Shown: positions 1 to 64,000 of the stretch, piece after piece
Layout of the letters: every line of letters begins with the position of its first letter
How positions within the stretch are numbered: the stretch's first letter is position 1
IMG/VR virus record: IMGVR_UViG_3300045391_004375
Location: 1-64,000 of that record
Strand: one strand, 5' to 3'
Source: a virus
Lineage: Duplodnaviria; Caudoviricetes
DNA: 64,000 nucleotides
Notes under the pieces: generated by a model
What the model was told of the DNA's origin: nothing
Databases searched by the model: none
Seen by the model: the letters and a program-made list of their open reading frames with translations, nothing else
Translations under genes and position numbers: made by a program

Positions 1-2
1 CC

Positions 3-197
3 GGCACGATCGGGCACTGGCTGGGCTACGTGGCCGCCGTGCTCGGCCTCATCGTGGCCGCCACGAAGGCCCACGGCGCGGTGACCCCCCTGGCGGATCC
101 GAAGACCCCGGACGGCGACCCGGCCGTCCTGGTGTCGAAAGACGACCTGGCGCAGGCCGCGATCGACCGGGCGAACAGCCAGCCGCCCACCAATTGA
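3..197 (+). CDS. 3' end of holin-like membrane protein (partial)
   Basis: Frame 3 open from the window edge: TM segment WLGYVAAVLGLIVAA, then VTPLADPKTPDG, resembling actinophage holin C-termini; TGA at 195-197. Confidence 0.5.
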   Translation, partial: GTIGHWLGYVAAVLGLIVAATKAHGAVTPLADPKTPDGDPAVLVSKDDLAQAAIDRANSQPPTN

Positions 198-222
198 CAA
201 CTGACCTGTCAAACGCTAGGCT
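194..222 (+). promoter_or_regulatory. sigma70-type promoter overlapped by 17-bp operator
   Basis: TTGACA(194-199)-N17-TAGGCT(217-222); operator TGACAACTGACCTGTCA 195-211. Confidence 0.75.
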
Positions 223-249
223 GGGGTCTCCACCATCAAGGAGGCCCCA

Positions 250-867
250 GTGAGCGAGATCCACGAATCCGACGATCCGGCTTGGACCGCCCGGTTCCTG
301 CGGGTGCTGGCCGACGCCATCGCCGCCGGCATGCCGGTGCCGTACACCGTCACGCCCGGCCGCAACACCCTGCCCGCCGAGCTGCACTTCTCGCGCGGCT
401 CCAAGGCCGAAGTCGACGCGTGGGCCGATCACCTCGACGGTCACCCGGTTGCCGCCATCCAGCACGACGGCGCCATCCTCGACCCCGGGGACGGGTCCGG
501 CGCCTTCCGCACGTACCGCGTCGTCGGAGAGCTGGACGGCCACCCGGTCGAGGTGTGGGCGCCCCTGCCGGCGCAGCCGGAGCCGACTGCCTGCGAGCAC
601 GGCGCCGAGCTGGTCGAGGAGACTCCCAGCGCCTTTCCCGACGGGGAGCCGATTCGTAAGTTCGCCGACGGATGCCTGACCATCGGCCCCTACCCCCACC
701 GTCAGCACCCCAACTGCACGCTGGACGGCGGCGCCGATGTCGAGCCGGAGCCGGCCCGGCCCTACCCCACGTTCAACCTGGGCCCGCTCACCGCCGACGA
801 GCTGGAGCTACTGGGCGTCGAGTTCGGCAACCAGCACCAGCCGGCCGGCCACGACCTGGCAGCCTGA
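250..867 (+). CDS. hypothetical protein
   Basis: GGAGG RBS, GC3-rich codons, downstream of promoter. Confidence 0.7.
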   Translation: MSEIHESDDPAWTARFLRVLADAIAAGMPVPYTVTPGRNTLPAELHFSRGSKAEVDAWADHLDGHPVAAIQHDGAILDPGDGSGAFRTYRVVGELDGHPVEVWAPLPAQPEPTACEHGAELVEETPSAFPDGEPIRKFADGCLTIGPYPHRQHPNCTLDGGADVEPEPARPYPTFNLGPLTADELELLGVEFGNQHQPAGHDLAA

Positions 868-881
868 CCACCACCCGCAGC

Positions 882-912
882 GCCCCGGCCCCGCACGGGC
901 CGGGGCCCGTTT
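882..912 (+). terminator. hairpin terminator
   Basis: 10-bp stem GCCCCGGCCC/GGGCCGGGGC followed by short T run. Confidence 0.5.
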
Positions 913-931
913 CCGCGAAAGGAGCGCCAGC

Positions 932-1090
932 GTGCGGCGCATCTTCCTAGGCCTCATGGTGTTGCTCGTCGTCGCCCCGTGGGGATTCTTCTACTGGGGT
1001 GGCACCATCTCGGCCACCACCGCGCTGATCCTGTCGGCGGTGTGCGCTGCGGTGATCGTCGTCGCGCTGGGCCCCCGGAACCGGCCGTGA
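932..1090 (+). CDS. small membrane protein
   Basis: GTG after AAGGAG; two hydrophobic segments; GTGA overlap with next gene. Confidence 0.65.
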   Translation: MRRIFLGLMVLLVVAPWGFFYWGGTISATTALILSAVCAAVIVVALGPRNRP

Positions 1091-1698
1091 CGGGCCTGCT
1101 GGTGGTCGGCGGGGACATCTCCCTCACCGCCGCCGCCCTGGCGTGGCCGGACGGGGTGGTGCTCACCCACGGCCGGACCGGCCTCACCAACCCGCGCACA
1201 CCGCTGCAGGACCGTGGTCAGGCCATGAAAGGCCTCGTCGTGGAGCTGGCCAACCTGATCACCCGGTGGACTGACGGGGCCGAGGTGCCGGTGTGGCCGA
1301 CGCTGGTCCTGTTCGAGGACTTCCCGCCCGGCAACACCCGCATCGACCCGGAGCGCGGCTACCTGTGGTGGTCCCTGGTCAACCTGATGGGCCACTACGG
1401 CGTGCCGGTCCTGCCGGTGCCTCCGTCGAACCTCAAGCAGTACGCCTGCGGCATGGGTAACGCCAACAAGCGCGAGGTGATCGCGGGCGTGACCGAGTGG
1501 TTCCCGCAGTTCGAGATCCGCCGCACCTCGAAGGCGGGCCGGCCGCTGACCACGTTCGACGACAACAAGGCCGATGCGGTGACCTTGATGGCGATGGGGT
1601 GCGAACTGCTGGGCGAGCCGCTGGTGGAGCTGCCGGCGAAGCATCGCAAGGCCCTCGACGCGCTGGAGTTGCCGCCCGGGGTGCGCCTGCCGGGGTAA
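1087..1698 (+). CDS. ruvC: RuvC-like Holliday junction resolvase
   Basis: GGDISLT, LVLFED, VPPSNLKQYACGMGNANKREV, DDNKADAV acidic catalytic motifs. Confidence 0.85.
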   Translation: MTGLLVVGGDISLTAAALAWPDGVVLTHGRTGLTNPRTPLQDRGQAMKGLVVELANLITRWTDGAEVPVWPTLVLFEDFPPGNTRIDPERGYLWWSLVNLMGHYGVPVLPVPPSNLKQYACGMGNANKREVIAGVTEWFPQFEIRRTSKAGRPLTTFDDNKADAVTLMAMGCELLGEPLVELPAKHRKALDALELPPGVRLPG

Positions 1699-1701
1699 CG
1701 A

Positions 1702-2163
1702 CTATGTGGGCATCGCGAGGTATGCCTGGGCAGCCTCCCACCACCCATCGCGTTCCACGTAGTGCAAGACCATGTTGCACACCCGGCAGAGCGCGCCACG
1801 CACCTGTCCTGTCTCGTGATTGTGATCCACGGTGTCGGCTGGGCGTTCTCGACAGATCCAGCACAGGCCGTCGAACCGGCCCACCAGTTCTGACCAGAGG
1901 GTGGTGGTGACGCCGTAACGGCGCAGCTTGGCCCGGCTCGCCTTGGTGCCATCAGAGCACACGGCGCACCACTGTTGCCGAGGGCTGGTGGGCTGAAACT
2001 CCTCCCGACAGGCGGCACAGGCCTTCCGTTTGAAGGCGACGGCACGGCTCCGTGCATCCCATGAGCACCGCTGGGAGCAGAACCGACGCGGCTGGGAAGG
2101 CCACGCCTCGAAGGGCTTTCCGCAAGGCGCGTAAGCGCAGTGGCGGATCTGGAGTTTCTTCAC
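1702..2163 (-). CDS. endonuclease VII-family (HNH) homing endonuclease with N-terminal Zn fingers
   Basis: RYGVT..CWIC..VDHNHETGQVRGALCRVCN; inverted relative to neighbours; TACCAT -10 just upstream suggests leaderless mRNA. Confidence 0.85.
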   Translation of the reverse strand: MKKLQIRHCAYAPCGKPFEAWPSQPRRFCSQRCSWDARSRAVAFKRKACAACREEFQPTSPRQQWCAVCSDGTKASRAKLRRYGVTTTLWSELVGRFDGLCWICRERPADTVDHNHETGQVRGALCRVCNMVLHYVERDGWWEAAQAYLAMPT

Positions 2164-2266
2164 GTTGAAATGGTAGACCGTAGGTCGCTTTTACATGAAG
2201 GAGTACGCTTGAGGGAGTGGAACGCGGGCGCCGGTCGCTCGCCGAACCGGGGAGGTGAGCCAGACT

Positions 2267-2462
2267 GTGCCAGGTCGACGTAAGCACGGACTCCCGCAGG
2301 GATTCGTGAGCAAGGCACAGTGGTTACCGGCGTTACTTTTTTGCCAACCCCCGGCTGCGCCGGTACGCGAAGAAGGAGGCCCACAAGGTCATCGCCCGCC
2401 GAGGCAAGATCATCGGATACCGGTCGCTGCCCCGGCGTAGGGGCGTGCGCAAGCGCATCTGA
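2267..2462 (+). pseudogene. small basic protein gene broken by a +1 frameshift near 2323-2342
   Basis: GGAGGT RBS, GTG 2267 gives MPGRRKHGLPQGFVSKAQW; high-GC3 continuation RRYFFANPRLRRYAKKEAHKV..RKRI* lies in another frame with no start of its own. Confidence 0.45.
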
Positions 2463-2466
2463 GGGC

Positions 2467-2496
2467 TTGACAACTGAGTTGTCAGGGTGGTACGCT
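2467..2496 (+). promoter_or_regulatory. promoter with perfect operator
   Basis: TTGACA-N18-TACGCT; TGACAACTGAGTTGTCA 2468-2484. Confidence 0.75.
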
Positions 2497-2534
2497 TGCT
2501 CTGCAAGCGAAAGTCCACCGCCCAGGAGGCCCCC

Positions 2535-3113
2535 ATGTCTGCCACGCTCGCCACCGCCGCAACGTCCGTCTCCCCCGCGTACGCCACCGAGTCGCAGGCC
2601 GCCAAGGCCAAGACCTGGACGATCGCGTGGCGCAAGCCCCGCGCCAACCGGTTCCAGCGCGCCACCAACTGGGCCGGCACCTGGGCCGAGGCGTTCGAGA
2701 TGGCGCAGGCCTTCGGTGAGCTGCACCCGGACCTCCAGGTGTACTACACGACCAGCCTGGCGCACGAGCAGGCCGAGACCGTCGAGCTGCCCCGGCGGGT
2801 GGCCGCCGGTGAGATCTCCCAGGAGCTGGCGGACAGCTACCTGGAAGACCACGGCAACATCCTGGTCGACTCCGGCAAGCGGGTCCGCATCTTCGACAAC
2901 GGCGTGATCGAGGCCGGACTCCTCGACACCGAGATCAACGACGTGGCCGCGTTCATGTACCGCGAATCCCACACCGTCCCCGGATTCCGCACGCTGGCCG
3001 ACTGCCGGGCCTGGGCCCGCAACGTCCGCGTGGTCAACTCGAAGACGTTCGCCGAGATGGTGACCATTGCCGGCACCGCCCAGGACCGGTTCGCCAAGCG
3101 GGCCGAGCGGTGA
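2535..3113 (+). CDS. hypothetical protein
   Basis: AGGAGG RBS, ATG 2535. Confidence 0.75.
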   Translation: MSATLATAATSVSPAYATESQAAKAKTWTIAWRKPRANRFQRATNWAGTWAEAFEMAQAFGELHPDLQVYYTTSLAHEQAETVELPRRVAAGEISQELADSYLEDHGNILVDSGKRVRIFDNGVIEAGLLDTEINDVAAFMYRESHTVPGFRTLADCRAWARNVRVVNSKTFAEMVTIAGTAQDRFAKRAER

Positions 3114-3147
3114 ACGCGCCAGTGAAGTCCGCCACTCAGGAGGCCCC

Positions 3148-3339
3148 ATGAGCTACGCCGATCGCGACCACCCGTTGAACGAGATCAACGATGGCCTGGA
3201 AAAGGCCTTTGCGCCACTGCATCGGACCTTCGTCGAAGCCGCGCCCCTCGTGGCGTGCGCGCTGGCCCGTGAGATGGTCCGACTGATGCGGCCGGAGACC
3301 ACGAACCGGACGAAGACGAAGACGAATAGCCCGATGTGA
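3148..3339 (+). CDS. hypothetical protein
   Basis: AGGAGG RBS. Confidence 0.65.
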   Translation: MSYADRDHPLNEINDGLEKAFAPLHRTFVEAAPLVACALAREMVRLMRPETTNRTKTKTNSPM

Positions 3340-3370
3340 CGATCATGGCCCGGTGGGGTACCACCGGGCC

Positions 3371-3520
3371 ATGACGCTTGCAGCCGTGCTGTTCCTCATC
3401 GCGGGTGTGCTCGGCGTGGTCTCGATCTTCGTCGTGTCGCCCCGCTACAACCTGCTGGCCGGCGCGGTCGCCTTGACCGCCTTCGGCCTGTTCTGCTCCA
3501 CCGCCGGCATCGGCAGTTAA
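3371..3520 (+). CDS. small membrane protein
   Basis: 49 aa, two hydrophobic helices. Confidence 0.6.
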   Translation: MTLAAVLFLIAGVLGVVSIFVVSPRYNLLAGAVALTAFGLFCSTAGIGS

Positions 3521-3795
3521 TCGTCCTGGTAGTGGCCCTCCAGCAGGAGCGTGCAGGCCCGCACCAGGCCGAGTAGGTGATGCCAGGACGGCCGCATCTC
3601 CGGCACCAGCCAGGCGTACCGGGTGCCTTCGCTGTCCGGGCTGCTCGACGCGGTCAACACCACCCAGTCGGTGACCATCCGGTGGTCGCCGAACACCCGC
3701 TGGTAGTTGCTGATCGCCGCGTCGAGCTGGCGCACCGCCTCCAGCTTCTCCGGGGTGTCGTGGATGTACTCCCCGCTGCCCTCGGATTCGGTCAC
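3517..3795 (-). CDS. hypothetical protein
   Basis: GTG start, overlaps upstream stop, coding bias. Confidence 0.65.
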   Translation of the reverse strand: MTESEGSGEYIHDTPEKLEAVRQLDAAISNYQRVFGDHRMVTDWVVLTASSSPDSEGTRYAWLVPEMRPSWHHLLGLVRACTLLLEGHYQDD

Positions 3796-4022
3796 TGCGC
3801 CCCTCCAGCCGGCCGCTTGCGGCGCGAGCGGCGCCGGTTGGTGCTCGGCACTGCGCGTGGGTCCCCGGCCCTCCTGGCGCGCATCAGGGCCCGCTTGAAG
3901 GTGTACCGGGCCATGCCGAGCCGGTCGGCCACCTCTTCGTAGCTGTCGCCGAGGGGGGCGCGCTGCTGCCATTCGTTCAACAGTTCATCCCGGGACACCC
4001 CGGGCTGGTCGCCGAGCATCAC
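3792..4022 (-). CDS. small HTH-like DNA-binding protein
   Basis: SYEEVADRLGMARYTFKRALMRARRAGDPRAV. Confidence 0.6.
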   Translation of the reverse strand: MMLGDQPGVSRDELLNEWQQRAPLGDSYEEVADRLGMARYTFKRALMRARRAGDPRAVPSTNRRRSRRKRPAGGAQ

Positions 4023-4567
4023 GACCCGCCGGGGGCGTCCCGCTCGGTGACCTGGTACTCCGACTCGACACCCGCGCCTTCCGGGTCCTCGTCGTCCTCG
4101 ACGGTGATCTCCATCGGCGGTTCGGTCAACGGCTTGTACCGGGTAACCCACCGGCTGGCCGCGTTGACCAGCTCGTCGTACAGCGCCTGACCCTGCGAGG
4201 TGGGTGGGTCCGCGTCCACGCGGGGATCGGCCTGCGGAATCATCATGATCACGGTGTATGCCGCGTTCAGGGCGTCGCGCTGGTCGCTGAGCCGGCGCAC
4301 CAGGTCCCGCTGCACCGCCGAGTCGTAGGTGGTGTTGTTCGCCTCGTCGCCCCGGCCGGGCTCACGGATCCCGTCGTACCACCGGGCGCGCCACCGGACG
4401 CTCCTGTTGAACGCGTCGAGTGCATCGATCAGGACTCGGGCCAGGATGAAGTCCGGCGTGTTCGAGACGTTCTCGGCGGAGTGCCGGTTCAGCAGGCGGG
4501 CCAGCTCCCGCTCCAGCCCCTCGGCCGGGGTGATCTGGTCGGTCAACTGGCTGTTGTCGGTGTGCAT
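4019..4567 (-). CDS. hypothetical phage protein
   Basis: ENVSNTPDFILA motif common in phage proteins; operonic overlaps. Confidence 0.65.
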   Translation of the reverse strand: MHTDNSQLTDQITPAEGLERELARLLNRHSAENVSNTPDFILARVLIDALDAFNRSVRWRARWYDGIREPGRGDEANNTTYDSAVQRDLVRRLSDQRDALNAAYTVIMMIPQADPRVDADPPTSQGQALYDELVNAASRWVTRYKPLTEPPMEITVEDDEDPEGAGVESEYQVTERDAPGGS

Positions 4568-4575
4568 GGTGCCCC

Positions 4576-5304
4576 CTACAGGTTGCGATTGTCGACGTAG
4601 CCGGCCGGCTGCCGCCAGTGCCCGTGCTCGGCGTGGGCCAGGTAGTAGCGCTGCTCCGTGGTCAGCTTGTCCGGGTCCTCGTACCAGGGCAGGTGCACCG
4701 CCTCGACGTGGGCCAGCCGGACCGCCGGGTCGATCGCGTACGGGCGCAACCGCGGGTACATGGCCACTGTGGTGTCCACTGACGCCTCGAAGTACCACAG
4801 GTTGCTCCCGGCCGCCTTGCGCAGCCGGTCCGGGGTGCGGTACTGCGACTCCCACCGGTGGATCTGCTCGGTGCGCTCGATCTCCGGCGGGAGGTCCTGG
4901 ATGCGCAGGCTCAGTCCGGCCTTGACCACGTCGTGGCGGGCGTCGAGCAGTACACCGAGTTGGGTCACCCAGTCCACATCGGTGGGCACCACGATGTCGC
5001 AGTCGGTGACGATGAAGCGTTCCTCCGGCCGCACGATCGCGGCCAGGGTGCCGTTGGTCCAGATGTCACGCGGGTGCGCGTTGGGCTTCCAGTGCACGTG
5101 GATCCGCCCGTTCGGCTCCGCGCCCGGGTAGGCGTCGGACGCCCCGTAGGGGCCGGCCACCTGGCCAAGCCAGGTCAGCATCGGCTCGTATGTCGAGCCG
5201 TGGTCGACGATGTGAATGTCGGTGACGCCCGCGCTGTCCATCAGCGCGCGAACGCACTGCTTGGCGTAGCTGACCCGGTCCCGGGTGATGACGATGACCT
5301 TCAT
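4576..5304 (-). CDS. glycosyltransferase family 2
   Basis: VIVITRDR..IHIVDHGST..FIVTDCD (GT-A, DxD). Confidence 0.85.
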   Translation of the reverse strand: MKVIVITRDRVSYAKQCVRALMDSAGVTDIHIVDHGSTYEPMLTWLGQVAGPYGASDAYPGAEPNGRIHVHWKPNAHPRDIWTNGTLAAIVRPEERFIVTDCDIVVPTDVDWVTQLGVLLDARHDVVKAGLSLRIQDLPPEIERTEQIHRWESQYRTPDRLRKAAGSNLWYFEASVDTTVAMYPRLRPYAIDPAVRLAHVEAVHLPWYEDPDKLTTEQRYYLAHAEHGHWRQPAGYVDNRNL

Positions 5305-5318
5305 GTCCTGCCTTTCGG

Positions 5319-5456
5319 TCATGGATTGAGGTGGATGCGTGGTGGCCACTCCAGCTGGCCGGACGCCAGGGCGTAGGCGTACAGGATGATCGCCAGCACG
5401 ACCAGGCCGACCAGGATCGGCAGGCCCGGCCACTTCGGGCGCTGGTCGCCGCTCAC
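5319..5456 (-). CDS. small membrane protein
   Basis: single TM LPILVGLVVLAIILYAYAL. Confidence 0.55.
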   Translation of the reverse strand: MSGDQRPKWPGLPILVGLVVLAIILYAYALASGQLEWPPRIHLNP

Positions 5457-6115
5457 CGCTGCGCGTCCCCCCGGGTGGGCAGCCCGGAGGTGTTGCCCTC
5501 GTGAACCTGGTAGGTCCAGGTGACCTCGCCGGTGCCGACGAACCGGGCGCGCAGGTCGCGCAGGCGGAGCTGGAACATCCAGTCCTCGCCGGACCATTCC
5601 TGGTGCAGCGGCCCGTCCGGCAGGACGAACCCGGCCTGGACGGCCAGGCTGGTGCGCACCGTCAAGGTCATGGTCAGGTGGTGTGGTTCGGTCGGGTCGT
5701 ACACCCGGCCCCGGTGCGCCGGAAACGGGTCGTTGCCGTCGAACCAGCTGTAGGCGACGTCGCCACCTTCGTAGTTGGGTCCGCCATGGTCGAGCAGATC
5801 CCGGTGCGCCCGCAGGTGCTGCGGGTACCAGGTGTCGTCACTGTCCAGAAAGGACACCCATTCGGTGCCCAGCTGGGCCGCCGCGTCCAGGCCGGCCTGC
5901 CGGGTCGACTCGGCCCCGTACGGGCCCAGGTCGTGCGCGATCACGATCCACTTCGGCAGGAGTTGCTGGTCGAGCACCGACTGGACGGCCCGGCCCAGCA
6001 GGGTGCCCCGGTCGTGGCTTTCGCCACGGCCGGGGTGGGTGGGGATGACCACGGCGCAGTCGAACCGGCCGCCGGTGATCTCGATCCGCTCGATGGCGGC
6101 CTTCTGTTCGGTCAT
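5453..6115 (-). CDS. glycosyltransferase family 2
   Basis: AVVIPTH..RAVQSVLDQ..WVSFLDSDD..EDW. Confidence 0.85.
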   Translation of the reverse strand: MTEQKAAIERIEITGGRFDCAVVIPTHPGRGESHDRGTLLGRAVQSVLDQQLLPKWIVIAHDLGPYGAESTRQAGLDAAAQLGTEWVSFLDSDDTWYPQHLRAHRDLLDHGGPNYEGGDVAYSWFDGNDPFPAHRGRVYDPTEPHHLTMTLTVRTSLAVQAGFVLPDGPLHQEWSGEDWMFQLRLRDLRARFVGTGEVTWTYQVHEGNTSGLPTRGDAQR

Positions 6116-6471
6116 GGTGCCGACGGCTCCCCACCCTGTACGGGGTGGTTGCCGCCGTCCGGGGCGTGCTGGCACTCGGGGCCGCAGGGGCCGTCCAGGT
6201 GGGCGTACCACGGCGCGCCGTCCGGCGCGCGGAGCGGCTGCCACCGGGTCGGCGGAACGAGCGGGTCGGGCCGGCCGTCCGGCACGTGGCCGTACCGGCC
6301 GAGCCACTCGCGGACGCTGATCGTGGTCAGCTCGACGGCCTCGGCGTCCGTACCGAAGGCGTGACCGATCTCTTCGGCGGTGGCGGCCACGATGACCTTG
6401 CGGTCCATGGTCAGGAAGTGGCCTCGATCCCTGCCGGAGGCGTCGGGGTTAGGCTTCCAGGCTCCGTACAT
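6112..6471 (-). CDS. hypothetical protein (start may be 6408)
   Basis: operonic position, coding bias. Confidence 0.5.
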   Translation of the reverse strand: MYGAWKPNPDASGRDRGHFLTMDRKVIVAATAEEIGHAFGTDAEAVELTTISVREWLGRYGHVPDGRPDPLVPPTRWQPLRAPDGAPWYAHLDGPCGPECQHAPDGGNHPVQGGEPSAP

Positions 6472-6570
6472 TTAGTGCACTCCCTTCCAGAAGACGCCGC
6501 ACACGCACAGCGTGAACAACACCACGATGATCAAGATGGTCTTCCGGCGAGGGTATGCCGGGTCACTCAC
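6472..6570 (-). CDS. small membrane protein
   Basis: 32 aa, TILIIVVLFTLCVCGVFW. Confidence 0.5.
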   Translation of the reverse strand: MSDPAYPRRKTILIIVVLFTLCVCGVFWKGVH

Positions 6571-7289
6571 GATGGCCTCCCATGTTCGTAGACGCCCCAC
6601 CATGCCGCCCAAGGCATGTTGGCATTCCGGCGCAGGGGCATATTGACGTTCTCGGACATCCGGAACACCGGGGGCAGTGACACCTGATCCTGGTGGCAGT
6701 GGAACACGATCTCTGACCACCAGTTCGCGCACACCGCTCTCACGACGTCGGTGTGCCGGCGCACGTTGGCGCCGGTGGCGAACAGCCCCCAGTGGGCAGG
6801 GTGCCCGGCCAGCCAGTAGCGCAGCGCCTGGCCTTCCAGGCTCGCCCGGTCATACCGGGCGAGGGTGGCCGAGAACTCGGCCTCGGCGTAGATGCAGTCC
6901 CGGTACGGGTGCCGGACAGTCACCCAGTCGTCATCCCCGAGCGCCCGCAGGCAGCGGGCCGCATACCCGCCCGCGCCGTCGCCCGGGTAGATGAGCAGCG
7001 AGGCGTCCACCCACAGGGAGACGTCCACGTCGGGCAGCGCCTCGTGCGGATGACACTTCCAGTACTTGTGGGCCATCATCGCCCAGGTGGCCTTGGGGTC
7101 GACCCGCTGCGCGTTCCATTCCTGCTCAGGCATGAAGTGGTCGTCGACCACCCGCACCTCCCAACCCGGCGCCTCGATGCCGGGCTCGTCGGTGTACAGG
7201 ATGGCCGGGCAGCCCAGGTCCGCCGGCAACGGCTTGACGTACTCGTACGCCCCATACAGGGCCGAATACAACGCCACCCGGGTCACCAT
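6567..7289 (-). CDS. DUF616 (TOD1/MUCI70-like) glycosyltransferase
   Basis: LYSALYGAYE..ILYTD..KYWKCHPH..SLWVDAS..HPYRDCIYAEA..DQVSLP. Confidence 0.75.
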   Translation of the reverse strand: MVTRVALYSALYGAYEYVKPLPADLGCPAILYTDEPGIEAPGWEVRVVDDHFMPEQEWNAQRVDPKATWAMMAHKYWKCHPHEALPDVDVSLWVDASLLIYPGDGAGGYAARCLRALGDDDWVTVRHPYRDCIYAEAEFSATLARYDRASLEGQALRYWLAGHPAHWGLFATGANVRRHTDVVRAVCANWWSEIVFHCHQDQVSLPPVFRMSENVNMPLRRNANMPWAAWWGVYEHGRPS

Positions 7290-7675
7290 CGGTACTCCCG
7301 CCACAGTGCCCGCTCCCCGGCCCGCCGGTGCGCCAGGTGCCGCTCGTGGGGCTGCCTGACCGCGTGCTCCACCGGGTCGTACTCGGTGCGCCCGTCGTCG
7401 TCCCACACGTAGTTCTGGTACCGGTGCAGTCCGAGGTGCCCCCGACGCCGGGCGCACCGCCAGTGCGCGTATCCGCCGGTCCGGCCGTGCTCGGGCGCAT
7501 CCGGCCGATGGTTGCAGTAACCCTGGACGACGGCCAGCATGTCCCACCATCGGTTGACCAGCCGATGCCGGTTGACGTGGTAAGCCGAGCGCGCCCGGGT
7601 GTGCAGTGTCCGACGCCACCCCTCGGCCCGGACCTGCCGGCCGAGCTTGCTCCGACGCCACCCACCCGTGGTCAT
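7283..7675 (-). CDS. hypothetical protein
   Basis: operonic overlaps on both sides. Confidence 0.5.
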   Translation of the reverse strand: MTTGGWRRSKLGRQVRAEGWRRTLHTRARSAYHVNRHRLVNRWWDMLAVVQGYCNHRPDAPEHGRTGGYAHWRCARRRGHLGLHRYQNYVWDDDGRTEYDPVEHAVRQPHERHLAHRRAGERALWREYRW

Positions 7676-8532
7676 CTGCCCAGCCTCGGCCGGTAGGAGT
7701 CGATCGTGTCGGCCACGTCCGTCCAGCGGAACACCGGCCGCCAGCCGGCCAGGTCCCAGCCTTCACCCTTCGCCACGATGCTGGTCGGCACCTCGCCCTT
7801 GCGCATCGGTAGCAACTCCACCCCCGCCTTGTTGCCGGTGTGGGCGTTCACGAAGTCGGCCACGTCCAGCACGCTGACCATGGTCCCGGTGCCGGCGTCG
7901 AACACCTCGTCTCGGCCGCCGTACTGGACGGCCGACACCAGCATCCGGGCCACGTCCCGCGTGGTCACCAGGTCCACACCCTGGGTGCCGTCACCCCACA
8001 CCGGCAGCGGCTTGCCCGCCCAGGCCAGGGTCGCGAACGTGGGCAGGATCTTCTGCGGGTGGCCCGGCCCGTGCTTCTGGCCCGGCCCGTGCGCGTTGAA
8101 CGCCCGCACCCGGGACACCGGCATGCCGTAGGCGTGGTGGTAGGCGGCGGCCAGCCGGTCGGCGGCGATCTTCGTCGCCGTGTAGATCGATGGGAACGCG
8201 TCCGGCATGGTGATGCCGGTGAAGCCGGCACCGTTCTTGTGACACCAGTCCAGAATCAGGTTGGTGCCGTGCACGTTGACGTCGATGGCGTTGGTGACGT
8301 CGTCGAACAGCTCAGCCGTGCCGAGCACCCCGGCCAGGTGCACCACGTGGTCAGCGGGCCGGCCCAGCTCCCCCTCGTCGCCGTACGGGTCGCTGAGACC
8401 CTTGTCGAGGGGGCCCAGGATGTCGTCGCCGTGGGCGTGGTCGAACGCCCAGGCGTGGTGTCCGTGGTCCTGGAGGGCCCGTACGGTGGCCGAGCCGAGG
8501 AAACCGGCGCCGCCGGTGACAGCGATTCTCAC
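7672..8532 (-). CDS. NAD-dependent epimerase/dehydratase
   Basis: VTGGAGFLG, HLAG, YTATK (YxxxK), RAFNAHGPG, GDGTQGVDL. Confidence 0.9.
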   Translation of the reverse strand: MRIAVTGGAGFLGSATVRALQDHGHHAWAFDHAHGDDILGPLDKGLSDPYGDEGELGRPADHVVHLAGVLGTAELFDDVTNAIDVNVHGTNLILDWCHKNGAGFTGITMPDAFPSIYTATKIAADRLAAAYHHAYGMPVSRVRAFNAHGPGQKHGPGHPQKILPTFATLAWAGKPLPVWGDGTQGVDLVTTRDVARMLVSAVQYGGRDEVFDAGTGTMVSVLDVADFVNAHTGNKAGVELLPMRKGEVPTSIVAKGEGWDLAGWRPVFRWTDVADTIDSYRPRLGR

Positions 8533-9194
8533 GTGGTCCTGCCTTCTGTGATCAACTTGATGGCATCGGTGGGGGAGACGGCGCCCTTGCGGGCCAGAAT
8601 GTCATCCGGCACCAGCATGTCACCCATGACGTCGTCATCCAACCCGATGATGGGGACACCGGCGGAGCCGGGTCGGCAGAACCCGTCCACCAGCAGTAGG
8701 CCGGTGGGTTCGACGTCCACCAGGGTCGTCCGCAGGCCGGACGTCCGTTCGACGTCCCGCAAGATGGGGATGATCTTCCAGACGTCGCCGGTCCAGTCGC
8801 CCGGGTTGGCCTGCCGGCGGGCCTCCATCTGGTTGCGGGGCAGGACGTCGTCAATGGCCACGACGGTGCCGGCGTGGGCGTACCGGGCGATCGAGACGAA
8901 GTCGAACCAGGCTTCCTCGATCAGGTGCATGCCGTCGATGAACGCGAAGTCCAGGGCCGGCGGCTCGATCTGCGCGAAGTACTCCCGGGAGGTCATGGGG
9001 TAGATCTGGTGTTGGCTGCCCAGCTTGGTGTACGCGACCCCGTGGGGGTCCGGGTCGATGCCCACGGCGTAGCAGTTGGCGGTGGCCAGGTGCAGGCTCA
9101 ACCCGAACTGGACGCCGGTCTCCAGATAGGTGGCCGGCCGGAGTGCCTGGTGCAGTGCGCGGAGCAGTTCGTGCTTGGGCGTGAAGATCACCAT
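8529..9194 (-). CDS. class I SAM-dependent methyltransferase (Methyltransf_24-like)
   Basis: YLETGVQFG, AVGIDP, LDFAFIDGMH, VVAIDD. Confidence 0.8.
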   Translation of the reverse strand: MVIFTPKHELLRALHQALRPATYLETGVQFGLSLHLATANCYAVGIDPDPHGVAYTKLGSQHQIYPMTSREYFAQIEPPALDFAFIDGMHLIEEAWFDFVSIARYAHAGTVVAIDDVLPRNQMEARRQANPGDWTGDVWKIIPILRDVERTSGLRTTLVDVEPTGLLLVDGFCRPGSAGVPIIGLDDDVMGDMLVPDDILARKGAVSPTDAIKLITEGRTT

Positions 9195-9544
9195 TGGTCC
9201 TCCAGCCCGTCCAGCATGGTCGCCTTCTCCTCCAGCAGGTGGAACAGGCCGGCCAGCGCCCCGCCGTCGTGGCCCCGAATGTGTTCGGCAGCCGTCAGTG
9301 CGGTCAGGGCAACGTCGTACAGCTCCCACTCGACGTCATCCATGGAGTGGGTCATCCCCTTGCGGGGGTTCTGTCCGGTGGCGCCGATCAGCGCGGCCAC
9401 CGCCTCGCCGCACTCTTCCGCCACCTTGGCGACCCGGCCCCAGGTGCGGGCCTCCGGGTCGCGGCCGGCGTTGGATGCGGACTCGTCGATCCAGCGGCTG
9501 AGCCGTACGAGCGTTTCGGCCGCTCGCTCCTCGTCACTTACCAT
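9188..9544 (-). CDS. mazG: MazG-like nucleotide pyrophosphohydrolase
   Basis: KVAEECGEAVAALIGATGQNPRKG..ELYDV. Confidence 0.8.
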   Translation of the reverse strand: MVSDEERAAETLVRLSRWIDESASNAGRDPEARTWGRVAKVAEECGEAVAALIGATGQNPRKGMTHSMDDVEWELYDVALTALTAAEHIRGHDGGALAGLFHLLEEKATMLDGLEDQW

Positions 9545-10233
9545 GGCTGTCTCCCGGTGATGTCGATGAAGGTCTGCCGGTCCTTGCCGGCCTGGACGGC
9601 CAGTTCACCCGTGGTGGACTGGTCGGCGTGACTGTTCGGGACCGAAAGACCCCCGACGTGCACGAGGCCGCCGGCCTGGCGGGCGCGCAACGAGATCTCG
9701 TCGTCGCCGTACCACCAGCGCAGCCGCTCATCCAGGCGGGCGCCCGGCCACTCGCCGCGCAGGATGAACGCCCAGCCGGCCAGCCGGGTCGCCACCGACA
9801 TGGGGGCGTCGGCCCCGTAGGCGATGATGTAGTCGGGCGGGAGCACCCCGAACGGGTCACCGCTGGCCGCGTCGGCCCCGAAGTCGCGCATCGCCCCGGC
9901 TACCGCGTTGAACCACGTGGGTGGCACGGTGGCGTCGTCGTTGACCACCGCGACGTCCCAGCGGCCCGTCTCGTCGAGCAGGTCGAACCGGGCCAGGGTG
10001 TCCCGAACGGCGTCGATACCGACGTTCCACAGCCGGGACAGGTTCGGCGGCTGCTCCGGGTCGCTGACCACCCAGGTCAGCGTGCCGTTCGGCGGCAGAT
10101 CCACCGGCGGGTCGCTGGCGTTGTCCACCACCACGATCGCGTCGACCTGGGGCGCCAGCGCGGCCACGCACCGGGCCAGCTCGGCCGGCCGGTTGTGGGT
10201 GGCCACCACGGCGCCCCGGGGGATGCGTGTCAT
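9538..10233 (-). CDS. glycosyltransferase family 2
   Basis: VVATHNRP..VVVDNAS..AVVNDD..WWYGDD. Confidence 0.85.
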   Translation of the reverse strand: MTRIPRGAVVATHNRPAELARCVAALAPQVDAIVVVDNASDPPVDLPPNGTLTWVVSDPEQPPNLSRLWNVGIDAVRDTLARFDLLDETGRWDVAVVNDDATVPPTWFNAVAGAMRDFGADAASGDPFGVLPPDYIIAYGADAPMSVATRLAGWAFILRGEWPGARLDERLRWWYGDDEISLRARQAGGLVHVGGLSVPNSHADQSTTGELAVQAGKDRQTFIDITGRQPW

Positions 10234-10307
10234 CCCTTCACCACGAACTTCAGGCCCAGCAGGAAGGCGCCCAAGGCCAGCAGCCAGAGCCACGCTCGAA
10301 GTGGCAT
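10230..10307 (-). CDS. very small membrane peptide
   Basis: MPLRAWLWLLALGAFLLGLKFVVKG; overlaps next start. Confidence 0.4.
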   Translation of the reverse strand: MPLRAWLWLLALGAFLLGLKFVVKG

Positions 10308-10309
10308 GA

Positions 10310-10420
10310 TCACAACCTCCACAGGAAAAACAGCGCGAAAGCGAACAAACAGATTAGAAACAGCCAGATTGGCCAGGGGGTTTCAGGCTCGGCCGGCGCC
10401 CGGTGCCGCCAGCGTTTCAC
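10310..10420 (-). CDS. small membrane protein
   Basis: WPIWLFLICLFAFALFFLWRL. Confidence 0.45.
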   Translation of the reverse strand: MKRWRHRAPAEPETPWPIWLFLICLFAFALFFLWRL

Positions 10421-11136
10421 TGCTGCGACCACACGATGTGCACGGTGGTCGGCACCGGGAAGTGGATGATGTCGGGGCCCAGCTGGTCCCGGATCCGGAC
10501 GTCCGCGTGCGGGTAGGTCCGGTACTTTTCCAGGTCGAACGTGGCGGTCGCCACCCACCGGGTGGTCTGCGGGTGCTCGATCACCCGGGCCGGGTGCCGG
10601 CGCACCCACCAGCGGGCCCACCACCGGTGGCCGTAGGTGAGCTTCCAGAAGTCCCACCAGGTGGCCGGCCCGAAGTGTTCGGTCGTGTGGGTGATCCGTT
10701 CGGTGGCGGTCACGTGCTCGCGGCCGATGTCCTCGCGGAGCACCTGCGCCTGCAGCCGGAGCACCAGTTCTTCGTACATGCGATCGACTTCGTGGCGGAC
10801 CACGTCGGCCTTGACCGACGCCATCAGCAGCGAGTCCAGCCGGATGCGCATCTGGCCCCGCAGCCGTTCGGTCCGCAGGCTGACGGTCCGCAACTCGTCC
10901 AGCCGGAGCGGACCCGTTTCCGCTGGCGGTGGCGGCCCGGCCGAGGGGTGCGCCGCGTAGTTGAACGGCTGGTGACGCTCCTCGCGCTCCTTCCGGTCGG
11001 CTTCCCAATGCTGTCGGGAGCCGACCGGCCAGACGCCCTTCTGCTGGCGGTACAGCTCGGCCAGCCGGCCGTCCGGATCGTTGCGGGGTGAGAAGTCATC
11101 CGGCCGGTAGTGCTGCCAGGGATCGGGCAAAGACAT
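10417..11136 (-). CDS. hypothetical protein
   Basis: AAGGAG RBS, coding bias. Confidence 0.6.
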   Translation of the reverse strand: MSLPDPWQHYRPDDFSPRNDPDGRLAELYRQQKGVWPVGSRQHWEADRKEREERHQPFNYAAHPSAGPPPPAETGPLRLDELRTVSLRTERLRGQMRIRLDSLLMASVKADVVRHEVDRMYEELVLRLQAQVLREDIGREHVTATERITHTTEHFGPATWWDFWKLTYGHRWWARWWVRRHPARVIEHPQTTRWVATATFDLEKYRTYPHADVRIRDQLGPDIIHFPVPTTVHIVWSQQ

Positions 11137-11161
11137 GGTGGTGGCTCCTTGTGGTGGTGGA

Positions 11162-12178
11162 TCACAGGATCGAAGCGTAGGCGTCTTCCCACAGGTGGGC
11201 GTTGGCCTGGATGGTCCACCGGCCGGCAACGAGCCGGGCGTCCACACCCATCACCCGGCGGGCCTCCGCGTCGGCGATCAGCGTGGTCAGCGCGTCCATC
11301 CAGTCGTCCCGGGTGCGGCACAGGTACCCGGTGACCCCGGAGCGCACCCAGGGCCGGTACGCCGGGCAGTCGGTGGCCACCACCGGCACGCCCAGGGCGG
11401 CGTACTCGATGGCCCGCAGCCCCGACTTGGACCGGTTGAACGTGGTGTCGACCAGCGGGGCCAGGCCGATGTGGAACTTCGACACCCGCTTGTGGTGCAA
11501 TCCCAGGTCTTTCGTCCACATTTCGAAGTCGACCTGCTGCGGGGGCAGCCCATCCGGGTAGTTGGTGCCCAGGAAGCGCATCCGAACGTGCGGGTTGGCG
11601 TGCATGATCTCGGCGACCACCGGCTGCACGATCTTCCAGTCCTCGTGGTGGGTGGGGGAGCCCTGCCAGCCCAGCGTGATCAGCGGATAGTCCGGGTTGC
11701 GCCGGAACAGCGGCACCGGAATGGCCAGCACCGACTCGTCCACACAGTTGGGCAGGATCCGCACGTTCGGGTTGTACTTGCTGACCACCGAGGCCAGCAC
11801 GTCCGTGGAGACGGTGACCAGGTCGGCGGCCCGGATGTTGTCCCGCAGGTTGTCGGCCACGCCCGGCCGCTTGAACACCTCGGCGAACCGGTTGTGTCGG
11901 GGGTCGATCGCCCACAGGTCGTCATCCAGCTCGAACACCAGGTGGTGCTCGCGGGAGCGCAGCTTCGGGTCGGCCAGGGTCTGCCACAGCACCGACGGGG
12001 GGTTCAGCGCGACCCGCTGGCCGACGATGATGTCGGCTTCTTCCCGGGCCCACGCGTTCATCTGCTGGGACACCTGCACTTCGTGGCCCCGCTGTTCGGC
12101 CAGCTCCCGCAGCGGCATCTGGATGCGGTATTCGAAGCAGCCGTCGCCGACGGACCCGGGCCAGGCGAAGATCTTCAC
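11162..12178 (-). CDS. GT-B (family 4-like) glycosyltransferase
   Basis: FELDDDL, ADLVTVST, ILPNCVD, LGWQGS, IGLAPL..KSGLRAIEYAALGVPVVAT. Confidence 0.85.
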   Translation of the reverse strand: MKIFAWPGSVGDGCFEYRIQMPLRELAEQRGHEVQVSQQMNAWAREEADIIVGQRVALNPPSVLWQTLADPKLRSREHHLVFELDDDLWAIDPRHNRFAEVFKRPGVADNLRDNIRAADLVTVSTDVLASVVSKYNPNVRILPNCVDESVLAIPVPLFRRNPDYPLITLGWQGSPTHHEDWKIVQPVVAEIMHANPHVRMRFLGTNYPDGLPPQQVDFEMWTKDLGLHHKRVSKFHIGLAPLVDTTFNRSKSGLRAIEYAALGVPVVATDCPAYRPWVRSGVTGYLCRTRDDWMDALTTLIADAEARRVMGVDARLVAGRWTIQANAHLWEDAYASIL

Positions 12179-12281
12179 GTGCGCGCCTTTCGCGGTTGGG
12201 CGGTCAGCCGGCGAGGGTACAGGGCGGCCGTGGCCCTCGGGGGAAGATGCCACGGCCGCCGGTCCAAGGATGTCTTGCGGG

Positions 12282-12836
12282 TTACCAGGGGGGTGCTTCG
12301 TCGGCGGACTGGGTGGCCCGCTGGTCGTTGGCGGTCCGGCCCTTGTCGCCGGCCTGCTGGTGCTGGCGCTGCCGGTTGGCCTGCTGGCCGTTCTGCCGGC
12401 CATCCTGGGGGGCCGGGCGCTGCTTGCTGGCCGACGCCCACTCGTCGTCACCCCGGTTGCCCTGCTTGGCGGTGTGGGCGCCCTTCTCGACCTGCACGGT
12501 GTTCCAGGTCAGCTCGACACCCAGCGCGTACGCCTCCATGTCGAGGCTGTACCGCTTGTTGCCTTCCTTGTCCTCCCAGGGCCGGTTGCGCATCGTGCCG
12601 TGCACGATCACGCGGGTACCCCGCTTCAGGCTCTCGACGGCGTTCTCCGCCAGGCTCCGCCAGCAGGTGACGTTCACCCAGGTGGGTTCTTCGTCAACGT
12701 ATTCCCCGGCGTCGTTGCGCTTGCGCGCGGTGTTGGCCACCGGGAACTTGCAGACGGCCGTGCCGCTGGGGGTGAAACGCATCTCCGGGTCGTCGCCGAG
12801 ATTGCCGACGATCGTGGCGTGGATTTCTCCGGTCAT
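12282..12836 (-). CDS. ssb: single-stranded DNA-binding protein
   Basis: IVGNLGDDPEMRFTPSGTAVC..AENAVESLKRGTRVIVHG; C-terminal DEAPPW. Confidence 0.95.
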   Translation of the reverse strand: MTGEIHATIVGNLGDDPEMRFTPSGTAVCKFPVANTARKRNDAGEYVDEEPTWVNVTCWRSLAENAVESLKRGTRVIVHGTMRNRPWEDKEGNKRYSLDMEAYALGVELTWNTVQVEKGAHTAKQGNRGDDEWASASKQRPAPQDGRQNGQQANRQRQHQQAGDKGRTANDQRATQSADEAPPW

Positions 12837-12880
12837 GGTGACCTTTCGTGAGCGTGTGGTGGATGAACCCTAACCGGGTC

Positions 12881-13096
12881 TCAGCTGGGCTCGAATTCTA
12901 CGAACACGAGCTTCTTGCCGTAGTCGGCCGCGTACACCCGGCCCGGCCGCCGCCACGCCGCAGTGGTCAGCATGACCCGGTCGTCCGGCAGCGGGAACGC
13001 CTTGCCGTACTGGCTGAACGTGACGATCCGGCTGTCCGGCCGAAACGCGTCAGTCGGGGCGTCGGTGACGTCGACCACAGGCAACATGTCACCCAT
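12881..13096 (-). CDS. hypothetical protein
   Basis: coding bias; operator-like site 13106-13122 upstream. Confidence 0.5.
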   Translation of the reverse strand: MGDMLPVVDVTDAPTDAFRPDSRIVTFSQYGKAFPLPDDRVMLTTAAWRRPGRVYAADYGKKLVFVEFEPS

Positions 13097-13140
13097 CTCA
13101 TCAGGTGACAGTGCGCTTGTCAACGCCTGTCCGGTCGTAC

Positions 13141-13563
13141 CTACCATGGCGCTTCGTGCTCCAAGCCGTCGCCCACCCCGGCGTCCGGGTCCAGCTCGTC
13201 CCCCGGCTTGTCCGGAGTCGACCGGTCCGGGGCGTCCGGGGCGTCATCGAAGAGGGTCGGCTGGTCGCCGCCGGTGCGCCGCCGGTACGCCCGATCGAGC
13301 AGTTCGGCCGCCTCCCGGGCGTCCGCGCCGAGCAGGCCTTCCACGTGGGTGATCAGCAGCTGGGGTTCGTGGATGCCGGAGCCGTACTTGAGCTTCCCTT
13401 CGACCGGCGCCACCCGGGCCACGATGAAGAACGCGTCATTCGGGTGCTTGAGCACCTCGTGGTGCAGGGTGCCCAGGCCGTTCATGCCGTCTTTGACCGG
13501 CGGCTGCTTGCCCTGCAGCTTGACCGGCCCGTCGGCCGCCAACGGCCGCTTCGGTGGAGTCAT
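13141..13563 (-). CDS. hypothetical protein
   Basis: operonic, coding bias. Confidence 0.65.
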   Translation of the reverse strand: MTPPKRPLAADGPVKLQGKQPPVKDGMNGLGTLHHEVLKHPNDAFFIVARVAPVEGKLKYGSGIHEPQLLITHVEGLLGADAREAAELLDRAYRRRTGGDQPTLFDDAPDAPDRSTPDKPGDELDPDAGVGDGLEHEAPW

Positions 13564-13802
13564 CGGGGATCCTTCCCTCGGGTGTACGGGCCGGCCCGGG
13601 TGGGTTCGGGCCGGTGATGGTTGGCCCAGTCGTCATCGGTTACGCCGACGATCGAGGTGGGCAGCTGCAGGGACTCCAGGGGTGGGCCGACTCGCACCGC
13701 CGTGTCGTAGCGCAGGGTGATCCGGCCGCCGTCGAGCCGCCAGGCCACGACGTGGTTCCAGGCCAGCTCGACACCGTGGAGGGAGTGGGCGAACACGCGC
13801 AT
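13560..13802 (-). CDS. hypothetical protein
   Basis: AAGGAG RBS. Confidence 0.55.
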   Translation of the reverse strand: MRVFAHSLHGVELAWNHVVAWRLDGGRITLRYDTAVRVGPPLESLQLPTSIVGVTDDDWANHHRPEPTRAGPYTRGKDPR

Positions 13803-13813
13803 GATCAGCTCCT

Positions 13814-14593
13814 TCAGTCCGGCAGGTGGGTGGGGTCGACACAGACCGGCCAGCATGGGTCGACCACGGCGTCCGGCTGTGGGGGCTGCTTCTTGTGCCG
13901 GAGATAGTTCTGCAGGCCGGCGGCCTGCTCGCGGCGCCAGACCCGCTGCCGATCGTGCAAGGCCTGCAGGGGCGCGTCGCCGATCTCCTCATACCGGCAG
14001 GCGATCCGGTACGCCACCCGGGCGGCGGCCAGGGCGTCGTACTGGGCGTCATGGGCCCCGTCGATGCGCACCCCGTACGCCTCACACGTCGGTTCCAGCT
14101 TGCGGGAGCCGCGCCGGTACGGGTCGACCGCCTTGTCCAGTACGTGCGCGTCGATGATCGGGCCGATGCCGTCGGCTTTGCAGCCGAGCCGCTCCCCGAC
14201 CGTCGACACCCCCCACCGCACGCACTCGTAGTGCAGCATGGTCAGGTCGTACGCCACGTTGAAGCCGACCACCGGGAACCCGGCCATCAGCGACCGGGCG
14301 ATGGCGTAGGCGATCGACTCGATGCCGTCACGCGGGTCGCAGCCGTGCGCCCGCACCTGCTCGTCGGTGATGCCGTGCACCTCGGTGGCCCCGGCCGGGA
14401 TCGGCACCCCCGGGTTGATGAGCACTTTGGCGCTCACCTCGATGCCGGCGCCCTGCTCGCGTGGCCACAGGGTGCCCACGTAGCCGGTCACGATCCGGTC
14501 GGTGCGGGCGTTCACCCCGGTGGATTCCAGGTCGTACGCGGTCATCGGCTGCAGGTACCACGGCGTCCCACTACTGGTGAAAGGCCTGGTCAT
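13814..14593 (-). CDS. DnaQ-like (DEDDh) 3'-5' exonuclease
   Basis: YDLESTG, HGI, FNVAYDL, AHDAQYDA. Confidence 0.9.
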   Translation of the reverse strand: MTRPFTSSGTPWYLQPMTAYDLESTGVNARTDRIVTGYVGTLWPREQGAGIEVSAKVLINPGVPIPAGATEVHGITDEQVRAHGCDPRDGIESIAYAIARSLMAGFPVVGFNVAYDLTMLHYECVRWGVSTVGERLGCKADGIGPIIDAHVLDKAVDPYRRGSRKLEPTCEAYGVRIDGAHDAQYDALAAARVAYRIACRYEEIGDAPLQALHDRQRVWRREQAAGLQNYLRHKKQPPQPDAVVDPCWPVCVDPTHLPD

Positions 14594-14922
14594 CCGTGCT
14601 CCCGGGACTTCAGCCGCACCCCGGTACCGCCCCGGCAGGTCAGCTTGTGGTCGCGGTACAGGCTCGTCGAGCCGAACCCTGCCCCCGGGGACACCAGCCG
14701 GGTCACCGGCATCCGGGCCGCAAGGCCGACCCGGACGTGCAGCACCCGACGGTACCGGCCGTTGTCGGCCCAGGACACCTGCTCCGGGTCGAGTGTGACA
14801 GGCTTGGGCGCGCCGGTCCGGCCGATCACCTGGGCCTCGATGACCGGCCGGCGGCACTTCGGATTCGGGCAGCGGGCCGGCTCGTCGGCGGCCACCGCCG
14901 TCACCGGCGTCGTCGCGTTCAT
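14590..14922 (-). CDS. hypothetical protein, possible Zn-binding
   Basis: CPNPKC..HKLTC. Confidence 0.55.
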   Translation of the reverse strand: MNATTPVTAVAADEPARCPNPKCRRPVIEAQVIGRTGAPKPVTLDPEQVSWADNGRYRRVLHVRVGLAARMPVTRLVSPGAGFGSTSLYRDHKLTCRGGTGVRLKSREHG

Positions 14923-15044
14923 CACGGCCTCCTGCCGATGCCCCGGTAGACCAGGATGAACAGGATGATCGAGGCAGCCAGGGCGATGCCGCCGGCCAAC
15001 CACTGGTGGCGGTTGATCCACTCGCCGATCGGGTAGTCGAGCAT
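14922..15044 (-). CDS. small membrane protein
   Basis: 40 aa, WLAGGIALAASIILFILVY. Confidence 0.55.
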   Translation of the reverse strand: MLDYPIGEWINRHQWLAGGIALAASIILFILVYRGIGRRP

Positions 15045-16763
15045 CTAGATCAACTTCGCCTTCATCGCCTCGTACACCCGCTTGAGCTGCCAGCCGTCCG
15101 CCTCCGAGATCTTGTCGATCTTGCAGTACGACTTGATCAGGTCGTTGGTCTGCACCGTGGTCAGCCCGCGCTGGCCGGCCAAGTTGAAGATCATCGTGTA
15201 GTGCTCGTTCTGGTCCGGTTCCGGCCCGGTCTCGGTCCGGCCCTCGTCGGTGGTGCCCACGTCCACGAAGTCGTCCAGGCTGGGCCCATCGGAGATCTTG
15301 GTGAACGTCAGGCCACCCACCACGACCTCGTTACCTACCTGGTAATCCTCGCTGCGGGCAAGCGCCACGGGAATGAACTGCCCGTCCACCTCGTGCCCGA
15401 GGTGGACCATTCCGCCCTCGTGCTCGACGGCCGCCCGGACCACCACCTGGTCGGTGCCGACCAGGTCCGGTGCCAGGAGGCCATGCTCGACGGCCGTTCG
15501 AGCTGCCGCCTGGTCGGCATCAGCCAGCCAGTGCACCACCCCGCCGGCCTCGGCGATGGCCTCGTCGGTGGCGCCCCGTTCGATCGCTTCCCGGTACAGC
15601 TCCGGATCCTCCTGGGCCTCCTGCTCAACGGCTGTCAGCCGCTGCTTCAGCCGCTCCTGGTGGTCCGGCGGCAGGTTGGCCAACGCCTCACGCAGGGTCT
15701 GGTCGTCGGCCTGCTCCAGCTCGGCGACCGCCCGCCACGCGTTGCGCTTGGACACCCAGGCGTCCTGCACCGTCTTGTCCCGGATGTTTCGGGCGGCCAG
15801 GGCGGATCGGATCTGTTCCAGCTTCGTCAGGTCGGCCGCCTCAATCGCGGCCAGAATCCGGGACCGCTCGGTGTCGTCGATCTCCATGTTCGGCTTCGGC
15901 TCGTCACGCCGGGCCGCCGCGCGGGCCAGGGCGGGCGCTTCATCCGGCTCGTTGTCCGGCTCCCGCTCGACCACCTCCCGCTCGGTGGCCGGGCCGGCCT
16001 CGATGGCCTGCTGCTCGACGGAGGCCGCGAGCGCGGGCCGCAACGCCGAGGCGAGCACCCCGCCGCCGGCCGCCAGCTGGGCCGGGGTGGCCGCCGTGAT
16101 CGACAGCCACGGCACGTAGAAGGTCGTGTTCACCGGCTTTTCCTTGACCGGATCCATGTAGCGGCGGGTCTCCTCCCGCAGCCGCAGCATCGCCGGCACG
16201 TCCATGGACACGTCGGCCACGTACGGCGCCAGGGCCGACAGCTCGGCGCAGGCGTACTCGCCGTGCGATTCGAGACGCCACACCCCGAACCCGGGCAGCT
16301 CCGGCAGCACCAGGTTGACCCGCACGGTGGGCTTGCACAGCTCCATCTGGCCGGGCGGGTTCGGGCCGTTACACACGCACGCCTCGTCCTGCTGGCGGTC
16401 CCATTCGCCGTCACAGCGACGCACACACATGTTCGGCTTCCAGGCCTCCATCCACGGCTCGATGCGCTGCCGGGGAATCTGCACCGGGATCTCGTTGACC
16501 TCGGTGATCACCTGCCACTCGGTGCGGCGGGACCGCTGCGGGGTCCACTGCTCCGGCTCGCCGCCGTACAGCTTGGCGGCCATCCGGATCAGCCGCTCGT
16601 CGTCGGAGGTCAACCGGAACCGGTCCAACTTGTCCGGGGCGCCCCGGTTGCCCTTGTTGGGGTTGAAGATGCCCAGCCGGATGCGGCCCAGCTCAACCAT
16701 GCGGGCCTGCATGTCCCGGATGGACTGGCCGTCCCGGCGGGCCGGAAGGTACTTGATCGACAT
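15045..16763 (-). CDS. Gp3-like recombination protein (recombination directionality factor-like / putative annealing protein)
   Basis: GRIRLG..PDKLDRFRLTS..LYGG..RRCDG..CKPTVRVNLVLPELPGFGVWRLESHG. Confidence 0.7.
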   Translation of the reverse strand: MSIKYLPARRDGQSIRDMQARMVELGRIRLGIFNPNKGNRGAPDKLDRFRLTSDDERLIRMAAKLYGGEPEQWTPQRSRRTEWQVITEVNEIPVQIPRQRIEPWMEAWKPNMCVRRCDGEWDRQQDEACVCNGPNPPGQMELCKPTVRVNLVLPELPGFGVWRLESHGEYACAELSALAPYVADVSMDVPAMLRLREETRRYMDPVKEKPVNTTFYVPWLSITAATPAQLAAGGGVLASALRPALAASVEQQAIEAGPATEREVVEREPDNEPDEAPALARAAARRDEPKPNMEIDDTERSRILAAIEAADLTKLEQIRSALAARNIRDKTVQDAWVSKRNAWRAVAELEQADDQTLREALANLPPDHQERLKQRLTAVEQEAQEDPELYREAIERGATDEAIAEAGGVVHWLADADQAAARTAVEHGLLAPDLVGTDQVVVRAAVEHEGGMVHLGHEVDGQFIPVALARSEDYQVGNEVVVGGLTFTKISDGPSLDDFVDVGTTDEGRTETGPEPDQNEHYTMIFNLAGQRGLTTVQTNDLIKSYCKIDKISEADGWQLKRVYEAMKAKLI

Positions 16764-16826
16764 CGCTGCCCTTCAGTGGTGGTATCGGGTGACAGTAGCG
16801 CACGGGTCGGCACGCCGGCCAACACG

Positions 16827-18104
16827 CTAGAACGGAATGTCCTCGTCACGCAGTTCACGGCGCACCCCGGCGCCTCGGGTGGTGGTGGCCAGGCTGTCGA
16901 GGGTGGCCGAGGCCATCCGGGGGGCACCCCCCGGGTGGGCGCCCGGCTCCGGGGCGGGCGGTGATGCCGGGGGCTGCTCGGCGGCCTTCTTCGCGGGGGC
17001 CTTCCGGGCACGGGTGGTCTTCTTGGCTGGCGGGGGCGGCTCGGCCGGCGCGGCGGCGTCGGCCCCGTCGGTCCAGGGTGCCGGTTTGGCGTCCGGGTCC
17101 CACACCCAGCCGGCCGGCACCGGAAAGCTACCCACCGCGATCGAGGCCGGGCCCCGCCGCTGCTTCCACCGGTAGGTCGTCAACAACCCCAGGAACGCGT
17201 GCAGCTCCGACAGCTCCGACAGCACCGGCTCGAACGTGTAGCCGTCCGGGCGGACCTGCAGCACCATCGCCCCGTGCGTGGCCAGCATCGGCCGCTCCTC
17301 ACCGGTGCCGAACTTCGGGGTGCACGTCTCGGCGTGCCGGTACGCGGTGAGCTGCAATGAGTGCTCGTCGTAGAGCTGCTTGCCCTCACCTTCGCGGGTC
17401 TTCAAGTCGACCAGCACGGTGGCCGGCCGGTACGGGTCGTGCGGGCACAGCCGGGCGCACAGCTTCGCCGCCTGCTTGTTCACCGGGTGGATCGTCGCCA
17501 CCAGGTCGAGCGTGCCGGCGTAGCGGTACGAGTGGTTCCACACGGTCATCTCGGCCGCCTGCACCGCCCGCGTGGTCAGCCCGAAGTCGTCCCACCACTG
17601 CCGCAGCGCGGCCACGTACGGCTCGATGACGTCCAAGGTGATGTAGTGCACCTCCCCGGCGCCGTCCTCCTGCCCGTTCTGCGCCGAGACGATCTTCTCC
17701 AGGGCGTCCTGATCCGGCCACCCGTCGCGCAGCACCCGGTATTCGAGGACGTCGTGCAGGACGGAACCCTCCCGGCGGCGGCGGCTGGACTCACCGACGT
17801 GGAACAGCTCAACCCACCGCTGCACACACGCCACACACTGGCCACATCGGTACGGTTCGGTCCGGGCCCACGCCCGGCCGCAGTCCTCGATGCGCTGGGC
17901 GACCAGCAGCTTGGGCAGGTTGTCGGCCGCCCGGCGGGCGGCCAGCTTCGCGGCCCACCACTTCAAGCCGTCCTTCTCGTAGATGCTCAAGGCGGAAGTC
18001 ACCGAGTCGTACTGGGCGGGCGCCCCGGCCGAGTCCAAGCGGGTGGGGTGCTCGTAGAACTTCCCGCCGTCCTCGTCGGTGCGCCGCTGGGCCGGTTCAG
18101 CCAC
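16827..18104 (-). CDS. PD-(D/E)XK (Cas4/RecB-like) exonuclease
   Basis: GSVLHD..E..YAGTLDL..LVDLKT..QLTAY. Confidence 0.8.
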   Translation of the reverse strand: MAEPAQRRTDEDGGKFYEHPTRLDSAGAPAQYDSVTSALSIYEKDGLKWWAAKLAARRAADNLPKLLVAQRIEDCGRAWARTEPYRCGQCVACVQRWVELFHVGESSRRRREGSVLHDVLEYRVLRDGWPDQDALEKIVSAQNGQEDGAGEVHYITLDVIEPYVAALRQWWDDFGLTTRAVQAAEMTVWNHSYRYAGTLDLVATIHPVNKQAAKLCARLCPHDPYRPATVLVDLKTREGEGKQLYDEHSLQLTAYRHAETCTPKFGTGEERPMLATHGAMVLQVRPDGYTFEPVLSELSELHAFLGLLTTYRWKQRRGPASIAVGSFPVPAGWVWDPDAKPAPWTDGADAAAPAEPPPPAKKTTRARKAPAKKAAEQPPASPPAPEPGAHPGGAPRMASATLDSLATTTRGAGVRRELRDEDIPF

Positions 18105-18107
18105 GAA

Positions 18108-18416
18108 CTACTCCTCTGTGGTGGTGGCCGGTGCGGACTCGGCGTCCATCGCCTCCGGGTAGCGGCTCTGGTGCCACTTGCGCACCGACTCGTGCGACAC
18201 GTACTGGTCGATCAGGACGGACAACCTGGGCGCGATGTCCCGGTACGACACCTTCGGCAGTGGCGCCTCCGGCGGACCGGGGTAGCGCACGGCGTTGATC
18301 CAGTCGGCCGCGTCCATGCCGAGCACGACGCTGGCGTACTTGTACTTCATGCCATCCTGGCCGGACAGGCCCGGCGGTGGCGAAGAGTCCTGGGGTTGGG
18401 TGGGGGGAGTGCTCAC
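18108..18416 (-). CDS. putative HTH DNA-binding protein, repressor candidate
   Basis: SYRDIAPRL..VSHESVRKW; divergent from 18544 across tandem operator sites. Confidence 0.5.
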   Translation of the reverse strand: MSTPPTQPQDSSPPPGLSGQDGMKYKYASVVLGMDAADWINAVRYPGPPEAPLPKVSYRDIAPRLSVLIDQYVSHESVRKWHQSRYPEAMDAESAPATTTEE

Positions 18417-18434
18417 GCTTCCAGCAGATCACGA

Positions 18435-18497
18435 AGACAACTCCGCTGTCAAGCAGCCGAATTGACAAGTCACTTGACAACTTCTGTGACATATGCT
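18435..18497. promoter_or_regulatory. divergent control region with tandem operator-like sites
   Basis: AGACAACTCCGCTGTCA 18435-18451, TGACAAGTCACTTGACA 18463-18479; TTGACA on both strands. Confidence 0.55.
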
Positions 18498-18543
18498 GAG
18501 ATGAAGGCTCGTACGCATCCGCCACGACGGCATGGGAGTTGTC

Positions 18544-18762
18544 ATGGATGAGGCCCGGATCCTCGGCCTGTTCGAAGACCTGTGCGACCTGGCCCAGCTC
18601 GCCGAGGAGCATAACCGGCAGCCCCAGTTCGCGCGAGTCCTCGACGCGTTCCGGCGCGGCCTGCTCAGCACCGGCGACCGCCGGCTGGAAGGCATCCGCC
18701 TGCTGGCCTACTGGGACCGGGCCGAGCGGCCCCTCCCCCGCGACCCGGAGCTGGTCAAGTGA
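18544..18762 (+). CDS. hypothetical protein
   Basis: GGGAG RBS. Confidence 0.6.
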   Translation: MDEARILGLFEDLCDLAQLAEEHNRQPQFARVLDAFRRGLLSTGDRRLEGIRLLAYWDRAERPLPRDPELVK

Positions 18763-19106
18763 GCGCCAAGCGGCGTCGCCAGGGCGACTGTGCCGCCTGT
18801 GGCCGCTTCGGGGAGATCCACGCCCGGGGGCTGGACAAGAACTGCTACATGTGGGCCTGGAGCCATCGCCGGCTCGACCAGTACCAGCGTGTCCACACGG
18901 TCAATGACGACATGCTCGACGAGTGGAAGCTGTACGCCAGCGCGGCCGGCCCGACCGCCACCATTGCCAGCATCGCCGGCCGGATGGGTGTCAGCAAAGC
19001 CGCCCTCTACGTCGCGCTCAGCCGCGCCCGCAGGCGGGGCGACCCCCGGGCGGTCAGCCTCCCCACCCGCCAGGAACGCCGCGAACGTGCGAAGGTGGAG
19101 TCATGA
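18759..19106 (+). CDS. Zn-finger plus HTH DNA-binding protein
   Basis: CAACG..HARGLDKNCY; TIASIAGRMGVSKAALYVALSRARR. Confidence 0.6.
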   Translation: MSAKRRRQGDCAACGRFGEIHARGLDKNCYMWAWSHRRLDQYQRVHTVNDDMLDEWKLYASAAGPTATIASIAGRMGVSKAALYVALSRARRRGDPRAVSLPTRQERRERAKVES

Positions 19107-19798
19107 TGCTGCTGTTGAAGCTGGTGGTGTTTCTGCTGGCCGTCGGGGTGCCGGCGGTCGGCTTCGGGCTGGCCCGGGAAGCCTGGGCCCGCCGCCGCAA
19201 CCGGGTCGCCGAGGCCCACGCGCTGACCACGTTCGAGCAGTCGCAGGCGGCCCCGGCCGTCGCCCGGGTGTCGATGGCGGACCTGGAGGAGCGGCGCCGC
19301 TCGGCCGCCTGGAAGGCCAGTTTCGACGCGGCCATCGCCGACCTGAACGCCCGCTTCGACGCGATCGTGGCCGACCTGGAGGCCTCCGGCGACCGGCTGC
19401 CCCTGCCGATGCCGCCGCTGGTCGCCCTGTACGACCTGGACGGGTCGGCTCCGGTCGCGGTCGACGACGTCCCGGCCGCACCGGTCGCCCGGGAACCGAT
19501 CCTGGATGAGCTGGCCCGGTTCGACCCGGCCGGCGCCCTGGAGGTCATCCGGGAACAGAACGAGCAGCCCACGGTCTTCTCCTGGCACACCCAGGAGTTG
19601 CCGGCGGTGGAGCTGGCCGAGCTGTTCCAGCCGGGCACCTCCGGGGCGCTGGAGCCGCTGGGACCGCTTGGGCCGATGGCCGCACCGGCGCACTCCGTGG
19701 TCAGACCGTACGTGCTGGCCCTGGAGCAGTCCCGCACGATCCGGTTCCGAACGGACGACGTACCGACACCCCGCCACGCCCTGCCCGCCACCGACTGA
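19103..19798 (+). CDS. membrane-anchored hypothetical protein
   Basis: N-terminal TM. Confidence 0.6.
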   Translation: MMLLLKLVVFLLAVGVPAVGFGLAREAWARRRNRVAEAHALTTFEQSQAAPAVARVSMADLEERRRSAAWKASFDAAIADLNARFDAIVADLEASGDRLPLPMPPLVALYDLDGSAPVAVDDVPAAPVAREPILDELARFDPAGALEVIREQNEQPTVFSWHTQELPAVELAELFQPGTSGALEPLGPLGPMAAPAHSVVRPYVLALEQSRTIRFRTDDVPTPRHALPATD

Positions 19799-19809
19799 AA
19801 GGACACGTC

Positions 19810-20595
19810 GTGCCCACCACCACGACCTCCCCCGACTTCCCGGCCGTGCTGGCCGCCCGACGGGCCTACATCTCGGCCGCCGCCCCCTGCATGGGCTGTG
19901 GCGCCACCCGGGCCTTCTGCGACGCCCTGCGCGAGCAGAACACCGACCCGAGCGCACCCGGCTTCGGCTGCTGCGGGTGCGCCTACAACACCGGCGTCAT
20001 GGACTGGTGCCAGCACCAGGAGTCCCGGACCCTGCACGACAAGCTGCTGGATGAGGTGGCCAGCGGCACCGTGCGCACCGTCGAAGAGGCCTACCCGCCA
20101 TCGGCCCGCCGGGCGACCGGCCCGGTGAAGGCCCCCATCTCGTGGCTGATCGATCAAGGCGAATGGTGGCAGCCGAAGGTCGGCCCCATGGTCCGCATCG
20201 CCACCATGACCGACACCCACCGGCTGCACCTGATGCGGTGGCTGGAGCGGCGGGCCCCCTCGATGGCCACCCTGATGATGTGGAACATGGCCAGCGGCCC
20301 GCAGCCGTCTGGGGACGCGGCCTGCGACGCGTTCGAGGCCGAGATGGACCTCCTGCAGGACCACCCGGTCGAGTGGCTGCACACCACCGAGCTGTACCGG
20401 GCCCTGGCCCGGGGGATGCCTTCGCCGGACGGCGGCAAGCGGTCCCGCAAGCGTTGGGGAAAGCTGCTGCGGCGGGCCGAGCACTACTCGACGTGCCCGG
20501 CCAACCGGGACCTGAAGGCCGAATGCCGGTGCGGCCCTGAGGCGAACGATGAGGTGAACGGCCCCGGCCTGGAACCGGGCGGGGATGCGCCGTGA
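19810..20595 (+). CDS. hypothetical protein, Cys-rich N-terminus
   Basis: AAAGGA RBS; CMGC..CCGC. Confidence 0.65.
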   Translation: MPTTTTSPDFPAVLAARRAYISAAAPCMGCGATRAFCDALREQNTDPSAPGFGCCGCAYNTGVMDWCQHQESRTLHDKLLDEVASGTVRTVEEAYPPSARRATGPVKAPISWLIDQGEWWQPKVGPMVRIATMTDTHRLHLMRWLERRAPSMATLMMWNMASGPQPSGDAACDAFEAEMDLLQDHPVEWLHTTELYRALARGMPSPDGGKRSRKRWGKLLRRAEHYSTCPANRDLKAECRCGPEANDEVNGPGLEPGGDAP

Positions 20596-20744
20596 AGCGG
20601 GTCGCCGGACTGCTGGAAATCACCGGTGGCCTGCTGGTGTTCTGGGCCGCCGCATCGGCCGACGCCCCGGCCGGCCCGGTCCTGCTGGGCGTCGCACTCG
20701 TTGTGCTGGTGCTCGGGTTCATCACCTACGGGAGTGCATCCTGA
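20592..20744 (+). CDS. small membrane protein
   Basis: 50 aa, two TM. Confidence 0.55.
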   Translation: MKRVAGLLEITGGLLVFWAAASADAPAGPVLLGVALVVLVLGFITYGSAS

Positions 20745-20795
20745 CAAGTTGATCTCACATAAAACGGCCTCTGGCCTGCACAAACACGAATATGC

Positions 20796-20824
20796 TTGAC
20801 AACTGAGTTGTCACGCACTACTGT
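20796..20824 (+). promoter_or_regulatory. promoter with perfect operator
   Basis: TTGACA-N17-TACTGT; TGACAACTGAGTTGTCA 20797-20813. Confidence 0.8.
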
Positions 20825-20864
20825 GGTGTGTGTCAAGGAAACACCACCACCCAGGAGGCCCCAG

Positions 20865-21440
20865 ATGACCGGCACGTCCGCCACCCTCGCCTCGCTCCGC
20901 AGCTACACCGCCCCGTCGGCCGCCGGCCTGCGCGAGGTGGCCGTCCGGCAGGCCGCCGCCCTGCGCACCGTCACCGACCGGCCGGCTGGCGCGACCCGCA
21001 CGGTCCGCCCGGTGCGCCCGACCGTCGCCACCCCGGCCCCGGCCCGTCCGGCCAGCCCGACCTTCGCCGAGGTGGACGCCCTGCTCGCGCAGATCCCCAC
21101 CGGCCGGTACGCGCTGCCCCGCACCGTGGCCAGCGGCTCCGGCAACATGATCACCTTCTTCGAGGTGCGCGAGCTGAAGCGGACCGGCAAGCGCCAGATC
21201 GTGCAGCTCATCGGCAGCACCGGCGACTACGAGCGCCAGCCGCTGCGGCTGAACCTGCAGTTCCACGCGGCCCGGCACATCCTGGAGTCCATCGAGCACG
21301 CCGCCGCCCTGTACGGCCGCACCGCCAAGGAGTGCGGCTTCTGCGCCGCCAGCGGGCGCACCTCCCCGCTGTCCAACAGCCGCTCCCTGGCCGTCGGCTA
21401 CGGCCAGGGCTGCGCCGAGAAGTACGGTCTGCCCTGGTAA
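20865..21440 (+). CDS. DUF6011-like Zn-finger protein
   Basis: C-terminal CGFC..PLSNSRSLAVGYGQGCAEK. Confidence 0.6.
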   Translation: MTGTSATLASLRSYTAPSAAGLREVAVRQAAALRTVTDRPAGATRTVRPVRPTVATPAPARPASPTFAEVDALLAQIPTGRYALPRTVASGSGNMITFFEVRELKRTGKRQIVQLIGSTGDYERQPLRLNLQFHAARHILESIEHAAALYGRTAKECGFCAASGRTSPLSNSRSLAVGYGQGCAEKYGLPW

Positions 21441-21510
21441 TGCCACCCACCCGGGGGCCCCGGCCCCCGGGCACCGTTCCCGTCCACCATCCACCACTGG
21501 AGGCCCAGCA

Positions 21511-22239
21511 ATGTCCGAGCAGCCCACCACCGGCGCCAACGCCGCCAAGCTGCGTATGGTCCAGCTCCTGCTCGCCAAGGCCAGCGACCCGGCCGCCACC
21601 GCCGAAGAGTCCGCCGTCTACATGGAGAAGGCCACCGAGCTGATGGCCAAGTACGGCATCGAAGAGGCCATGATCAACGAGGCCAAGCCGGCCGGCGAGC
21701 GCGAGCAGGTCACCCGCAAGCAGATCGTCATCCCGGCCCCGTACGCGCTGGAGAAGCGCACCCTGCTCAACGAGATCGGCAAGGCGTTCGGTGTGCGCAC
21801 CATCCACCACAGCGGCACCAAGCCGTTGCGGGTGACCATGTTCGGGTACCCGTCCGACCTGACCACGGTGGAGGCCCTGTTCGCCTCCCTGACCTTGCAG
21901 GCCACCCGGGACGTGCTGCGCGAAGAGGTGCCCTACTGGGACAACACGGCCGCCTTCCGGCGCACCTTCCTGGTCGGCTTCGCCGCCGTGGTGGGCCGCC
22001 GGCTGGCCGACATGTACCGCAAGGTGGAGCGCGAGCAGACCGCCACCACCCCCGGCACCGCCCTGGTGCTGGCCGACCGGCGCCAGGCCGTGGACGTCGC
22101 CTTCGCCGAGGCGTTCCCCAGGACCACCAGCCAGAGCCGGAACCTCTCCGGCAGCGGCGGCCGGGCCGGGCGCGCGGCCGGGCACCGGGCCGACCTGGGC
22201 GGCCACAAGGTCGGCGGCGGCCGGCGGGCCCTGGGCTGA
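21511..22239 (+). CDS. DUF2786 domain protein
   Basis: LLLAKASD..AEESAVYMEKATELMAKYGI. Confidence 0.75.
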   Translation: MSEQPTTGANAAKLRMVQLLLAKASDPAATAEESAVYMEKATELMAKYGIEEAMINEAKPAGEREQVTRKQIVIPAPYALEKRTLLNEIGKAFGVRTIHHSGTKPLRVTMFGYPSDLTTVEALFASLTLQATRDVLREEVPYWDNTAAFRRTFLVGFAAVVGRRLADMYRKVEREQTATTPGTALVLADRRQAVDVAFAEAFPRTTSQSRNLSGSGGRAGRAAGHRADLGGHKVGGGRRALG

Positions 22240-22246
22240 CATGCCA

Positions 22247-22284
22247 GCCGGCCCCGCCCGGACTTCCCCCCGGGCGGGGCCGGC
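22247..22284 (+). terminator. 15-bp GC hairpin
   Basis: GCCGGCCCCGCCCGG/CCGGGCGGGGCCGGC after stop. Confidence 0.55.
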
Positions 22285-22322
22285 ACATCGAACTGACCAG
22301 CGACAACGAAGGAGCAAACACC

Positions 22323-22883
22323 ATGCGCACGAAAGATCTCCTGGGCAAAGTCCAGGACGTGTACTACCCGGGCACCTGGGGTGACCGCAGGGCCTACCGG
22401 GAAGACCGGGAAGACCCAGAGCAGCTGCGGTGGACCTGCAACGGCAAGGGCTACGCCCGGCAGGGTGGCTCGTACTCGATGACCTACTCCGAGGTGCAGC
22501 CGGACACTCGGGTCCGGGTGACGCACCTGCGGCTGACCCGCCCGGACGGTCGCGGTGGTCAGCGGGTCGAGTTCGCCACGCCCGGCCAGATCATCGGCCC
22601 CTACGACGAGGTTGTCGCCGCCCGCCGGCCGGTCATCGCCGAGACGAAGGCCCGACGGCAGGCCGCAGAGGATCGGCGGAGCGCTGCCGCACAGCGCACG
22701 GAAACCCTCTCCCGGGAGGTGGCCCGGCTGATCGCCCTGCTGGAGCTGCCGGTGGAGCACTTCTACCGGCCCCCCACCAACGATTACGAGAACCCCAAGA
22801 TCGCGGTAGACCTGAACACGTTGCGCCAGATCCTGTTCGATCTGGCCAACCTGCGGAAGGCCGCCGAGCGGCCCGACGTCTGA
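22323..22883 (+). CDS. hypothetical protein
   Basis: AAGGAG RBS. Confidence 0.7.
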   Translation: MRTKDLLGKVQDVYYPGTWGDRRAYREDREDPEQLRWTCNGKGYARQGGSYSMTYSEVQPDTRVRVTHLRLTRPDGRGGQRVEFATPGQIIGPYDEVVAARRPVIAETKARRQAAEDRRSAAAQRTETLSREVARLIALLELPVEHFYRPPTNDYENPKIAVDLNTLRQILFDLANLRKAAERPDV

Positions 22884-22963
22884 CAGACGACTTGACAGGG
22901 ATCGATGGGCCTGCTTCGCTGTGCCACGTGCATGTGCACCCAGGCAGGCCCACCACCACGCAC

Positions 22964-23036
22964 GGGCTCGTAACTCAGCGGTCAGAGTCGCCGCCTCTAA
23001 AGCGCGCGGTCGCCGGTTCGAATCCGGCCGAGCCCT
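22964..23036 (+). tRNA. tRNA with CUA (amber) anticodon
   Basis: 7-bp acceptor GGGCTCG/CGAGCCC, D stem ACTC/GAGT, loop CTCTAAA (CTA 22997-22999), T arm GCCGG-TTCGAAT-CCGGC; bulged anticodon stem; no encoded CCA. Confidence 0.8.
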
Positions 23037-23128
23037 CGCGCCCCAGCCGGGGCCACGCCGAGAACTACACGGGTGTAACTACACCGGTGGAATTTCACGG
23101 CGGTAACTCCACGGAAGGAACTACCCGG

Positions 23129-23998
23129 ATGAGATTCTTCAACCGCCTGACCGGCGGGGCGGTCGCCCTCGCGGTGGTCAGCCTCGGCGTGATCGCCGCA
23201 GCCGGCGCCGCGTCGGCCGACATCGCCCCCGACTGCAAGACCGTCACGATCCACTACACGAACCGGCCGGACAGCGGCAACCACGGCACCTGGGCCACCG
23301 ACACCTTCGCCCGGGTGATCCAGGTCTGCCACGACACGACCGTCAAGCCGGCCGAGAGCATCGCCGTCCAGGCGTGGCACTACAAGGCCATCGTGCACGA
23401 CAACGGCACCTTCGTGACGGTCGGCGGGGCCAGCAACTCGCCGAACGAGGGCCACGCCGTGCACGGCGGCACGCCCGGCGTCATGGTCGGCGGGTTCACC
23501 GCGACCTTCACCGCCCCCCACGACTGGGGCTACTGGAACGGCGACGCGTTCAACGGCAAGACGCTGAACGGCCCGGCCGGCGACACCAACCCGACCACAT
23601 CGAACGTGGTCAAGGCGTTGTGGACGGACGGGTTCGAAGGCAACAGCATCAACAACGACTGGAAGTGGGTGTACCGCACCTGCGCCAAGGGTGACAAGTG
23701 CGTCGAGCAGTGGATCGACGCCTACCCGTCGGACGGTGCGGGCAGGCGGGACGGCGACATCACCGGCAAGCCGTGCCCGTCCGCCTCGGCCTCGACCAGC
23801 TCCACCGCCACGCCCACCGGCACGCCGAGCCTGCACACCGGCAGCCCGGTCGTCCAAGTGACCGGCTCGACCGCCGCCGGCCTGCCGGTGACCGGCTCGA
23901 AGACCACCGTCATGGCCGGCGGGGCCGCCGTGCTGATCCTCGCCGGGACCGGCCTGTTCCTGCTGGCGCGGCGCCGCCGGGTCCGTTTCGAGGCGTGA
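23129..23998 (+). CDS. secreted LPXTG-anchored surface protein
   Basis: signal peptide ending AASA; Ser/Thr linker; LPVTG, TM, RRRR tail. Confidence 0.85.
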   Translation: MRFFNRLTGGAVALAVVSLGVIAAAGAASADIAPDCKTVTIHYTNRPDSGNHGTWATDTFARVIQVCHDTTVKPAESIAVQAWHYKAIVHDNGTFVTVGGASNSPNEGHAVHGGTPGVMVGGFTATFTAPHDWGYWNGDAFNGKTLNGPAGDTNPTTSNVVKALWTDGFEGNSINNDWKWVYRTCAKGDKCVEQWIDAYPSDGAGRRDGDITGKPCPSASASTSSTATPTGTPSLHTGSPVVQVTGSTAAGLPVTGSKTTVMAGGAAVLILAGTGLFLLARRRRVRFEA

Positions 23999-24011
23999 GC
24001 AGGAGCCGACG

Positions 24012-24440
24012 GTGACCACGATCAGCCTCGGGGCCCGCCTGAAAGCCGGGTTCGTCGCGGCCGGCCTGCTGGCCGTCGTGGTCACCGGCGGCCCCCACCT
24101 GCTCACGCTGACCACCGGTCCCACCCGCACGGTGCGGCTGGTCAGCTCCTGGGAGCAGGGCGACAACGCCACCATGTCGTGGACGGTGTCGGACCCGCCC
24201 AGCAACGGCCGCTCCGCACTGAGCAAGTCACACATGCTGGTGCCCTACCCGCCGGTCGTGTACGTGCAGGCCCGCACCGGCGCGGTGGTCACGCTGACCA
24301 CCGTGGCCGGCGGCGGGTACACCTACTGCCAGATCAAGATCGTCGGCGAGAAGCGGGTGCCGAAAAGCCCACCGATCACCGTCACCGGCCTGGACGGCAA
24401 GGCGTCCTGCAGCCGCACCGTCACCAACCCGCCCTCGTGA
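24012..24440 (+). CDS. membrane-anchored beta-rich (MmpS-like) protein
   Basis: N-terminal TM; YCQIKIVG..ASC cysteine pair. Confidence 0.5.
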   Translation: MTTISLGARLKAGFVAAGLLAVVVTGGPHLLTLTTGPTRTVRLVSSWEQGDNATMSWTVSDPPSNGRSALSKSHMLVPYPPVVYVQARTGAVVTLTTVAGGGYTYCQIKIVGEKRVPKSPPITVTGLDGKASCSRTVTNPPS

Positions 24441-24492
24441 TCCACCACGCCAACCGCCACGCCAACCACCACGTTCGAACGGAGTCCACCAC

Positions 24493-24792
24493 ATGATCAG
24501 CGCCTCGCTCGCCCTCAAGCTCGCCGCCGTGGCCGCCGGCTGCCTCGCGTCGCTCGGCGTGTGCGACCCGGCCAAGTCCGACGCCCCCGAGCCGACCCCG
24601 GACAACATCGTCGATGGCACCCACACCCAGGTCATCCGGATGCCCGACGGGTTCCGCAACATCGCCTTCACCTGCTACGGCCACAACGGCCTGTACGTCA
24701 CCAGCCGGGGCGCCTTCCAGACCGGCGCCAAGGATCTGACCCCCCTCGCCTCCAGCGTCACCGTCGTGCCCGACGACGAGCACTGCAAGTAG
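24493..24792 (+). CDS. secreted hypothetical protein
   Basis: signal-like N-terminus, GGAG RBS. Confidence 0.65.
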   Translation: MISASLALKLAAVAAGCLASLGVCDPAKSDAPEPTPDNIVDGTHTQVIRMPDGFRNIAFTCYGHNGLYVTSRGAFQTGAKDLTPLASSVTVVPDDEHCK

Positions 24793-24808
24793 GCTGTCCC
24801 GCAGCACA

Positions 24809-25255
24809 ATGAACCACTCCCGCCCCGGGCCGTTCCGGTGTAGCCGGCCCGGGGCGGGCCTGTTCCTGACCACCGACGCAGCCCAGGAGCCAACCCCCGT
24901 CATGGACGACACACCCACCCAGGCCGACCAGACCCGCTTCGACCTGATCCGCCCGCACGGCATCGCGCCCAACACCGGCCCGAAAGTCAACCCGCCACCC
25001 TCCCGGCCCCGCACCGACCCGTCCGGCCGCCGCAAGCACCCCACCGGGCCGCTCCCCGGCGACCTGCTCGATGAGGCCACCCTGCGCAGGGTCGTCGCCA
25101 ACCGTCGAGCCCGACACCAGCACCGCATGGACGTCTACGCCGAGGTCCAGGCCATCGGCTGGATGGCCATGGTGTGGGTAGGCGTGGTGCTGATCGGGTT
25201 GGCCGGGGTGATCCTGTGGGGCCTGTTCGCCGGCTGGGTGCACGTCCCCAGCTGA
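24809..25255 (+). CDS. membrane protein (start may be 24902)
   Basis: C-terminal TM. Confidence 0.55.
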   Translation: MNHSRPGPFRCSRPGAGLFLTTDAAQEPTPVMDDTPTQADQTRFDLIRPHGIAPNTGPKVNPPPSRPRTDPSGRRKHPTGPLPGDLLDEATLRRVVANRRARHQHRMDVYAEVQAIGWMAMVWVGVVLIGLAGVILWGLFAGWVHVPS

Positions 25256-25263
25256 CCAGCCGT

Positions 25264-25293
25264 TTGACAACTGGCTTGACACAAGCGTATTGT
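25264..25293 (+). promoter_or_regulatory. promoter with operator variant, leaderless mRNA
   Basis: TTGACA-N18-TATTGT, ATG 7 nt later; TGACAACTGGCTTGACA 25265-25281. Confidence 0.7.
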
Positions 25294-25300
25294 GGGTGAC

Positions 25301-25450
25301 ATGACCACCATCTTCGATTTCTTCCGCAGCGCTCCGGCGTGGGCCATCAACCACCCCATGGTCGGCATCGGCCTGATGGCGCTGTTCCTGGTGCTCGTGC
25401 TGGCCGTCACCCGGGAGATCTCCCGGGTGCGCGACATGGACGGGAGCTGA
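25301..25450 (+). CDS. small membrane protein
   Basis: 49 aa, one TM. Confidence 0.6.
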   Translation: MTTIFDFFRSAPAWAINHPMVGIGLMALFLVLVLAVTREISRVRDMDGS

Positions 25451-25453
25451 CGG

Positions 25454-25576
25454 GTGGACCTGCACCAGATCCTGCAGTGGGCCGCCGACAACCCCCTGGG
25501 GTGTGTGCTCGGCGGCAGCATCGCCGTTGGCGCGTTCTTCCTGCTGCGCGGTCTGTACGGGAACCGGGGGCGCTGA
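25454..25576 (+). CDS. small membrane protein
   Basis: 40 aa, one TM. Confidence 0.55.
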   Translation: MDLHQILQWAADNPLGCVLGGSIAVGAFFLLRGLYGNRGR

Positions 25577-25770
25577 TGTGGCACGACCTGATCGTGCAGT
25601 TCGGCGTGGTCCGTATCGGGGTGACCGTGCTGCTCGCGGTAGCCGGCTGTCTGGTGCTGGTGGCCAGCCCGAACAAGCTCAAGTCCACCGTCGCCATCAT
25701 CACCATCATGTTGATGTTCGCCGTGACCTGGGGTTATGACCTGATCATGGCCTTGATCAAGGAGCACTGA
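25576..25770 (+). CDS. small membrane protein
   Basis: 64 aa, two TM, TGATG coupling. Confidence 0.6.
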   Translation: MWHDLIVQFGVVRIGVTVLLAVAGCLVLVASPNKLKSTVAIITIMLMFAVTWGYDLIMALIKEH

Positions 25771-26007
25771 ATGTCCACCACGAAGCGCACCACGTCCGGA
25801 CCCATCGGCCCCGACGAGACGGTCAAGCTCGACATCAGCATCGAGATCAGCACCCGGGACGTGGCCGACACCGGCCTGACCGTGGCCGCCTGGAACAAGC
25901 TCACCGACGCCCGGCGGATGGCCATCGTGCAGGAGATCTGGGACGGTATGGCCTCGCGGGACGACGGCGGCATCACCGTGGTCACCCCCGGCGCGACGGA
26001 GGTGTGA
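25771..26007 (+). CDS. hypothetical protein
   Basis: AAGGAG RBS. Confidence 0.65.
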   Translation: MSTTKRTTSGPIGPDETVKLDISIEISTRDVADTGLTVAAWNKLTDARRMAIVQEIWDGMASRDDGGITVVTPGATEV

Positions 26008-26010
26008 ACC

Positions 26011-26361
26011 ATGCCCAGATTGGTCGACGGCCGTAACGTCTCGGTGGAGATCCACTACTCGGATGACTGGGCCGCCCTGTACGTGGACGGCAAGCTACAC
26101 AGCGACCCCGGCGACTCGTACCGAATTGAAGAAGAGGCGTTTGCGCTGCTCGGCGTGCGACAGGTGATGGATGACGCGTTCATGCGCGGCCAGAAGGCCC
26201 GGGACGGGGTGGCCCGCACCCTCTGGGAGGTGACCGAGTTCGCCTCCCAGAGGGACGCCGACCGGGCCGAGGCCGTGCGGAAGCGCGAGCTGGCCGGCAA
26301 GCTGCTCGCCGAGGCCGATGAGCTGGAGCGCGCCGCCGGCAGCGGGAGGACTGAGCCGTGA
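26011..26361 (+). CDS. hypothetical protein
   Basis: GGAGG RBS. Confidence 0.65.
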   Translation: MPRLVDGRNVSVEIHYSDDWAALYVDGKLHSDPGDSYRIEEEAFALLGVRQVMDDAFMRGQKARDGVARTLWEVTEFASQRDADRAEAVRKRELAGKLLAEADELERAAGSGRTEP

Positions 26362-26642
26362 CGTTCACCCAGGTAGCCAACATGACCAGCGCGGAGCGGC
26401 TGAACCTGGCCGCCCAGCACATCGAGCGTGCCCGTGCCTCATGGGCCCACAACTCGCCCACCCTCGCGGCCACCCTGGCCGCCGGCCACTCGACCATGGC
26501 TCAGGCGGTCCTCGCGTACGACCTGGCCACTCGGGCGATGGCCCAGGACCCGCCCGCCCGGTGCGGGCGGTGCGGCCGGTACGAGTTCGAGCACAAGACG
26601 TTCGCCCACCACTTCGAGCCACCGAAGGAAGACCATGGCTGA
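26358..26642 (+). CDS. hypothetical protein
   Basis: GTGA overlap. Confidence 0.6.
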   Translation: MTFTQVANMTSAERLNLAAQHIERARASWAHNSPTLAATLAAGHSTMAQAVLAYDLATRAMAQDPPARCGRCGRYEFEHKTFAHHFEPPKEDHG

Positions 26643-27414
26643 CCGGTACTTCATCGCCCTCGGCGCGCACGGCCCCGAACGGGAAGTCACCCGGGCCGAG
26701 TTCATCGCCGCCGAGCAGGCCGCCGGATTCCGCAGCAAGTCCGGCCCCGACACCGTGGCCACCGGCGGATTCAGCGACGGCCGCATGCGGGGCCGGGTCG
26801 TGAGCGTCCCCGACGACGGCAAGCCGGCGGACCCGCCGCCCGCCGGCTTGTCGTCCACCGACCTGCTGACCTTGGTCCGGGAGTACGCGGGCGCGTTGTA
26901 CGCCCTCGGCCGGTCCGGGGTGCGCATTCAGGAAGTGGTCCGGCAGACCGGGGTCATGTTCGACATGATCAAGGCCCGGTACGCGGCGGCCGAGCAGGCC
27001 GCCGCCGACCCGGACCTGACCACCGGGACCGTGCTGTCCGCCCTGGACGGCCAGTGGTCGCCGCCGGACCGTCCGGCCGACCGGCCAGCGAGCGGGTACC
27101 CGAGCGAGCAGCCCGCCCCGATCGCCGAACCGTTCCACGGTCAAGGCGACCCGGGCTGGCGCCCCGGCCCCCACTCCCCGACCGACGGCGTCCAGTACAT
27201 CGCCCAGCAGCTCGTCGCGCTCGGCTGGGCCGAACACGGCGCCCAACAGTGGGCCGAGGAGCTGCTGTGCCGGTACCCGCACCTCTGCCACGACGACTAC
27301 CTGGCCGTCGCCGAGGTGGCCGACATGCTGCACGTCACCGTGGACGACCCGCACGACTGGGACAGCCACGGGGCCGTGCTGAACGTCCTGGAATGGCGCT
27401 GGCGGACCCGGTGA
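26635..27414 (+). CDS. hypothetical protein
   Basis: AAGGA RBS; possibly multi-domain. Confidence 0.6.
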   Translation: MADRYFIALGAHGPEREVTRAEFIAAEQAAGFRSKSGPDTVATGGFSDGRMRGRVVSVPDDGKPADPPPAGLSSTDLLTLVREYAGALYALGRSGVRIQEVVRQTGVMFDMIKARYAAAEQAAADPDLTTGTVLSALDGQWSPPDRPADRPASGYPSEQPAPIAEPFHGQGDPGWRPGPHSPTDGVQYIAQQLVALGWAEHGAQQWAEELLCRYPHLCHDDYLAVAEVADMLHVTVDDPHDWDSHGAVLNVLEWRWRTR

Positions 27415-27536
27415 GCTTCAACCCGCAACGTGCCCGCAACCGGGGTCAGGCCACCCTGGTCTGGTACGTCATCGCCGCCCTGCTGATCATCTTCGTCATC
27501 TGCCCGATCCTCGGGTGTCTCGGTATCGGAAGGTAA
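27411..27536 (+). CDS. small membrane protein
   Basis: one TM. Confidence 0.5.
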   Translation: MSFNPQRARNRGQATLVWYVIAALLIIFVICPILGCLGIGR

Positions 27537-27544
27537 CCATCACC

Positions 27545-28012
27545 ATGTACGACGAACACGGCGAACCCAGCGAAACGCTCATCCAGGCCTGGAACGAACA
27601 CAACGACCACGCCGACGACAACGAAGGCGACGACGAGATCGACGGGCGCGACACCTCCGACGAGCCGGAACCGCCGGACGCGCCCTCATTCTGGGATGCC
27701 GGGGAAGCCAACGCCTGGCGGGCCGGCTGGCTGACCGGCTGGCGGGTCCACCGCGACACCCCGGCCGTGCAGCCGGAGCCCGAGCCGGAGGTGTACGAGT
27801 TCGAGCTGCTCGGCCCCGACCTGGCCCGCGCCCAGAGCGTGACCGCCGAGCGCTACCAGTACCAACTCTTCAGCGGCCGGTACCACTTCCTGATCGGTGA
27901 CCGGATCGTCTTCGAATGCCCCGGCAGCGCCATCACATCCATCCGGAACATCACCCTGAACAGGCGGGCCATCGCGCGGCTACGCCACCAGAACGCCACC
28001 GAGCTGCTATGA
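27545..28012 (+). CDS. hypothetical acidic protein
   Basis: coding bias. Confidence 0.6.
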   Translation: MYDEHGEPSETLIQAWNEHNDHADDNEGDDEIDGRDTSDEPEPPDAPSFWDAGEANAWRAGWLTGWRVHRDTPAVQPEPEPEVYEFELLGPDLARAQSVTAERYQYQLFSGRYHFLIGDRIVFECPGSAITSIRNITLNRRAIARLRHQNATELL

Positions 28013-28456
28013 CCCCGAACCGGCCCGCCTGAACCAGCCGACTGCACCGACCGAACCCAAGCAGAAGGGCCCCGGACCACTTCTCCCTCAAGGCCGCCAC
28101 CACACGGCACAGGGAGCAGATCCGGGGCCCTTCGCCGTCCGCCGGCATGCCCACCGAAGTGGTGCGCCTCGCGGGCCCTTTGCGGTCGAGCGTAACAGCT
28201 TCCCCCGCCCCGCAGCGAGTGTCCGACCATTTCCTGCGGGCGCCCCTACGGGCATCTCAGCCGCACCACCCGTCACACCAGCCCAACAGGTAGATGACTG
28301 TGGATGTACGGCGCGGAAACTGTGCGTGGATGGATTCTTGCGCCGTGATCGGCCCAGGGTCTATGCTCACGATCTCCCCGGTGTGTGGTGCGCAATCCGC
28401 CGACGCTACCCACCGATCCTGGCGTGGAAACATCCTGAACGGAGTGTGCGCTGACC

Positions 28457-28738
28457 ATGCCCACCATTACCCCGCTGCTACCGCCCCGGGCCCCCCAGTT
28501 CTCCGGCGCCCGGCTGCGGGCCGCCCGCCGGGCAGCCGGCCTGAGCGCCATCGGCCTGGCCGGGAAAATCGGCCGGGACGTGTCCACCATCGTGCGCTAC
28601 GAGCGGGGCCGGTGCAGCCCGTCCGCCGACGTCCTCGGCGCCCTGTCGGTGGTGCTCGACGTGGCCATCGACGCCCTGTACGAGCGGCCGGCCGAGCGGT
28701 CCGGCGGCCGACTGGTCGACCACCCGCAGGGGCGGTAA
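28457..28738 (+). CDS. XRE/Cro-family HTH regulator
   Basis: RLRAARRAAGLS..LAGKIG..STIVRYERG..PSADVL..LSVVL. Confidence 0.85.
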   Translation: MPTITPLLPPRAPQFSGARLRAARRAAGLSAIGLAGKIGRDVSTIVRYERGRCSPSADVLGALSVVLDVAIDALYERPAERSGGRLVDHPQGR

Positions 28739-28843
28739 CGCCCCCCACGGACCCCACTCGGCCCGGTCCGGCCGCCGCCCGTCTCGCCTCCCCAGCCTGA
28801 CGGGCGGCACCCCACAACGCTTCTTGCGACGGGAGCAGCATAG

Positions 28844-29848
28844 ATGAACGAGCACAACCCCGCATCGGATCTTGCGCAGGAGCTGCGCTCGGCCGCGCTC
28901 GCCTACGCGATCATCGGCTGGCCGGTGTTCCCGCTCGTGCCCGGCGGCAAGGTGCCGCTGTACCACAGCCCGCACCGGGCCGGCAGTGCCGCGCGGGCCG
29001 CCTGCGGCGGCCGGTGGTCCGCCGCCGGCTGCGGGCGGGACGGCCACGGCGTCCTCGACGCCAGCCTGGACCCCGACGTGATCAACACCTGGTGGGATCG
29101 GGCCCCCCACGCCAACATCGGTGTCGCCTGCGGGTTGACCACGGTGTCCGTGCCCGGCCTGGACCCGATCCGGGAAGGCCCCGACGTGGTGGACATCGAC
29201 GTCAAACATGGGGCGCCCGGCCTGGCGTCTCTCGAACGGCTGCACCAGCTCGGCCTGGTGCGGGAGCCTATAGCCCTGGCCCGGACCGGGTCCGGCGGCT
29301 GGCACCTGTTCTTCGACGGCTCCCGGCAGGGCAACGGCTCGATCCGGGGCAAGGGGGTCGACTTCCGTTCGGCCGGCGGGTACGTGGTGGCCGCCCCGTC
29401 GGTGGTCACCCTCGAAGAGGCCGCCATCGAACCGACCGGCGGGCATGTCAGCTTCGGGTACCGGCAGGCCGCCTACCGCTGGGAGCGGTGGAACCTCAGC
29501 CGGTCCAGCAGTGTGTCCTGGTCGGCGATCAAAGACGCCCTGGCCGACCCGCGACCGTACCGGCCGCCCCGCTTCGACGCCGACCTGGGCGGACCGACGG
29601 ATCTTGCGCACCTGCCGTTGTGGCTGCAAACCCAGGCCGTGGGCAACCGCAACAACGCCTTGCACTGGGCGTGGTGCGCCGCCCTGGAGGGGGGTGCTTC
29701 CCGGGAGCTGCTTGACACCCTGGAGTCGACGGCCTACCTGATCGGGCTGTCCGCCAGCGAGGTGCGTAAGACGGTCGACTCGGCCACCCGTCGGGTGCTG
29801 AGCCTCGGCACCGCAGGCCGCCGGCAGGGCCAGCGGGGGGCCCGGTGA
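28844..29848 (+). CDS. bifunctional DNA primase/polymerase (prim-pol)
   Basis: GWPVFPL..GKVP..WW..ANIGVACG..VVDIDVK..RTGSGGWHLFF..DFR..GGYVVAAPS. Confidence 0.9.
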   Translation: MNEHNPASDLAQELRSAALAYAIIGWPVFPLVPGGKVPLYHSPHRAGSAARAACGGRWSAAGCGRDGHGVLDASLDPDVINTWWDRAPHANIGVACGLTTVSVPGLDPIREGPDVVDIDVKHGAPGLASLERLHQLGLVREPIALARTGSGGWHLFFDGSRQGNGSIRGKGVDFRSAGGYVVAAPSVVTLEEAAIEPTGGHVSFGYRQAAYRWERWNLSRSSSVSWSAIKDALADPRPYRPPRFDADLGGPTDLAHLPLWLQTQAVGNRNNALHWAWCAALEGGASRELLDTLESTAYLIGLSASEVRKTVDSATRRVLSLGTAGRRQGQRGAR

Positions 29849-31158
29849 CCGGACCGGCGGGTGACGACGAGCTGGGCTGGAACAACCCGGAGCCGTTCGA
29901 TGTGGCCAGCCTGCTGGACCAGCCACCCAGCGATGGGGAAGCCCAGGCGGCCCAGGCGGCCAGCGACGCCGACCAGGTGGCGGCCCGGCGGATCCTCACC
30001 GAACAGGCCATGTACGAGCAGGAGCGGGCGCGGCGGCGGGCGCGGCGGCGCCTCGATGTGGAGGAGCTGGCCGACCAGGTGGCAGCCCGTCGGCTGCGCA
30101 TCGTGGACGGCTGGGCGTTCCTGGCCGAAGAGGAAGAGGAGAAGCTGGCCATCTGGGGGGACGGGGACCGGTGGGCGTGGGCGCCCGGGGAGCCGCTGAT
30201 GCTGTTCGGCGGTAACGGCGTGTTCAAGTCGACCCTGTCGCATCTGCTGGTGTTCGCCCGGCTGGGCCTGCTCGGGGTGGATGGCGCGCCACGTACTGAC
30301 CACGGGGTGGTGTCGCCGGACGCGCCGGTGGAGTTGTGGGCGCGGGTGTTGGACATGCCGGTGCAGCCGGTCACCGGGAAGGTGCTGTACCTGGCCGGGG
30401 ACCGGCCGAAGCAGATCAAGCGGGCGATGCGCCGGTTGCGTCGCAACTGGATGCAGGAAATCTTGCATGACCGCCTGGTGGTGCACGAGGGGCCGCTGCC
30501 GTTCGAGATCACCGACAGCAAGGACGCCCTGGCCGACCTGGCCGAGCGGTACGGCGCGACCGACGTGTTCGTGGACAGCATCAAGGACTACTGCTCGAAG
30601 CCGTCGGACGAGGAAGTCGCCAACGGGTACAACCGGGCCAGGCAGGAGTGTGTGGCCCGGGGCATGCAGTGGGTGGAAGACCACCACAACCGCAAGCAGC
30701 AACAGGGCCAGGGCCGCACCAACACGATCGAAGACGTGTACGGCAACCGCTGGCTGACCGCCGGGGCCGGCTCGATCCTGTCGCTGTGGGTGGAGAACGA
30801 CGGCACACCGGTGGTCGACGTGAAGCAGATCAAAAGCCCCGGCGAGCTGATCCCGCACCTGAAAGTGACGGTGGATCGGCGCACCGGCCTGATGTCGGGC
30901 GGGTCGAGGATGCCGTCGGACCCGACAGCGTTCATCCGGGGTGCCGGGCCGCGCGGCGTGACGGTCGCCGAGTACGCCTCCTTCACCGGACAGACTGACA
31001 ATTCCGCACGGAACGTACTGAACGGGCGAGTCAAGGCAAAGACGCTGGAAGTTGCCCCAGATGCTGGCGACGGCCTCAAGCGGTTCCGGACAGTTCTGGG
31101 CGTAGTGCCCGAGAAACCACAAAACGTGTGGCAACAGGATGGGCTAGGAGATTTCTAG
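29845..31158 (+). CDS. RecA/AAA-type replicative helicase with C-terminal wHTH
   Basis: GGNGVFKST Walker A, VFVDS Walker B, HHNRK. Confidence 0.8.
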   Translation: MTGPAGDDELGWNNPEPFDVASLLDQPPSDGEAQAAQAASDADQVAARRILTEQAMYEQERARRRARRRLDVEELADQVAARRLRIVDGWAFLAEEEEEKLAIWGDGDRWAWAPGEPLMLFGGNGVFKSTLSHLLVFARLGLLGVDGAPRTDHGVVSPDAPVELWARVLDMPVQPVTGKVLYLAGDRPKQIKRAMRRLRRNWMQEILHDRLVVHEGPLPFEITDSKDALADLAERYGATDVFVDSIKDYCSKPSDEEVANGYNRARQECVARGMQWVEDHHNRKQQQGQGRTNTIEDVYGNRWLTAGAGSILSLWVENDGTPVVDVKQIKSPGELIPHLKVTVDRRTGLMSGGSRMPSDPTAFIRGAGPRGVTVAEYASFTGQTDNSARNVLNGRVKAKTLEVAPDAGDGLKRFRTVLGVVPEKPQNVWQQDGLGDF

Positions 31159-31229
31159 ACCTTTACCGGCATGAACGGCGTTAGTTTCGCTGACCAGGGA
31201 GTTTGTGGATGTGTAGCGTGCCTACCGGC

Positions 31230-31404
31230 TCACACTTTGTTGCACACGCAACTACATGTGCAAGATCACACACTGATCACACGGATCTTGCTAAAACCGC
31301 TGACCAACACATGTCACACACACGTCACACACCCCCCACACGCACACTCACACGTGGGGGGGGGTCTTTAATACCCCCCACGCGTGTGCCGGTGTGTGAT
31401 CTTG
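31230..31404. other. putative replication origin
   Basis: directly after prim-pol/helicase; CA-rich strand asymmetry; 13-bp inverted repeat 31261-31273/31392-31404; hairpin 31349-31388. Confidence 0.45.
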
Positions 31405-31415
31405 GATAGGAGAAG

Positions 31416-31799
31416 ATGTTGACTGAGCAACAAAAATTGTCACCCGACCTGGCGGCTCGGGTGTTCGACGCTTCCAAGCCGCTGATCTTCGTGGGGCACG
31501 ACGGCCCACTAGGTGATCTTTACCGGCGGGACAAGATCCTTTTTTCGCTGCCCAGCCTGTACGACTCGATGCCCCGGCGCCTGCTCGCCGCCCTGCGGGC
31601 CCGACGCAAGACCAACACCACCGGGCGGTGCCCCATGTGCGACGCCTGCGTCGACATCCATCAACCCGGCCACATCGCTCACGAGACCTTCTGCGAAGCT
31701 ACCGACGAGCCGGTCAAAAACATGCTTCTCAACTGGTACCGCACAAATCACCGTAATTTGGGGCGTCGATTGATGGAAGATCCAACCAGGCCGAGTTAG
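31416..31799 (+). CDS. hypothetical protein with Zn ribbon
   Basis: AGGAG RBS; CPMC..HETFC. Confidence 0.6.
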   Translation: MLTEQQKLSPDLAARVFDASKPLIFVGHDGPLGDLYRRDKILFSLPSLYDSMPRRLLAALRARRKTNTTGRCPMCDACVDIHQPGHIAHETFCEATDEPVKNMLLNWYRTNHRNLGRRLMEDPTRPS

Positions 31800-31842
31800 T
31801 TTCATGGCTTTACTTACTTAGTTAGTTTCATGGCTTTACTTA
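31794..31842. repeat. AT-rich 23-bp direct repeat x2
   Basis: AGTTAGTTTCATGGCTTTACTTA at 31794-31816 and 31820-31842. Confidence 0.9.
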
Positions 31843-31902
31843 ATTGACGGTCGCGTGCGTGCTACCGTGTCACCCGAATCGCGTAGGCTCGACCACCACC
31901 GA

Positions 31903-32841
31903 ATGGAGCGCACCGTGACCCGACCCGACGGCGAGCCCGACTCGCCCGACACCGAAGACGCCGACGGCACCGACGACCACCCGGCCGAAGAGACCATCGA
32001 ATTCACCCCCGACCAGTCCCGGCACGTCGCCCGCGCCATCGCCGTCAGCGCGCTGATCGTCCTGCTGTACGGCTGCGCCAACTTCACAGCCGGCATCGCC
32101 ACCACCATCGTCGACCCCTACGCCCGTGGGGCGTGGTCAGCGCTGGTGCTGCTCGCCGCCGCCGTCCTCGGCCTGATCAACCTGTGGGTGGTGCTGCGGA
32201 TTGCCCGCGCCATCGTCCGGCGCGGCGGGACAGCCGTCGCCGCCGACATCGGCCTGTACTACGTCCAGCAGCGGCGGGAACTGCACCGCCTCCGTGGTCA
32301 GCTCCTCGCGGAGCAGGCCGCCCGCCGCGCCGATCAGCACAACTTCCAGACGTGGCGCGCCGACGCGGCCAAGCGGGACAGCTGGGTGGCCGAGTGGGAC
32401 CGGCAGGGCAACGTGACGTACCTCGGTCCGGTCCAAAAACCCGCTGAGAGCCCCCAGGAGCGTTTCGGGGGTACTGCACCCCCCGGGGAGGCCGGTTCGG
32501 CCGCCAGCGACGCGCACAGCGGGCGCGCGGGGCATCCTGAAGGCGACCCCACCCCCACCTTCGACCCGGACAGCCCCCCCGATCCGCCGTCGCACCACCG
32601 CACCGACGACGGCCCCAACGCCTGGACCGAAGGCTGGACGGCCGGTGCCCGCGCCGCCCTGCACCACCAGCAGGGCCGGGAAGTGGCCGCCCTCCGCGAC
32701 CGGGCCGACGCCAACGCGCAGGCGATGGCCCAGCTCAACCAGGACATCGAGCGGGCCATCACCGACCCCGACACGCGGGTCAAGCGGGGCCGGCCCACCC
32801 GGCACGACCGTCTCGAAGACTGGCAGCGGGGCCAACTGTGA
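31903..32841 (+). CDS. membrane protein with coiled-coil C-terminus
   Basis: two TM then coiled coil. Confidence 0.6.
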   Translation: MERTVTRPDGEPDSPDTEDADGTDDHPAEETIEFTPDQSRHVARAIAVSALIVLLYGCANFTAGIATTIVDPYARGAWSALVLLAAAVLGLINLWVVLRIARAIVRRGGTAVAADIGLYYVQQRRELHRLRGQLLAEQAARRADQHNFQTWRADAAKRDSWVAEWDRQGNVTYLGPVQKPAESPQERFGGTAPPGEAGSAASDAHSGRAGHPEGDPTPTFDPDSPPDPPSHHRTDDGPNAWTEGWTAGARAALHHQQGREVAALRDRADANAQAMAQLNQDIERAITDPDTRVKRGRPTRHDRLEDWQRGQL

Positions 32842-33107
32842 CCACCAACCTGTGGTGGCGGCCCAGCGTCCCGCCGCCACCCGCCCACACCTTCGACATG
32901 ATCTTGCGACGCATCGTGGAGCAGCACTACCTTCACGGCACCCTCCACGTCGGCGTGGAGCTGGAGTTGGGCAAAGAGGACATCCCCTTCTTCGAGGGGG
33001 TTCAAGCCGGTGCCAGGCAGAATCCAACCCTGGCCCAGGCCGCCCACGAGGTGGTCACCGCCATCCGCGAACACGGTTCGATCATCGTCTGGACGGGGAC
33101 CACCTGA
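32838..33107 (+). CDS. hypothetical protein
   Basis: operonic overlaps. Confidence 0.55.
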   Translation: MTTNLWWRPSVPPPPAHTFDMILRRIVEQHYLHGTLHVGVELELGKEDIPFFEGVQAGARQNPTLAQAAHEVVTAIREHGSIIVWTGTT

Positions 33108-33523
33108 TGGCCCTCGCCACCCTGCGCGCCACCGTGCGCACCACCGCCACCCTCACGGTCGTCGCCGCCGCAGCCGTCGGCGCCCTCTGGGCCGTCGGCC
33201 AGTACAGCGACCGCGACCAGGTGTACCTCTCCGCCGACTGGGCCACCGACCAGCCCAACCCCGACAAAGCGCGCGGCAACAAAGCCTTCATCGTCTGGTC
33301 CGAAGGCGGCAAAACCCACCCCGACGTCGGAGCCGGCGGCCACTGGTCCCGCACCGTCTACGGGCGCGGCAAAGTCAACACCATGAGCGTCCAGGTCACC
33401 ACCTGGGGCGACGTGAAAACGACCTGCTCGATCAGCGGCCCCTACGACCCGCCGGTCCAACACACGGGCGCCGGATACGCCAACTGCTCGACCACCATCC
33501 ACCTGCCGAAATGGAAACCCTGA
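33107..33523 (+). CDS. membrane-anchored beta-rich (MmpS-like) protein
   Basis: N-terminal TM; TCSISG..ANC cysteine pair. Confidence 0.55.
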   Translation: MALATLRATVRTTATLTVVAAAAVGALWAVGQYSDRDQVYLSADWATDQPNPDKARGNKAFIVWSEGGKTHPDVGAGGHWSRTVYGRGKVNTMSVQVTTWGDVKTTCSISGPYDPPVQHTGAGYANCSTTIHLPKWKP

Positions 33524-33525
33524 CC

Positions 33526-33705
33526 ATGATCGTCAAGATGATCATGTTCGGCGCCGTGCTCGCCTGCGGCGTCTTCGGTGGCATCACCGTGCACGCCATC
33601 CAGGTCGACGAATGGGGCGTGGCGGTGTGGTCAGCCCCGACCGCACTGTTCGCCGGACTCACCGCGTGGGCCTGCCGGCCCCGACGCAACGGAGGTAGTC
33701 GATGA
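33526..33705 (+). CDS. small membrane protein
   Basis: two TM. Confidence 0.55.
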   Translation: MIVKMIMFGAVLACGVFGGITVHAIQVDEWGVAVWSAPTALFAGLTAWACRPRRNGGSR

Positions 33706-33857
33706 AGACCTTCGCTACCCTGCTGTGGGCCGGGGCCGGCGGCCTCGGCGCGGTCGCCCTGTTCGCGATGCTGCTCGGCGCCTGGGGTACCGCCGCCGTC
33801 GCCCTGCTGGGCACGGTCGCGGTGGCCAGCCTCGCCAACCACGTGGGCCGCTCGTGA
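33702..33857 (+). CDS. small membrane protein
   Basis: two TM, GGAGG RBS. Confidence 0.6.
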   Translation: MKTFATLLWAGAGGLGAVALFAMLLGAWGTAAVALLGTVAVASLANHVGRS

Positions 33858-34012
33858 GCGCCAACCTGCTCGGCCTCGTCGGGGTCGCGCTGGTCGCGCT
33901 CGCCGTGCTGGCCCTCGCGCTCGACCGGGGCGACGTGGCCCTGGTGCTCGGCCCCGGTGGCCTGTTCGCGATAGCCGTCTCCTACAAGGTCAACCGCAAC
34001 CGCCACCAATAA
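33854..34012 (+). CDS. small membrane protein
   Basis: two TM. Confidence 0.55.
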   Translation: MSANLLGLVGVALVALAVLALALDRGDVALVLGPGGLFAIAVSYKVNRNRHQ

Positions 34013-34179
34013 GGCCGACAGGCAAGTTGCCATTCGGCTGGCATCCGGATGGCTAAAATGATGACTTACGTCACACCTGAACGGGTGAACCGTTCCGACA
34101 ACTTGATTGGCGTCGGTAGCTGTCCGGCCGGTACGATGCCTGCCGTACGCTCCACCACCACACACCGTAAGGAGCAGTT

Positions 34180-34329
34180 GTGATCAAGTTCGTGCTCATC
34201 GTGATCGCGTTCGTGGCCCTCGTCGTCGCCGCCGGCCGGCTCGCCACCGGGGACGTCACCACTGCCGAAATCGTCGGCGGCGTCGGCATCGTGGCCGGCA
34301 TCGGCTCGTTCTTCGCCGGCCGGAAGTGA
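34180..34329 (+). CDS. small membrane protein
   Basis: AAGGAG RBS, two TM. Confidence 0.6.
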   Translation: MIKFVLIVIAFVALVVAAGRLATGDVTTAEIVGGVGIVAGIGSFFAGRK

Positions 34330-34331
34330 CC

Positions 34332-34493
34332 ATGAAGAACGCGTTTGGCCTGTTCTCCCTGGCCGTGGCGTTGGTCGGGGTGCTCCTGCTGACCCAGACC
34401 GACCACTTCATGCTGGGCCTGGTGCTCGCCGCCATCGGGGCGGTCCTGGCCATCATCTACGGCATGATCACTACCAACACCCACGGCGAGTAG
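34332..34493 (+). CDS. small membrane protein
   Basis: two TM. Confidence 0.6.
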   Translation: MKNAFGLFSLAVALVGVLLLTQTDHFMLGLVLAAIGAVLAIIYGMITTNTHGE

Positions 34494-34495
34494 CC

Positions 34496-34681
34496 ATGGA
34501 CATCCACGACAGCCTCACCTACGCCACGCTGATGTTCGCGCTGGTGGTGGGGGTCATCTCCGGCATCGCGGGCGGGTTCCTGGTGCACAGCATGGGCATC
34601 CGGGGCCGGTGGGCAGTGCTGTGCGGCCTGTTGTGCGCAGGGACGGGCGCCCTGCTGGTGATCTACCTGTTCACGGCCTGA
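34496..34681 (+). CDS. small membrane protein
   Basis: two TM. Confidence 0.6.
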   Translation: MDIHDSLTYATLMFALVVGVISGIAGGFLVHSMGIRGRWAVLCGLLCAGTGALLVIYLFTA

Positions 34682-34696
34682 CGAGGAGAAACGATC

Positions 34697-34882
34697 ATGC
34701 CCGATGAGGGGCCCCACCCGCTGGCCGGGATGAAGGTCACTGCCGCCCTACTGAGGGATGCCGGCTGGCCGGAGCCGGTGCGTGCCGGAGACCCGGTACC
34801 TCCGGGCGTATCGGAGTTCCTGCGGCGTCGGTACGACGAGGGTTGGCGGCCGGAGTCCAGCACGCCAGACACACTGCGGTAG
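34697..34882 (+). CDS. hypothetical protein
   Basis: GAGGAG RBS. Confidence 0.55.
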   Translation: MPDEGPHPLAGMKVTAALLRDAGWPEPVRAGDPVPPGVSEFLRRRYDEGWRPESSTPDTLR

Positions 34883-34912
34883 TTCTGTGGCGCATGGTGT
34901 AGGGTGCGCCAC

Positions 34913-35845
34913 GTGACTGTCGCTATCCCTACACCAGCGCCCGACCAGCATAGGACTCTCTTCGACGCCCTGAAGAACGAGGACGAGAACGGCGAGTGGT
35001 GGTCCGCTCGCGATCTCATGCCCCTTTATGGTTACGGACGGTGGGACAAGTTCTCCACCATCATAGAGAGAGCTATCACTGCTTGCGGCCGATCTGGCAA
35101 CAGCGTGAGCAGCAATTTCGTTCCTACCAAGTTTGTAGATAAGGCTAGACACCGCAAACCCGACTTCCAGCTTACCCGTTACGCTGCGTATCTAGTTGCC
35201 ATGGAGGGTGACCCGTCCAAGACGGAGATCGCTCAGGCCAAAACCTATTTCGCTGTTCAGACTCGTCGGGCCGAGGTGGTACTGGATGGGCTAGACACCG
35301 ACTTCTCGGTGATGGTCCAGCAGATCGCCGAAATGCAGCGGCTCCGCAATGATCAGCGGCGGCTCCGCATCGAGCAGGACGCCCAACGGGACCGACTCGA
35401 TCACCATGGACGCCAGATCAACGAGACCCGCGCCCAGGTCGAAGAGGCGCAGCAGGCCTTGGACGATGCAAGGCAGGCCTTGGTGGTCACCCAGCGCGAG
35501 GCCGAACGAGTCAAGCGTGAGATGGCTGACCTGGTCGAACGCCTCAGCGATGTTGAGCACACCACGCCACTGAAGGACAACACCAGGCTGCACAGCATGA
35601 AAGAGGCTGCGCAGCTTCTCGAATACGGCCAGAACGACTTCCACAAGCTGTGTCGGGATCTTGGTGTCATCTATCCGGACCCTGAGGGTGGCTACAAGAT
35701 CTATCAGCGGTACATGAACGAGGGGTGGGGCGAGGCCCGCTGGCTGGAGTGGCCCAACGGCAAGGGGCACTCCTGGGTGGTCAGGCTGACCGGTAAGGGA
35801 ATCATCAAGATCAAGCGCATGATCGAAGAGGGTCGACTCTTTTGA
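34913..35845 (+). CDS. antirepressor (BRO-N/DinD-like N-terminus, coiled coil, KilAC-like C-terminus)
   Basis: WSARDLMPLYGY..WDKF..LTRYAAYLVAMEGDP; C-terminal SMKEAAQLL..VRLTGKG; lower GC; TAGGGT -10 suggests leaderless start. Confidence 0.8.
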   Translation: MTVAIPTPAPDQHRTLFDALKNEDENGEWWSARDLMPLYGYGRWDKFSTIIERAITACGRSGNSVSSNFVPTKFVDKARHRKPDFQLTRYAAYLVAMEGDPSKTEIAQAKTYFAVQTRRAEVVLDGLDTDFSVMVQQIAEMQRLRNDQRRLRIEQDAQRDRLDHHGRQINETRAQVEEAQQALDDARQALVVTQREAERVKREMADLVERLSDVEHTTPLKDNTRLHSMKEAAQLLEYGQNDFHKLCRDLGVIYPDPEGGYKIYQRYMNEGWGEARWLEWPNGKGHSWVVRLTGKGIIKIKRMIEEGRLF

Positions 35846-36597
35846 CGTCCGTCAAAGCGGCCCCCCGGGTCCAGATCGGGGCGTCCGACGGCCGGTGGCT
35901 CGCCGCCGCCGGCAAAGGCCACGACGCCCGGCCGGGCCAGGCCTACCCGTGCCGGTGCGACGAAGACGACCCCAACCCGCCCGCCTGGGCGAAAGGCGCA
36001 CTGCCGGTGTGCCGGCCCTGGCAGCTCACCAAAGGCCCCCGTACCGGCCAGTGGTCCAGCAAATGCCCCTGCTGGGGCCAGGAGATCGACCCGGCCACCC
36101 CTGAAGCCTGCTGTCGTCGGCACGAAGGCAATCCGTGGTACGGGCCGCGCTGGAGCCCCCTCACCCGGGCCGCCGGGGTCGTCCGCGACCCGGACACCGG
36201 CGCCGAGGTGGCCGCCGAACCAGCCGAGCTGATCGAGCCGATCGACACCCCCGTAGTGGTCGGCCCGGACATCGTCGACCTGCCGGACCACGACGTCGAC
36301 CCCCGCTACGTGCAGCCGAAGCCGTATGTGCGCCGCTGGACGCACGACGAACTGCACTGCGGCTGCCCCACCCCGTGGGACGGCATCCCCACCGGCGGCG
36401 GCAAGACCGGCAAGACCTCGAACGTGGGCCACCATTGCACGAACTGCCACCAGAACTTCCGCAACACCCAGGTCGCGCAGTTGCACCAGCGGTGGGTGAC
36501 CGACCGGTGCAAGCCGGCTGAGTCCATTGTGGACTGTGATACGGGGGTGCCGCTGCTGCGGCCGGGCGTGGTGGCTGGCCTGGTCGTGTGGGGCTGA
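35842..36597 (+). CDS. Cys/His-rich Zn-binding phage protein
   Basis: CRC, CPCWG, HCGC, HCTNCHQNF..LH. Confidence 0.6.
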   Translation: MTSVKAAPRVQIGASDGRWLAAAGKGHDARPGQAYPCRCDEDDPNPPAWAKGALPVCRPWQLTKGPRTGQWSSKCPCWGQEIDPATPEACCRRHEGNPWYGPRWSPLTRAAGVVRDPDTGAEVAAEPAELIEPIDTPVVVGPDIVDLPDHDVDPRYVQPKPYVRRWTHDELHCGCPTPWDGIPTGGGKTGKTSNVGHHCTNCHQNFRNTQVAQLHQRWVTDRCKPAESIVDCDTGVPLLRPGVVAGLVVWG

Positions 36598-36647
36598 GTG
36601 TCCGGTATGCTGGTCGTGCCGAATCCACCACCACCCTCGGAGTGATC

Positions 36648-36782
36648 ATGATTTTCGTCGGCTTCGTGCTGATCGCGATCTCATTCCTGTGCACCTGGCT
36701 TGGCCAGCCGCTTTGGGTCATCGTTGGCTGCGCTGCCCTGGGTCTCCTGCTGATCTGCCTGCGCGTCATTGCGCGTCGCTGA
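36648..36782 (+). CDS. small membrane protein
   Basis: two short TM. Confidence 0.5.
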   Translation: MIFVGFVLIAISFLCTWLGQPLWVIVGCAALGLLLICLRVIARR

Positions 36783-36829
36783 CCCATCCCGGAATCGGAC
36801 ACTGGGGACGGTGTGCTAGACTGTCGCCC

Positions 36830-37114
36830 ATGGCATCCGACAACGCGCAGCGAGCCGCACTCCAGCGCCTACAGCATGCCGGTGACGAACAGCTCCTCAC
36901 CCCCACCGACGTGGCGGCAGTCTTCCGGGTCGACCCGAAGACCGTCACCCGGTGGGGCGCCGCCGGCAAGCTCCCCTGCATCAAGACCCCCGGCGGACAC
37001 CGCCGGTTCCGGGTCGCCGACATCCGGGCCGCCCTCCAGGAAGACGGATCCGGTACGACCGGCTCAACTGCGACCGGCTCAACACCCACCACGCCCACCA
37101 CGCCCAGGAGCTGA
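36830..37114 (+). CDS. bldC: BldC-family (MerR-like/excisionase HTH) regulator
   Basis: LLTPTDVAAVFRVDPKTVTRWGAAGKLPCIKTPGGHRRFR, close to actinomycete BldC; extended -10 TGcTAGACT 7 nt upstream. Confidence 0.8.
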   Translation: MASDNAQRAALQRLQHAGDEQLLTPTDVAAVFRVDPKTVTRWGAAGKLPCIKTPGGHRRFRVADIRAALQEDGSGTTGSTATGSTPTTPTTPRS

Positions 37115-37119
37115 CTACG

Positions 37120-38025
37120 ATGGCCACCACACACAAGAAGGCGCCCAGCAGCCGGGCGAAAGCCGTTGACCGGGCCCAGCCGCCCGCCGAATATCTGGAG
37201 TACGACGGGGTCACCGTCTCGATCGTGCTGGTCGACCCGGAGACCGCCCAGGACTGGCTGGACTTCAACCGGGACAACCGCCACGACCGGGACGCCAACG
37301 TCGAGGCGTTCGCCCGGGACATGGCCGCCGGCCGGTGGAACTGGCAGGCCGACCCGATCCGGTTCTCCAAGACCGATCGGCTCCTCGACGGCCAGCACCG
37401 CCTGAAAGGCATCATCAAGTCCGGCACCACCCAGCCGGTCCTGCTGGTGGAGGGCCTGGACGACCCCACCCAGGACACGATGGACACCGGCGCGCCCCGC
37501 CGGTTCGCCGACGTGCTGCGCATCCACGGCGAGTCCAACACCAACCTGCTCAGTGCGGTGGTTCGCCGGCTGTGGCTGTTGGAGCGGGGCCTGCCCGGGG
37601 ACAGCTCGACCAAGGCGAAGCTGACCCACGCCGAGCAGGCCGAGTTCCTCGACGCGCACCCGCTGATCCGCGATGCCGCCGAAGTGGCGCTACTGGCCCG
37701 TCGCGCCCGACTGCAGATCGCGTCCAGCGTGATCGGGGCGGCCTGGTACGTGTGCGCCGAACGGTCCCGGCCGGCGGCCGACGACTTCTTCATCGAGCGG
37801 CTGATCAACAAGGTGGGTCGGGAGGCCGGTGACGCGGCCACCCTGCTGGAGCGCAAGTTCAACATCGAGCACTCCGACGAGCTGCGCCGCAACATCGACC
37901 CGGAGGCCGGGTTCCGGTACACCATCCACGCGTGGAACCTGTACCGGCAGGGCCGCACCGGCATGACGAAGTTCCAGGGCCCGAAAGGTGGCTGGCCGCC
38001 GATCACCGAGATGAAGGTGCTGTAG
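37120..38025 (+). CDS. ParB/Srx-like N-terminal domain protein
   Basis: VDPETAQDWL..NR..ARDMAAGRW..LLDGQHRL..DTMDTG. Confidence 0.7.
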   Translation: MATTHKKAPSSRAKAVDRAQPPAEYLEYDGVTVSIVLVDPETAQDWLDFNRDNRHDRDANVEAFARDMAAGRWNWQADPIRFSKTDRLLDGQHRLKGIIKSGTTQPVLLVEGLDDPTQDTMDTGAPRRFADVLRIHGESNTNLLSAVVRRLWLLERGLPGDSSTKAKLTHAEQAEFLDAHPLIRDAAEVALLARRARLQIASSVIGAAWYVCAERSRPAADDFFIERLINKVGREAGDAATLLERKFNIEHSDELRRNIDPEAGFRYTIHAWNLYRQGRTGMTKFQGPKGGWPPITEMKVL

Positions 38026-38112
38026 CCCGCCACCCACGGCCCGGATACCCTCGACGGCGCGGCCCGCTCCCCCAACCGGGCGGGCCGCGCCTGCCACGTA
38101 AGGAGCCACCAC

Positions 38113-38685
38113 ATGCCGACCACATACCAGCTTGACCTGCTCGACGCCGACCGCGAGCAGCACGCCCGGGAGTTCCGCGAGCGCACGCGAGACATGCTCA
38201 CGTTCCGACTGCTCGTCACTGGGTGGCGTGGCTGGCCGGAAGGCGACGCCCGGTATGTGACCGACGCAGTCCGGGAGGCGCTCGACCCGTACCGGCTGCC
38301 GCTGGTATCCCGGCGGATCGTCGTGCACGGCGCTTGTCCCACCGGTGTCGATGCGATCGTGGACCGGTGGCTGCGCGACCGACCCATTCTGGGTGTCGAG
38401 CTGGAACGGCACCCCGCCAACTGGTCGCGCAACGGCCGGGCCGCCGGCCCGATCCGCAACACCGAAATGGTCAACCTGGGCGCCGACATGTGCCTGGCGT
38501 TCCCCGGCCCGGTCGAGCCGGGCGCCAAGCACCGCTTCGGCACCCGCGACTGCCTCGGCAAGGCCATCGACGCCGGCATCCCCTGCCGGGTGTCCCCCTA
38601 CGGCTGGTGGAACGGCCCGAAGGTGAAGACCGAGCCCACCGACGCCATCGACCGCACCACCAACCGAAAGGACGTGGCGGCATGA
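38113..38685 (+). CDS. DUF2493 / YspA-type SLOG family protein
   Basis: LVTGWRGW, VVHGACPTGVD, HPANW..GRAAGPIRNTEMV, LAFPG..GTRDC. Confidence 0.8.
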   Translation: MPTTYQLDLLDADREQHAREFRERTRDMLTFRLLVTGWRGWPEGDARYVTDAVREALDPYRLPLVSRRIVVHGACPTGVDAIVDRWLRDRPILGVELERHPANWSRNGRAAGPIRNTEMVNLGADMCLAFPGPVEPGAKHRFGTRDCLGKAIDAGIPCRVSPYGWWNGPKVKTEPTDAIDRTTNRKDVAA

Positions 38686-38975
38686 CGCTGCACGCGGCGC
38701 GACCCATCTGCTACATCTGGGAGCACGACAACGGACAGGCCAGCATCGACGAGCTGAACCAGTTCATGGAAGACCTCGGCCAGCTGGCCCGGGTCGGGGC
38801 CGACGACAGCGGCGGCTTCCGGGTCACCAACAACGTCGAGACGTGGCCGCTGGAGGATCTGCACACGCAGGACGCCGGCACTGTGCTGGTCGTGTACGTC
38901 GACCCGGGCCAGAACACGGCGTGGCTGCGCCCGGTGGCCACCCTGGAGGAGGCCCAGCTGCAGGTCGAGTCGTAA
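38682..38975 (+). CDS. hypothetical protein (paralog of 39077-39364)
   Basis: QASIDELN..WPL..QDAG. Confidence 0.6.
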   Translation: MTLHAARPICYIWEHDNGQASIDELNQFMEDLGQLARVGADDSGGFRVTNNVETWPLEDLHTQDAGTVLVVYVDPGQNTAWLRPVATLEEAQLQVES

Positions 38976-38991
38976 CCGCACGTGGACAGCA

Positions 38992-39024
38992 GAAAGGGCC
39001 GAGGTAAGCCCCCTCGGCCCTTTC
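38992..39024. terminator. bidirectional terminator
   Basis: 13-bp stem GAAAGGGCCGAGG/CCTCGGCCCTTTC between convergent genes. Confidence 0.7.
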
Positions 39025-39076
39025 CTTGTCCCGGCCCTGTCGAAGCACGGAAGGAGTGCGTCAACAGTAGCACGGA

Positions 39077-39364
39077 CTAGATGTCGTAGAGCTGTCGCAC
39101 CGCCTCGATGTCGGTGACGTCCGCTTCGATCCGCCAGCCACTCATGGTGGGCGCGATGAGGAGCATGACCCCAGCGGTCTGCTCCGGTGCACCGCCGAGC
39201 GGCCAGAGGCTGGTGTCGCCGGTGAACTTGTAGTGATCGCCGTCCACGTACTCGGCCGCCCCAGGCCCGGTGGCCAGTAGGGCGTTGAGTTCGTCGATGG
39301 ATTCCTGGGTGCCGTCGAAGCGGAACAGCACCGGCGACTTCGGGGTGAGGGTAGTGAGACTCAT
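39077..39364 (-). CDS. hypothetical protein (paralog of 38682-38975)
   Basis: QESIDELN..WPL..QTAG. Confidence 0.6.
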   Translation of the reverse strand: MSLTTLTPKSPVLFRFDGTQESIDELNALLATGPGAAEYVDGDHYKFTGDTSLWPLGGAPEQTAGVMLLIAPTMSGWRIEADVTDIEAVRQLYDI

Positions 39365-39454
39365 GGATGGAATCCTACCCGGCCCCGGCCGCTATGTCAC
39401 CCAACGTGATAGGATACGGTCATCCGTCCCCACCACTACGGAGAGCGAGAAACC

Positions 39455-39790
39455 ATGATCTACTCCCAGCTCCGGGCGACCGTCCACGCCGTCACCCGGG
39501 CGACCGCCCGTGCCCGCGCGGCCCTGCCCGTGCTGCCGCTGCTGGCCCTGACCGCCCTGTCCGGATGCTCCGGCGCGTCCACCGGCAAGCCCAACAGCCA
39601 GGCCGCCCAGGGCTACGCCGAACAGTTCCAGGCCTGGGTGCTGGCCAACCCGCACCTGGTGGCCGCCCTCGTCGTGACCATCATCGTGCTGGCCATCCTG
39701 GCCTGGGCCTGGAAGAGTTGGCCGGTGCGGATCATCGGGATTGCGATCATCGTCGCGGTCATCGCCTACACGGCCGGCACCCACCACTGA
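39455..39790 (+). CDS. lipoprotein with C-terminal TM helices
   Basis: lipobox LSGC; two TM. Confidence 0.65.
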   Translation: MIYSQLRATVHAVTRATARARAALPVLPLLALTALSGCSGASTGKPNSQAAQGYAEQFQAWVLANPHLVAALVVTIIVLAILAWAWKSWPVRIIGIAIIVAVIAYTAGTHH

Positions 39791-39795
39791 CCACG

Positions 39796-39954
39796 ATGGT
39801 TTCCTACCTGACCGGCTTGGCCGTGGTCTGTGTCAGCGCCCTCGTCTTCGGACTGTGGCGCCGGGCCAGCCCCGGCCAGATGGTCGCCCTGTGCGTAGTC
39901 ATGGGATGCGTGTACACCGTCATCGAGTTCTACCTGACGCTGCACCCGGCATAG
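39796..39954 (+). CDS. small membrane protein
   Basis: two TM. Confidence 0.55.
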   Translation: MVSYLTGLAVVCVSALVFGLWRRASPGQMVALCVVMGCVYTVIEFYLTLHPA

Positions 39955-40044
39955 CCGGTCCGCGACCCCTTCCGTGCCACCGCGTCGCACCCTACGCTCC
40001 GAGGCAACCATCGCATACACCACAGCCAATCCCCGGAGCGCGCC

Positions 40045-40149
40045 ATGGACGGCACTGTCTGCTTCATCCTGTTCATCGTGGCGGTCGTGGCCAGTCTGGC
40101 CACGATCAGCTTCGCCTTGAAGCGCTGGACCCAGGGCAAAGGCGACTGA
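40045..40149 (+). CDS. small membrane protein
   Basis: 34 aa, one TM. Confidence 0.45.
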   Translation: MDGTVCFILFIVAVVASLATISFALKRWTQGKGD

Positions 40150-40215
40150 GACGCTGACCACGGCCCGGCCCGCGTATGCTGGCCGGGCCGGATCCCTCGA
40201 CGGAAGGCCACCACC

Positions 40216-40674
40216 ATGACCGACCCCACCACCCCCGAACGCGCACCGGAACCCACCCCCGAGCCGTCGTCGGACGTCTCGGGGTGGCCGTTTCCGACCG
40301 CCCCGAACATCACCTTCCCGGACGACCTGGACCCCGCCATGGTCAGCCGGACCTGCGCGGAGAACGACACCCTGCTGGCCGAGCTGGGCGCGATGGGCAT
40401 CCGGGTCAACCTCTCCGACCTGATCATGTCGCGGCTGTTCCTGCTCACCGAATGGCTGCTGGGCAGGGCCGACGACTGCGACCGGCAGCGCTTCGAGTAC
40501 CACCTGGCGATGATCGTCCAGGAGCAGTTGCTGCGGGTCCGCGACCAGGCGCCCGGCCACATCGAGAAGGTGCAGGCCGAGGCCCGCCGGGCCGCCCTGC
40601 TGGACGGTGTACAGCTGCGGGCCACCCCCAACGGCGCCACCGTGCCGGTCGACGGCCGGCGGGGGCCGCAGTGA
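40216..40674 (+). CDS. hypothetical protein
   Basis: coding bias. Confidence 0.65.
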   Translation: MTDPTTPERAPEPTPEPSSDVSGWPFPTAPNITFPDDLDPAMVSRTCAENDTLLAELGAMGIRVNLSDLIMSRLFLLTEWLLGRADDCDRQRFEYHLAMIVQEQLLRVRDQAPGHIEKVQAEARRAALLDGVQLRATPNGATVPVDGRRGPQ

Positions 40675-41108
40675 CCGCCCCAGGACAGACCACCCCAGGA
40701 CAGCCGGAGCGGCTGGCGACCGGGTCCCCCCCGCTGCTGACCCCCGCCGAGCTGGCGGCGTGGTCCCTGACGGCTGCCGTGGAGGCCCTGGACGGCGCCC
40801 AGGCTGCCGAGCGGGCCACACTCAGCAACGGCGGTCTGGCCATCCCCCCGGGCGAGATGGGCATGGCCAACGGCATGCAGTTGGCCGGCCACCAGATTCC
40901 CCAGATCAAGGCGCACCTGGAGGCGGCGGCCCGGATCGAGGCGTTGATCTCGATCGCGGCCGGTTTCCAGGTGCTCAACGACCAGCTTGTGGCGCTGGGC
41001 GAGCAGTTCGCCAGCGCCGCCCAGGTGTGGGCCGACCTGGCCGCCACGCTGCGCGCGGACCGGAACGACCGGGCCACCGCACGGGCGTACGACCGGGGAC
41101 ACGGATGA
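40671..41108 (+). CDS. hypothetical helical protein
   Basis: operonic overlaps. Confidence 0.6.
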   Translation: MTAPGQTTPGQPERLATGSPPLLTPAELAAWSLTAAVEALDGAQAAERATLSNGGLAIPPGEMGMANGMQLAGHQIPQIKAHLEAAARIEALISIAAGFQVLNDQLVALGEQFASAAQVWADLAATLRADRNDRATARAYDRGHG

Positions 41109-41542
41109 TCACTATCACGCCCCGGGCGTTGGCGATGGTCCGCAGGGAAGCCCTGGCTGCGAGGCCGGCCGAGTGCTGCGGGGTGCTCTGCGCCCCCCGG
41201 GAGCAGCCCGACGACATCGCGGGCATCTGGCATTTGGAGAACGTGGCGGACAACCCGGAGTCCCGCTTCGAGACGCGCCCGGACGACCTGCTGTCGACGT
41301 GGCAGGCGATCGAGAACTACGGCCGGGTGGTGCGGGTGGTGTTCCACTCGCACGTACACGCCGGCCCGGAGCTGTCCCAGACCGACCTCAAGATGGCCCC
41401 GCCGGACGCCGAGCTGCTACACCTGGTGTACTCGGTCCGGGACGACCGGTTCGGCCTGTGGCGGGTCGCCGACGGGGCCGCCGAGCAGGTGGAATACAAG
41501 ATCGACTGCCAGGAGTGTGGTTTCCTGTCACCCAGGACTTGA
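41105..41542 (+). CDS. JAB/MPN (Mov34, M67-like) metallopeptidase
   Basis: PAECCGVL..LENV..VFHSHVHAGPELSQTD (E..HxH..S..D JAMM motif). Confidence 0.85.
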   Translation: MITITPRALAMVRREALAARPAECCGVLCAPREQPDDIAGIWHLENVADNPESRFETRPDDLLSTWQAIENYGRVVRVVFHSHVHAGPELSQTDLKMAPPDAELLHLVYSVRDDRFGLWRVADGAAEQVEYKIDCQECGFLSPRT

Positions 41543-41567
41543 CAAGCCAGTTGGCAGGAGGTAGTGT
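41539..41567 (+). promoter_or_regulatory. promoter with operator variant, upstream of RNA locus
   Basis: TTGACA-N17-TAGTGT; TGACAAGCCAGTTGGCA 41540-41556. Confidence 0.7.
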
Positions 41568-41966
41568 TTTCCTTGTTCGGCAGCGAGGCCCGCAGGGATC
41601 CGGCCAGAGTGCTGGGGAGCAGGCCGAACCGCAGGACGCAGAGCCCAGAGCAAGCCCAGCACCACCAGGACCCGGAACCACCACGCCGGCCACGGCCGAG
41701 CACATGAGCACGACTTGAGAATTCCACAGCTTCACCACGACGGGCATTGACTCGCTTCGCTGATTGACCGCGTCTCGGCGATATGCGACCCGCCCGTCCG
41801 CCCCGTCCGGGATCCGGCCCGGCATCCGTCCGATCGAGCGGACGGCGGGGTGCGCAACGGCCACGCCAAACCCTGCACCTTCTAGGGAAACAGTGGCAAG
41901 TGGGGCTTGACTTGTCGCCCTGCGCAGCAAGGAAGCAAGGCAACGGCACCAAAGGCCACGGTGTCG

Positions 41967-42112
41967 GTCCAGCGATTCAGTGATCGACCTGCAAGCGACG
42001 ACTAGTCGGGTGTGAGTCCCGACCTCCCAGGGCTACCTCAGCACGATCGAGGGTTAACGGGCGCGTGGACGAGAGTTGAGGTGTAAGCCGGGTGCGACTC
42101 CCGGGCTGGATG
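41967..42112 (+). ncRNA. tRNA-like element TL1 (acceptor + T arm closing 114-nt interior)
   Basis: GTCCAGC/GCTGGAT 7 bp; CCGGG-TGCGACT-CCCGG; internal second T-arm-like hairpin GTCGGG-TGTGAGT-CCCGAC. Confidence 0.5.
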
Positions 42113-42300
42113 CTCCAGGGGCCCCGAGTATGGGGGGCCCACAGCACAACGGATGGAAGTACCAGGGCGACGACCGCGACGGCGGCCGAAAGCAAGGAGC
42201 GCCTAGTCCAAGACCACCGGCCGGCCGGCGGTAGGTCAGGGGCGAAATCCGACAGCAGCGGTGCAGCCGTCGGGCGTGGGCTTCCATCCGGCACCACCAT

Positions 42301-42384
42301 TCCTCGATCGCGCTGTGCAGCGCGTGGCAGGGGCCTCGGACTCCGCGCGGAGCGAGGCTCGCGGTTCGATTCCGCATCGGGGAG
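42301..42384 (+). ncRNA. tRNA-like element TL2, no anticodon loop
   Basis: 8-bp acceptor TCCTCGAT/ATCGGGGA, GCGG-TTCGATT-CCGC; anticodon arm replaced by long stem with 4-nt loop. Confidence 0.55.
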
Positions 42385-42428
42385 CGTCAATAGGCACGGC
42401 GGTTCGCACCCGCACGGCCGGCAAGACA

Positions 42429-42525
42429 CCCTGATCACAGAGGTCTGTGCGGGATCCACGACTGGCGGAGGCGTCCGTTTCAGAATCGGAGACCGGCGTC
42501 GGGAGGTTCGAGTCCTCCCCAGGGA
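42429..42525 (+). tRNA. aberrant tRNA-Leu(CAG)-like element TL3
   Basis: T arm GGGAGG-TTCGAGT-CCTCCC, loop TTCAGAA, variable hairpin GAC/GTC; extra hairpin between short acceptor and D arm. Confidence 0.45.
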
Positions 42526-42526
42526 G

Positions 42527-43410
42527 CGAAGCGCGGCGGGCCTGACTGGGCCTCCGGCCTGCTGCGCTGCACGTCCCGCCAGGGACGGTCCCCCTTCCCG
42601 ATGGGTTTCGGGGGAGCCGACTTCGATGTCGGACGGGGCACGACGACGACGGACCTTGGTCCGGGGCAACCTGGACGCCTGGTGAAGTCGATCTGACGGC
42701 AGGGAACAGACCGCTGACGGCAGGGAACAGACCGCTACCTTTTCCGGTTTCGCGAGGTAAATCGGACGAGGGGCACTCCTCCCCCCGTGAGAACAGGGAG
42801 GTCGGCCACGGACACGGTGGTGGGGATCCCGATCCCCGGGATGTGTAGCGCGCACGGACCATATTGGGGGAACCGGATGGCGATAACCGCAGCGTACGGG
42901 CGGTAGGTCGCGCGGGAGCGAGACCCGATCCGGTTGCGGAGGGGGCGGCGAATACACCGACCGGCAGGCATACCGGGAGGTGCGCGGCAATGCCACCGCG
43001 TCCTGGCCTATCGGGTCGGGAGCAAGCCGCCCTGCTCGAAGACTTGTCCGTAGGCTCTCCACAGCAGAGCGAACGGAACGCCCTCCCCACGGCGTAGGTG
43101 GGGCCCGACCCCGGGGCAGATGGGGCAGGTCGGCAGCCGGCCGGGACCTGCGGAAGCGTCGCTGTGCACGGTGGCGTGGAAGGCATACGCGGGCAAGGCT
43201 CGGGACTCGCTGCGGGAATTCCCGGGCCACGGCACAACGAGGCGCCTACGAACCGCCGGGTGCGGCGGGAGTCGCAGAATGGCGTACCGCAGGGCACACA
43301 AAGCGTGAGGCCCTGACCGGGCCGAGCTGGCGGCGGGCGACTGCCCACCAGCAGGAGCCGCGCCGGGCGGCAGCTTCAAGCAGCGTGTACCTGTGCGCAC
43401 CCGGCACCCG
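42527..43410 (+). ncRNA. large ornate structured RNA candidate (GOLLD/ROOL-like size and context)
   Basis: no credible ORF; more than 15 hairpins found by eye, GNRA loops, long-range helices; bounded by tRNA-like elements. Confidence 0.55.
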
Positions 43411-43530
43411 GGGTTGGTAGCTCAACCGGTAGGGCGCAGGACTTGGCCGGCTGCATAGCAAAGGGTCCTGGCAAGGGTCGCGGAATCCTAGGTTCCGCAT
43501 GCCATGGAGGTTCGAGGCCTCCCCACCCCA
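43411..43530 (+). tRNA. aberrant tRNA-like element TL4 (Pro UGG-like, expanded anticodon loop and variable arm)
   Basis: GGGTTGG-TA-GCTC-AACCGGTA-GGGC, stem CAGGA/TCCTG with 24-nt loop, T arm GGAGG-TTCGAGG-CCTCC. Confidence 0.5.
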
Positions 43531-43541
43531 CAAACCCCCTG

Positions 43542-43617
43542 GGGGAGTAGCCCAACGGTAGAGGCTGGTTCGGACATGCCAAGTCCGTAGTACCCGGTTC
43601 GAGTCCGGGTCTCCCCA
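43542..43617 (+). tRNA. tRNA-Gly(GCC)-like, atypical D/anticodon junction (TL5)
   Basis: CGGAC-ATGCCAA-GTCCG, T arm CCCGG-TTCGAGT-CCGGG, acceptor GGGGAG/CTCCCC. Confidence 0.55.
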
Positions 43618-43852
43618 CGCGGTGATCACCGAAGTCGAGTCACGCGCGGGCGTGTTCCCCGCGTCGGTGCTCGGCGACGTGCGCGGCCACGAACCCGAGG
43701 CGGGGGGCGATGCATCCCCGACGGTAGCGGAGGGTCAGCGCCACCCTAAGTGCCCCTAGTCAAGGCGCAGGTACCCGGCACGCGACCGGGGAGCGGGCGG
43801 CGAGTAAGGTTCGTGGCCGCACACACCAAACCCACCACCAGGAGAAACCCCC

Positions 43853-44047
43853 ATGGGCCTGATCTTCAACCGCACCCCCCGCGAACCCCGCCACGAAAGC
43901 ACCACCGAAGGCCGCCGCAGCGGCCTGTTCCGACTGGCCCGGCGGGGCGGCTACCCGGCCGGCGACCAGCAGCGCTTTCGCCGGCTCAGCCGGGGGCGCG
44001 GCTCCTGGGAGGCCGGCGGCCGGGGCGACGGCGACAACAACCGGTAG
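43853..44047 (+). CDS. small basic hypothetical protein
   Basis: AGGAG RBS. Confidence 0.55.
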   Translation: MGLIFNRTPREPRHESTTEGRRSGLFRLARRGGYPAGDQQRFRRLSRGRGSWEAGGRGDGDNNR

Positions 44048-44058
44048 GGGAACACACC

Positions 44059-44145
44059 ATGAAGCGGCTTGTTTTGTACATCTTCGTCACCATTGCGGCC
44101 ATCGCCACCGGCGAAGCCCTGGTGCTGATCTTCCACCTCAAGTAG
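44059..44145 (+). CDS. small membrane peptide
   Basis: 28 aa hydrophobic. Confidence 0.5.
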   Translation: MKRLVLYIFVTIAAIATGEALVLIFHLK

Positions 44146-44171
44146 CCCATCCCACGATCGGAGACCACCAC

Positions 44172-44336
44172 ATGAACGGCTGGGCCCTCGCGCTCGGCAT
44201 CGGGGCGGCCATCCTCGGCGGCGTCAGCTACGCCCAGTTCCAGAAGCGCACCAACACGGCGTATGCCCTGCTGGGCATGGTCCTGGCGGTCGGTCTGGTC
44301 GTCGTCGCCTTCGGCTACTGGATCGGTGCCTGGTGA
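44172..44336 (+). CDS. small membrane protein
   Basis: two TM, GGAG RBS. Confidence 0.6.
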   Translation: MNGWALALGIGAAILGGVSYAQFQKRTNTAYALLGMVLAVGLVVVAFGYWIGAW

Positions 44337-44344
44337 CCCAACTC

Positions 44345-44485
44345 ATGCTTACCCTGTTGGCCATGGCCGCCCTCGTGGTCGGTATCGCCGGAGTGTTCCG
44401 CGCGAAAGGCACCGCCGGCTGGACCATCGCCTGGCTGCTGATCATCGGCGGCCTCGTCTTCGCCTACCTGGCGGCGACCGCATGA
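44345..44485 (+). CDS. small membrane protein
   Basis: two TM. Confidence 0.55.
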   Translation: MLTLLAMAALVVGIAGVFRAKGTAGWTIAWLLIIGGLVFAYLAATA

Positions 44486-44643
44486 TCATGGAAGTGCTGC
44501 TCGGCGTCGGGGTGTTCTGCCTGCTGGTCGGCTACGTGCGGATCAGCCGGGCCCAAGGTCACACCGGCCGGCTGCTCGGCTCCGCCCTGTTCATCATCGG
44601 CCTGCTGGACATCGGCTGGGCCTTCACCCACCTTTCCCTCTAA
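44482..44643 (+). CDS. small membrane protein
   Basis: two TM, ATGA overlap. Confidence 0.55.
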   Translation: MIMEVLLGVGVFCLLVGYVRISRAQGHTGRLLGSALFIIGLLDIGWAFTHLSL

Positions 44644-44665
44644 CACTGCTCTCGAAAGGCTGACC

Positions 44666-44881
44666 ATGATCCCCGACCCGTACGGGCTGGCCGGCTGGCT
44701 GCAGTTCCTGGCGCTGGTCGGATTCGCCCTGTTCAACACCCTCGCCCCGTTCGTCGCCCTGTGGCACGGCCTCGGCCCCGACCGGGCCGCCCTGCCCCAG
44801 CCGACCCCCCGCACGCTGACCACCCGGTCCGCCAGCATCGGCGCGGACGTGCCGGTCATCCCCGCGCTAGACTGGCTCTGA
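44666..44881 (+). CDS. small membrane protein
   Basis: N-terminal TM. Confidence 0.55.
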   Translation: MIPDPYGLAGWLQFLALVGFALFNTLAPFVALWHGLGPDRAALPQPTPRTLTTRSASIGADVPVIPALDWL

Positions 44882-45007
44882 CCTCCACTACAGATGGTGA
44901 GGGTTGGCTGAAGGGATCCCGGAACGGACCGCTGACCCGTTTCGGACACGCGCCCCGTGGGTACTCCCACGGGGCGTGCTGCATTCCCCAGACCAGGAGG
45001 ACCCCCC

Positions 45008-45643
45008 GTGGCCGACAAGAAGAACGACACCGACACCAAGGTGGCCGGCGCGGCGGCGAGCACCCGCACCGGCACCCCCCAGGAGGCCGCCCGCGCCGAG
45101 CTGGTCGCAGCCGGGGACACCCCCGGCAACCTCGCCGACGCCCTGCAGGGCCCCAGCTGGGACGCCTGGACCAACGCCCTGGCCAACAGTCCCGACTACG
45201 CCGTAGTCGACGAGAACACCGACCAGCCGGTCCCGCTGGTGGAGCGGTCGCTGCTCGTGCAGTACGGCGACGGGCCGAACGACTACATCGCCACCAACAT
45301 CGAAAACCGGCAGGTCGTGGTCCGCGACGGCAACGACCCGTCCGGCAAGGCGTGGACGTACCCCGAGGACGCCTGGCGCCGGTTCGTGATCCGGCTGCGC
45401 GGCGGCGACCCGGCCGACTACTCCTGGACCGACCCGGACACCGGCCGCACCTACCAGGCCCCCGCGAAGGGCATGTACGAGGCGGCGGCCGAACAGCAGG
45501 AACGCACCAACGCCAGCATTCAGGCCGACCGGGACGCCAACGCGGCAGCCGCCCAGGGCAACCCGCCGGAGGCCGGCGCCGACCGGTCGGTGGCCCAGCC
45601 TGCCGGCACGCAGGCGTCGAAGGCCCAGAAGGCCAACGAGTAG
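45008..45643 (+). CDS. protein with DUF397-like segment
   Basis: VVVRDGNDPSGKAWTYPEDAWRRFVIRLRGG; AGGAGG RBS. Confidence 0.5.
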   Translation: MADKKNDTDTKVAGAAASTRTGTPQEAARAELVAAGDTPGNLADALQGPSWDAWTNALANSPDYAVVDENTDQPVPLVERSLLVQYGDGPNDYIATNIENRQVVVRDGNDPSGKAWTYPEDAWRRFVIRLRGGDPADYSWTDPDTGRTYQAPAKGMYEAAAEQQERTNASIQADRDANAAAAQGNPPEAGADRSVAQPAGTQASKAQKANE

Positions 45644-45891
45644 TGCCCACCCGCGTGAAGGCGACCGTCGATCGGGCGGTCGCCTTCTTCGTCTCCCCCC
45701 TCGTGCAGTTCCGGGCCAACCTGGCCCTGGCCGCCGTGTGGGCGCTGCTGTTCCTGCCCGGGGTGATCTCCTGGCGGGACAGTGTCCCGTTCCTGGTGTT
45801 CGTGTCGATCTACGCCAACTTCGTCGGACACCTGTCCACGGCGGTCGCCTCCATCGCGGCCCGCAAAGCCGACCCGGACGACCCGCTGTAG
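45643..45891 (+). CDS. small membrane protein
   Basis: two TM. Confidence 0.6.
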   Translation: MPTRVKATVDRAVAFFVSPLVQFRANLALAAVWALLFLPGVISWRDSVPFLVFVSIYANFVGHLSTAVASIAARKADPDDPL

Positions 45892-46015
45892 CCGGATGGC
45901 GGTGTGGCCGGCGGCGACCCCTTCCGCACCGTCGTATGCTGGTCGTGGGCGGCGGGACGCGGCCCACCAGGGCCGGGACGGCACACGCGCGTAGCAACGC
46001 GCCCGACGACGGGCG

Positions 46016-46573
46016 GTGGTCAGCATGGTGGACGACGACGGGTACATCGACGGCAGTGACACCGCCCTGGGCGGTGAACTGATGCTGCCGGAAGGCGCCG
46101 GCCGGGGGCGCGGCAAGCGCGCATACCTGGACGAGGACACCATCGCCCAGATCATCCGGGAGCGGCTGAAGGGCCGCCCACTGCGGGAGATCGGCGAAGA
46201 GTTCGGCGTCTCGCGCACGACGGTGCGCAACTACACCGAAGGCCACATCACCCAAAAGGTCAGCGTCGATGTCAGTAAGGTCCGTGCCCGCATCGGCGCG
46301 GAGCTGGAGGCGGCCAAGCACGAGGCGTGGAAGATCTTCATGGCGTTCGACCACCCCAAGATCAAGCTGGATGCCTTGACCCGGGTCGAATCGCTGCTGG
46401 GCAACCAGGCCACCCTGTACGGGGCGAAGATGCCGGTGCGGGTCGACCTCACCATCACCGAGGTGACCGAGGCTGAACGGGAGCTGCAGGAGCTGATCCG
46501 GGAAGCGCAGGCCCGGGTGTCCGGCTCGCGCGCCCAGGTGATCGCCGACGCCACCGCCGACGAGGGGCTGTGA
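46016..46573 (+). CDS. terS: terminase small subunit / HTH DNA-binding protein
   Basis: HTH PLREIGEEFGVSRTTVRNY; helical body; upstream of terL. Confidence 0.65.
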   Translation: MVSMVDDDGYIDGSDTALGGELMLPEGAGRGRGKRAYLDEDTIAQIIRERLKGRPLREIGEEFGVSRTTVRNYTEGHITQKVSVDVSKVRARIGAELEAAKHEAWKIFMAFDHPKIKLDALTRVESLLGNQATLYGAKMPVRVDLTITEVTEAERELQELIREAQARVSGSRAQVIADATADEGL

Positions 46574-46836
46574 TGGGGGTGTACCGGACCGGCCGGAAGT
46601 GCCTGAACCACATCTACCTCCAGGCCGGCCCCGAGCCGGACCACGACAACGATGTGGAGGTGGCCGTCGCGCTCGGCGCCCCCGACGTGGCCAACGAAAT
46701 GGGTCCCCGCATCGTCGAAGCCCTCAACTTTGTGGAACGGTTCAAGCGGGAGCACTGCACCTGCGACGGCGCGTGGTGGGGTGGCGACCACGTGGGCACC
46801 TGCCCGGTCGCCCAGGCGGGAATTGGCCGGCGATGA
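46570..46836 (+). CDS. hypothetical protein
   Basis: coupled between terS and terL. Confidence 0.6.
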   Translation: MMGVYRTGRKCLNHIYLQAGPEPDHDNDVEVAVALGAPDVANEMGPRIVEALNFVERFKREHCTCDGAWWGGDHVGTCPVAQAGIGRR

Positions 46837-48548
46837 CCATCCTGGCCGAGCGGCCGACCGCCCCGGCCGACCGCGACACCGAGCTGACCATCTCGATCGA
46901 CCCGTACGACCCGCGCACCAACGCGGAGAACTTCGACCTCCACGGCTGGCTGGCCACCTTCGACCCGCGCCTACTCGCCCACGCCGAAGGCCGACGCACC
47001 CTCACCGAACTTGACCCGCTTCTGTTCGCGTACGTCTACCTGCGCAAACACCTCAAAGACGCGCTGGGCCTGGTCACCTTCGCCGACGCCCACTTCCTGT
47101 GGGTGCGGGCCGCCCGCCGGCTCATCGGCCCCAGCCGGGGGCCGCGCGAAGACCGGCGGGCGTTCGTCGCGCCCCGGTCCTGCGGCAAAAGCACTTGGTG
47201 GTACCTGGTGGTACCGCTGTGGGCGGGGGCGCACAAGCACACCAAGTTCGCGGCGGCGTTCGCCGACTCCGGCTCGCAGGCCGAGCTGCACCTGGCCACG
47301 TTCAAGGCCGAGCAGGCCGACAATGCGCTGCTGCGCTCCGACTTCACCGACTTCTGCAACCCGGCCCGCCGGCACACCGGCCGGACCGTCGCCGACAACC
47401 AGAACATGCTGCACACCCGGTCCGGCTTCACGTTCGTGGCGAAAGGCATCGACTCGACGTCGCTGGGCATGAAGATGGGCGCCGACCGGCCTGACCTGAT
47501 CATCCTGGACGACGTCGAGCCGCCGGAGGCCACCTACTCGCTGTACCAGCGCAGCCGGCGGCTGTCCACCATCCAAAACGCCATCCTGCCGTTGAACGAG
47601 GCCGCCCGGGTGATCGTGGTCGGCACCGTCACCATGCCCGGCTCGATCATCCACGAACTGGTGCGCCACGCGAAAAGCGAAGGCACCGAAGAGTGGGTGA
47701 CGGACGAGCGGTTCAAAACCCACCACACCCAGCCGATCATCCAGCGGGAAGACGGCTCCGAGCGCAGCGTGTGGCCGGAGAAGTGGCCGATGGAGTACCT
47801 CGACCAGATCCGGCACACCGACAGCTTCAAGCTCAACTACGCCAACGACCCGCGCGGCATCAAGGGCGCCTACTGGTCGGCCTCCGACATCGTCGTACTG
47901 CCGGCCGTCCCGGTGATCACCAGGCAGTTCCTGTTCGTCGACCCGCCGGCCAAGGAGAAGAAGACCTCCGACGAGTGCGGCCTGGCCGTGGTCGGCCTGG
48001 CCCCCGGCACCCAGCAGGACCCGACCGACCTGATCCGCAACCTGATGGGCCTGTCCGCCGGCCAGGCCGGGTTCAGCACCGCCCAGGAACTGCTCGGGGA
48101 GATGCTGCTCGCCGGGGAGAACCTGGGCCAGCAGGCCCGCCTGGACCGGGCGGTGGTGCTCGACGCGTGGGGGGTCCGGGCCACCGGCCACCACCTGAAG
48201 AAGATCATTCTTCAGGTGCTGGGTCGCTGGCCGGGCGTCCAGGCCGTGGTGGTGGAGAACAACCAGGGCGGCGACCTGTGGCTTGACGTGCTGGAAGGTC
48301 TGCCGGTCCGGCTGATCACCTACCCGGCCGTCCAGTCGAAGGAGGTCCGCTTCGCCCGCGCGCTGACCTTCTACCAGAACCGGCGGGTCTGCCACGCCAA
48401 AGACATGCCGCTGCTGGTCGACCAGCTCACGGGCTTCCCCAAGGCGCCCCTCGACGACATCGCCGACGCCGTGGTGGCCGGTGTGCTGCGGCTGCTGTGG
48501 ACCGACAAACGCAAGACCCACAAAAACAAGACCCTCACCCCGCGCTGA
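46833..48548 (+). CDS. terL: terminase large subunit
   Basis: APRSCGKST Walker A, IILDDVE Walker B, FVDP..DECG nuclease, LDDIADA. Confidence 0.92.
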   Translation: MTILAERPTAPADRDTELTISIDPYDPRTNAENFDLHGWLATFDPRLLAHAEGRRTLTELDPLLFAYVYLRKHLKDALGLVTFADAHFLWVRAARRLIGPSRGPREDRRAFVAPRSCGKSTWWYLVVPLWAGAHKHTKFAAAFADSGSQAELHLATFKAEQADNALLRSDFTDFCNPARRHTGRTVADNQNMLHTRSGFTFVAKGIDSTSLGMKMGADRPDLIILDDVEPPEATYSLYQRSRRLSTIQNAILPLNEAARVIVVGTVTMPGSIIHELVRHAKSEGTEEWVTDERFKTHHTQPIIQREDGSERSVWPEKWPMEYLDQIRHTDSFKLNYANDPRGIKGAYWSASDIVVLPAVPVITRQFLFVDPPAKEKKTSDECGLAVVGLAPGTQQDPTDLIRNLMGLSAGQAGFSTAQELLGEMLLAGENLGQQARLDRAVVLDAWGVRATGHHLKKIILQVLGRWPGVQAVVVENNQGGDLWLDVLEGLPVRLITYPAVQSKEVRFARALTFYQNRRVCHAKDMPLLVDQLTGFPKAPLDDIADAVVAGVLRLLWTDKRKTHKNKTLTPR

Positions 48549-48572
48549 CCACTGGCGGAAGGAGACCCCACC

Positions 48573-48839
48573 ATGGCCAAGATGCACGTCGCCCACCGGC
48601 CCCGTCGACACCTGCGCAGCCTCACCGAAGAGGAGCGGCGCGAGCTGGCGGCCACCATCCGCACGATGGCCACCGCCGGGATCTCCGACATGCGCATCGC
48701 CGCGCACCTCGGCCGGGGGGTCGGCTGGATCCGCAAGATCCGCCGGGCGTACGACATCGACCCGGCCACGGTCGCGGTGGGCCGGCTCCCCCGCAGTGGC
48801 ATGATCCAGTTCGATCTCGTCGACACCGACGAGCTGTAG
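48573..48839 (+). CDS. small HTH protein
   Basis: GISDMRIAAHLGRGVGWIRKIRR. Confidence 0.6.
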   Translation: MAKMHVAHRPRRHLRSLTEEERRELAATIRTMATAGISDMRIAAHLGRGVGWIRKIRRAYDIDPATVAVGRLPRSGMIQFDLVDTDEL

Positions 48840-48854
48840 TTCTACCGTGGAGGC

Positions 48855-49070
48855 ATGGCCAGACTGACCGCACGCGGCCGACGCCGGATCAAGGCGAGCA
48901 ACTTCGCGCTGCCCGGCCGCCGCTACCCGATCAACGACCGCTCCCACGCCCGCAACGCCCTCGCCCGGGTCAGCCAGCACGGCACCCCGAAGGAGAAGCT
49001 GGCCGTGCGCCGGGCGGTCGCCCGCAAGTTCAAGGGCATCAAGGTGTCCGGCCTGCGGAAACGCCGCTAG
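48855..49070 (+). CDS. small basic phage protein
   Basis: FALPGRRYPINDRSHARNALAR; GGAGG RBS. Confidence 0.7.
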   Translation: MARLTARGRRRIKASNFALPGRRYPINDRSHARNALARVSQHGTPKEKLAVRRAVARKFKGIKVSGLRKRR

Positions 49071-49146
49071 ACCGGAGATCACTACCCCGCCCACCCTCCG
49101 TACCGTACGCTTTTGCCCAGGTCGTACGGTTGCGGAGAGGTGAGGC

Positions 49147-51180
49147 ATGGCGAAGACGGCACAGAAGAAGCGGCCGTCGCGCAGCGCGCTCGCGCCGAAG
49201 CTGCCGGAGATCCTGCGGCAGGCCCTGCACCCCGACGACGAGCGCCAGGACTCGGTCGACGACATCCTGCACGGATTGAAAGTGCTCGACGCCCAACGGG
49301 AGATCGCCACCGAGGCGGACGTCTTCTACGACGGCGAACTGGGCATGGTGTGGGCCTCGGAGAAGGTGCGCCAGCTCCTGGAACGCCAGGGCGTCGAAGA
49401 CATCAAGGACTTCAACTACGCCGCCGTCCCGGTCGACGTGATCGCCAACCGCCTGGAGATCAACAGTGTGGTTCCGGCGCCCGCCGAAGAGAACGAGGAC
49501 GGCCACCAGGTCGAAGAGGACGCCGCCGTCAAGGCGGCCAAGAAGGCCATCGCCGCCCTGCGCAAAGACAACCAGCTCGACGACGAAGAGGAGCACCTGC
49601 ACCTCAGCGCGAGCAAGCACGGCCAGGCGTTCCTGCTGGTGTGGCCGGTCACCGACGACGTCGGCAACGTGGTCAGCGTCGACATGCGCATGCACGACGC
49701 CCACACCATGGCCATGGTGTACGACCCGGAAGACCTGCTGGTCGCCCAGTACGCAATCAAGGCCTGGGACATCGAGATCGGCGGCCAGACCTGCGTCCGG
49801 GTGAACCTGTACTACTTCGGCGAAGGCAAGCACGGCCGGATCGAACGGTGGGTCACCGAAGGTGGCTCCAACCCGCAGTCGAAGGACGCGTGGCGCCCCC
49901 TCGTGGACGCCGTCGAGCACATCGACGAGTACGACTCGTCGGGCGAGTCCGAGGCCCCCGACCTGGCCGCCGACGAGTTTACCGACGACGAGGACGAGTC
50001 CGGCGACGACATCCCCAACCCGTGGGGCCAGATCGTCTTCCACTTCCGCAACAACCGGCCGATCGGCATCCCCGAGCACCGGCGGGCCTACGGCCCCCAG
50101 CAGATGATCAACAAGTTGATCTTCGCGCACGCCGGCACGATCGACTACCAGAGCTTCCCGCAGCGCTACCAGCTGGTCGACCCGATGGCCGACGACCCGC
50201 TGCAGAACATGGCCGATCCGATGCACCCCGACGACGATGACGACGACCCGGAGACCGAGGCCGGCGGGTCCGGCCTGCGCGCCGACCCGGCCACCGTGTG
50301 GCGGCTGTACGGCAAGAGCGTGGGTGAGTTCCAGGCGGCCGACCCTCAGGTGTTCCTCGGCCCGCTCGACCGCTACGTCAAGTCGATGGCCGAACTGACC
50401 GACACCCCGCAGCACGCGTTCTCGAAGGCCTCGGCCGACATGCCGTCAGGCGACGCGGTCCGGGAGCTGAACGGGCCGATGAACACCAAGGTGCTCAACC
50501 GGCGCCGCCGCTACGGTGCCACCTGGCAGGACAGCTACGAGAAGGCCCTGGAAATGATGGGCATCGAAGGTATCACCGTCGATGTCCGGTGGGCGCCCCT
50601 GGAAGTGGTCGCCGACGCCCAGGGCTGGGAAGTCGTCCAACTCAAGATCAACGCTGGGGTGCCGGTCGAGCAGGCCCTGGAAGAGACCGGCTACTCCTCC
50701 GACATGGTGGAAGGCTGGCTGAAAGACGCCACCGGCGCCGACCTGGGCCGGCGGGTCGCCCTGCTCAACCAGATCGGCACCGCTGTGCAGACCATCGGCG
50801 CCGGTATCGCGCTCGGCGCGGTCTCCAAAGAGCAGGCGCAGGCGGTCATCACCGGCATACTGAAGCTGACCATGGAAGGGGCCGACGTCGAGCTGCCGGA
50901 GAACCCGGACGACTTCGTTGACCCGCAGGCCCAGCAGGCTGCCATGCTGCAGGCCCAGCAGGAGCATCAGCAGACCCTCCAGCAGGCCCAGCACCAGCAC
51001 GCCACCGCCACCCAGCAGGCCGGCCACGAATTCCAGGCCCAGCAGTCCGAGGTGTCGTTCCAGCGCATGCAGGAGCAGATGCGTCAGGGCCGGCCGATCG
51101 GCGGCGGCCCACCGGGTGGTCAGCCACGCAACGGTCGTCCGGCCCGGCCCGGCCAGCCCCCCCGAGGTGGTCAGCAGTGA
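49147..51180 (+). CDS. portal protein (SPP1 gp6-like)
   Basis: follows terL; FYDGE..FNYAAVPVDVIANRL..HFRNNRPIG..PQRY. Confidence 0.85.
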   Translation: MAKTAQKKRPSRSALAPKLPEILRQALHPDDERQDSVDDILHGLKVLDAQREIATEADVFYDGELGMVWASEKVRQLLERQGVEDIKDFNYAAVPVDVIANRLEINSVVPAPAEENEDGHQVEEDAAVKAAKKAIAALRKDNQLDDEEEHLHLSASKHGQAFLLVWPVTDDVGNVVSVDMRMHDAHTMAMVYDPEDLLVAQYAIKAWDIEIGGQTCVRVNLYYFGEGKHGRIERWVTEGGSNPQSKDAWRPLVDAVEHIDEYDSSGESEAPDLAADEFTDDEDESGDDIPNPWGQIVFHFRNNRPIGIPEHRRAYGPQQMINKLIFAHAGTIDYQSFPQRYQLVDPMADDPLQNMADPMHPDDDDDDPETEAGGSGLRADPATVWRLYGKSVGEFQAADPQVFLGPLDRYVKSMAELTDTPQHAFSKASADMPSGDAVRELNGPMNTKVLNRRRRYGATWQDSYEKALEMMGIEGITVDVRWAPLEVVADAQGWEVVQLKINAGVPVEQALEETGYSSDMVEGWLKDATGADLGRRVALLNQIGTAVQTIGAGIALGAVSKEQAQAVITGILKLTMEGADVELPENPDDFVDPQAQQAAMLQAQQEHQQTLQQAQHQHATATQQAGHEFQAQQSEVSFQRMQEQMRQGRPIGGGPPGGQPRNGRPARPGQPPRGGQQ

Positions 51181-51785
51181 GCTGGGAAGAGGCGCTGCAC
51201 CCGCGCGACGAGTACGGCCGGTTCCGGCTGCGCGGCCTGACCGGCCGGTGGCGGCCCCACGCCAACGGCGAGACGTTCACCGACGCCCGGGGGCGGACCT
51301 TCGACTACGAAACCGGGTACATGCTCGACACCAACGCCATGCGGGGCGGCTGGATGCGGGTCGGTGACCTCCCGGCCGGCGTAGCCGATCAGGCCCCGGG
51401 TGGTCGACGCCGCCCCGGGGACCTGTCGAGCGGGGGTGCCTGGCACAAGCCGGGCGAGTACGGGCCGGGGCATGTGCCGATCTTGCGTACCGAGTACGGC
51501 ACGCCGCTGTCGTCGCTGCAGCCGGAGGACACCAAGACGTTGAAGTTCCGGCGGTCCACCGGCACCTCCTTCCGTCACGAGGTGTTGGCCGAGATCCTGA
51601 ACCGACGTACCCACGACCGCCTTGTGATCACTAACCCGAGCGAGGCGGCCCCGGAGGTGCGGGGATCGCACCTGTCCAGCCCGCTGAACCCGGTGGGTCG
51701 GCGGCGAGCCGCCAAGCAACGTTCGAAGCGTAGGAACAGTACGACCTGGATCCAGCGGCTGAATAACCAGATCGAGGGACGGTAG
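51177..51785 (+). CDS. HPRD-motif head-module protein
   Basis: N-terminal WEEALHPRDEYGRF. Confidence 0.65.
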   Translation: MSWEEALHPRDEYGRFRLRGLTGRWRPHANGETFTDARGRTFDYETGYMLDTNAMRGGWMRVGDLPAGVADQAPGGRRRPGDLSSGGAWHKPGEYGPGHVPILRTEYGTPLSSLQPEDTKTLKFRRSTGTSFRHEVLAEILNRRTHDRLVITNPSEAAPEVRGSHLSSPLNPVGRRRAAKQRSKRRNSTTWIQRLNNQIEGR

Positions 51786-51787
51786 CC

Positions 51788-54700
51788 ATGGGGAAGCGCA
51801 GCCTGCGGGCCCTGCACTGGGTGGAGGCCAAGCACCCCCGCGACGACCGGGGCCGCTTCTCCCACAAGGGTGGCCAGAAGTGGGCCCGGAAGGTCGCCGA
51901 CGAGCTGGGCGCCCGGTTCGGCGATATCCACATGGGCGCGGCCCCCGGCCGTGAGCCGCAGGGCAAGCTGCAGTCGTCCAAGGCCGGCGGGTTCCTGCTG
52001 AACACGAAGGCGGCATCGGCGGCCGGCCGGGACGCCGGGATGCGCGCGGAAGGCCACCGGCTGGTCACCGAACTGGGCGGGATCCGCAAGGAGCGGGGCA
52101 CCGGCGGCGGCAGCCCCGAGGGAATGCGCGAAGCCCTGAACAACAGCTCGGGCAGCTCCCTGAAGGCGACGGTCGCCCAGCTGCGCACCCACGTGCAGCA
52201 AGAAGGCGGCTGGCTGAAGGAGGAGCGGGCGGCGTCCGCCGGCACGATCTCGGTGGGCGACCTGAAGAAGGGCGACCACGCGAAGCTGGTCGGCCAGGAC
52301 GCCTACGGCAAGCAGATCTCCCTGAACGGCTACGTGCAGGGCGTCGGTGACGTCAACGTCCGCAAGGGCCGCAACCGCACCCCGATGAAGGCTGTTCAGG
52401 TGGCCGAGACGCCGTCGGGGGGCGGCGGCTGGCGGGGCACGGTGTACGTCAAGCCGGACCACATGGCCGAGAAGACCACGCCGAAAGCCGACGTGGCGCG
52501 CCTGGAGGGCCGCCGGCCGGGCGGAACGGTCCAGGTGGTCAACCCGGACGGCAAGGGCGGCTTCAAGGTCGAGGGGCGGATCACTCGGGAAGAGGCCGCC
52601 CGGCAGATGGGACTTGACAAGCCGGTTGGCGGCCGGAAGCCTGGAGGGGTGACCACCACCACGCCGAAGGCTCGCGAGCGGCGCGCCGAAGAACTGCGCA
52701 TCAGCAATGACCCGAAGGACAACGGCGCCAAGATCAAGGCCATTCAGGACGGCACGCTGGCCAGCGCCAGCCTGTACCGCAAGGTGGCCGCCGGCCCGAG
52801 CGGGCAGCGCTCCAACGTCGCCATGGGCCACATCCGGCACACCCCCGACAACCCGTCGGGTGAGTTCCAGATCAGCGACAGCGATGGGCGGCTGGTCGGC
52901 TGGGCGTCGCACACGGTCCGCAATGGCGAGCCGGTATTCTCCGTGCACTCCGAGAACTACGACGGGGAGCACCGCCTGGAAGGCTGGGCTGGGGAGCTGT
53001 CCACGGCCGCCGACGTGCTCATCAACGGTGAACACGCGGCCCGGGGCCGGCACGATTCCGAGCGCATCTCGAAGGGTTCCTTCGAGTCGTACGCCGGCAA
53101 GAACATGTCGGTTGACCAGCTGGAGCGTCACGGCAACCGGCAGGAACTAGCCAAGGTCAACAAGGAGCTGGAGAACCCGGACCTTGCTCCCACCATCCGC
53201 GCCAGCCTGGAGCGGAAGCGGACCCAGCTGGAGGCCGACTTCGCCGAGATGATCGGTGCGTCGAAGACCCCCACGCCCAAGGCCCCGGAAGCGCCCCAGG
53301 ATCGGCGCATGGCCGAAGTTACCCGCATCGAGAACGCGCGAGCCAACTTCGGCAAGGGCGAGGCCTCCAAGGCCACCGAGGTGGGCCGCAAGCCGGGCGG
53401 CGGTTACCAGTACAGCGACTACTCCAAGGCCCACCACGACATGGGCAACCTGACCGTCGCCGAGGCTGGATTGCCCGACAAGGGCGCGGTGCACTCCCAG
53501 TACCAGGGGATGCTGCGCAGCATCAACGAACTGAAGCGGCAGGGCCCGGCCCGGGTCGGCTCGAAAGACCAGTACTACCGGCCGATGACCCGCAAGCTCG
53601 AAGAGGCCGCCCAGTACGTGCACGAACACGAAGGCAACCCCGACACGGTGGCCAAGCTGCGGGCCCTCGCCGACATCCACCGCCCCCACACCGACACCGC
53701 CCCCAAGCTGGTCAGCGGCGCCGACATCCGCTCGCAGCGGGCCGCCATGGCCTCCAGCCTCGGCGTCGACATGAACGACCCCAACCGGTGGACCCGCAGC
53801 CTCGGCGACGTCCGGCAGGAAGTCATCAGCAAGGCGATTCGGGACATTCCGCAGTACTACACGCACAAAGACCTGATGGACGCCCAGCAGCGGCTCAAAG
53901 ACACCTCGATCCACGACACGGAGGCGATGGACGCCGCCGCGCTGAACCTGCACCGCATCGGCGACGAGATCCGGGCTAAGCAGGACGACCTGAAGGCCGT
54001 CGGCACCCGGTTCCGGACCGCCCTGGAGGCGGCCGGCGGCCTGGCCGACCAGGAGGCCGCCGTCAAGGCCGACCTGCGCCGGATCAAGAAGGAGAACGGC
54101 ATCCCCGGCGATGCGGCCATCAAGAAGTTGCCGAACGGTGAGCGGCAGGCCGCCGAGGCCGCCCTGTTCGACATCCAGAAGGCCACCCGGGCGCGGGTGG
54201 CCCGGGAGAACAACCTCAAGCAGGCCAAGATCGGCCGGGAAGTGCTGGCCAAGGGCGGCATGCACCCGGACAACGCCGCCGAGCTGGAAAAGCGGATCAA
54301 GAACGTTGAGGGGGGCGCGACCGCCGAGCAGGTGGCCCGGGACGAGCGCGAACGGGACCTGGCCCTGGCCGTGTGGCGACACGCCAAAGACAACTCCGGC
54401 ACGACCGGCGAATACCCGGCTGACCACCTGAAAGGTCTCGACGCCGAGGAGCAGATGGCGGTCACCGTGATGGCCCGCAACGTCGGCCTGAACGCCGCCG
54501 ACGAGCTGGCCCAGGATCTGCGCGGCCAGAAGGGCCTCAAGGCGCCGAAGGCGAACACCGACTACACCGGGTTCAGCGAGTCGCAGACCCGGGCCCTGCG
54601 CTCGATCGAGAATGACCCGCTCCGGCACGCCCAGGTGCGGGAAAACTTCGGCCAGGCCAACGCCGCGCGGGCCGCCGACGAGGCGAAGCGGGCCAAGGAG

Positions 54701-55678
54701 CTGGCCACGGTGTCGGCGGTGGCATTGCCCGAACCGTCGGTCAGCCACGCCGACCAGGAGGCCGCCCTGGAGGCTCTCGCCAAGCAGGTCGACCCGAACC
54801 GGTTCAAGGGCGGCAAGATCTTCAACAACCACGTCATGGAGGGCGCCTACTCCGGATCCATCCAGGACGCCTACGGTAAGCGGGTCCTCAACTATGACGG
54901 CCGCAAGGGCACCTGGACCACCAGCAACGGCGGCCAGCTGGCCCCGAACCAGGTACATGCCTACATCACCGAGTACAACCGGCACGACCAGTTCGACCGG
55001 AACCCGAACTACCTGAAGTCCATCGTGGACAAGCAGGTGGCCCCCGAGTTCCCGGCCCAGACCGGCGGCGGCACCCGGGGTGGTGGGAGCGTGGTCGCCG
55101 ACCTGCGGAAGATCTCCAACGGTTCCGTCGGTAGCGTCGCCAACGACCTGGAGTCGGGCGACGTCACCCCGGCCGAGGCGGCCGACCGGTTGGACCGGAT
55201 CGGCCGGCAGCGGGGCCTGGACGGACGCACCCGTGGTCAGCTCAGCGCGGCGGCCCAGCGGCTGCGCGCCCAGAGTCGGGAAGACCTGGGTCTGAACCGG
55301 CCGGCCCCGGCCGGCGCGCGCATCGAGACGACCCGGACCGGCAACATCAAGAAGCCGCCCAGGACGCCCAGCTCGAAGCCGGGTAGCCGCACCGAGCAGG
55401 TGTTGCGGGACCTGCACGCCGAGCTGGCCAAGCACCCGGTCAGCGAGCAGAAGATCGCGTTCTCCGACGCCACGATCCGCGAGGTGGTTGGCAGGCTCGC
55501 CGACGAGGTGGCCCAGGGCAAGATCTCCGAGGATGAGGCCCGCAACCAGCTTGACCGGCTGCTGGGTCGCGCGTTCAACTACGCCAAGAGCGAACAGTCC
55601 GGTACCCACGGGGCCCTCAAGAAGGCCACCGACGCCCTCGCGGCGGCGGCGGGACGGCGGCCGGGGGGAAAAGCGTAG
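51788..55678 (+). CDS. large (1296 aa) HPRD-motif head-module protein, putative ejection/polyvalent protein
   Basis: N-terminal WVEAKHPRDDRGRF; between portal and MuF; strong coding bias. Confidence 0.7.
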   Translation: MGKRSLRALHWVEAKHPRDDRGRFSHKGGQKWARKVADELGARFGDIHMGAAPGREPQGKLQSSKAGGFLLNTKAASAAGRDAGMRAEGHRLVTELGGIRKERGTGGGSPEGMREALNNSSGSSLKATVAQLRTHVQQEGGWLKEERAASAGTISVGDLKKGDHAKLVGQDAYGKQISLNGYVQGVGDVNVRKGRNRTPMKAVQVAETPSGGGGWRGTVYVKPDHMAEKTTPKADVARLEGRRPGGTVQVVNPDGKGGFKVEGRITREEAARQMGLDKPVGGRKPGGVTTTTPKARERRAEELRISNDPKDNGAKIKAIQDGTLASASLYRKVAAGPSGQRSNVAMGHIRHTPDNPSGEFQISDSDGRLVGWASHTVRNGEPVFSVHSENYDGEHRLEGWAGELSTAADVLINGEHAARGRHDSERISKGSFESYAGKNMSVDQLERHGNRQELAKVNKELENPDLAPTIRASLERKRTQLEADFAEMIGASKTPTPKAPEAPQDRRMAEVTRIENARANFGKGEASKATEVGRKPGGGYQYSDYSKAHHDMGNLTVAEAGLPDKGAVHSQYQGMLRSINELKRQGPARVGSKDQYYRPMTRKLEEAAQYVHEHEGNPDTVAKLRALADIHRPHTDTAPKLVSGADIRSQRAAMASSLGVDMNDPNRWTRSLGDVRQEVISKAIRDIPQYYTHKDLMDAQQRLKDTSIHDTEAMDAAALNLHRIGDEIRAKQDDLKAVGTRFRTALEAAGGLADQEAAVKADLRRIKKENGIPGDAAIKKLPNGERQAAEAALFDIQKATRARVARENNLKQAKIGREVLAKGGMHPDNAAELEKRIKNVEGGATAEQVARDERERDLALAVWRHAKDNSGTTGEYPADHLKGLDAEEQMAVTVMARNVGLNAADELAQDLRGQKGLKAPKANTDYTGFSESQTRALRSIENDPLRHAQVRENFGQANAARAADEAKRAKELATVSAVALPEPSVSHADQEAALEALAKQVDPNRFKGGKIFNNHVMEGAYSGSIQDAYGKRVLNYDGRKGTWTTSNGGQLAPNQVHAYITEYNRHDQFDRNPNYLKSIVDKQVAPEFPAQTGGGTRGGGSVVADLRKISNGSVGSVANDLESGDVTPAEAADRLDRIGRQRGLDGRTRGQLSAAAQRLRAQSREDLGLNRPAPAGARIETTRTGNIKKPPRTPSSKPGSRTEQVLRDLHAELAKHPVSEQKIAFSDATIREVVGRLADEVAQGKISEDEARNQLDRLLGRAFNYAKSEQSGTHGALKKATDALAAAAGRRPGGKA

Positions 55679-55697
55679 GCCCGACGGAGAGCGGGCC
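55666..55697 (+). other. putative -1 programmed frameshift site
   Basis: G GGA AAA heptamer 55666-55672 in correct phase two codons before TAG; hairpin GGCCCG/CGGGCC 5 nt downstream; -1 frame open to 57747. Confidence 0.65.
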
Positions 55698-55796
55698 CAC
55701 GGAGGAGCCGAAGATCATTCGCGGCTCGTTCACCGGCGGCATCAGCGCGAAGACCGGCAAGAAGATCCAGCCCAAGCCGGTCCGACCCATCCGACC

Positions 55797-55819
55797 GCTT
55801 GACAACTCAGTTGTCAAGC
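55797..55819. promoter_or_regulatory. perfect 23-bp palindromic operator containing TTGACA
   Basis: GCTTGACAACTCAGTTGTCAAGC. Confidence 0.75.
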
Positions 55820-55833
55820 CGGAGGATGGAGGC

Positions 55834-57747
55834 ATGCCAGCCACCATGCCAGCGGCCCGCCTGTCGAAGCTCGACACCCCCGCGCTGATCGAGCAGTACG
55901 ACCAGGCGATCTCCAGCCACAAGGGCCGGTACACCGACACCGCGCCCCGGCAGCAGCGCATCAACAAGATCGTCGACCTGTTGACGGAGCGGGCCGACGC
56001 CGACGACCCGGACGCCCTGGCCTGGTTCGAGAAGGAGCAGAAGACCCCCAGCGGGTCAACCGCCCGCAAGGCCGCTCCCGGAGAGCCCACGCTGGGCGTC
56101 ACCACCTCGGCCCGGGGCCGCACCACCACGGTGACCCTGCCCGACGGCACCACCGAGCAGCGCACCAGCAAGACCCGCGAATACACGCACGCCGTGGTGG
56201 TCACCGCCGACAACCACAACGACGCCACCGACCTCCAGGTGGACAACGCCCGCCGGCAGAAGTTCGTCGATGCCCTCCAGCAGTGGATCAACGAAGGTTC
56301 GGACACCTCCAAGCTGAAGGGGTACCCGACCGGTTCCCTCTCCCACGCGGAGCGGCAGGCCGGCGTCAAGCCGACCGAGTACTACCTGCCCGGCTTCGAG
56401 CCCACCCGGGTGCAGGGGCGGACCGGCGACACCTGGGAGAACACGGAGTTCAGCCTCCCGAACTTCAAGGACACCCGCAAGCTGAGCTGGGCGGACGGCC
56501 GGACCGAATGGGAGGAGTACGGCCCCGAGCACGTACTGAAGCGCAACCAGGAAACCATCGACAAGCAGGCCAAGAAGGCTGACCAGCTCCTTGCCGGCCC
56601 CCGCTACAGCTACGGCGTGTGGCGCTGGTCCAGTTCTCCAACGGCCGCCCAGGCCGCCGCAAGCCAGTTCGGCAACTACCGCAACCGCTCCACCCAGGTG
56701 ATCGGGGTCGGGGGGGTCGCCGAGGCGAAGAAGGCGACCAAGCCGGTGCTGAGCGCCGAGGAGAAGGCCGCCCAGGCCGAGGTGCGCAAGCTCGCCGCCA
56801 AGGCTGCCGAAAAGGCCCGCAACGAGGCCAGTAACGCCGAATTCGTTCAGCGCAAGCTCAAGAGTGTGGCCGAGCGGGTCACCAGTGGCGTGGACACCCC
56901 CGACACTGCGCTGAGCACCGTCAATGACCGTGGTCTGAGCGTGCTCGCCAAAGAGCTGGGCGTGAAGACCCCGCGCGGCTACCGGACGAACCGGGCGATC
57001 AAGGACGCTTACGAGCGGTCGATCGTCGAGGCGATCATGGCCCGCGCCAACGCGCGCAAGAGCGCCGCCCGGCTCGCCGACGCCGAAGCCGCCGCCCAGA
57101 AGGCCGCCGACCGCCTTGAAGGTGCAGCAGCCCTCAACTCGGCCCCCGCCAAGGTCCGCGACGGCAAACTGTCCCTCCCCGGCTGGGGCGACGGCGAGCG
57201 GGCCGACGCCGCCGATGCCCTGGAGCACTACCGGGACGTGGGCTTCGCCGACCTCAACCGGGACCTGCGGGCCGGCGTACCCGGCTCCGACAAGGGTCGG
57301 CAGACCACCGCCACCGTCGACAAGGTGATGGCCGCCTCTCCGCTGCCCCAACCGGTCACCGTCCACCGGGGCGTCGAAGACGCCGGCCACTTCAAGGTCG
57401 GCCAGGTCATCACCGACCCCACCTACAGCTCCACCAGCGTCGACTTCGCCGTAGCGAAAGGCTTCGCCGGCAAGGGCGGGGCGGTCCTGCGCATGCAGGT
57501 CCCCGCCGGGGTCGGCGCGGTCAACCTGTCCGACGTGCCCGGCGCCCGCCCGGACGAACGGGAAGGGGAACTGCTCCTGCAGCGCGGCCTGCGCTACCGC
57601 GTGGTCAGCGAATCGACCGTCAACGGGGTGCGGGTGTTCGACGTCGTGATCGAACCCGGCCCCATCACGCCGGTCCGGGCGGGCACCGGGCGTCGCCCCG
57701 GCGGCAGCCGACCGGCCGGCCCGCCGAAGTTCCGCCCCCGTGGATGA
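55834..57747 (+). CDS. protein with C-terminal VIP2/Alt-like ADP-ribosyltransferase domain
   Basis: LEHYRDVGFADLNRDLR..VTVHRG..YSSTS..EREGELLLQRG (R-S-E triad); frame open upstream to slippery site. Confidence 0.85.
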   Translation: MPATMPAARLSKLDTPALIEQYDQAISSHKGRYTDTAPRQQRINKIVDLLTERADADDPDALAWFEKEQKTPSGSTARKAAPGEPTLGVTTSARGRTTTVTLPDGTTEQRTSKTREYTHAVVVTADNHNDATDLQVDNARRQKFVDALQQWINEGSDTSKLKGYPTGSLSHAERQAGVKPTEYYLPGFEPTRVQGRTGDTWENTEFSLPNFKDTRKLSWADGRTEWEEYGPEHVLKRNQETIDKQAKKADQLLAGPRYSYGVWRWSSSPTAAQAAASQFGNYRNRSTQVIGVGGVAEAKKATKPVLSAEEKAAQAEVRKLAAKAAEKARNEASNAEFVQRKLKSVAERVTSGVDTPDTALSTVNDRGLSVLAKELGVKTPRGYRTNRAIKDAYERSIVEAIMARANARKSAARLADAEAAAQKAADRLEGAAALNSAPAKVRDGKLSLPGWGDGERADAADALEHYRDVGFADLNRDLRAGVPGSDKGRQTTATVDKVMAASPLPQPVTVHRGVEDAGHFKVGQVITDPTYSSTSVDFAVAKGFAGKGGAVLRMQVPAGVGAVNLSDVPGARPDEREGELLLQRGLRYRVVSESTVNGVRVFDVVIEPGPITPVRAGTGRRPGGSRPAGPPKFRPRG

Positions 57748-58696
57748 TCTTCAGCTGCTCGCGCTGGAAGCGCAGGTCCGGGACACCGTCGTCACGGACC
57801 TGCGCGGTTTCCTTGACGAGTTGCTGCGCATCGGCACGGCCATCTATGTAACCACGGCCGGCTCCACCCACCACAAGCTGCCCGAACACGCCCAGGACAC
57901 CCTGCGCGGCCTGCTCGTCGAGCAGCTCGACCGGATGCGCCGCTACCCCTACCGGGAAGTCCGCCAGGCCCTCCAGCACGGCGCCCAGCAGGCCCTGGCG
58001 ACCGGCTCCTACGACACCGGACTGATCGGCCCGGTGGTCAGCCGGATCTCCGGCACGCTGCCCCTGGACATCCGGGCCGCGCTGCCCGCGCTCACCGCCG
58101 GCATCCGCGACGACCTGCACGCCGCCGCCCACCTGGCCCGTAGCGGCCCCCTCGACCGGTACGGCGACCTCATGTCGGTGATCGCCACCGCCCGACGGGC
58201 CGTCAACCGGGCCGAACAGACCACCACCTTCGTGATCCACCGGGCCCACGCCGAAGGTGTCCAGCGGGCCATCGACCGGGCGGCGGCCGGCGGCATCGAG
58301 GTGGCCACACTGTGGCTGGCCGAACGGGACGCCTGCGCGGCCTGCCTCGGCTACGCCGGGGCCCTCGCCGTGCCCGGCGAACCGTTCCTGCCGGTGTTGT
58401 CCGTCCAGGACCCGTCGGCCACCGTCTACGGGCCGGTGTGGGGGCCGCCGCTGCATCCGCACTGCCGGTGCCGCACCGAACCATGGTTCGGTGGCCTGGA
58501 CATCACCCCGGTGGACCTGCCGCACGCCCTGCGACGCGAAGCCCAGCGTTCGATCGCCGCCGGCACCGCCATGGGGAGCCGACCAGCCCGCCTGCGGGCC
58601 GCTGGCCGGCTCGTTCAGGCGGCCGGTCTGCTCATCCCGAAGACGGTGGTCAAGCGGGCCCAGCGGGCCGTCCAGGCCGGCACGTTCGAGCGTTAG
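57740..58696 (+). CDS. MuF / SPP1 gp7-like head morphogenesis protein
   Basis: LWLAERDACAAC..PPLHPHCRC. Confidence 0.8.
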   Translation: MDDLQLLALEAQVRDTVVTDLRGFLDELLRIGTAIYVTTAGSTHHKLPEHAQDTLRGLLVEQLDRMRRYPYREVRQALQHGAQQALATGSYDTGLIGPVVSRISGTLPLDIRAALPALTAGIRDDLHAAAHLARSGPLDRYGDLMSVIATARRAVNRAEQTTTFVIHRAHAEGVQRAIDRAAAGGIEVATLWLAERDACAACLGYAGALAVPGEPFLPVLSVQDPSATVYGPVWGPPLHPHCRCRTEPWFGGLDITPVDLPHALRREAQRSIAAGTAMGSRPARLRAAGRLVQAAGLLIPKTVVKRAQRAVQAGTFER

Positions 58697-59193
58697 GGCG
58701 CCGAGGCGGGCACGACGCACACGGCGTGCGCGGACTGGACGCCTTCGTCCCAGTCGCATACGCCCCTCTCGCCGTGCATGTTGCCGTATACGTGGTAGAT
58801 CGTCACGGTGATGTGTCGAGGACCGTTCCCGGACGGCTTCACTCCCTCGATGGTGACCACCACAAGGTCCCCGGCTTTCACGCCGACCACCCGGAACCAC
58901 GGCGACTTGGTCCCCTCCGGGATCGGCTCCGGTTCGGCACGGGTGGACACGTGCGCGAGCAGCGTGCTGTACCCGGACCACGTCGCGTAGATCACGACCG
59001 CGCGGGGGTTCTGCTTGCCCCGGATCACCTCGGCCGGCTCGCCGCCGCCGGACGCCCCCATGTCGGGGATCAGACCTTCCCACCAGGCGAACAGCCCGAA
59101 GACGATCAGCAGCGCCAATCCGACCCGCAGCTTGGTTGCCGTACGCACGTGCGCCTCTTTTCGCATGTCACCGGGGCCGCGTACGCTGACCAT
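58693..59193 (-). CDS. membrane-anchored beta-rich protein, inverted inside head operon (start likely near 59150-59166)
   Basis: TM LALLIVFGLFAWW; C-terminal Cys pair; fills gap between MuF and scaffold. Confidence 0.55.
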   Translation of the reverse strand: MVSVRGPGDMRKEAHVRTATKLRVGLALLIVFGLFAWWEGLIPDMGASGGGEPAEVIRGKQNPRAVVIYATWSGYSTLLAHVSTRAEPEPIPEGTKSPWFRVVGVKAGDLVVVTIEGVKPSGNGPRHITVTIYHVYGNMHGERGVCDWDEGVQSAHAVCVVPASAP

Positions 59194-59247
59194 GACGCGA
59201 CGTCACCGGGAACCCGCGAGGGGTTCAGCACAGAAAGGCGGGTCGAG

Positions 59248-60402
59248 ATGACCACGGCACTGTTAGCGACCGTTCAGCCCGGCTTGCGTGCCGTGCTCCA
59301 CACTGCCACACCACTTGGCCACACCGCCGCCGGCCGCCCCGTCTGGGCGCTGCAGGGCGGCCGGGGATCGACCATCGACTTCGTGGTGGACGACCGGGAC
59401 GACGACACCGACCCCTTCGGGGACGACGAAGACGACGACGAAGACGACGACGAGGACGAATACGACGACGAGGACGAGTCGGACGAAGAGGACGACGAGG
59501 ACGAGTCCGAGGAAGACGACGAGGAAGACGACCGCCAGCAGGCCCGCCGCAAGCCGGCCCGCAAGGACGGCAAGGGCAAAGACGGCAAGGACAAGGGCGA
59601 CGACACCGACGAGGCCGACGCCGACTGGACCCCGCCGACCCGGGAGCAGTTCACCCGCCTCGAAGAAGCGGTCAAGCGCAACAACCATGAGCTGCGGCAG
59701 CGGCGCTTCATCGGCAAGGCGATGAAAGACCTGGGCATCACCTCCCCCGAGTCCTTCTCCGAGTTCCTGATCACCCGGGGCATCAACCCGGACACCGGCG
59801 AACTGATCGACGGCGAAGACGCCGAAGTCGACGAGAACGGTAAAGTCAAGCGGCACAACGCGCAGACCATCAAGCGGGCCGAAGACCGCGCCCGCACGCA
59901 GGTGGTCAACCAGTACCGGCCGGCCCTCGCCCTCCAGGCGGCCGAGTCGGAGCTGCGCGCGGCCGGCTGGTCGGGCCGGGACATGGGTCGGGCCCTGCGG
60001 CTGGTCGACGTCGACAAGATCGATGTCGAGTTCGACGGCGAGACCGGGGAGCCCATCCTGTACGGCGTGGAGGACCAGGTGAAGGAGCTGAAGACCGAGT
60101 TCCCCGAGTGGTTCCGCAGCACCCGGGAGGAGCCGGAGGACCGTCCGGCCCGGGGTCGGCGCACCACCGGACGTCGCCGCGCCGACGACGAGGACGACGA
60201 CCGGGCCCTGGAGCGCAGCGTCAGCCGGCGCACCCGCACCTCGACCAGCTCGGCCGGCACCACCAACGGCGCCACCAACGGGCGGCGGGCGGCCCGCTCC
60301 GGCGGCGCCCGCCAGGTCGACGGCGGTGGCACCGGCCGACGGGCCACCCGGCCGCAGACCTGGCTGGACAAGGTGGACAAGCAGATGATGCGGGGCGTGT
60401 AA
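59248..60402 (+). CDS. capsid scaffolding protein
   Basis: acidic tract, coiled coil, position before MCP; AGAAAGG RBS. Confidence 0.75.
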   Translation: MTTALLATVQPGLRAVLHTATPLGHTAAGRPVWALQGGRGSTIDFVVDDRDDDTDPFGDDEDDDEDDDEDEYDDEDESDEEDDEDESEEDDEEDDRQQARRKPARKDGKGKDGKDKGDDTDEADADWTPPTREQFTRLEEAVKRNNHELRQRRFIGKAMKDLGITSPESFSEFLITRGINPDTGELIDGEDAEVDENGKVKRHNAQTIKRAEDRARTQVVNQYRPALALQAAESELRAAGWSGRDMGRALRLVDVDKIDVEFDGETGEPILYGVEDQVKELKTEFPEWFRSTREEPEDRPARGRRTTGRRRADDEDDDRALERSVSRRTRTSTSSAGTTNGATNGRRAARSGGARQVDGGGTGRRATRPQTWLDKVDKQMMRGV

Positions 60403-60524
60403 GCTCCGCCCGGGAAGTCTCAAAGGCACGCACGCGGGCCCCTTCAAGCCGGCCACCCCGGCGAGGGGGCCCGCGTGTCACTCAACCGACCGGATGTACC
60501 ACGCGCGCCGAATAGGCAGGGTGC

Positions 60525-60554
60525 TTGGTCAACTGGCGTTTTGCCTGCTATCCT
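60525..60554 (+). promoter_or_regulatory. putative promoter for capsid gene
   Basis: TTGGTC-N18-TATCCT with TGn extension, after hairpin 60431-60475. Confidence 0.45.
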
Positions 60555-60656
60555 CCCGACCAGGTACGCCTTACAGTCCGTGACGGGCCGGCGTCTTCGC
60601 TCGCGACGAGCAATTGGTAAAGACTTTTCCAGTTGTGCGCGAGCGAGAGGAACCAC

Positions 60657-61715
60657 ATGATGACGCGCACGTTCGCGATCGACTGGGACATTCACCCAGA
60701 CCGCGACCCCGGCCAGCTCATCGGCTTCACCTCCAACGGGACGCCGGTTTGGCAGCTCGCCGGTGGTGCCCCGATCACCATCACCTCCTGGATCCCGATC
60801 GAGTACAGCTCGGACGTCGTCCAGCGGGTTCGGACCGAGTCCGTGATCGAGCGGCAGGCCCGCCGGGTCGCGATGGGCTCCAAGACCAAGTCCATCCCGC
60901 GTTCGGCCGGCGTGACCGTCACCGCCGGCACGACCTACACCGACGACGCCAGCACCAACGACGAGGTTGTGCTCACCGCGCGGCGCTTCATCGCCCGCGT
61001 ACAGATCGACGAGGACGACCTGGCCGACGCCAGCACCCGTATGGACGTCATCGGCACGAAGGCCCTCGACTGGGCCATCAGCTACGCCGACGTGTTCGAC
61101 AACGCGTGCCTGGCTGTCACCGGCACCGAGAACGGCACCACGGTGCCCTTCACCTCGGCGTACAAGCGGCTGCGGACCACCAACGCGAACACCGGCTACA
61201 CCGCCGACGACAACTACACCACGTGGGACGACGACCTCATCTCGGTGCCGACCACGCCGGCCGGCACGTCGCTGTACGAGAAGCTGTCGTTCATCTTCAA
61301 GAAGGTGGAGACCAGCAAGTACTGGTCGCAGCCGGACATGATCGTCATCGCGGCGCCCGGCTGGCGTGACGCGCTGCGCATGTGCGTGGACGCCCAGGGC
61401 CGCCCGATCTTCACCTCCGGCGGGGGCCTGCCCGGCAACGGCACCCCGGACACCCTGTTCCAGACCCCGATCTCGTGGTCGCGTGGCTGCAAGACCTCGG
61501 CCACCAACACGGGCTCCCCGACTGGCAACGACCTGCTGTTCTTCGTGAACAAGCGGTACCTGGCCCGGGGCGACCGGTCCGGCCCGGAGACGCTGACCGA
61601 CAACGCGCGGGCGCAGGACGACTCCGACAACTACGCGATCAAGTTCCGTGCCCGTCGGGCCTTCCAGCTCACCCACGAGAACGCGGCGGCCGTGCTGGAG
61701 CGCATCACCGACTAA
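60657..61715 (+). CDS. major capsid protein (HK97 fold)
   Basis: WIPIEYSSDVVQRV..ESVIE..DAQGRPIF..LFQTPI; GAGGA RBS; after scaffold. Confidence 0.85.
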   Translation: MMTRTFAIDWDIHPDRDPGQLIGFTSNGTPVWQLAGGAPITITSWIPIEYSSDVVQRVRTESVIERQARRVAMGSKTKSIPRSAGVTVTAGTTYTDDASTNDEVVLTARRFIARVQIDEDDLADASTRMDVIGTKALDWAISYADVFDNACLAVTGTENGTTVPFTSAYKRLRTTNANTGYTADDNYTTWDDDLISVPTTPAGTSLYEKLSFIFKKVETSKYWSQPDMIVIAAPGWRDALRMCVDAQGRPIFTSGGGLPGNGTPDTLFQTPISWSRGCKTSATNTGSPTGNDLLFFVNKRYLARGDRSGPETLTDNARAQDDSDNYAIKFRARRAFQLTHENAAAVLERITD

Positions 61716-61723
61716 CCGAAGCT

Positions 61724-61770
61724 CGCCCCCGGGCCGACACAAATTCGAGGGTGGGTCCGGCCCGGGGGCG
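61724..61770 (+). terminator. hairpin after capsid gene
   Basis: 13-bp stem CGCCCCCGGGCCG/CGGCCCGGGGGCG. Confidence 0.55.
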
Positions 61771-61809
61771 TCAACTTCGGCAAGGTGATTCGAGGGAGAG
61801 GTGGGGGCC

Positions 61810-62160
61810 ATGTCCGGTGTCCGCCTCGACATCGAAGTGGAACAGAACGGCACGTTCGAACTGGCCGTTCAGGTGCTCGACTCCGGCGGCGTGGACCCCC
61901 GCACCGACCTGGCCGGCTGGGGCGGGGTGCTGCAGATCCGGGCCGACCGGGACCCGCTGGCCACGCTGTACGCCTCGGCCGTGGTCAGCGTCGACTCGGC
62001 AACCGCCATCGCCACAGCCACCATCGACGCCGACGATACGGCCGTGATGACCTGGCGGTCCGGCGAGTACGACTTCTACATCACCGACAACGGCAGCCCC
62101 GCACAAAGGATCTTCCTGTGCTGGGGTAGCGCGAAGTTCGTCAAGCGGGTCAGCACCTGA
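61810..62160 (+). CDS. beta-rich structural protein (BppU/LtfC-like)
   Basis: IEVEQNGTF..DLAGW..LQIR..YDFYI. Confidence 0.55.
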   Translation: MSGVRLDIEVEQNGTFELAVQVLDSGGVDPRTDLAGWGGVLQIRADRDPLATLYASAVVSVDSATAIATATIDADDTAVMTWRSGEYDFYITDNGSPAQRIFLCWGSAKFVKRVST

Positions 62161-62177
62161 CCCGGTCGGGAGGACCG

Positions 62178-62303
62178 ATGGCCGGCAAGAAGAAGACCGC
62201 AAGCGCCACGCACGCCAAGACCTACGCGGCCATGAAGCGTCGGGGCATGCCCGCCGGGGCGGCCATGAAGATGGCCAAGAAGGCGGCCAAGAAATGCAAG
62301 TAG
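62178..62303 (+). CDS. small Lys/Ala-rich basic protein
   Basis: GGAGG RBS; 41 aa. Confidence 0.6.
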   Translation: MAGKKKTASATHAKTYAAMKRRGMPAGAAMKMAKKAAKKCK

Positions 62304-62632
62304 GCTCGGGCGCCACCCTGCTCAGCCCACCGGTACGCCGGTGGGCGTGCGTGGCCTGCCCGGCCACCGACACCACCACCGAGGTGGAGCCGCACACCCG
62401 CATGCACGCCTGCCCGACGGCCGGCGGCATGTCCGTGCCGATGGTGCCCGCCGGCACGCGGGGCCGGCTACAGATCAACATGCGGGAGGACTACGTGGGC
62501 CGCGAAGACGTCCAGCGGGACGCCGACGGCCGCGTGGTCATGTCGGTGAACGTGATCCGGGACGACGGTATGGACTGCGCGGTGTACGCACCGACGGCCA
62601 CCAGCCGGGGGGAGGCAGTGGGTCGTGGCTGA
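62294..62632 (+). CDS. hypothetical protein, Zn-binding
   Basis: CVAC..HACP. Confidence 0.6.
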   Translation: MQVGSGATLLSPPVRRWACVACPATDTTTEVEPHTRMHACPTAGGMSVPMVPAGTRGRLQINMREDYVGREDVQRDADGRVVMSVNVIRDDGMDCAVYAPTATSRGEAVGRG

Positions 62633-62957
62633 ATCCGACATCGCGCAGGCCGGGGCCGACGCGCCCGACGCAGGTGCCAACCAGGGTGGGTGGGCCGACC
62701 AGCTTCTCAACCCGGAGCCGGCGCCGGAGCGCCCCCGCAACCGCCGGGAGCTGGCGATCCAGCTCGACCTGGCCATGGCCAACCGGGCCGGCCTGGAAGC
62801 CGGACTGGCGAAGCTGCAGGCCACCGTCGAGGCGGTCGAAGGCGCACTGGAAGAGGCCCGTCAGGCCGAGGCCGACGCGCAGGCCGCGCTCGACCAGGCC
62901 GAACAGGCCGAAGCCGGGCAGGGCGAAGCCGACGACGAGACGGGAGTGGCGCCGTGA
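62625..62957 (+). CDS. coiled-coil hypothetical protein
   Basis: GGAGG RBS, heptad pattern. Confidence 0.6.
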   Translation: MAESDIAQAGADAPDAGANQGGWADQLLNPEPAPERPRNRRELAIQLDLAMANRAGLEAGLAKLQATVEAVEGALEEARQAEADAQAALDQAEQAEAGQGEADDETGVAP

Positions 62958-63436
62958 GCTGGTCAGCCTCCGGCATGTTCCGCGAGTGGAACATCATGAC
63001 GTTCCAGGTGTCCGCCACTGGATACACCGGCATCGACAGCGACACCATCAAGGCCGCCCTGTTCAACAACACGACCACCCCCGACAAGGACGCGGCGGTC
63101 GCATCGACCGGCTTCAACACCGGCGTGTGGACCACCACCAACGAGGTCACCGACGCCACCAACTGGGTGTCCGGCGGCCGGGCCCTGGCCAGCAAGACCT
63201 TCACCACACCGGCGTCCGGTGTGGCGATGTTCGACGCGGCCGACCTGGCCGGCGGCGGCACGGTCACCCTGACCAACGCGTTCGGGGCGTTCGTCTACGA
63301 CGACACCATCACCGCCGGCACCGTCGCCGACCAGGGAATCTGTTTCAACTATTTCGGCGGGGCGCAGACAGTCACCGCCGGCACGTTCACGATCGTGTGG
63401 AACGCCAACGGCATTGCCCGGATCACCAGTAGCTAA
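62954..63436 (+). CDS. virion structural protein (tail/neck associated)
   Basis: DTIKAALF..NEVT..GGRALASKT..FDAAD..FTIVWNANGI. Confidence 0.6.
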   Translation: MSWSASGMFREWNIMTFQVSATGYTGIDSDTIKAALFNNTTTPDKDAAVASTGFNTGVWTTTNEVTDATNWVSGGRALASKTFTTPASGVAMFDAADLAGGGTVTLTNAFGAFVYDDTITAGTVADQGICFNYFGGAQTVTAGTFTIVWNANGIARITSS

Positions 63437-63445
63437 GGGGTCGAC

Positions 63446-63991
63446 ATGGGCGCCTCGTACTGGGTCACACCGCTACCCCCGTTCCACACCGCCAGTGGTC
63501 AGCTCGCCTCGTTCACCACCCTGGCCGACCTGTTCCCGACGGCCGCGCAGGGCTCGATCGTCATCCCGGCCGGGCAGCTCATCATCGGCTCGGAGATCGA
63601 GATCGAGGCCGCCGGCAACTTGTCCTCGACCGGCACCCCGACCTTCACCCTCGGCCTCTACTTCGGTGGGGTGGCCGGTGTGGCCCTGGCGGCCAGCTCG
63701 GCGAAGACCACCGCCTCCGGCGCGGCCTCCCACCCGTGGAAGATGCGCTACCGGGGCGTGGTGCGGGCCGTCGGCACATCCGGCTCGATCGTCGGTGCCG
63801 GAGAGCTGTGGTTCCCGACCGCCCTGGCCGCCTGGACCTGCACCCCGATCCCGGAGACGGCGGCGGCCAGGACCGTCACCATCGACACCACCACCGCCAA
63901 GTCGATTACTGTCGGTTCGGCCTGCTCGGCCTCCAGCGCCTCCAACATCATCGTTTGTGACGACCTCTCGGTGAAGCTGGTGAACGCCTGA
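63446..63991 (+). CDS. beta-sandwich virion structural protein
   Basis: Gly/Ala/Thr-rich beta-strand pattern within structural operon. Confidence 0.6.
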   Translation: MGASYWVTPLPPFHTASGQLASFTTLADLFPTAAQGSIVIPAGQLIIGSEIEIEAAGNLSSTGTPTFTLGLYFGGVAGVALAASSAKTTASGAASHPWKMRYRGVVRAVGTSGSIVGAGELWFPTALAAWTCTPIPETAAARTVTIDTTTAKSITVGSACSASSASNIIVCDDLSVKLVNA

Positions 63992-64000
63992 TGAGCGCGA

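Follow-up and report, generated by a model that had tools for sequence, protein, structure and literature searches.

The junction between two adjacent open reading frames in the head region of an uncultured, Streptomyces-like phage (genome 80.8 kb) very probably functions as a canonical site of programmed –1 ribosomal frameshifting. The downstream frame, ORF2, is likely to serve as the C-terminal part of a frameshift fusion, in which it would add a predicted ADP-ribosyltransferase (ART) to the giant ORF1 protein. The window analysed is a 64,000-nt stretch of this genome; ORF1, ORF2 and the elements mapped within and between them lie on its + strand.

We infer that ribosomes slip at 55666–55672, with an efficiency such that the majority would read GGA AAA GCG and stop at TAG, releasing the 1296-aa ORF1 protein. 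A minority would pause at a GC hairpin while GGA and AAA occupy the P and A sites, respectively, shift one base back to GGG AAA, and continue through a 54-codon linker and the whole of ORF2. The resulting 1986-aa protein would consist of an N-terminal tag, the ORF1 modules, a core domain and the C-terminal ART.

Anatomy of the ORF1/ORF2 junction

ORF1 (51788–55678) encodes a giant modular head-region protein as its zero-frame product, for which profile comparison matched no Pfam or PHROG family. It is flanked by a portal gene (49147–51180; PF05133/phrog_104) on one side and a 318-aa weakly MuF-like gene (57740–58696) on the other; the latter, which follows ORF2, weakly matches phrog_115 and phrog_24918, and no MuF domain was matched in ORF1 or ORF2 in Pfam or PHROG. 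The stretch that encodes the ART and a set of shuffled modules has the portal gene on one side and the MuF-like, scaffold and capsid genes on the other. Near the start of ORF1 (51818–51859, residues 11–24) lies the tag WVEAKHPRDDRGRF, which also opens a neighbouring 202-aa protein and recurs at residues 8–18 in 15 long fused homologs. We consider it a candidate capsid-loading signal; together with the position of the gene, this shared tag suggests that the protein may be loaded into the capsid. A mobile ‘D’ module occupies 52673–53239 (ORF1 residues about 296–484). It is missing from the 96%-identical relative L005, found downstream of the slip site in L088, L091 and L010, and placed behind the core domain within a single ORF in L092.

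With the frame of ORF1 taken as zero, ORF2 (55834–57747, 637 aa) is encoded in frame –1. Its conserved ‘core’ domain (56065–57033, residues about 78–400; GRTTTVTLPDGT...YTHAVV...LPGFEP...RWS) gave a structure model with a pLDDT of 83.8 that had no match among solved folds. The C-terminal part of ORF2 (57208–57618, residues 459–595) matches PF03496 (E = 7e-10, 38.9 bits; curated cut-off, 23.4) and phrog_3895, and contains in order the R (HRG511), STS533 and ExE (EGE577) motifs, as predicted for an R-S-E ART of the C3/VIP2 type.

ORF1 ends with CCG GGG GGA AAA GCG TAG, so that the slippery heptamer G GGA AAA (55666–55672) is in X XXY YYZ phase; the zero-frame TAG (55676–55678) stands one codon past it. 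No other XXXAAAZ heptamer is in phase in the 73 genes, which make up 61.6 kb of the 80.8-kb genome. Both of its codons are rare in the genome, GGA accounting for 6.2% of Gly codons and AAA for 12.7% of Lys codons; a rare-codon Gly-Lys pair at a unique in-phase heptamer argues for selection at the nucleotide level. Five nucleotides further on begins a GC hairpin (55678–55697), a candidate frameshift stimulator, in which GGCCCG (55678–55683) pairs over 6 bp with CGGGCC (55692–55697) across an 8-nt loop; the fold can be extended to 55674–55701. Its energy of –22.3 kcal/mol is not significant against shuffled sequences (z = –1.7; relatives, –2.9 to +0.1), and the hairpin is thus not exceptional among GC-rich RNA. 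It could alternatively act as a terminator.

From the slip site, the –1 frame reads KSVGPTESGPTEEPKIIRG...PEDGGM with no stop up to ORF2. The linker itself (55672–55833; SVGPTESGPTEEPK...KPEDGG) comprises 54 codons, would be read in the –1 frame only, and lacks a start codon, with no ATG, GTG or TTG in that frame before 55834. Its GC3 is 0.82 in the –1 frame versus 0.59 and 0.54 in the other two, and over the 33 codons between the hairpin and a downstream palindrome GC3 reaches 30/33 (binomial P = 9e-4). Compared to L005, the linker differs by a 90-nt insertion that keeps the frame (30 codons). Open frames are common at 69% GC, and in L089 the –1 frame is also open over the 160 codons that precede the heptamer. 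The original prediction had given the span 51788–57747, the lengths of the two ORFs, the end of ORF1 and the phase of the heptamer, a 6-bp hairpin 5 nt downstream, a –1 frame open through the ART ORF, and a coding-like GC3 bias in the linker; all of these were reproduced when we re-read the sequence, and the fusion was computed to be 1295 + 54 + 637 = 1986 aa.

The putative slip cassette and fused homologs among relatives

Split loci were collected through homology to ORF2, not through the motif, giving the window, L005, L006, L010, L088–L092, L097 and L098. All 11 have an in-phase GGGAAAA or CCCAAAA heptamer, a stop one codon on, a hairpin, and the core or ART downstream in an open –1 frame behind linkers of varying length. 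The position of the stop is constant, while the codon is TAG, TAA or TGA. The base that precedes GGA is G and the base that precedes CCA is C in 20 of 20 cassettes, and the next start follows after gaps of 155, 65, 83, 83 and 35 nt, or of 53 nt at an additional L016 site, every one of which is 2 mod 3. Since the cassettes are of common ancestry, these phase counts cannot be treated as wholly independent. All relatives show an unchanged GCCCG..CGGGC stem, with loops of 3–8 nt; as the stem never varies, covariation support is absent.

A 15-mer scan of IMG/VR allowed us to compare matches preceded by a homopolymer triplet with all others. In the former group, 9 of 13 terminate an ORF that is 200 codons or longer and are followed by a –1 frame open for 90 codons or more; among the 53 remaining matches, none combines the two (Fisher P = 2e-8). 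GenBank phage records yielded no instance of the cassette, and all of its carriers are uncultured phages. In L016, two slip cassettes are present in one locus.

The original prediction had proposed to look in homologs for loss of the heptamer, for stops in the –1 linker, and for natural in-frame fusions. Neither of the first two was seen in any of the 11 split loci, while in-frame fusions turned out to be common. Of 32 representatives of the core family, 15 are single ORFs of 1094–2081 aa with the same N-terminal tag; in one of them, P0029 (1965 aa), the tag, ART, D module and core all lie in one frame. L093/L094 and L095 are likewise fused at the DNA level.

Several domains in the relatives begin at the slip site with no usable start codon of their own. 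In L097, the ART (PF03496) occupies residues 31–181 past the heptamer in the –1 frame, and the sole in-frame start codon is at residue 92, in the middle of the domain; judging by this arrangement, the whole L097 ART is predicted to be obtainable through the slip only. The second site of L016 is followed by a 140-codon –1 ORF (GC3 0.92; first start codon at codon 105), whose product is a domain that stands at the C-terminus of fused homologs. In L060, a GH25 domain spans residues 10–187, and the first start codon is codon 33.

Taken together with the window, these loci suggest that the signal would be a portable unit of about 30 nt, in which X XXA AAA is followed by one codon, a stop and the GCCCG..CGGGC hairpin. 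It would serve a clade of uncultured phages of high GC content as a joint between the modules of giant proteins whose genes lie between portal and capsid genes; other members of the clade carry the same modules in one continuous ORF.

Free ORF2 and alternative explanations

A promoter-like element is found at 55798–55827. It consists of the palindrome CTTGACAACTCAGTTGTCAAG, which holds a –35 TTGACA (55799–55804), a 17-nt spacer and GAGGAT (55822–55827), the last ending 6 nt before the ORF2 ATG. GGAGG at 55821–55825, 8 nt upstream of the ATG, is a possible Shine-Dalgarno site. Two more copies of the palindrome (2466–2486 and 20795–20815) lie in true intergenic regions, both upstream of TAnnnT –10 boxes and genes led by Shine-Dalgarno sites, and the geometry of the element is repeated in L005, L006, L090 and L016. 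With a Shine-Dalgarno site, an ATG and a promoter-like element of its own, ORF2 could be expressed without the slip, and free ORF2 is therefore probably made as well. Its source would be either the TTGACA element, the ATG being where a leaderless transcript would begin, or the GGAGG. For the same reason, the ‘stoichiometric control’ of the ART that the original prediction proposed would need qualifying.

These start signals also speak for a rather improbable reading, according to which ORF1 and ORF2 are two ordinary genes, with no meaningful frameshifting and with ORF2 made from its own promoter or Shine-Dalgarno site only. The stop, hairpin and palindrome would then mark a terminator-promoter boundary or a recombinational joint for module exchange. 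The hairpin does stand right behind the stop, as a terminator would, and its stem shows sequence conservation without covariation; the palindrome recurs in two true intergenic regions ahead of TAnnnT boxes, and modules have clearly been shuffled between relatives. Yet a boundary of this kind needs no in-phase, homopolymer-matched heptamer, let alone one in 20 of 20 cassettes, and it needs neither rare GGA or CCA and AAA codons nor gaps that are always 2 mod 3. It leaves unexplained the coding-type GC3 of a start-less linker, as well as the ART, the GH25 and the conserved C-terminal domain that begin at the heptamer with no usable start. A terminator at the hairpin would, moreover, sever these start-less domains.

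Slipping by RNA polymerase on the G6A4 run, giving mRNAs one base longer or shorter that encode the fusion directly, would have the same protein outcome, and the window does have six G followed by four A. We regard it as very unlikely. Known transcriptional slippage requires longer runs, of at least about 7 A or T, while the relatives retain only GGGAAAA or CCCAAAA and no longer run; the conserved stop and the hairpin at 5–6 nt suit a ribosomal mechanism. Homopolymer runs are error-prone and other phages do have continuous versions of the gene, but an assembly or sequencing error that split one gene into ORF1 and ORF2 is least credible of all, since a single-base error would not yield a stop one codon past the heptamer in at least 11 independent assemblies from differing samples and platforms, with three different stop codons and unrelated upstream sequences.

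Relation to known systems and implications of the cassette

GGGAAAA was said in the original prediction to be the slippery site of actinophage tail assembly chaperones, which holds for Microbacterium phage Bush (PMC11749239). As an internal control, the tail assembly chaperone gene of the genome studied here ends with CAG GGA AAC TGA (genome position 70038), its slip site being G GGA AAC TGA, and is followed by a 119-codon –1 ORF that reaches the tape measure gene; in a cultured Streptomyces phage, the annotated chaperone frameshift lies within CCGGGGGGAAAG. The ORF1/ORF2 junction resembles the tail chaperone G/GT pairs of lambda and actinophages in its G GGA AAN heptamer, in the nearby zero-frame stop, and in an N-terminus common to a short and a long product. 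It differs from them in that it couples a head-region protein of 1296 aa with an enzyme-bearing one of 637 aa rather than two small chaperone parts, that the spacer codon, stop and GCCCG hairpin recur as a unit at several kinds of junction, and that the downstream ORF2 has its own start. In T7, too, a head gene (10A/10B) gives a minor longer form through a –1 slip close to its end. The T7 extension is about 50 residues and carries no enzyme; here it would be 691 residues and include an enzyme domain.

The proteins themselves are reminiscent of polyvalent proteins (Iyer et al. 2017, PMC5512222), giant multi-module proteins encoded next to head genes, with effector enzymes such as ARTs, modules shuffled among relatives, and predicted delivery with DNA. 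In contrast to those, the modules here would be joined via recoding or internal starts, and the ART alone matches Pfam: PF03496 was the sole Pfam match in ORF2 and P0029, there was none in ORF1, P0016 or P0021, and no polyvalent-associated domain (ART-PolyVal, LPD and similar) was found by Pfam in any of these five proteins. A text search of the polyvalent-protein paper (PMC5512222) returned 0 occurrences of frameshifting.

A VIP2/C3-type ART (PF03496) on a head-morphogenesis protein is also the arrangement of MuF polymorphic toxins and MuF-ART fusions. Unlike these, ORF1 and ORF2 are without a MuF domain, the weakly MuF-like gene being the next one. Pairs of VIP2 ART and MuF-like genes are among the predicted frameshifts that were scored as false positives by PRFect (PMC10885494), a software-only hint of joining by frameshift that concerns other phages.

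T4 Alt, which the original prediction cited as a virion-injected ART, is indeed packaged and injected (PMC5512222). The ORF2 ART, encoded in a late module, could similarly be capsid-loaded and act on the host at injection. Alt, unlike it, belongs to another ART family and is a protein on its own, loaded via a cleaved leader. The ART here matches PF03496 and would form the C-terminal end of a giant protein built of modules; its capsid packaging, like its target, is something we infer.

We give about an even chance to a broader proposal, in which a portable recoding joint and interspersed TTGACA promoters produce graded, nested cargo proteins in fixed ratios from one locus. The uncultured actinophage clade would use the joint repeatedly, up to twice in succession per locus, and the modules strung on its giant head-region proteins would be an ART, an HExxH protease, a GNAT, a GH25 lysin and a SAP-like tail. 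Each TTGACA promoter would put the next ATG or GTG at a leaderless start, restarting expression in the same frame, and fusion and splitting would be readily interconvertible in evolution.

If real, programmed slipping at this junction would widen the scope of programmed frameshifting in tailed phages, from adding small extensions to chaperones and capsid proteins to building effector-bearing proteins of 200 kDa, and would offer a simple means of fixing the ratio between a plain structural or cargo protein and its enzyme-armed version. Being short, defined by its sequence and apparently transferable between unrelated junctions, the signal is a candidate for a tunable recoding element in high-GC Gram-positive hosts. 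The motif may also be used as a search key to further recoded genes, and would account for annotation errors such as the truncated ART of L097 and artificial starts near the slip site. Gene callers start the L097 ART at the mid-domain TTG and place a spurious antisense gene over the lost part, and several proteins in public sets begin artificially at or near the slip site.

The ORF1-ORF2 junction

The viral genome (80,815 bp, 69% GC, with direct terminal repeats; the window is its first 64 kb) probably belongs to a phage of an actinomycete, because its portal (49147-51180) is about 30% identical to portals of cultured Streptomyces phages (30% for KimJongPhill). The portal gene is followed by genes for a 202-aa protein (51177-51785), ORF1 (51788-55678, 1296 aa), ORF2 (55834-57747, 637 aa) and a 318-aa protein with weak MuF-like matches, downstream of which scaffold and capsid genes are found, same as in relatives. 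Cultured relatives, e.g. Streptomyces phage KimJongPhill, have the portal directly adjoining MuF and lack both ORF1 and ORF2. DNA and protein searches of GenBank phages with ORF1, ORF2 and the junction returned no match.

The original prediction was that a programmed -1 frameshift joins ORF1 to the ADP-ribosyltransferase (ART) encoded by ORF2, and its sequence elements are all present. The 3′-end of ORF1 reads CCG GGG GGA AAA GCG TAG, placing G GGA AAA (55666-55672) in X XXY YYZ phase shortly before the zero-frame stop TAG (55676-55678). Five nt after the heptamer a hairpin begins, in which GGCCCG (55678-55683) pairs with CGGGCC (55692-55697). The -1 frame contains no stop as far as the ORF2 ATG at 55834, nor any ATG, GTG or TTG; a fusion would thus comprise 1295 + 54 + 637 = 1986 aa, with SVGPTESGPTEEPK as its junction peptide. 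The ART assignment was also borne out (PF03496, ORF2 residues 459-595, with Arg, STS and ExE motifs), as was the coding-like GC3 of the linker, which equals 0.82 in the -1 frame vs 0.59 and 0.54 in the other two. Between the hairpin and a palindrome located further downstream, 30 of 33 codons end in G or C (P = 9e-4). Among the 73 genes of the genome, the ORF1 site is the only in-phase XXXAAAZ heptamer, and its codons are rare (GGA makes up 6.2% of Gly and AAA 12.7% of Lys codons). Judging by the single in-phase heptamer, the rare codons and the linker GC3, the ORF1/ORF2 arrangement exceeds chance.

The hairpin has a short stem, unexceptional at such GC content, with folding z-scores from -2.9 to +0.1 in the window and relatives; the stem sequence is identical throughout the relatives, hence there is no variation for covariation analysis. 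A non-canonical start within the linker (GGAGGAG upstream of ATC or ATT, ~55702-55719) was considered as well and is unlikely, being missing in the close relative L005 and other relatives.

Split and fused relatives

Related loci with a split gene were collected by ORF2 protein similarity, independently of the motif. The ORF2 search and look-ups of encoding contigs yielded L005, L006-L009, L010, L088, L089, L090 and L091, and later L092, L097 and L098; a scan of viral contigs with the single ORF2 sequence gave no relative, while an alignment-based scan did recover relatives. L005 is 96% identical to the window. In all split loci the upstream giant ORF ends with [G/P]-K-A-stop, encoded by (G)GGA AAA GCG or (C)CCA AAA GCG. 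The stop codon varies (TAG, TAA or TGA) and is followed in every locus by a GCCCG..CGGGC hairpin, the whole forming a cassette of about 30 nt. Protein sequences directly upstream of the heptamer are unrelated; therefore, conservation is at the nucleotide level. In every split locus, ART or the core (a conserved domain at ORF2 residues ~78-400) is encoded in the -1 frame, and from the heptamer onward this frame is open. The next start lies 155, 65, 83, 83 or 35 nt past the stop, and 53 nt past it at an additional L016 site; each of these distances is 2 mod 3. Compared with L005, the window has a 90-nt in-frame insertion. As predicted for related phages, no split relative examined lacks the heptamer and none has a stop in its -1 linker, these cassettes being of common ancestry and the conservation counts not fully independent.

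Using the core domain as a profile query, we found 31 proteins at E ≤ 1e-30. Natural in-frame fusions, which had also been anticipated, account for 15 of 32 family representatives: each of these consists of one ORF (1094-2081 aa), which opens with the W.E..HPR...GRF tag seen in ORF1 and has the core towards its C-terminus. In P0029 (1965 aa) one frame holds the tag, ART, the D module and the core. Continuity at the DNA level was found in L093/L094 (1898 codons) and L095 (1504 codons), the latter matching both the N-terminus and the D module of ORF1 as well as the core of ORF2. The D module (~190 aa, DPKDN..ADLYR..HTPDNPSGEF; ORF1 residues 296-484, window 52673-53239) behaves like a mobile unit: L005 lacks it, L088, L091 and L010 have it 3′ of the slip site, and in L092 it is found behind the core. 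Since fusions exist and the D module changes side of the slip site, ORF1 and ORF2 belong together as one modular protein whose parts swap across the joint.

Pfam and PHROGs searches assigned ORF1, its D module included, to no family, and a Pfam search of five long homologs detected ART only, together with sub-threshold SAP and DUF1015 matches. The core domain was modelled with pLDDT of 83.8; Foldseek comparison of the model with PDB gave nothing below E = 0.09, and in a wide VIA search nothing but helical hairpins matched, at background level (Z ≤ 5.6), so that neither search recognised a fold. Descriptions exist of giant polyvalent phage proteins that are modular and carry ARTs, and they make no mention of frameshifting (PMC5512222). 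In the literature we found no description of the cassette or of polyvalent proteins joined by frameshifting, save for a remark in PRFect, where ART and MuF-like pairs are among unverified predictions (PMC10885494).

Cassettes at other junctions

Scanning IMG/VR with AAAAGCGTARGCCCG yielded 66 distinct contexts. When a homopolymer triplet lay upstream, 9 of 13 contexts ended an ORF of 200 codons or more and had 90 or more open -1 codons; both properties were found together in none of the remaining 53 (Fisher P = 2e-8). Over all cassettes, the base preceding GGA is G and that preceding CCA is C (20/20). A 32-nt cassette query against GenBank phages gave chance matches only.

Several cassettes precede domains that have no start codon of their own. 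In L097, ART occupies residues 31-181 counted from the heptamer, and the first in-frame ATG, GTG or TTG is a TTG at residue 92, in the middle of the domain. L016 (minus strand) contains two cassettes in series, with slip sites at 4532 and 8398: a 485-codon ORF leads by a slip into a 1291-codon ORF1 homolog, which leads by another into a 140-codon tail domain. This last -1 ORF has GC3 of 0.92 and its first start codon at codon 105, and the domain is C-terminal in fused homologs. As judged from these reading frames, slipping would be the only expression route for the L097 ART and at the second L016 site. The cassette also precedes a GH25 lysozyme (residues 10-187) with a peptidoglycan-binding domain in L060:9606-10385 (first start at codon 33), a GNAT acetyltransferase domain in L034 (minus strand, slip at 691) and HExxH metalloprotease-like modules in L103:965 and L104 (minus strand, slip at 4581); the cassette is thus used at junctions other than ORF1/ORF2, too.

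Public gene calls are affected at such sites: in L097:3377-3677 the call begins ART at the mid-domain TTG and an 82-aa antisense ORF fills the gap, and database proteins P0002, P0003, P0010 and P0024 have artificial starts close to the slip site or directly at it. The hairpin occurs once more in L097 as GCCCGCAGGGCGGGC, read in frame as SPQGG between ART and core (~3960-4080; P0017 residues 95-135). This copy has neither heptamer nor stop and resembles a relic joint whose two sides have become fused.

Tail chaperone genes are well known to frameshift at G GGA AAN. In this genome the tail assembly chaperone gene (70038-70397, outside the window) ends CAG GGA AAC TGA, with TGA directly after G GGA AAC; its -1 ORF (119 codons, GC3 0.87) stops just short of the gene at 70411 for an 861-aa tape measure protein. 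Slippage of the host ribosome on G GGA AAN beside a stop is thus to be expected already from the chaperone gene. In the tail chaperone genes of cultured actinophages this function is served by GGGAAAG or GGGAAAA, GGGAAAA being the slippery site in actinophage Bush (PMC11749239).

Rival readings and accompanying motifs

Relatives, fusions and start-less domains support the frameshift interpretation overall, and we consider it probable that a -1 slip produces the ORF1-ORF2 fusion. We infer that the fusion is loaded into the capsid and that its ART acts on a target.

The main rival, a terminator-promoter boundary or recombination joint with no slipping, draws on a palindromic TTGACA element, CTTGACAACTCAGTTGTCAAG, inside the linker (55798-55818). 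The palindrome CTTGACAACT(G/C)AGTTGTCA has three copies in the window and none in shuffled sequences. The other two copies (2466-2486 and 20795-20815) are intergenic; each is followed after 17-18 nt by a TACGCT or TACTGT box and further on by a gene led by a Shine-Dalgarno sequence. The element probably serves as a phage promoter overlapped by an operator. In the linker, TTGACA is followed by a 17-nt spacer and GAGGAT ending 6 nt before the ORF2 ATG; at this spacing the transcript would start at or near that ATG, 8 nt upstream of which GGAGG is located. Matching geometry is present in L005, L006, L090 and at the first L016 site, where the TTGACA element directly follows the cassette and an ATG lies 53 nt past the stop. 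The translation of the element, [L/V]DT[S/P]R...GG[M/V], recurs within fused giants, always 12 codons before M or V. While the element suits a boundary without slipping, such a boundary leaves unexplained the phase-matched heptamer, the rare codons, the mod-3 rule, the coding linker and the start-less domains, and we regard it as unlikely. Keeping to frameshifting, we read the promoter-like element as a second route that would yield free ORF2. Transcriptional slippage is highly improbable and was rejected, as homopolymer runs in relatives are too short for it. An assembly or sequencing error is less credible still, the same split and stop recurring in at least 11 independent assemblies.

The W.E..HPRD..GRF tag opens both the 202-aa post-portal protein and ORF1 (tag at 51818-51859); it is also found in the 15 long homologs at residues 8-18 and in the more distant P0038 and P0047, and is a candidate capsid-loading or portal-binding signal. 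GR[RK]PGG occurs four times in ORF1 (52508-52525, 52631-52648, 53384-53401 and 55652-55669, the last copy overlapping the slippery site) and once near the ORF2 end (57688-57705); similar GRxPGG motifs are located close to the borders of modules in the relatives P0017 and P0034. These motifs may be head-protease processing sites. In L006 and L090, a 506-544 aa protein with an anthrax-lethal-factor-like metalloprotease domain (PF07737 ATLF) is encoded between the portal and the giant ORF, making it a candidate for another packaged enzyme.

Follow-up and report, generated by a model that had tools for sequence, protein, structure and literature searches.

Do the scaffolding protein and the major capsid protein of an actinobacterial phage share a removable N-terminal leader ending in Gly-Gly, and, if the leader is removed, which enzyme cuts it? 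The question is raised by IMGVR_UViG_3300045391_004375, an uncultured actinobacterial phage with a whole genome of 80.8 kb; positions 1–64,000 of this record, the stretch analysed here, are referred to as the window. An earlier note on this DNA proposed that the leader imitates the tail of ubiquitin-like proteins and is removed by a JAB peptidase of the phage or by a host peptidase, or else that it is a handle for ubiquitin-like conjugation. The features discussed are collected in Table 1.

Table 1. Positions of the head genes, the two leaders and the JAB gene in the window.
Feature	Position	Strand	Size	Evidence
Stand-alone JAB/JAMM metallopeptidase, HvJAMM1/Mec type	41105–41542	+	145 aa	PF14464, 50.8 bits
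Scaffolding protein gene	59248–60402	+	384 aa	ORF, GC3 0.91
Scaffold leader, Gly-Gly end	59248–59361	+	38 aa	Capsid-leader HMM, E 2e-4
Scaffold hairpin core	59314–59361	+	Residues 23–38	16-residue peptide present
Major capsid protein gene, HK97 fold	60657–61715	+	352 aa	phrog_10, homologues, AF2/Foldseek
Capsid leader, Gly-Gly end	60657–60767	+	37 aa	Leader HMM, E 1.5e-9
Capsid hairpin core	60720–60767	+	Residues 22–37	16-residue peptide present

Scaffold and Capsid Genes

The scaffolding protein consists of the N-terminal leader, a long acidic tract, a helical core and a basic C-terminal tail containing the last helix. Its AF2 model contains long helices at residues 132–238 and a C-terminal helix at residues 372–382. 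The window scaffold itself has no match in Pfam. Its close homologues score 23–24 bits on PF06810 (Phage_scaffold, cut-off 35), and more distant ones (Rooney, L043 and L061) reach 45–60 bits, above that cut-off. The window protein is tied to these homologues through BLASTP and not through a Pfam match of its own; among annotated scaffolds it matches those of KimJongPhill (2e-9) and Rooney (0.003). We take gp46, the scaffold of Staphylococcus phage 80alpha, to belong to PF06810 as well.

The capsid protein has the HK97 fold, according to both sequence and fold matches. Its gene begins with an ATG at 60657, and a GAGAGGAA ribosome-binding site lies 5' of this codon. The protein matches phrog_10 at 7.7e-15 in an alignment that starts at residue 45, and many of its 403 homologues contain PF05065. 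The AF2 model was found by Foldseek to resemble actinophage and HK97 capsid structures at about 1e-13. A sequence search of solved structures returned none related to the capsid protein.

A Leader Common to Both Proteins

A profile of the leader was built solely from 119 capsid leaders of homologues and searched in six frames against the 80.8-kb genome. It recovered the capsid leader and the scaffold N-terminus with the E values given in Table 1, the next match having an E value of 0.5. The claim of the earlier note that the two proteins have a Gly-Gly-ending leader in common is thereby confirmed, both peptides being located and the profile match being beyond chance. The same pattern of two matches, one in the capsid and one in the scaffold, was observed in about 15 related IMG/VR loci, and the motif turned out to be present in hundreds of capsid homologues and several scaffold families. 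At the DNA level the two leaders of the window are identical at 30 of 63 nucleotides, hence the conservation is that of the protein.

The consensus of the hairpin core is h-h-G-[FYH]-[TR]-x-x-G-x-P-[IV]-[YW]-x-x-A-G-[GAS]. On the scaffold, G29, P31 and G37 are invariant among 14 homologues. AF2 models the capsid leader with strands at residues 20–24 and 30–33 (pLDDT about 80) and the scaffold leader with a weak hairpin at residues 24–32 (pLDDT about 65).

The Gly-Gly Boundary and the Modularity of the Tag

The boundary was inspected in 118 capsid leaders. P2 is Gly in every one of them and P3 is Ala in 86; P1 is Gly in 66, Ala in 11 and Ser in 7. About 20% of the capsid leaders, and one entire prophage scaffold family, have Ala or Ser at P1, and the capsid boundary reads Gly-Ala in one of the genomes that carry a JAB gene (G007). 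The invariant Gly at P2 and the small residues at P1 look like a processing site.

The leader is a modular tag with its boundary at Gly-Gly. Capsid homologues that do not have it, found in Zukovirus, Microbacterium phages, satellites and Streptomyces prophages, begin with M-A-x6-W-[IL]-P, that is, at the residue following Gly-Gly, and the scaffolds of leaderless-capsid phages start immediately before the acidic tract. In a sister clade the hairpin is on the scaffold only, with a clean 31-residue indel: the capsid proteins of L091 and L083 are 97% identical, and their scaffolds differ by precisely this hairpin. The hairpin also occurs in another, prophage scaffold family. Scaffold and capsid leaders of one phage are more alike than pairs drawn from different phages (permutation p about 1e-4), and in one relative (L014) the two leaders share an identical run of 32 nucleotides.

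As the L091/L083 pair illustrates, the hairpin is dispensable on scaffolds. When the head modules of phages with and without the leader were compared by BLAST, no extra head gene common to the leader-bearing groups emerged. Similarly, when six near-complete genomes with the hairpin were set against three without it, no gene tracked it in presence and absence. The literature and the structure and proteome sources consulted contain nothing on leader removal or capsid processing in relatives of the window phage.

Head Proteases and Ubiquitin-Like Partners

The earlier note found no recognisable prohead protease in the head module, and this observation can be extended. The ORFs of the head module match no prohead protease in Pfam or PHROGs, and searches for S78, ClpP, S49 and Prp gave zero matches in the whole genome. 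In 14 control genomes Prp (PF04327) was detected only in Bacillus, Thermotoga and Lactococcus; the actinobacterium among them, Corynebacterium, has none. To our knowledge, many actinobacteriophages with a separate scaffold likewise have no recognisable head protease. The GR[RK]PGG repeats in a giant head protein might have been additional cleavage sites but were set aside: the motif is common in wrong frames of this GC-rich DNA, only one site is visibly conserved in a relative, and none scores against the leader profile.

The idea of a handle for ubiquitin-like conjugation received no support, because the phage has neither a ThiS-like nor an E1-like gene and the leader is not a beta-grasp domain. 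PF02597 (ThiS-like) and PF00899 (ThiF/E1-like) have no match in the 80.8-kb genome. The ubiquitin-like proteins ThiS, MoaD and CysO have a beta-grasp domain of about 65–95 residues; the leader, at 37–38 residues, does not match ThiS and forms only a two-strand hairpin in the AF2 models.

JAB Metallopeptidases of the Phages and Their Hosts

The JAMM-motif peptidase reported earlier in the window is genuine by its profile match and motif: its PF14464 score exceeds the cut-off of 25 bits, and the active-site motifs E..CG and H-S-H-x7-S-x2-D are intact, with columns E23, H81, H83, S91 and D94 invariant across five phage JABs. It scores 58.6 bits on NF041370 (desampylase HvJAMM1), for which the cut-off is 130; judged by its sequence, the protein is a relative of the HvJAMM1 desampylase and not an equivalog. 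The solved structures closest to it are 2KCQ, 2KKS and 5LDA. Four related genomes have a syntenic orthologue, located some 20 kb upstream of their capsid gene. Phage JAB genes are well separated from the head genes, and the ORFs neighbouring the window JAB have no family match. Phage JABs scarcely match the JAB models of PADLOC. A host-type JAB is the best but unproven candidate for the leader peptidase, and the window enzyme is likewise a putative one.

Used as a query in a word-based protein search, in a scan of IMG/VR and in tblastn against phages, the window JAB found no relatives. The reverse search from JAB to capsid was therefore conducted by tblastn with host and clade JABs. In 50,697 phage records, these queries retrieved Streptomyces phage Dryad as the sole actinophage, and Dryad is among the nine isolates with a capsid leader. 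Its JAB shares about 50% identity with that of the host and therefore looks like an independent capture. It is located among small early genes; the sister phage Rooney has no JAB.

Of 11 genomes that are complete or nearly so and carry a capsid leader, 7 encode a JAB (G000–G004, G007 and Dryad). Rooney, phiRKBJ001 and two complete IMG/VR genomes possess the leader and no JAB. None was detected in phages without a capsid leader (six isolates, seven prophage regions and 20 IMG/VR records from the leaderless-capsid clade), and every tested genome whose hairpin is confined to the scaffold lacks one as well. Phage JABs were thus found solely where the capsid carries the leader, in an association made up of two separate lineages only, one of which was ascertained through the window itself. 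The prophage capsids of this family are all leaderless in a sample of 401 Streptomyces genomes, so the sample added no further independent leader-bearing lineages. The link between leader and JAB put forward in the earlier note survives in part. The window JAB has an intact active site, and phage JABs were found only in capsid-leader phages; a JAB of the phage's own is not a general requirement, since the four leader-bearing genomes named above and the scaffold-only clade do without it.

The earlier note would have counted against its proposal a leader common in phages and hosts devoid of any JAB. Such a situation was not encountered, because the hosts carry the enzyme: the same type of JAB is present in 30 of 31 Streptomyces genomes and in a Mycobacteriales MAG. 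The host gene adjoins cysO in two of three loci inspected, and the C-terminus of CysO is V-A-G-G. On the supposed likeness to a ubiquitin tail the observations are divided: Gly-Gly ends both leaders of the window and V-A-G-G ends the host CysO, P1 varies across the leader family, and the CysO tail gives no significant match to the leader profile. A search of 61 Streptomyces genomes and one Mycobacteriales MAG with the leader profile returned only prophage scaffolds and capsids, plus the tail of one LCP-like membrane protein. The latter was rejected as a mimicked host protein, its 22-bit match falling in a Gln/Pro/Tyr-rich low-complexity tail and being attributed to composition.

Several observations speak against cutting by a JAB. 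The leader lacks the beta-grasp body that JABs of this type normally grip; the variation at P1, the missing match to the CysO tail, the distance of the JAB from the head genes, the small number of independent lineages, the dispensability of the hairpin on scaffolds and the lack of a gene that tracks the hairpin point in the same direction.

Possible Removal of the Leader and Rival Explanations

We infer that the tag is probably clipped; the position of the cut and the enzyme are proposed as follows. Our first choice, made tentatively and with clearly less than even confidence, is a removable leader on scaffold and capsid that is cut, most likely, by a JAB of the Mec/HvJAMM1 type, supplied by the host and supplemented by a phage copy. 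The leader would be removed after Gly-Gly in the manner of the shared leaders of 80alpha, so that the capsid protein is predicted to begin at Ala38 (codon 38, nt 60768) and the scaffold at Arg39. The cutter would be the small JAB of the actinobacterial host, which usually acts beside cysO/cysM, and the clade of the window phage would add a JAB copy of its own. In its x-A-G-G end the hairpin may mimic the C-terminus of CysO, the sulfur carrier of the host. The more sweeping version, in which the JAB of the host CysO/CysM pathway serves a broad group of actinobacteriophages as their head-maturation peptidase, with a leader mimicking the CysO tail and with some phages bringing their own copy, seems to us rather doubtful.

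Alternatively, the hairpin may remain uncut and serve as an accessory docking tag of the scaffold, copied onto the capsid in some clades, Gly-Gly being merely a hinge. Its partner in procapsid nucleation or cargo loading might be, for instance, the portal, a MuF-like protein, the inner face of the capsid or a host chaperone. We regard such a role as conceivable, on the unlikely side. It agrees with a hairpin that is strongly conserved and structured, with its invariant Gly, Gly and Pro, with a large clade that has it on scaffolds alone, with its presence in a further, prophage scaffold family, with the concerted evolution of the scaffold and capsid copies, and with the fact that no protease co-varies with the hairpin. 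Furthermore, the N-terminus of the 80alpha scaffold is required for assembly, cut or not (PMC5744158). However, the tag is dispensable alongside a 97% identical capsid protein, and therefore no core structural partner depends on it. The restriction of P1 to Gly, Ala and Ser next to an invariant Gly at P2 suits a protease pocket better than a hinge, and docking leaves the confinement of JABs to capsid-leader phages unexplained. In a further reading, a host protease outside the JAB family cuts after G-[GAS]; it might be an actinobacterial equivalent of Prp or a peptidase of the double-glycine type.

Such a protease appears unlikely. The phage JAB would then have a different task, such as reversing host ubiquitin-like conjugation in defence, or would be a captured mec that raises the supply of cysteine. 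The G-[GAS] degeneracy is that of double-glycine leader sites, but their leaders form an amphipathic helix and the present one is a Pro-containing hairpin. Many hairpin-bearing phages have no JAB, and that of Dryad, amid early genes, looks recently captured from the host; yet no candidate enzyme emerged, and neither the phage nor the actinobacterial control genome has Prp. No host protein has a significant copy of the leader, in contrast to L27 in the case of Prp. Cap3-type JABs do undo conjugation in CBASS (PMC10449767), a defence role with which the very weak matches of the phage JABs to the PADLOC JAB models fit poorly. Finally, the likeness of the leaders might be a functionless by-product of duplication or gene conversion between neighbouring genes. 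Gene conversion is indeed visible in L014, but the motif is held at the protein level across all these capsids and scaffold families despite the divergence of the DNA, and from clade to clade the two proteins have or lack the leader together, which makes this explanation highly improbable.

Relation to Known Systems

The closest precedent is Staphylococcus phage 80alpha, in which the scaffold gp46 and the capsid protein gp47 share N-terminal leaders of 13–14 residues, cut between Phe and Ala by the host protease Prp; there the leader reproduces the N-terminal extension of the host protein L27, and its cutting is not essential (PMC5744158). Both phages have a separate scaffold and an HK97-fold capsid protein with the same short N-terminal motif on the two, and neither has a head protease of its own. 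The motifs are unrelated: the window phage has a 16-residue hairpin within a 37-residue leader that ends in G-[GAS] and whose cut is predicted. Its hosts, unlike that of 80alpha, are actinobacteria (the Corynebacterium control has no Prp), no host copy of its leader was found, and the tag is often on the scaffold only.

The JABs Mec, HvJAMM1 and PfJAMM1 act on CysO and SAMP sulfur carriers and cut after a C-terminal Gly-Gly, linear fusions included. The window JAB resembles Mec (Rv1334-type), HvJAMM1 and PfJAMM1 (PDB 5LDA; NF041370) in being small and stand-alone with an intact zinc site. It differs in that the proposed substrate has no beta-grasp and the phage encodes neither a carrier nor an E1. 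We know of no JAB with a capsid substrate. In phage T4, the capsid targeting sequence is an N-terminal tag on internal (cargo) proteins, which is removed by the prohead protease gp21. It is similarly short, common to several head proteins and bounded by a small conserved cleavage motif, whereas the tag described here is on scaffold and capsid only, not on cargo, with no dedicated protease in the head module.

If the preferred reading, removal by a JAB, is correct, this would be the first capsid maturation enzyme of the JAMM family, and with it a new enzyme family for capsid maturation. It would also be a second, independent case, after 80alpha and Prp, of phages borrowing a housekeeping peptidase of the host, and a second, convergent one of phage leaders copying the end of a host protein. 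If the tag stays uncut, it would instead be a portable module through which scaffolding proteins dock to some partner. The hairpin marks hundreds of metagenomic capsid homologues, isolates of Streptomyces cluster BN, prophages and a Mycobacteriales phage. Rooney, without a JAB, and Dryad, with its own, can both be grown on one laboratory strain of Streptomyces, which offers a simple experimental handle.

The Leader Shared by Scaffold and Capsid Protein

Both leader peptides described in the earlier note are present at the N-termini of the scaffold and the capsid protein (see the table). The leader motif, h-h-G-[FYH]-[TR]-x-x-G-x-P-[IV]-[YW]-x-x-A-G-[GAS], occurs, with few exceptions, in the 120 capsid homologues listed. 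An HMM built from the capsid leaders alone and run on the six-frame translation of the phage genome matches the capsid protein (1.5e-9) and the scaffold N-terminus (2e-4), with no other matches; it also recovers this pair in about 15 related loci. The invariant Gly, Pro and Gly of the capsid leaders are likewise invariant in the scaffold alignment. In AlphaFold2 models the capsid leader forms a hairpin of two strands (residues 20-24 and 30-33, pLDDT ~80) and then a disordered stretch; the hairpin predicted for the scaffold leader is weaker.

Features of the head module, leaders and JAB gene
Feature	Position	Strand	Remarks
JAB ORF	41105-41542		
Large terminase	46599-48548		head module
Portal	49147-51180		head module
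202-aa ORF	51177-51785		head module; no family match
1296-aa ORF	51788-55678		head module; no family match
637-aa protein	55834-57747		head module; C-terminal ADP-ribosyltransferase (ART) domain, PF03496, 7e-10
MuF-like protein	57740-58696		head module
Membrane ORF, 166 aa	58693-59193	-	head module; one predicted membrane helix, good GC3 bias; between MuF and scaffold genes, no family match
Scaffold	59248-60402		head module
Scaffold leader	59248-59361		38 residues
HK97-fold capsid protein	60657-61715		head module
Capsid leader	60657-60767		37 residues

The Tag as a Module

The tag is a module. Leaderless capsid proteins 33-64% identical to that of the window are found in Zukovirus, Microbacterium phages, two satellites and Streptomyces prophages; they begin M-A-x6-W-[IL]-P, at the residue after Gly-Gly, with two variants having 8 or 10 residues before W. 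The scaffolds of these phages begin just ahead of the acidic tract. Scaffold and capsid protein are both tagged in the cluster BN Streptomyces phages (Rooney, Dryad, phiRKBJ001) and a Mycobacteriales MAG phage. A large IMG/VR clade of about 36 loci carries the tag on the scaffold only, and about 18 sister loci lack it. One pair of loci (L091 and L083) has 97% identity between its capsid proteins, and a single clean indel of 31 residues, corresponding to the hairpin, distinguishes its scaffolds. A scaffold-like family of Streptomyces prophages (L131-L134, L136, L137) has the hairpin at its extreme N-terminus; here it ends in Gly-Ala, and the next residue is Ser or Asp. This broadens both the distribution of the tag and the set of residues at its boundary.

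Tag copies on the scaffold and capsid protein of the same phage are more alike than copies from different phages (permutation p ~1e-4). The two leaders of the window agree at only 30 of 63 nt, and those of one relative share a 32-nt identical run, a case of gene conversion.

A conserved membrane protein of three Streptomyces hosts (L135, L138 and L139 in G038, G057 and G083), LCP-like by eye in its C-terminal part, carries I-I-G-Y-D-x-Y-G-Q-P-V-Y within a cytoplasmic tail rich in Gln, Pro and Tyr. Its match to the leader profile (~22 bits) is probably due to composition.

JAB Genes in Phages and Hosts

The ORF that the earlier note took for a JAMM peptidase is indeed a stand-alone Prok-JAB (PF14464) whose zinc site is intact. 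It most resembles the desampylase model NF041370, scoring under the equivalog cut-off, and PDB 2KCQ, 2KKS and 5LDA; its matches to the PADLOC JAB models are marginal. The phage has neither a ThiS-like nor a ThiF-like gene.

The proposed co-occurrence of leader and JAB holds in part. PF14464 is present in Dryad and in six genomes with the capsid leader (G000-G004, G007); in G000-G003, the genomes compared for position, the gene is syntenic, ~20 kb upstream of the capsid gene. It is absent from Rooney, phiRKBJ001, G005 (93% complete) and G006 (complete) despite their capsid leaders, as well as from six leaderless isolates, 20 records of the scaffold-only clade and the neighbourhood of seven leaderless prophages. 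In these counts every phage JAB goes with a capsid leader; many tagged phages carry no JAB, while their hosts do. A tblastn search of 50,697 phage records with a Streptomyces or a clade JAB gave a single actinophage match, Dryad, which is among the nine isolates that have the capsid leader. The Dryad JAB shows ~50% identity to the host enzyme and lies among small early genes; the sister phage Rooney lacks the gene.

A conserved JAB is encoded in 30 of 31 Streptomyces genomes and in the Mycobacteriales MAG, and adjoins cysO and cysM in two of three loci inspected. The CysO product ends D-G-D-x-V-T-I-L-P-A-V-A-G-G. Its turn, hydrophobic strand and A-G-G tail resemble the leader, a likeness below significance with the leader profile.

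Is the Leader Removed?

By analogy with the staphylococcal phage 80alpha, whose scaffold and capsid leaders are cut by host Prp (PMC5744158), the tag is probably a removable leader, since the second-last residue before the predicted boundary (P2) is an invariant Gly, the last (P1) is limited to Gly, Ala or Ser, and the boundary lies where the leaderless homologues begin. This last match would also arise from simple N-terminal addition. That the tag stays uncut and acts in docking is somewhat doubtful.

In agreement with the earlier note, Pfam and PHROGs reveal no protease in the head module. Across the whole phage genome, the four families searched for (Peptidase_S78, ClpP, S49 and Prp) gave no hit. 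The window, Rooney and KimJongPhill have only the terminase, portal, MuF, scaffold and capsid head genes in common, and no gene co-varying with the hairpin was found within the scaffold-only clade. Hence, if all tagged phages share one cutter, it must be encoded by the host or be a core head protein. The best candidate is a Mec-type JAB, the host enzyme of the CysO/CysM pathway, which would be supplied by the host in most cases and by phage copies in two lineages. Tentatively, we regard cutting by this JAB as possible. Its weak points are that the leader has no beta-grasp body, that P1 is Ala or Ser in a fifth of leaders and in one JAB-bearing genome, that phage copies are known from two independent lineages only, one of them ascertained via this window, and that the phage JAB genes are not part of the head module. 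Cutting by a host protease other than JAB is unlikely.

Other Features of the Genome

The IMG/VR virus record comprises 80,815 bp with direct terminal repeats and 69% G+C, the window being its first 64 kb; the hosts of its relatives are Streptomyces and Mycobacteriales. The adjacent 202-aa and 1296-aa ORFs both have H-P-R-D-x-x-G-R-F in their first 25 residues (nt 51198 and 51833), which may be a targeting or docking motif common to packaged proteins. The ART-domain gene directly upstream of the separate MuF-like gene resembles a split form of the MuF-toxin fusions that temperate phages carry. G-R-[RK]-P-G-G (52511-57705) is found at four places in the 1296-aa protein and at one beyond the ART domain; wrong reading frames of this GC-rich DNA also yield it often. 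One of the sites, with [IV]-T-T-x-x-P-K-A behind it, is kept in the relative L003.

ARAGORN predicts an amber-reading tRNA (anticodon CUA) at 22964-23037. Within 41543-43617, ~1.9 kb downstream of the JAB gene lacks coding signal in any frame, and after this stretch there are two tRNA-like Rfam matches, an unusually long one at 43411-43530 and a tRNA-Gly (GCC) at 43541-43617.
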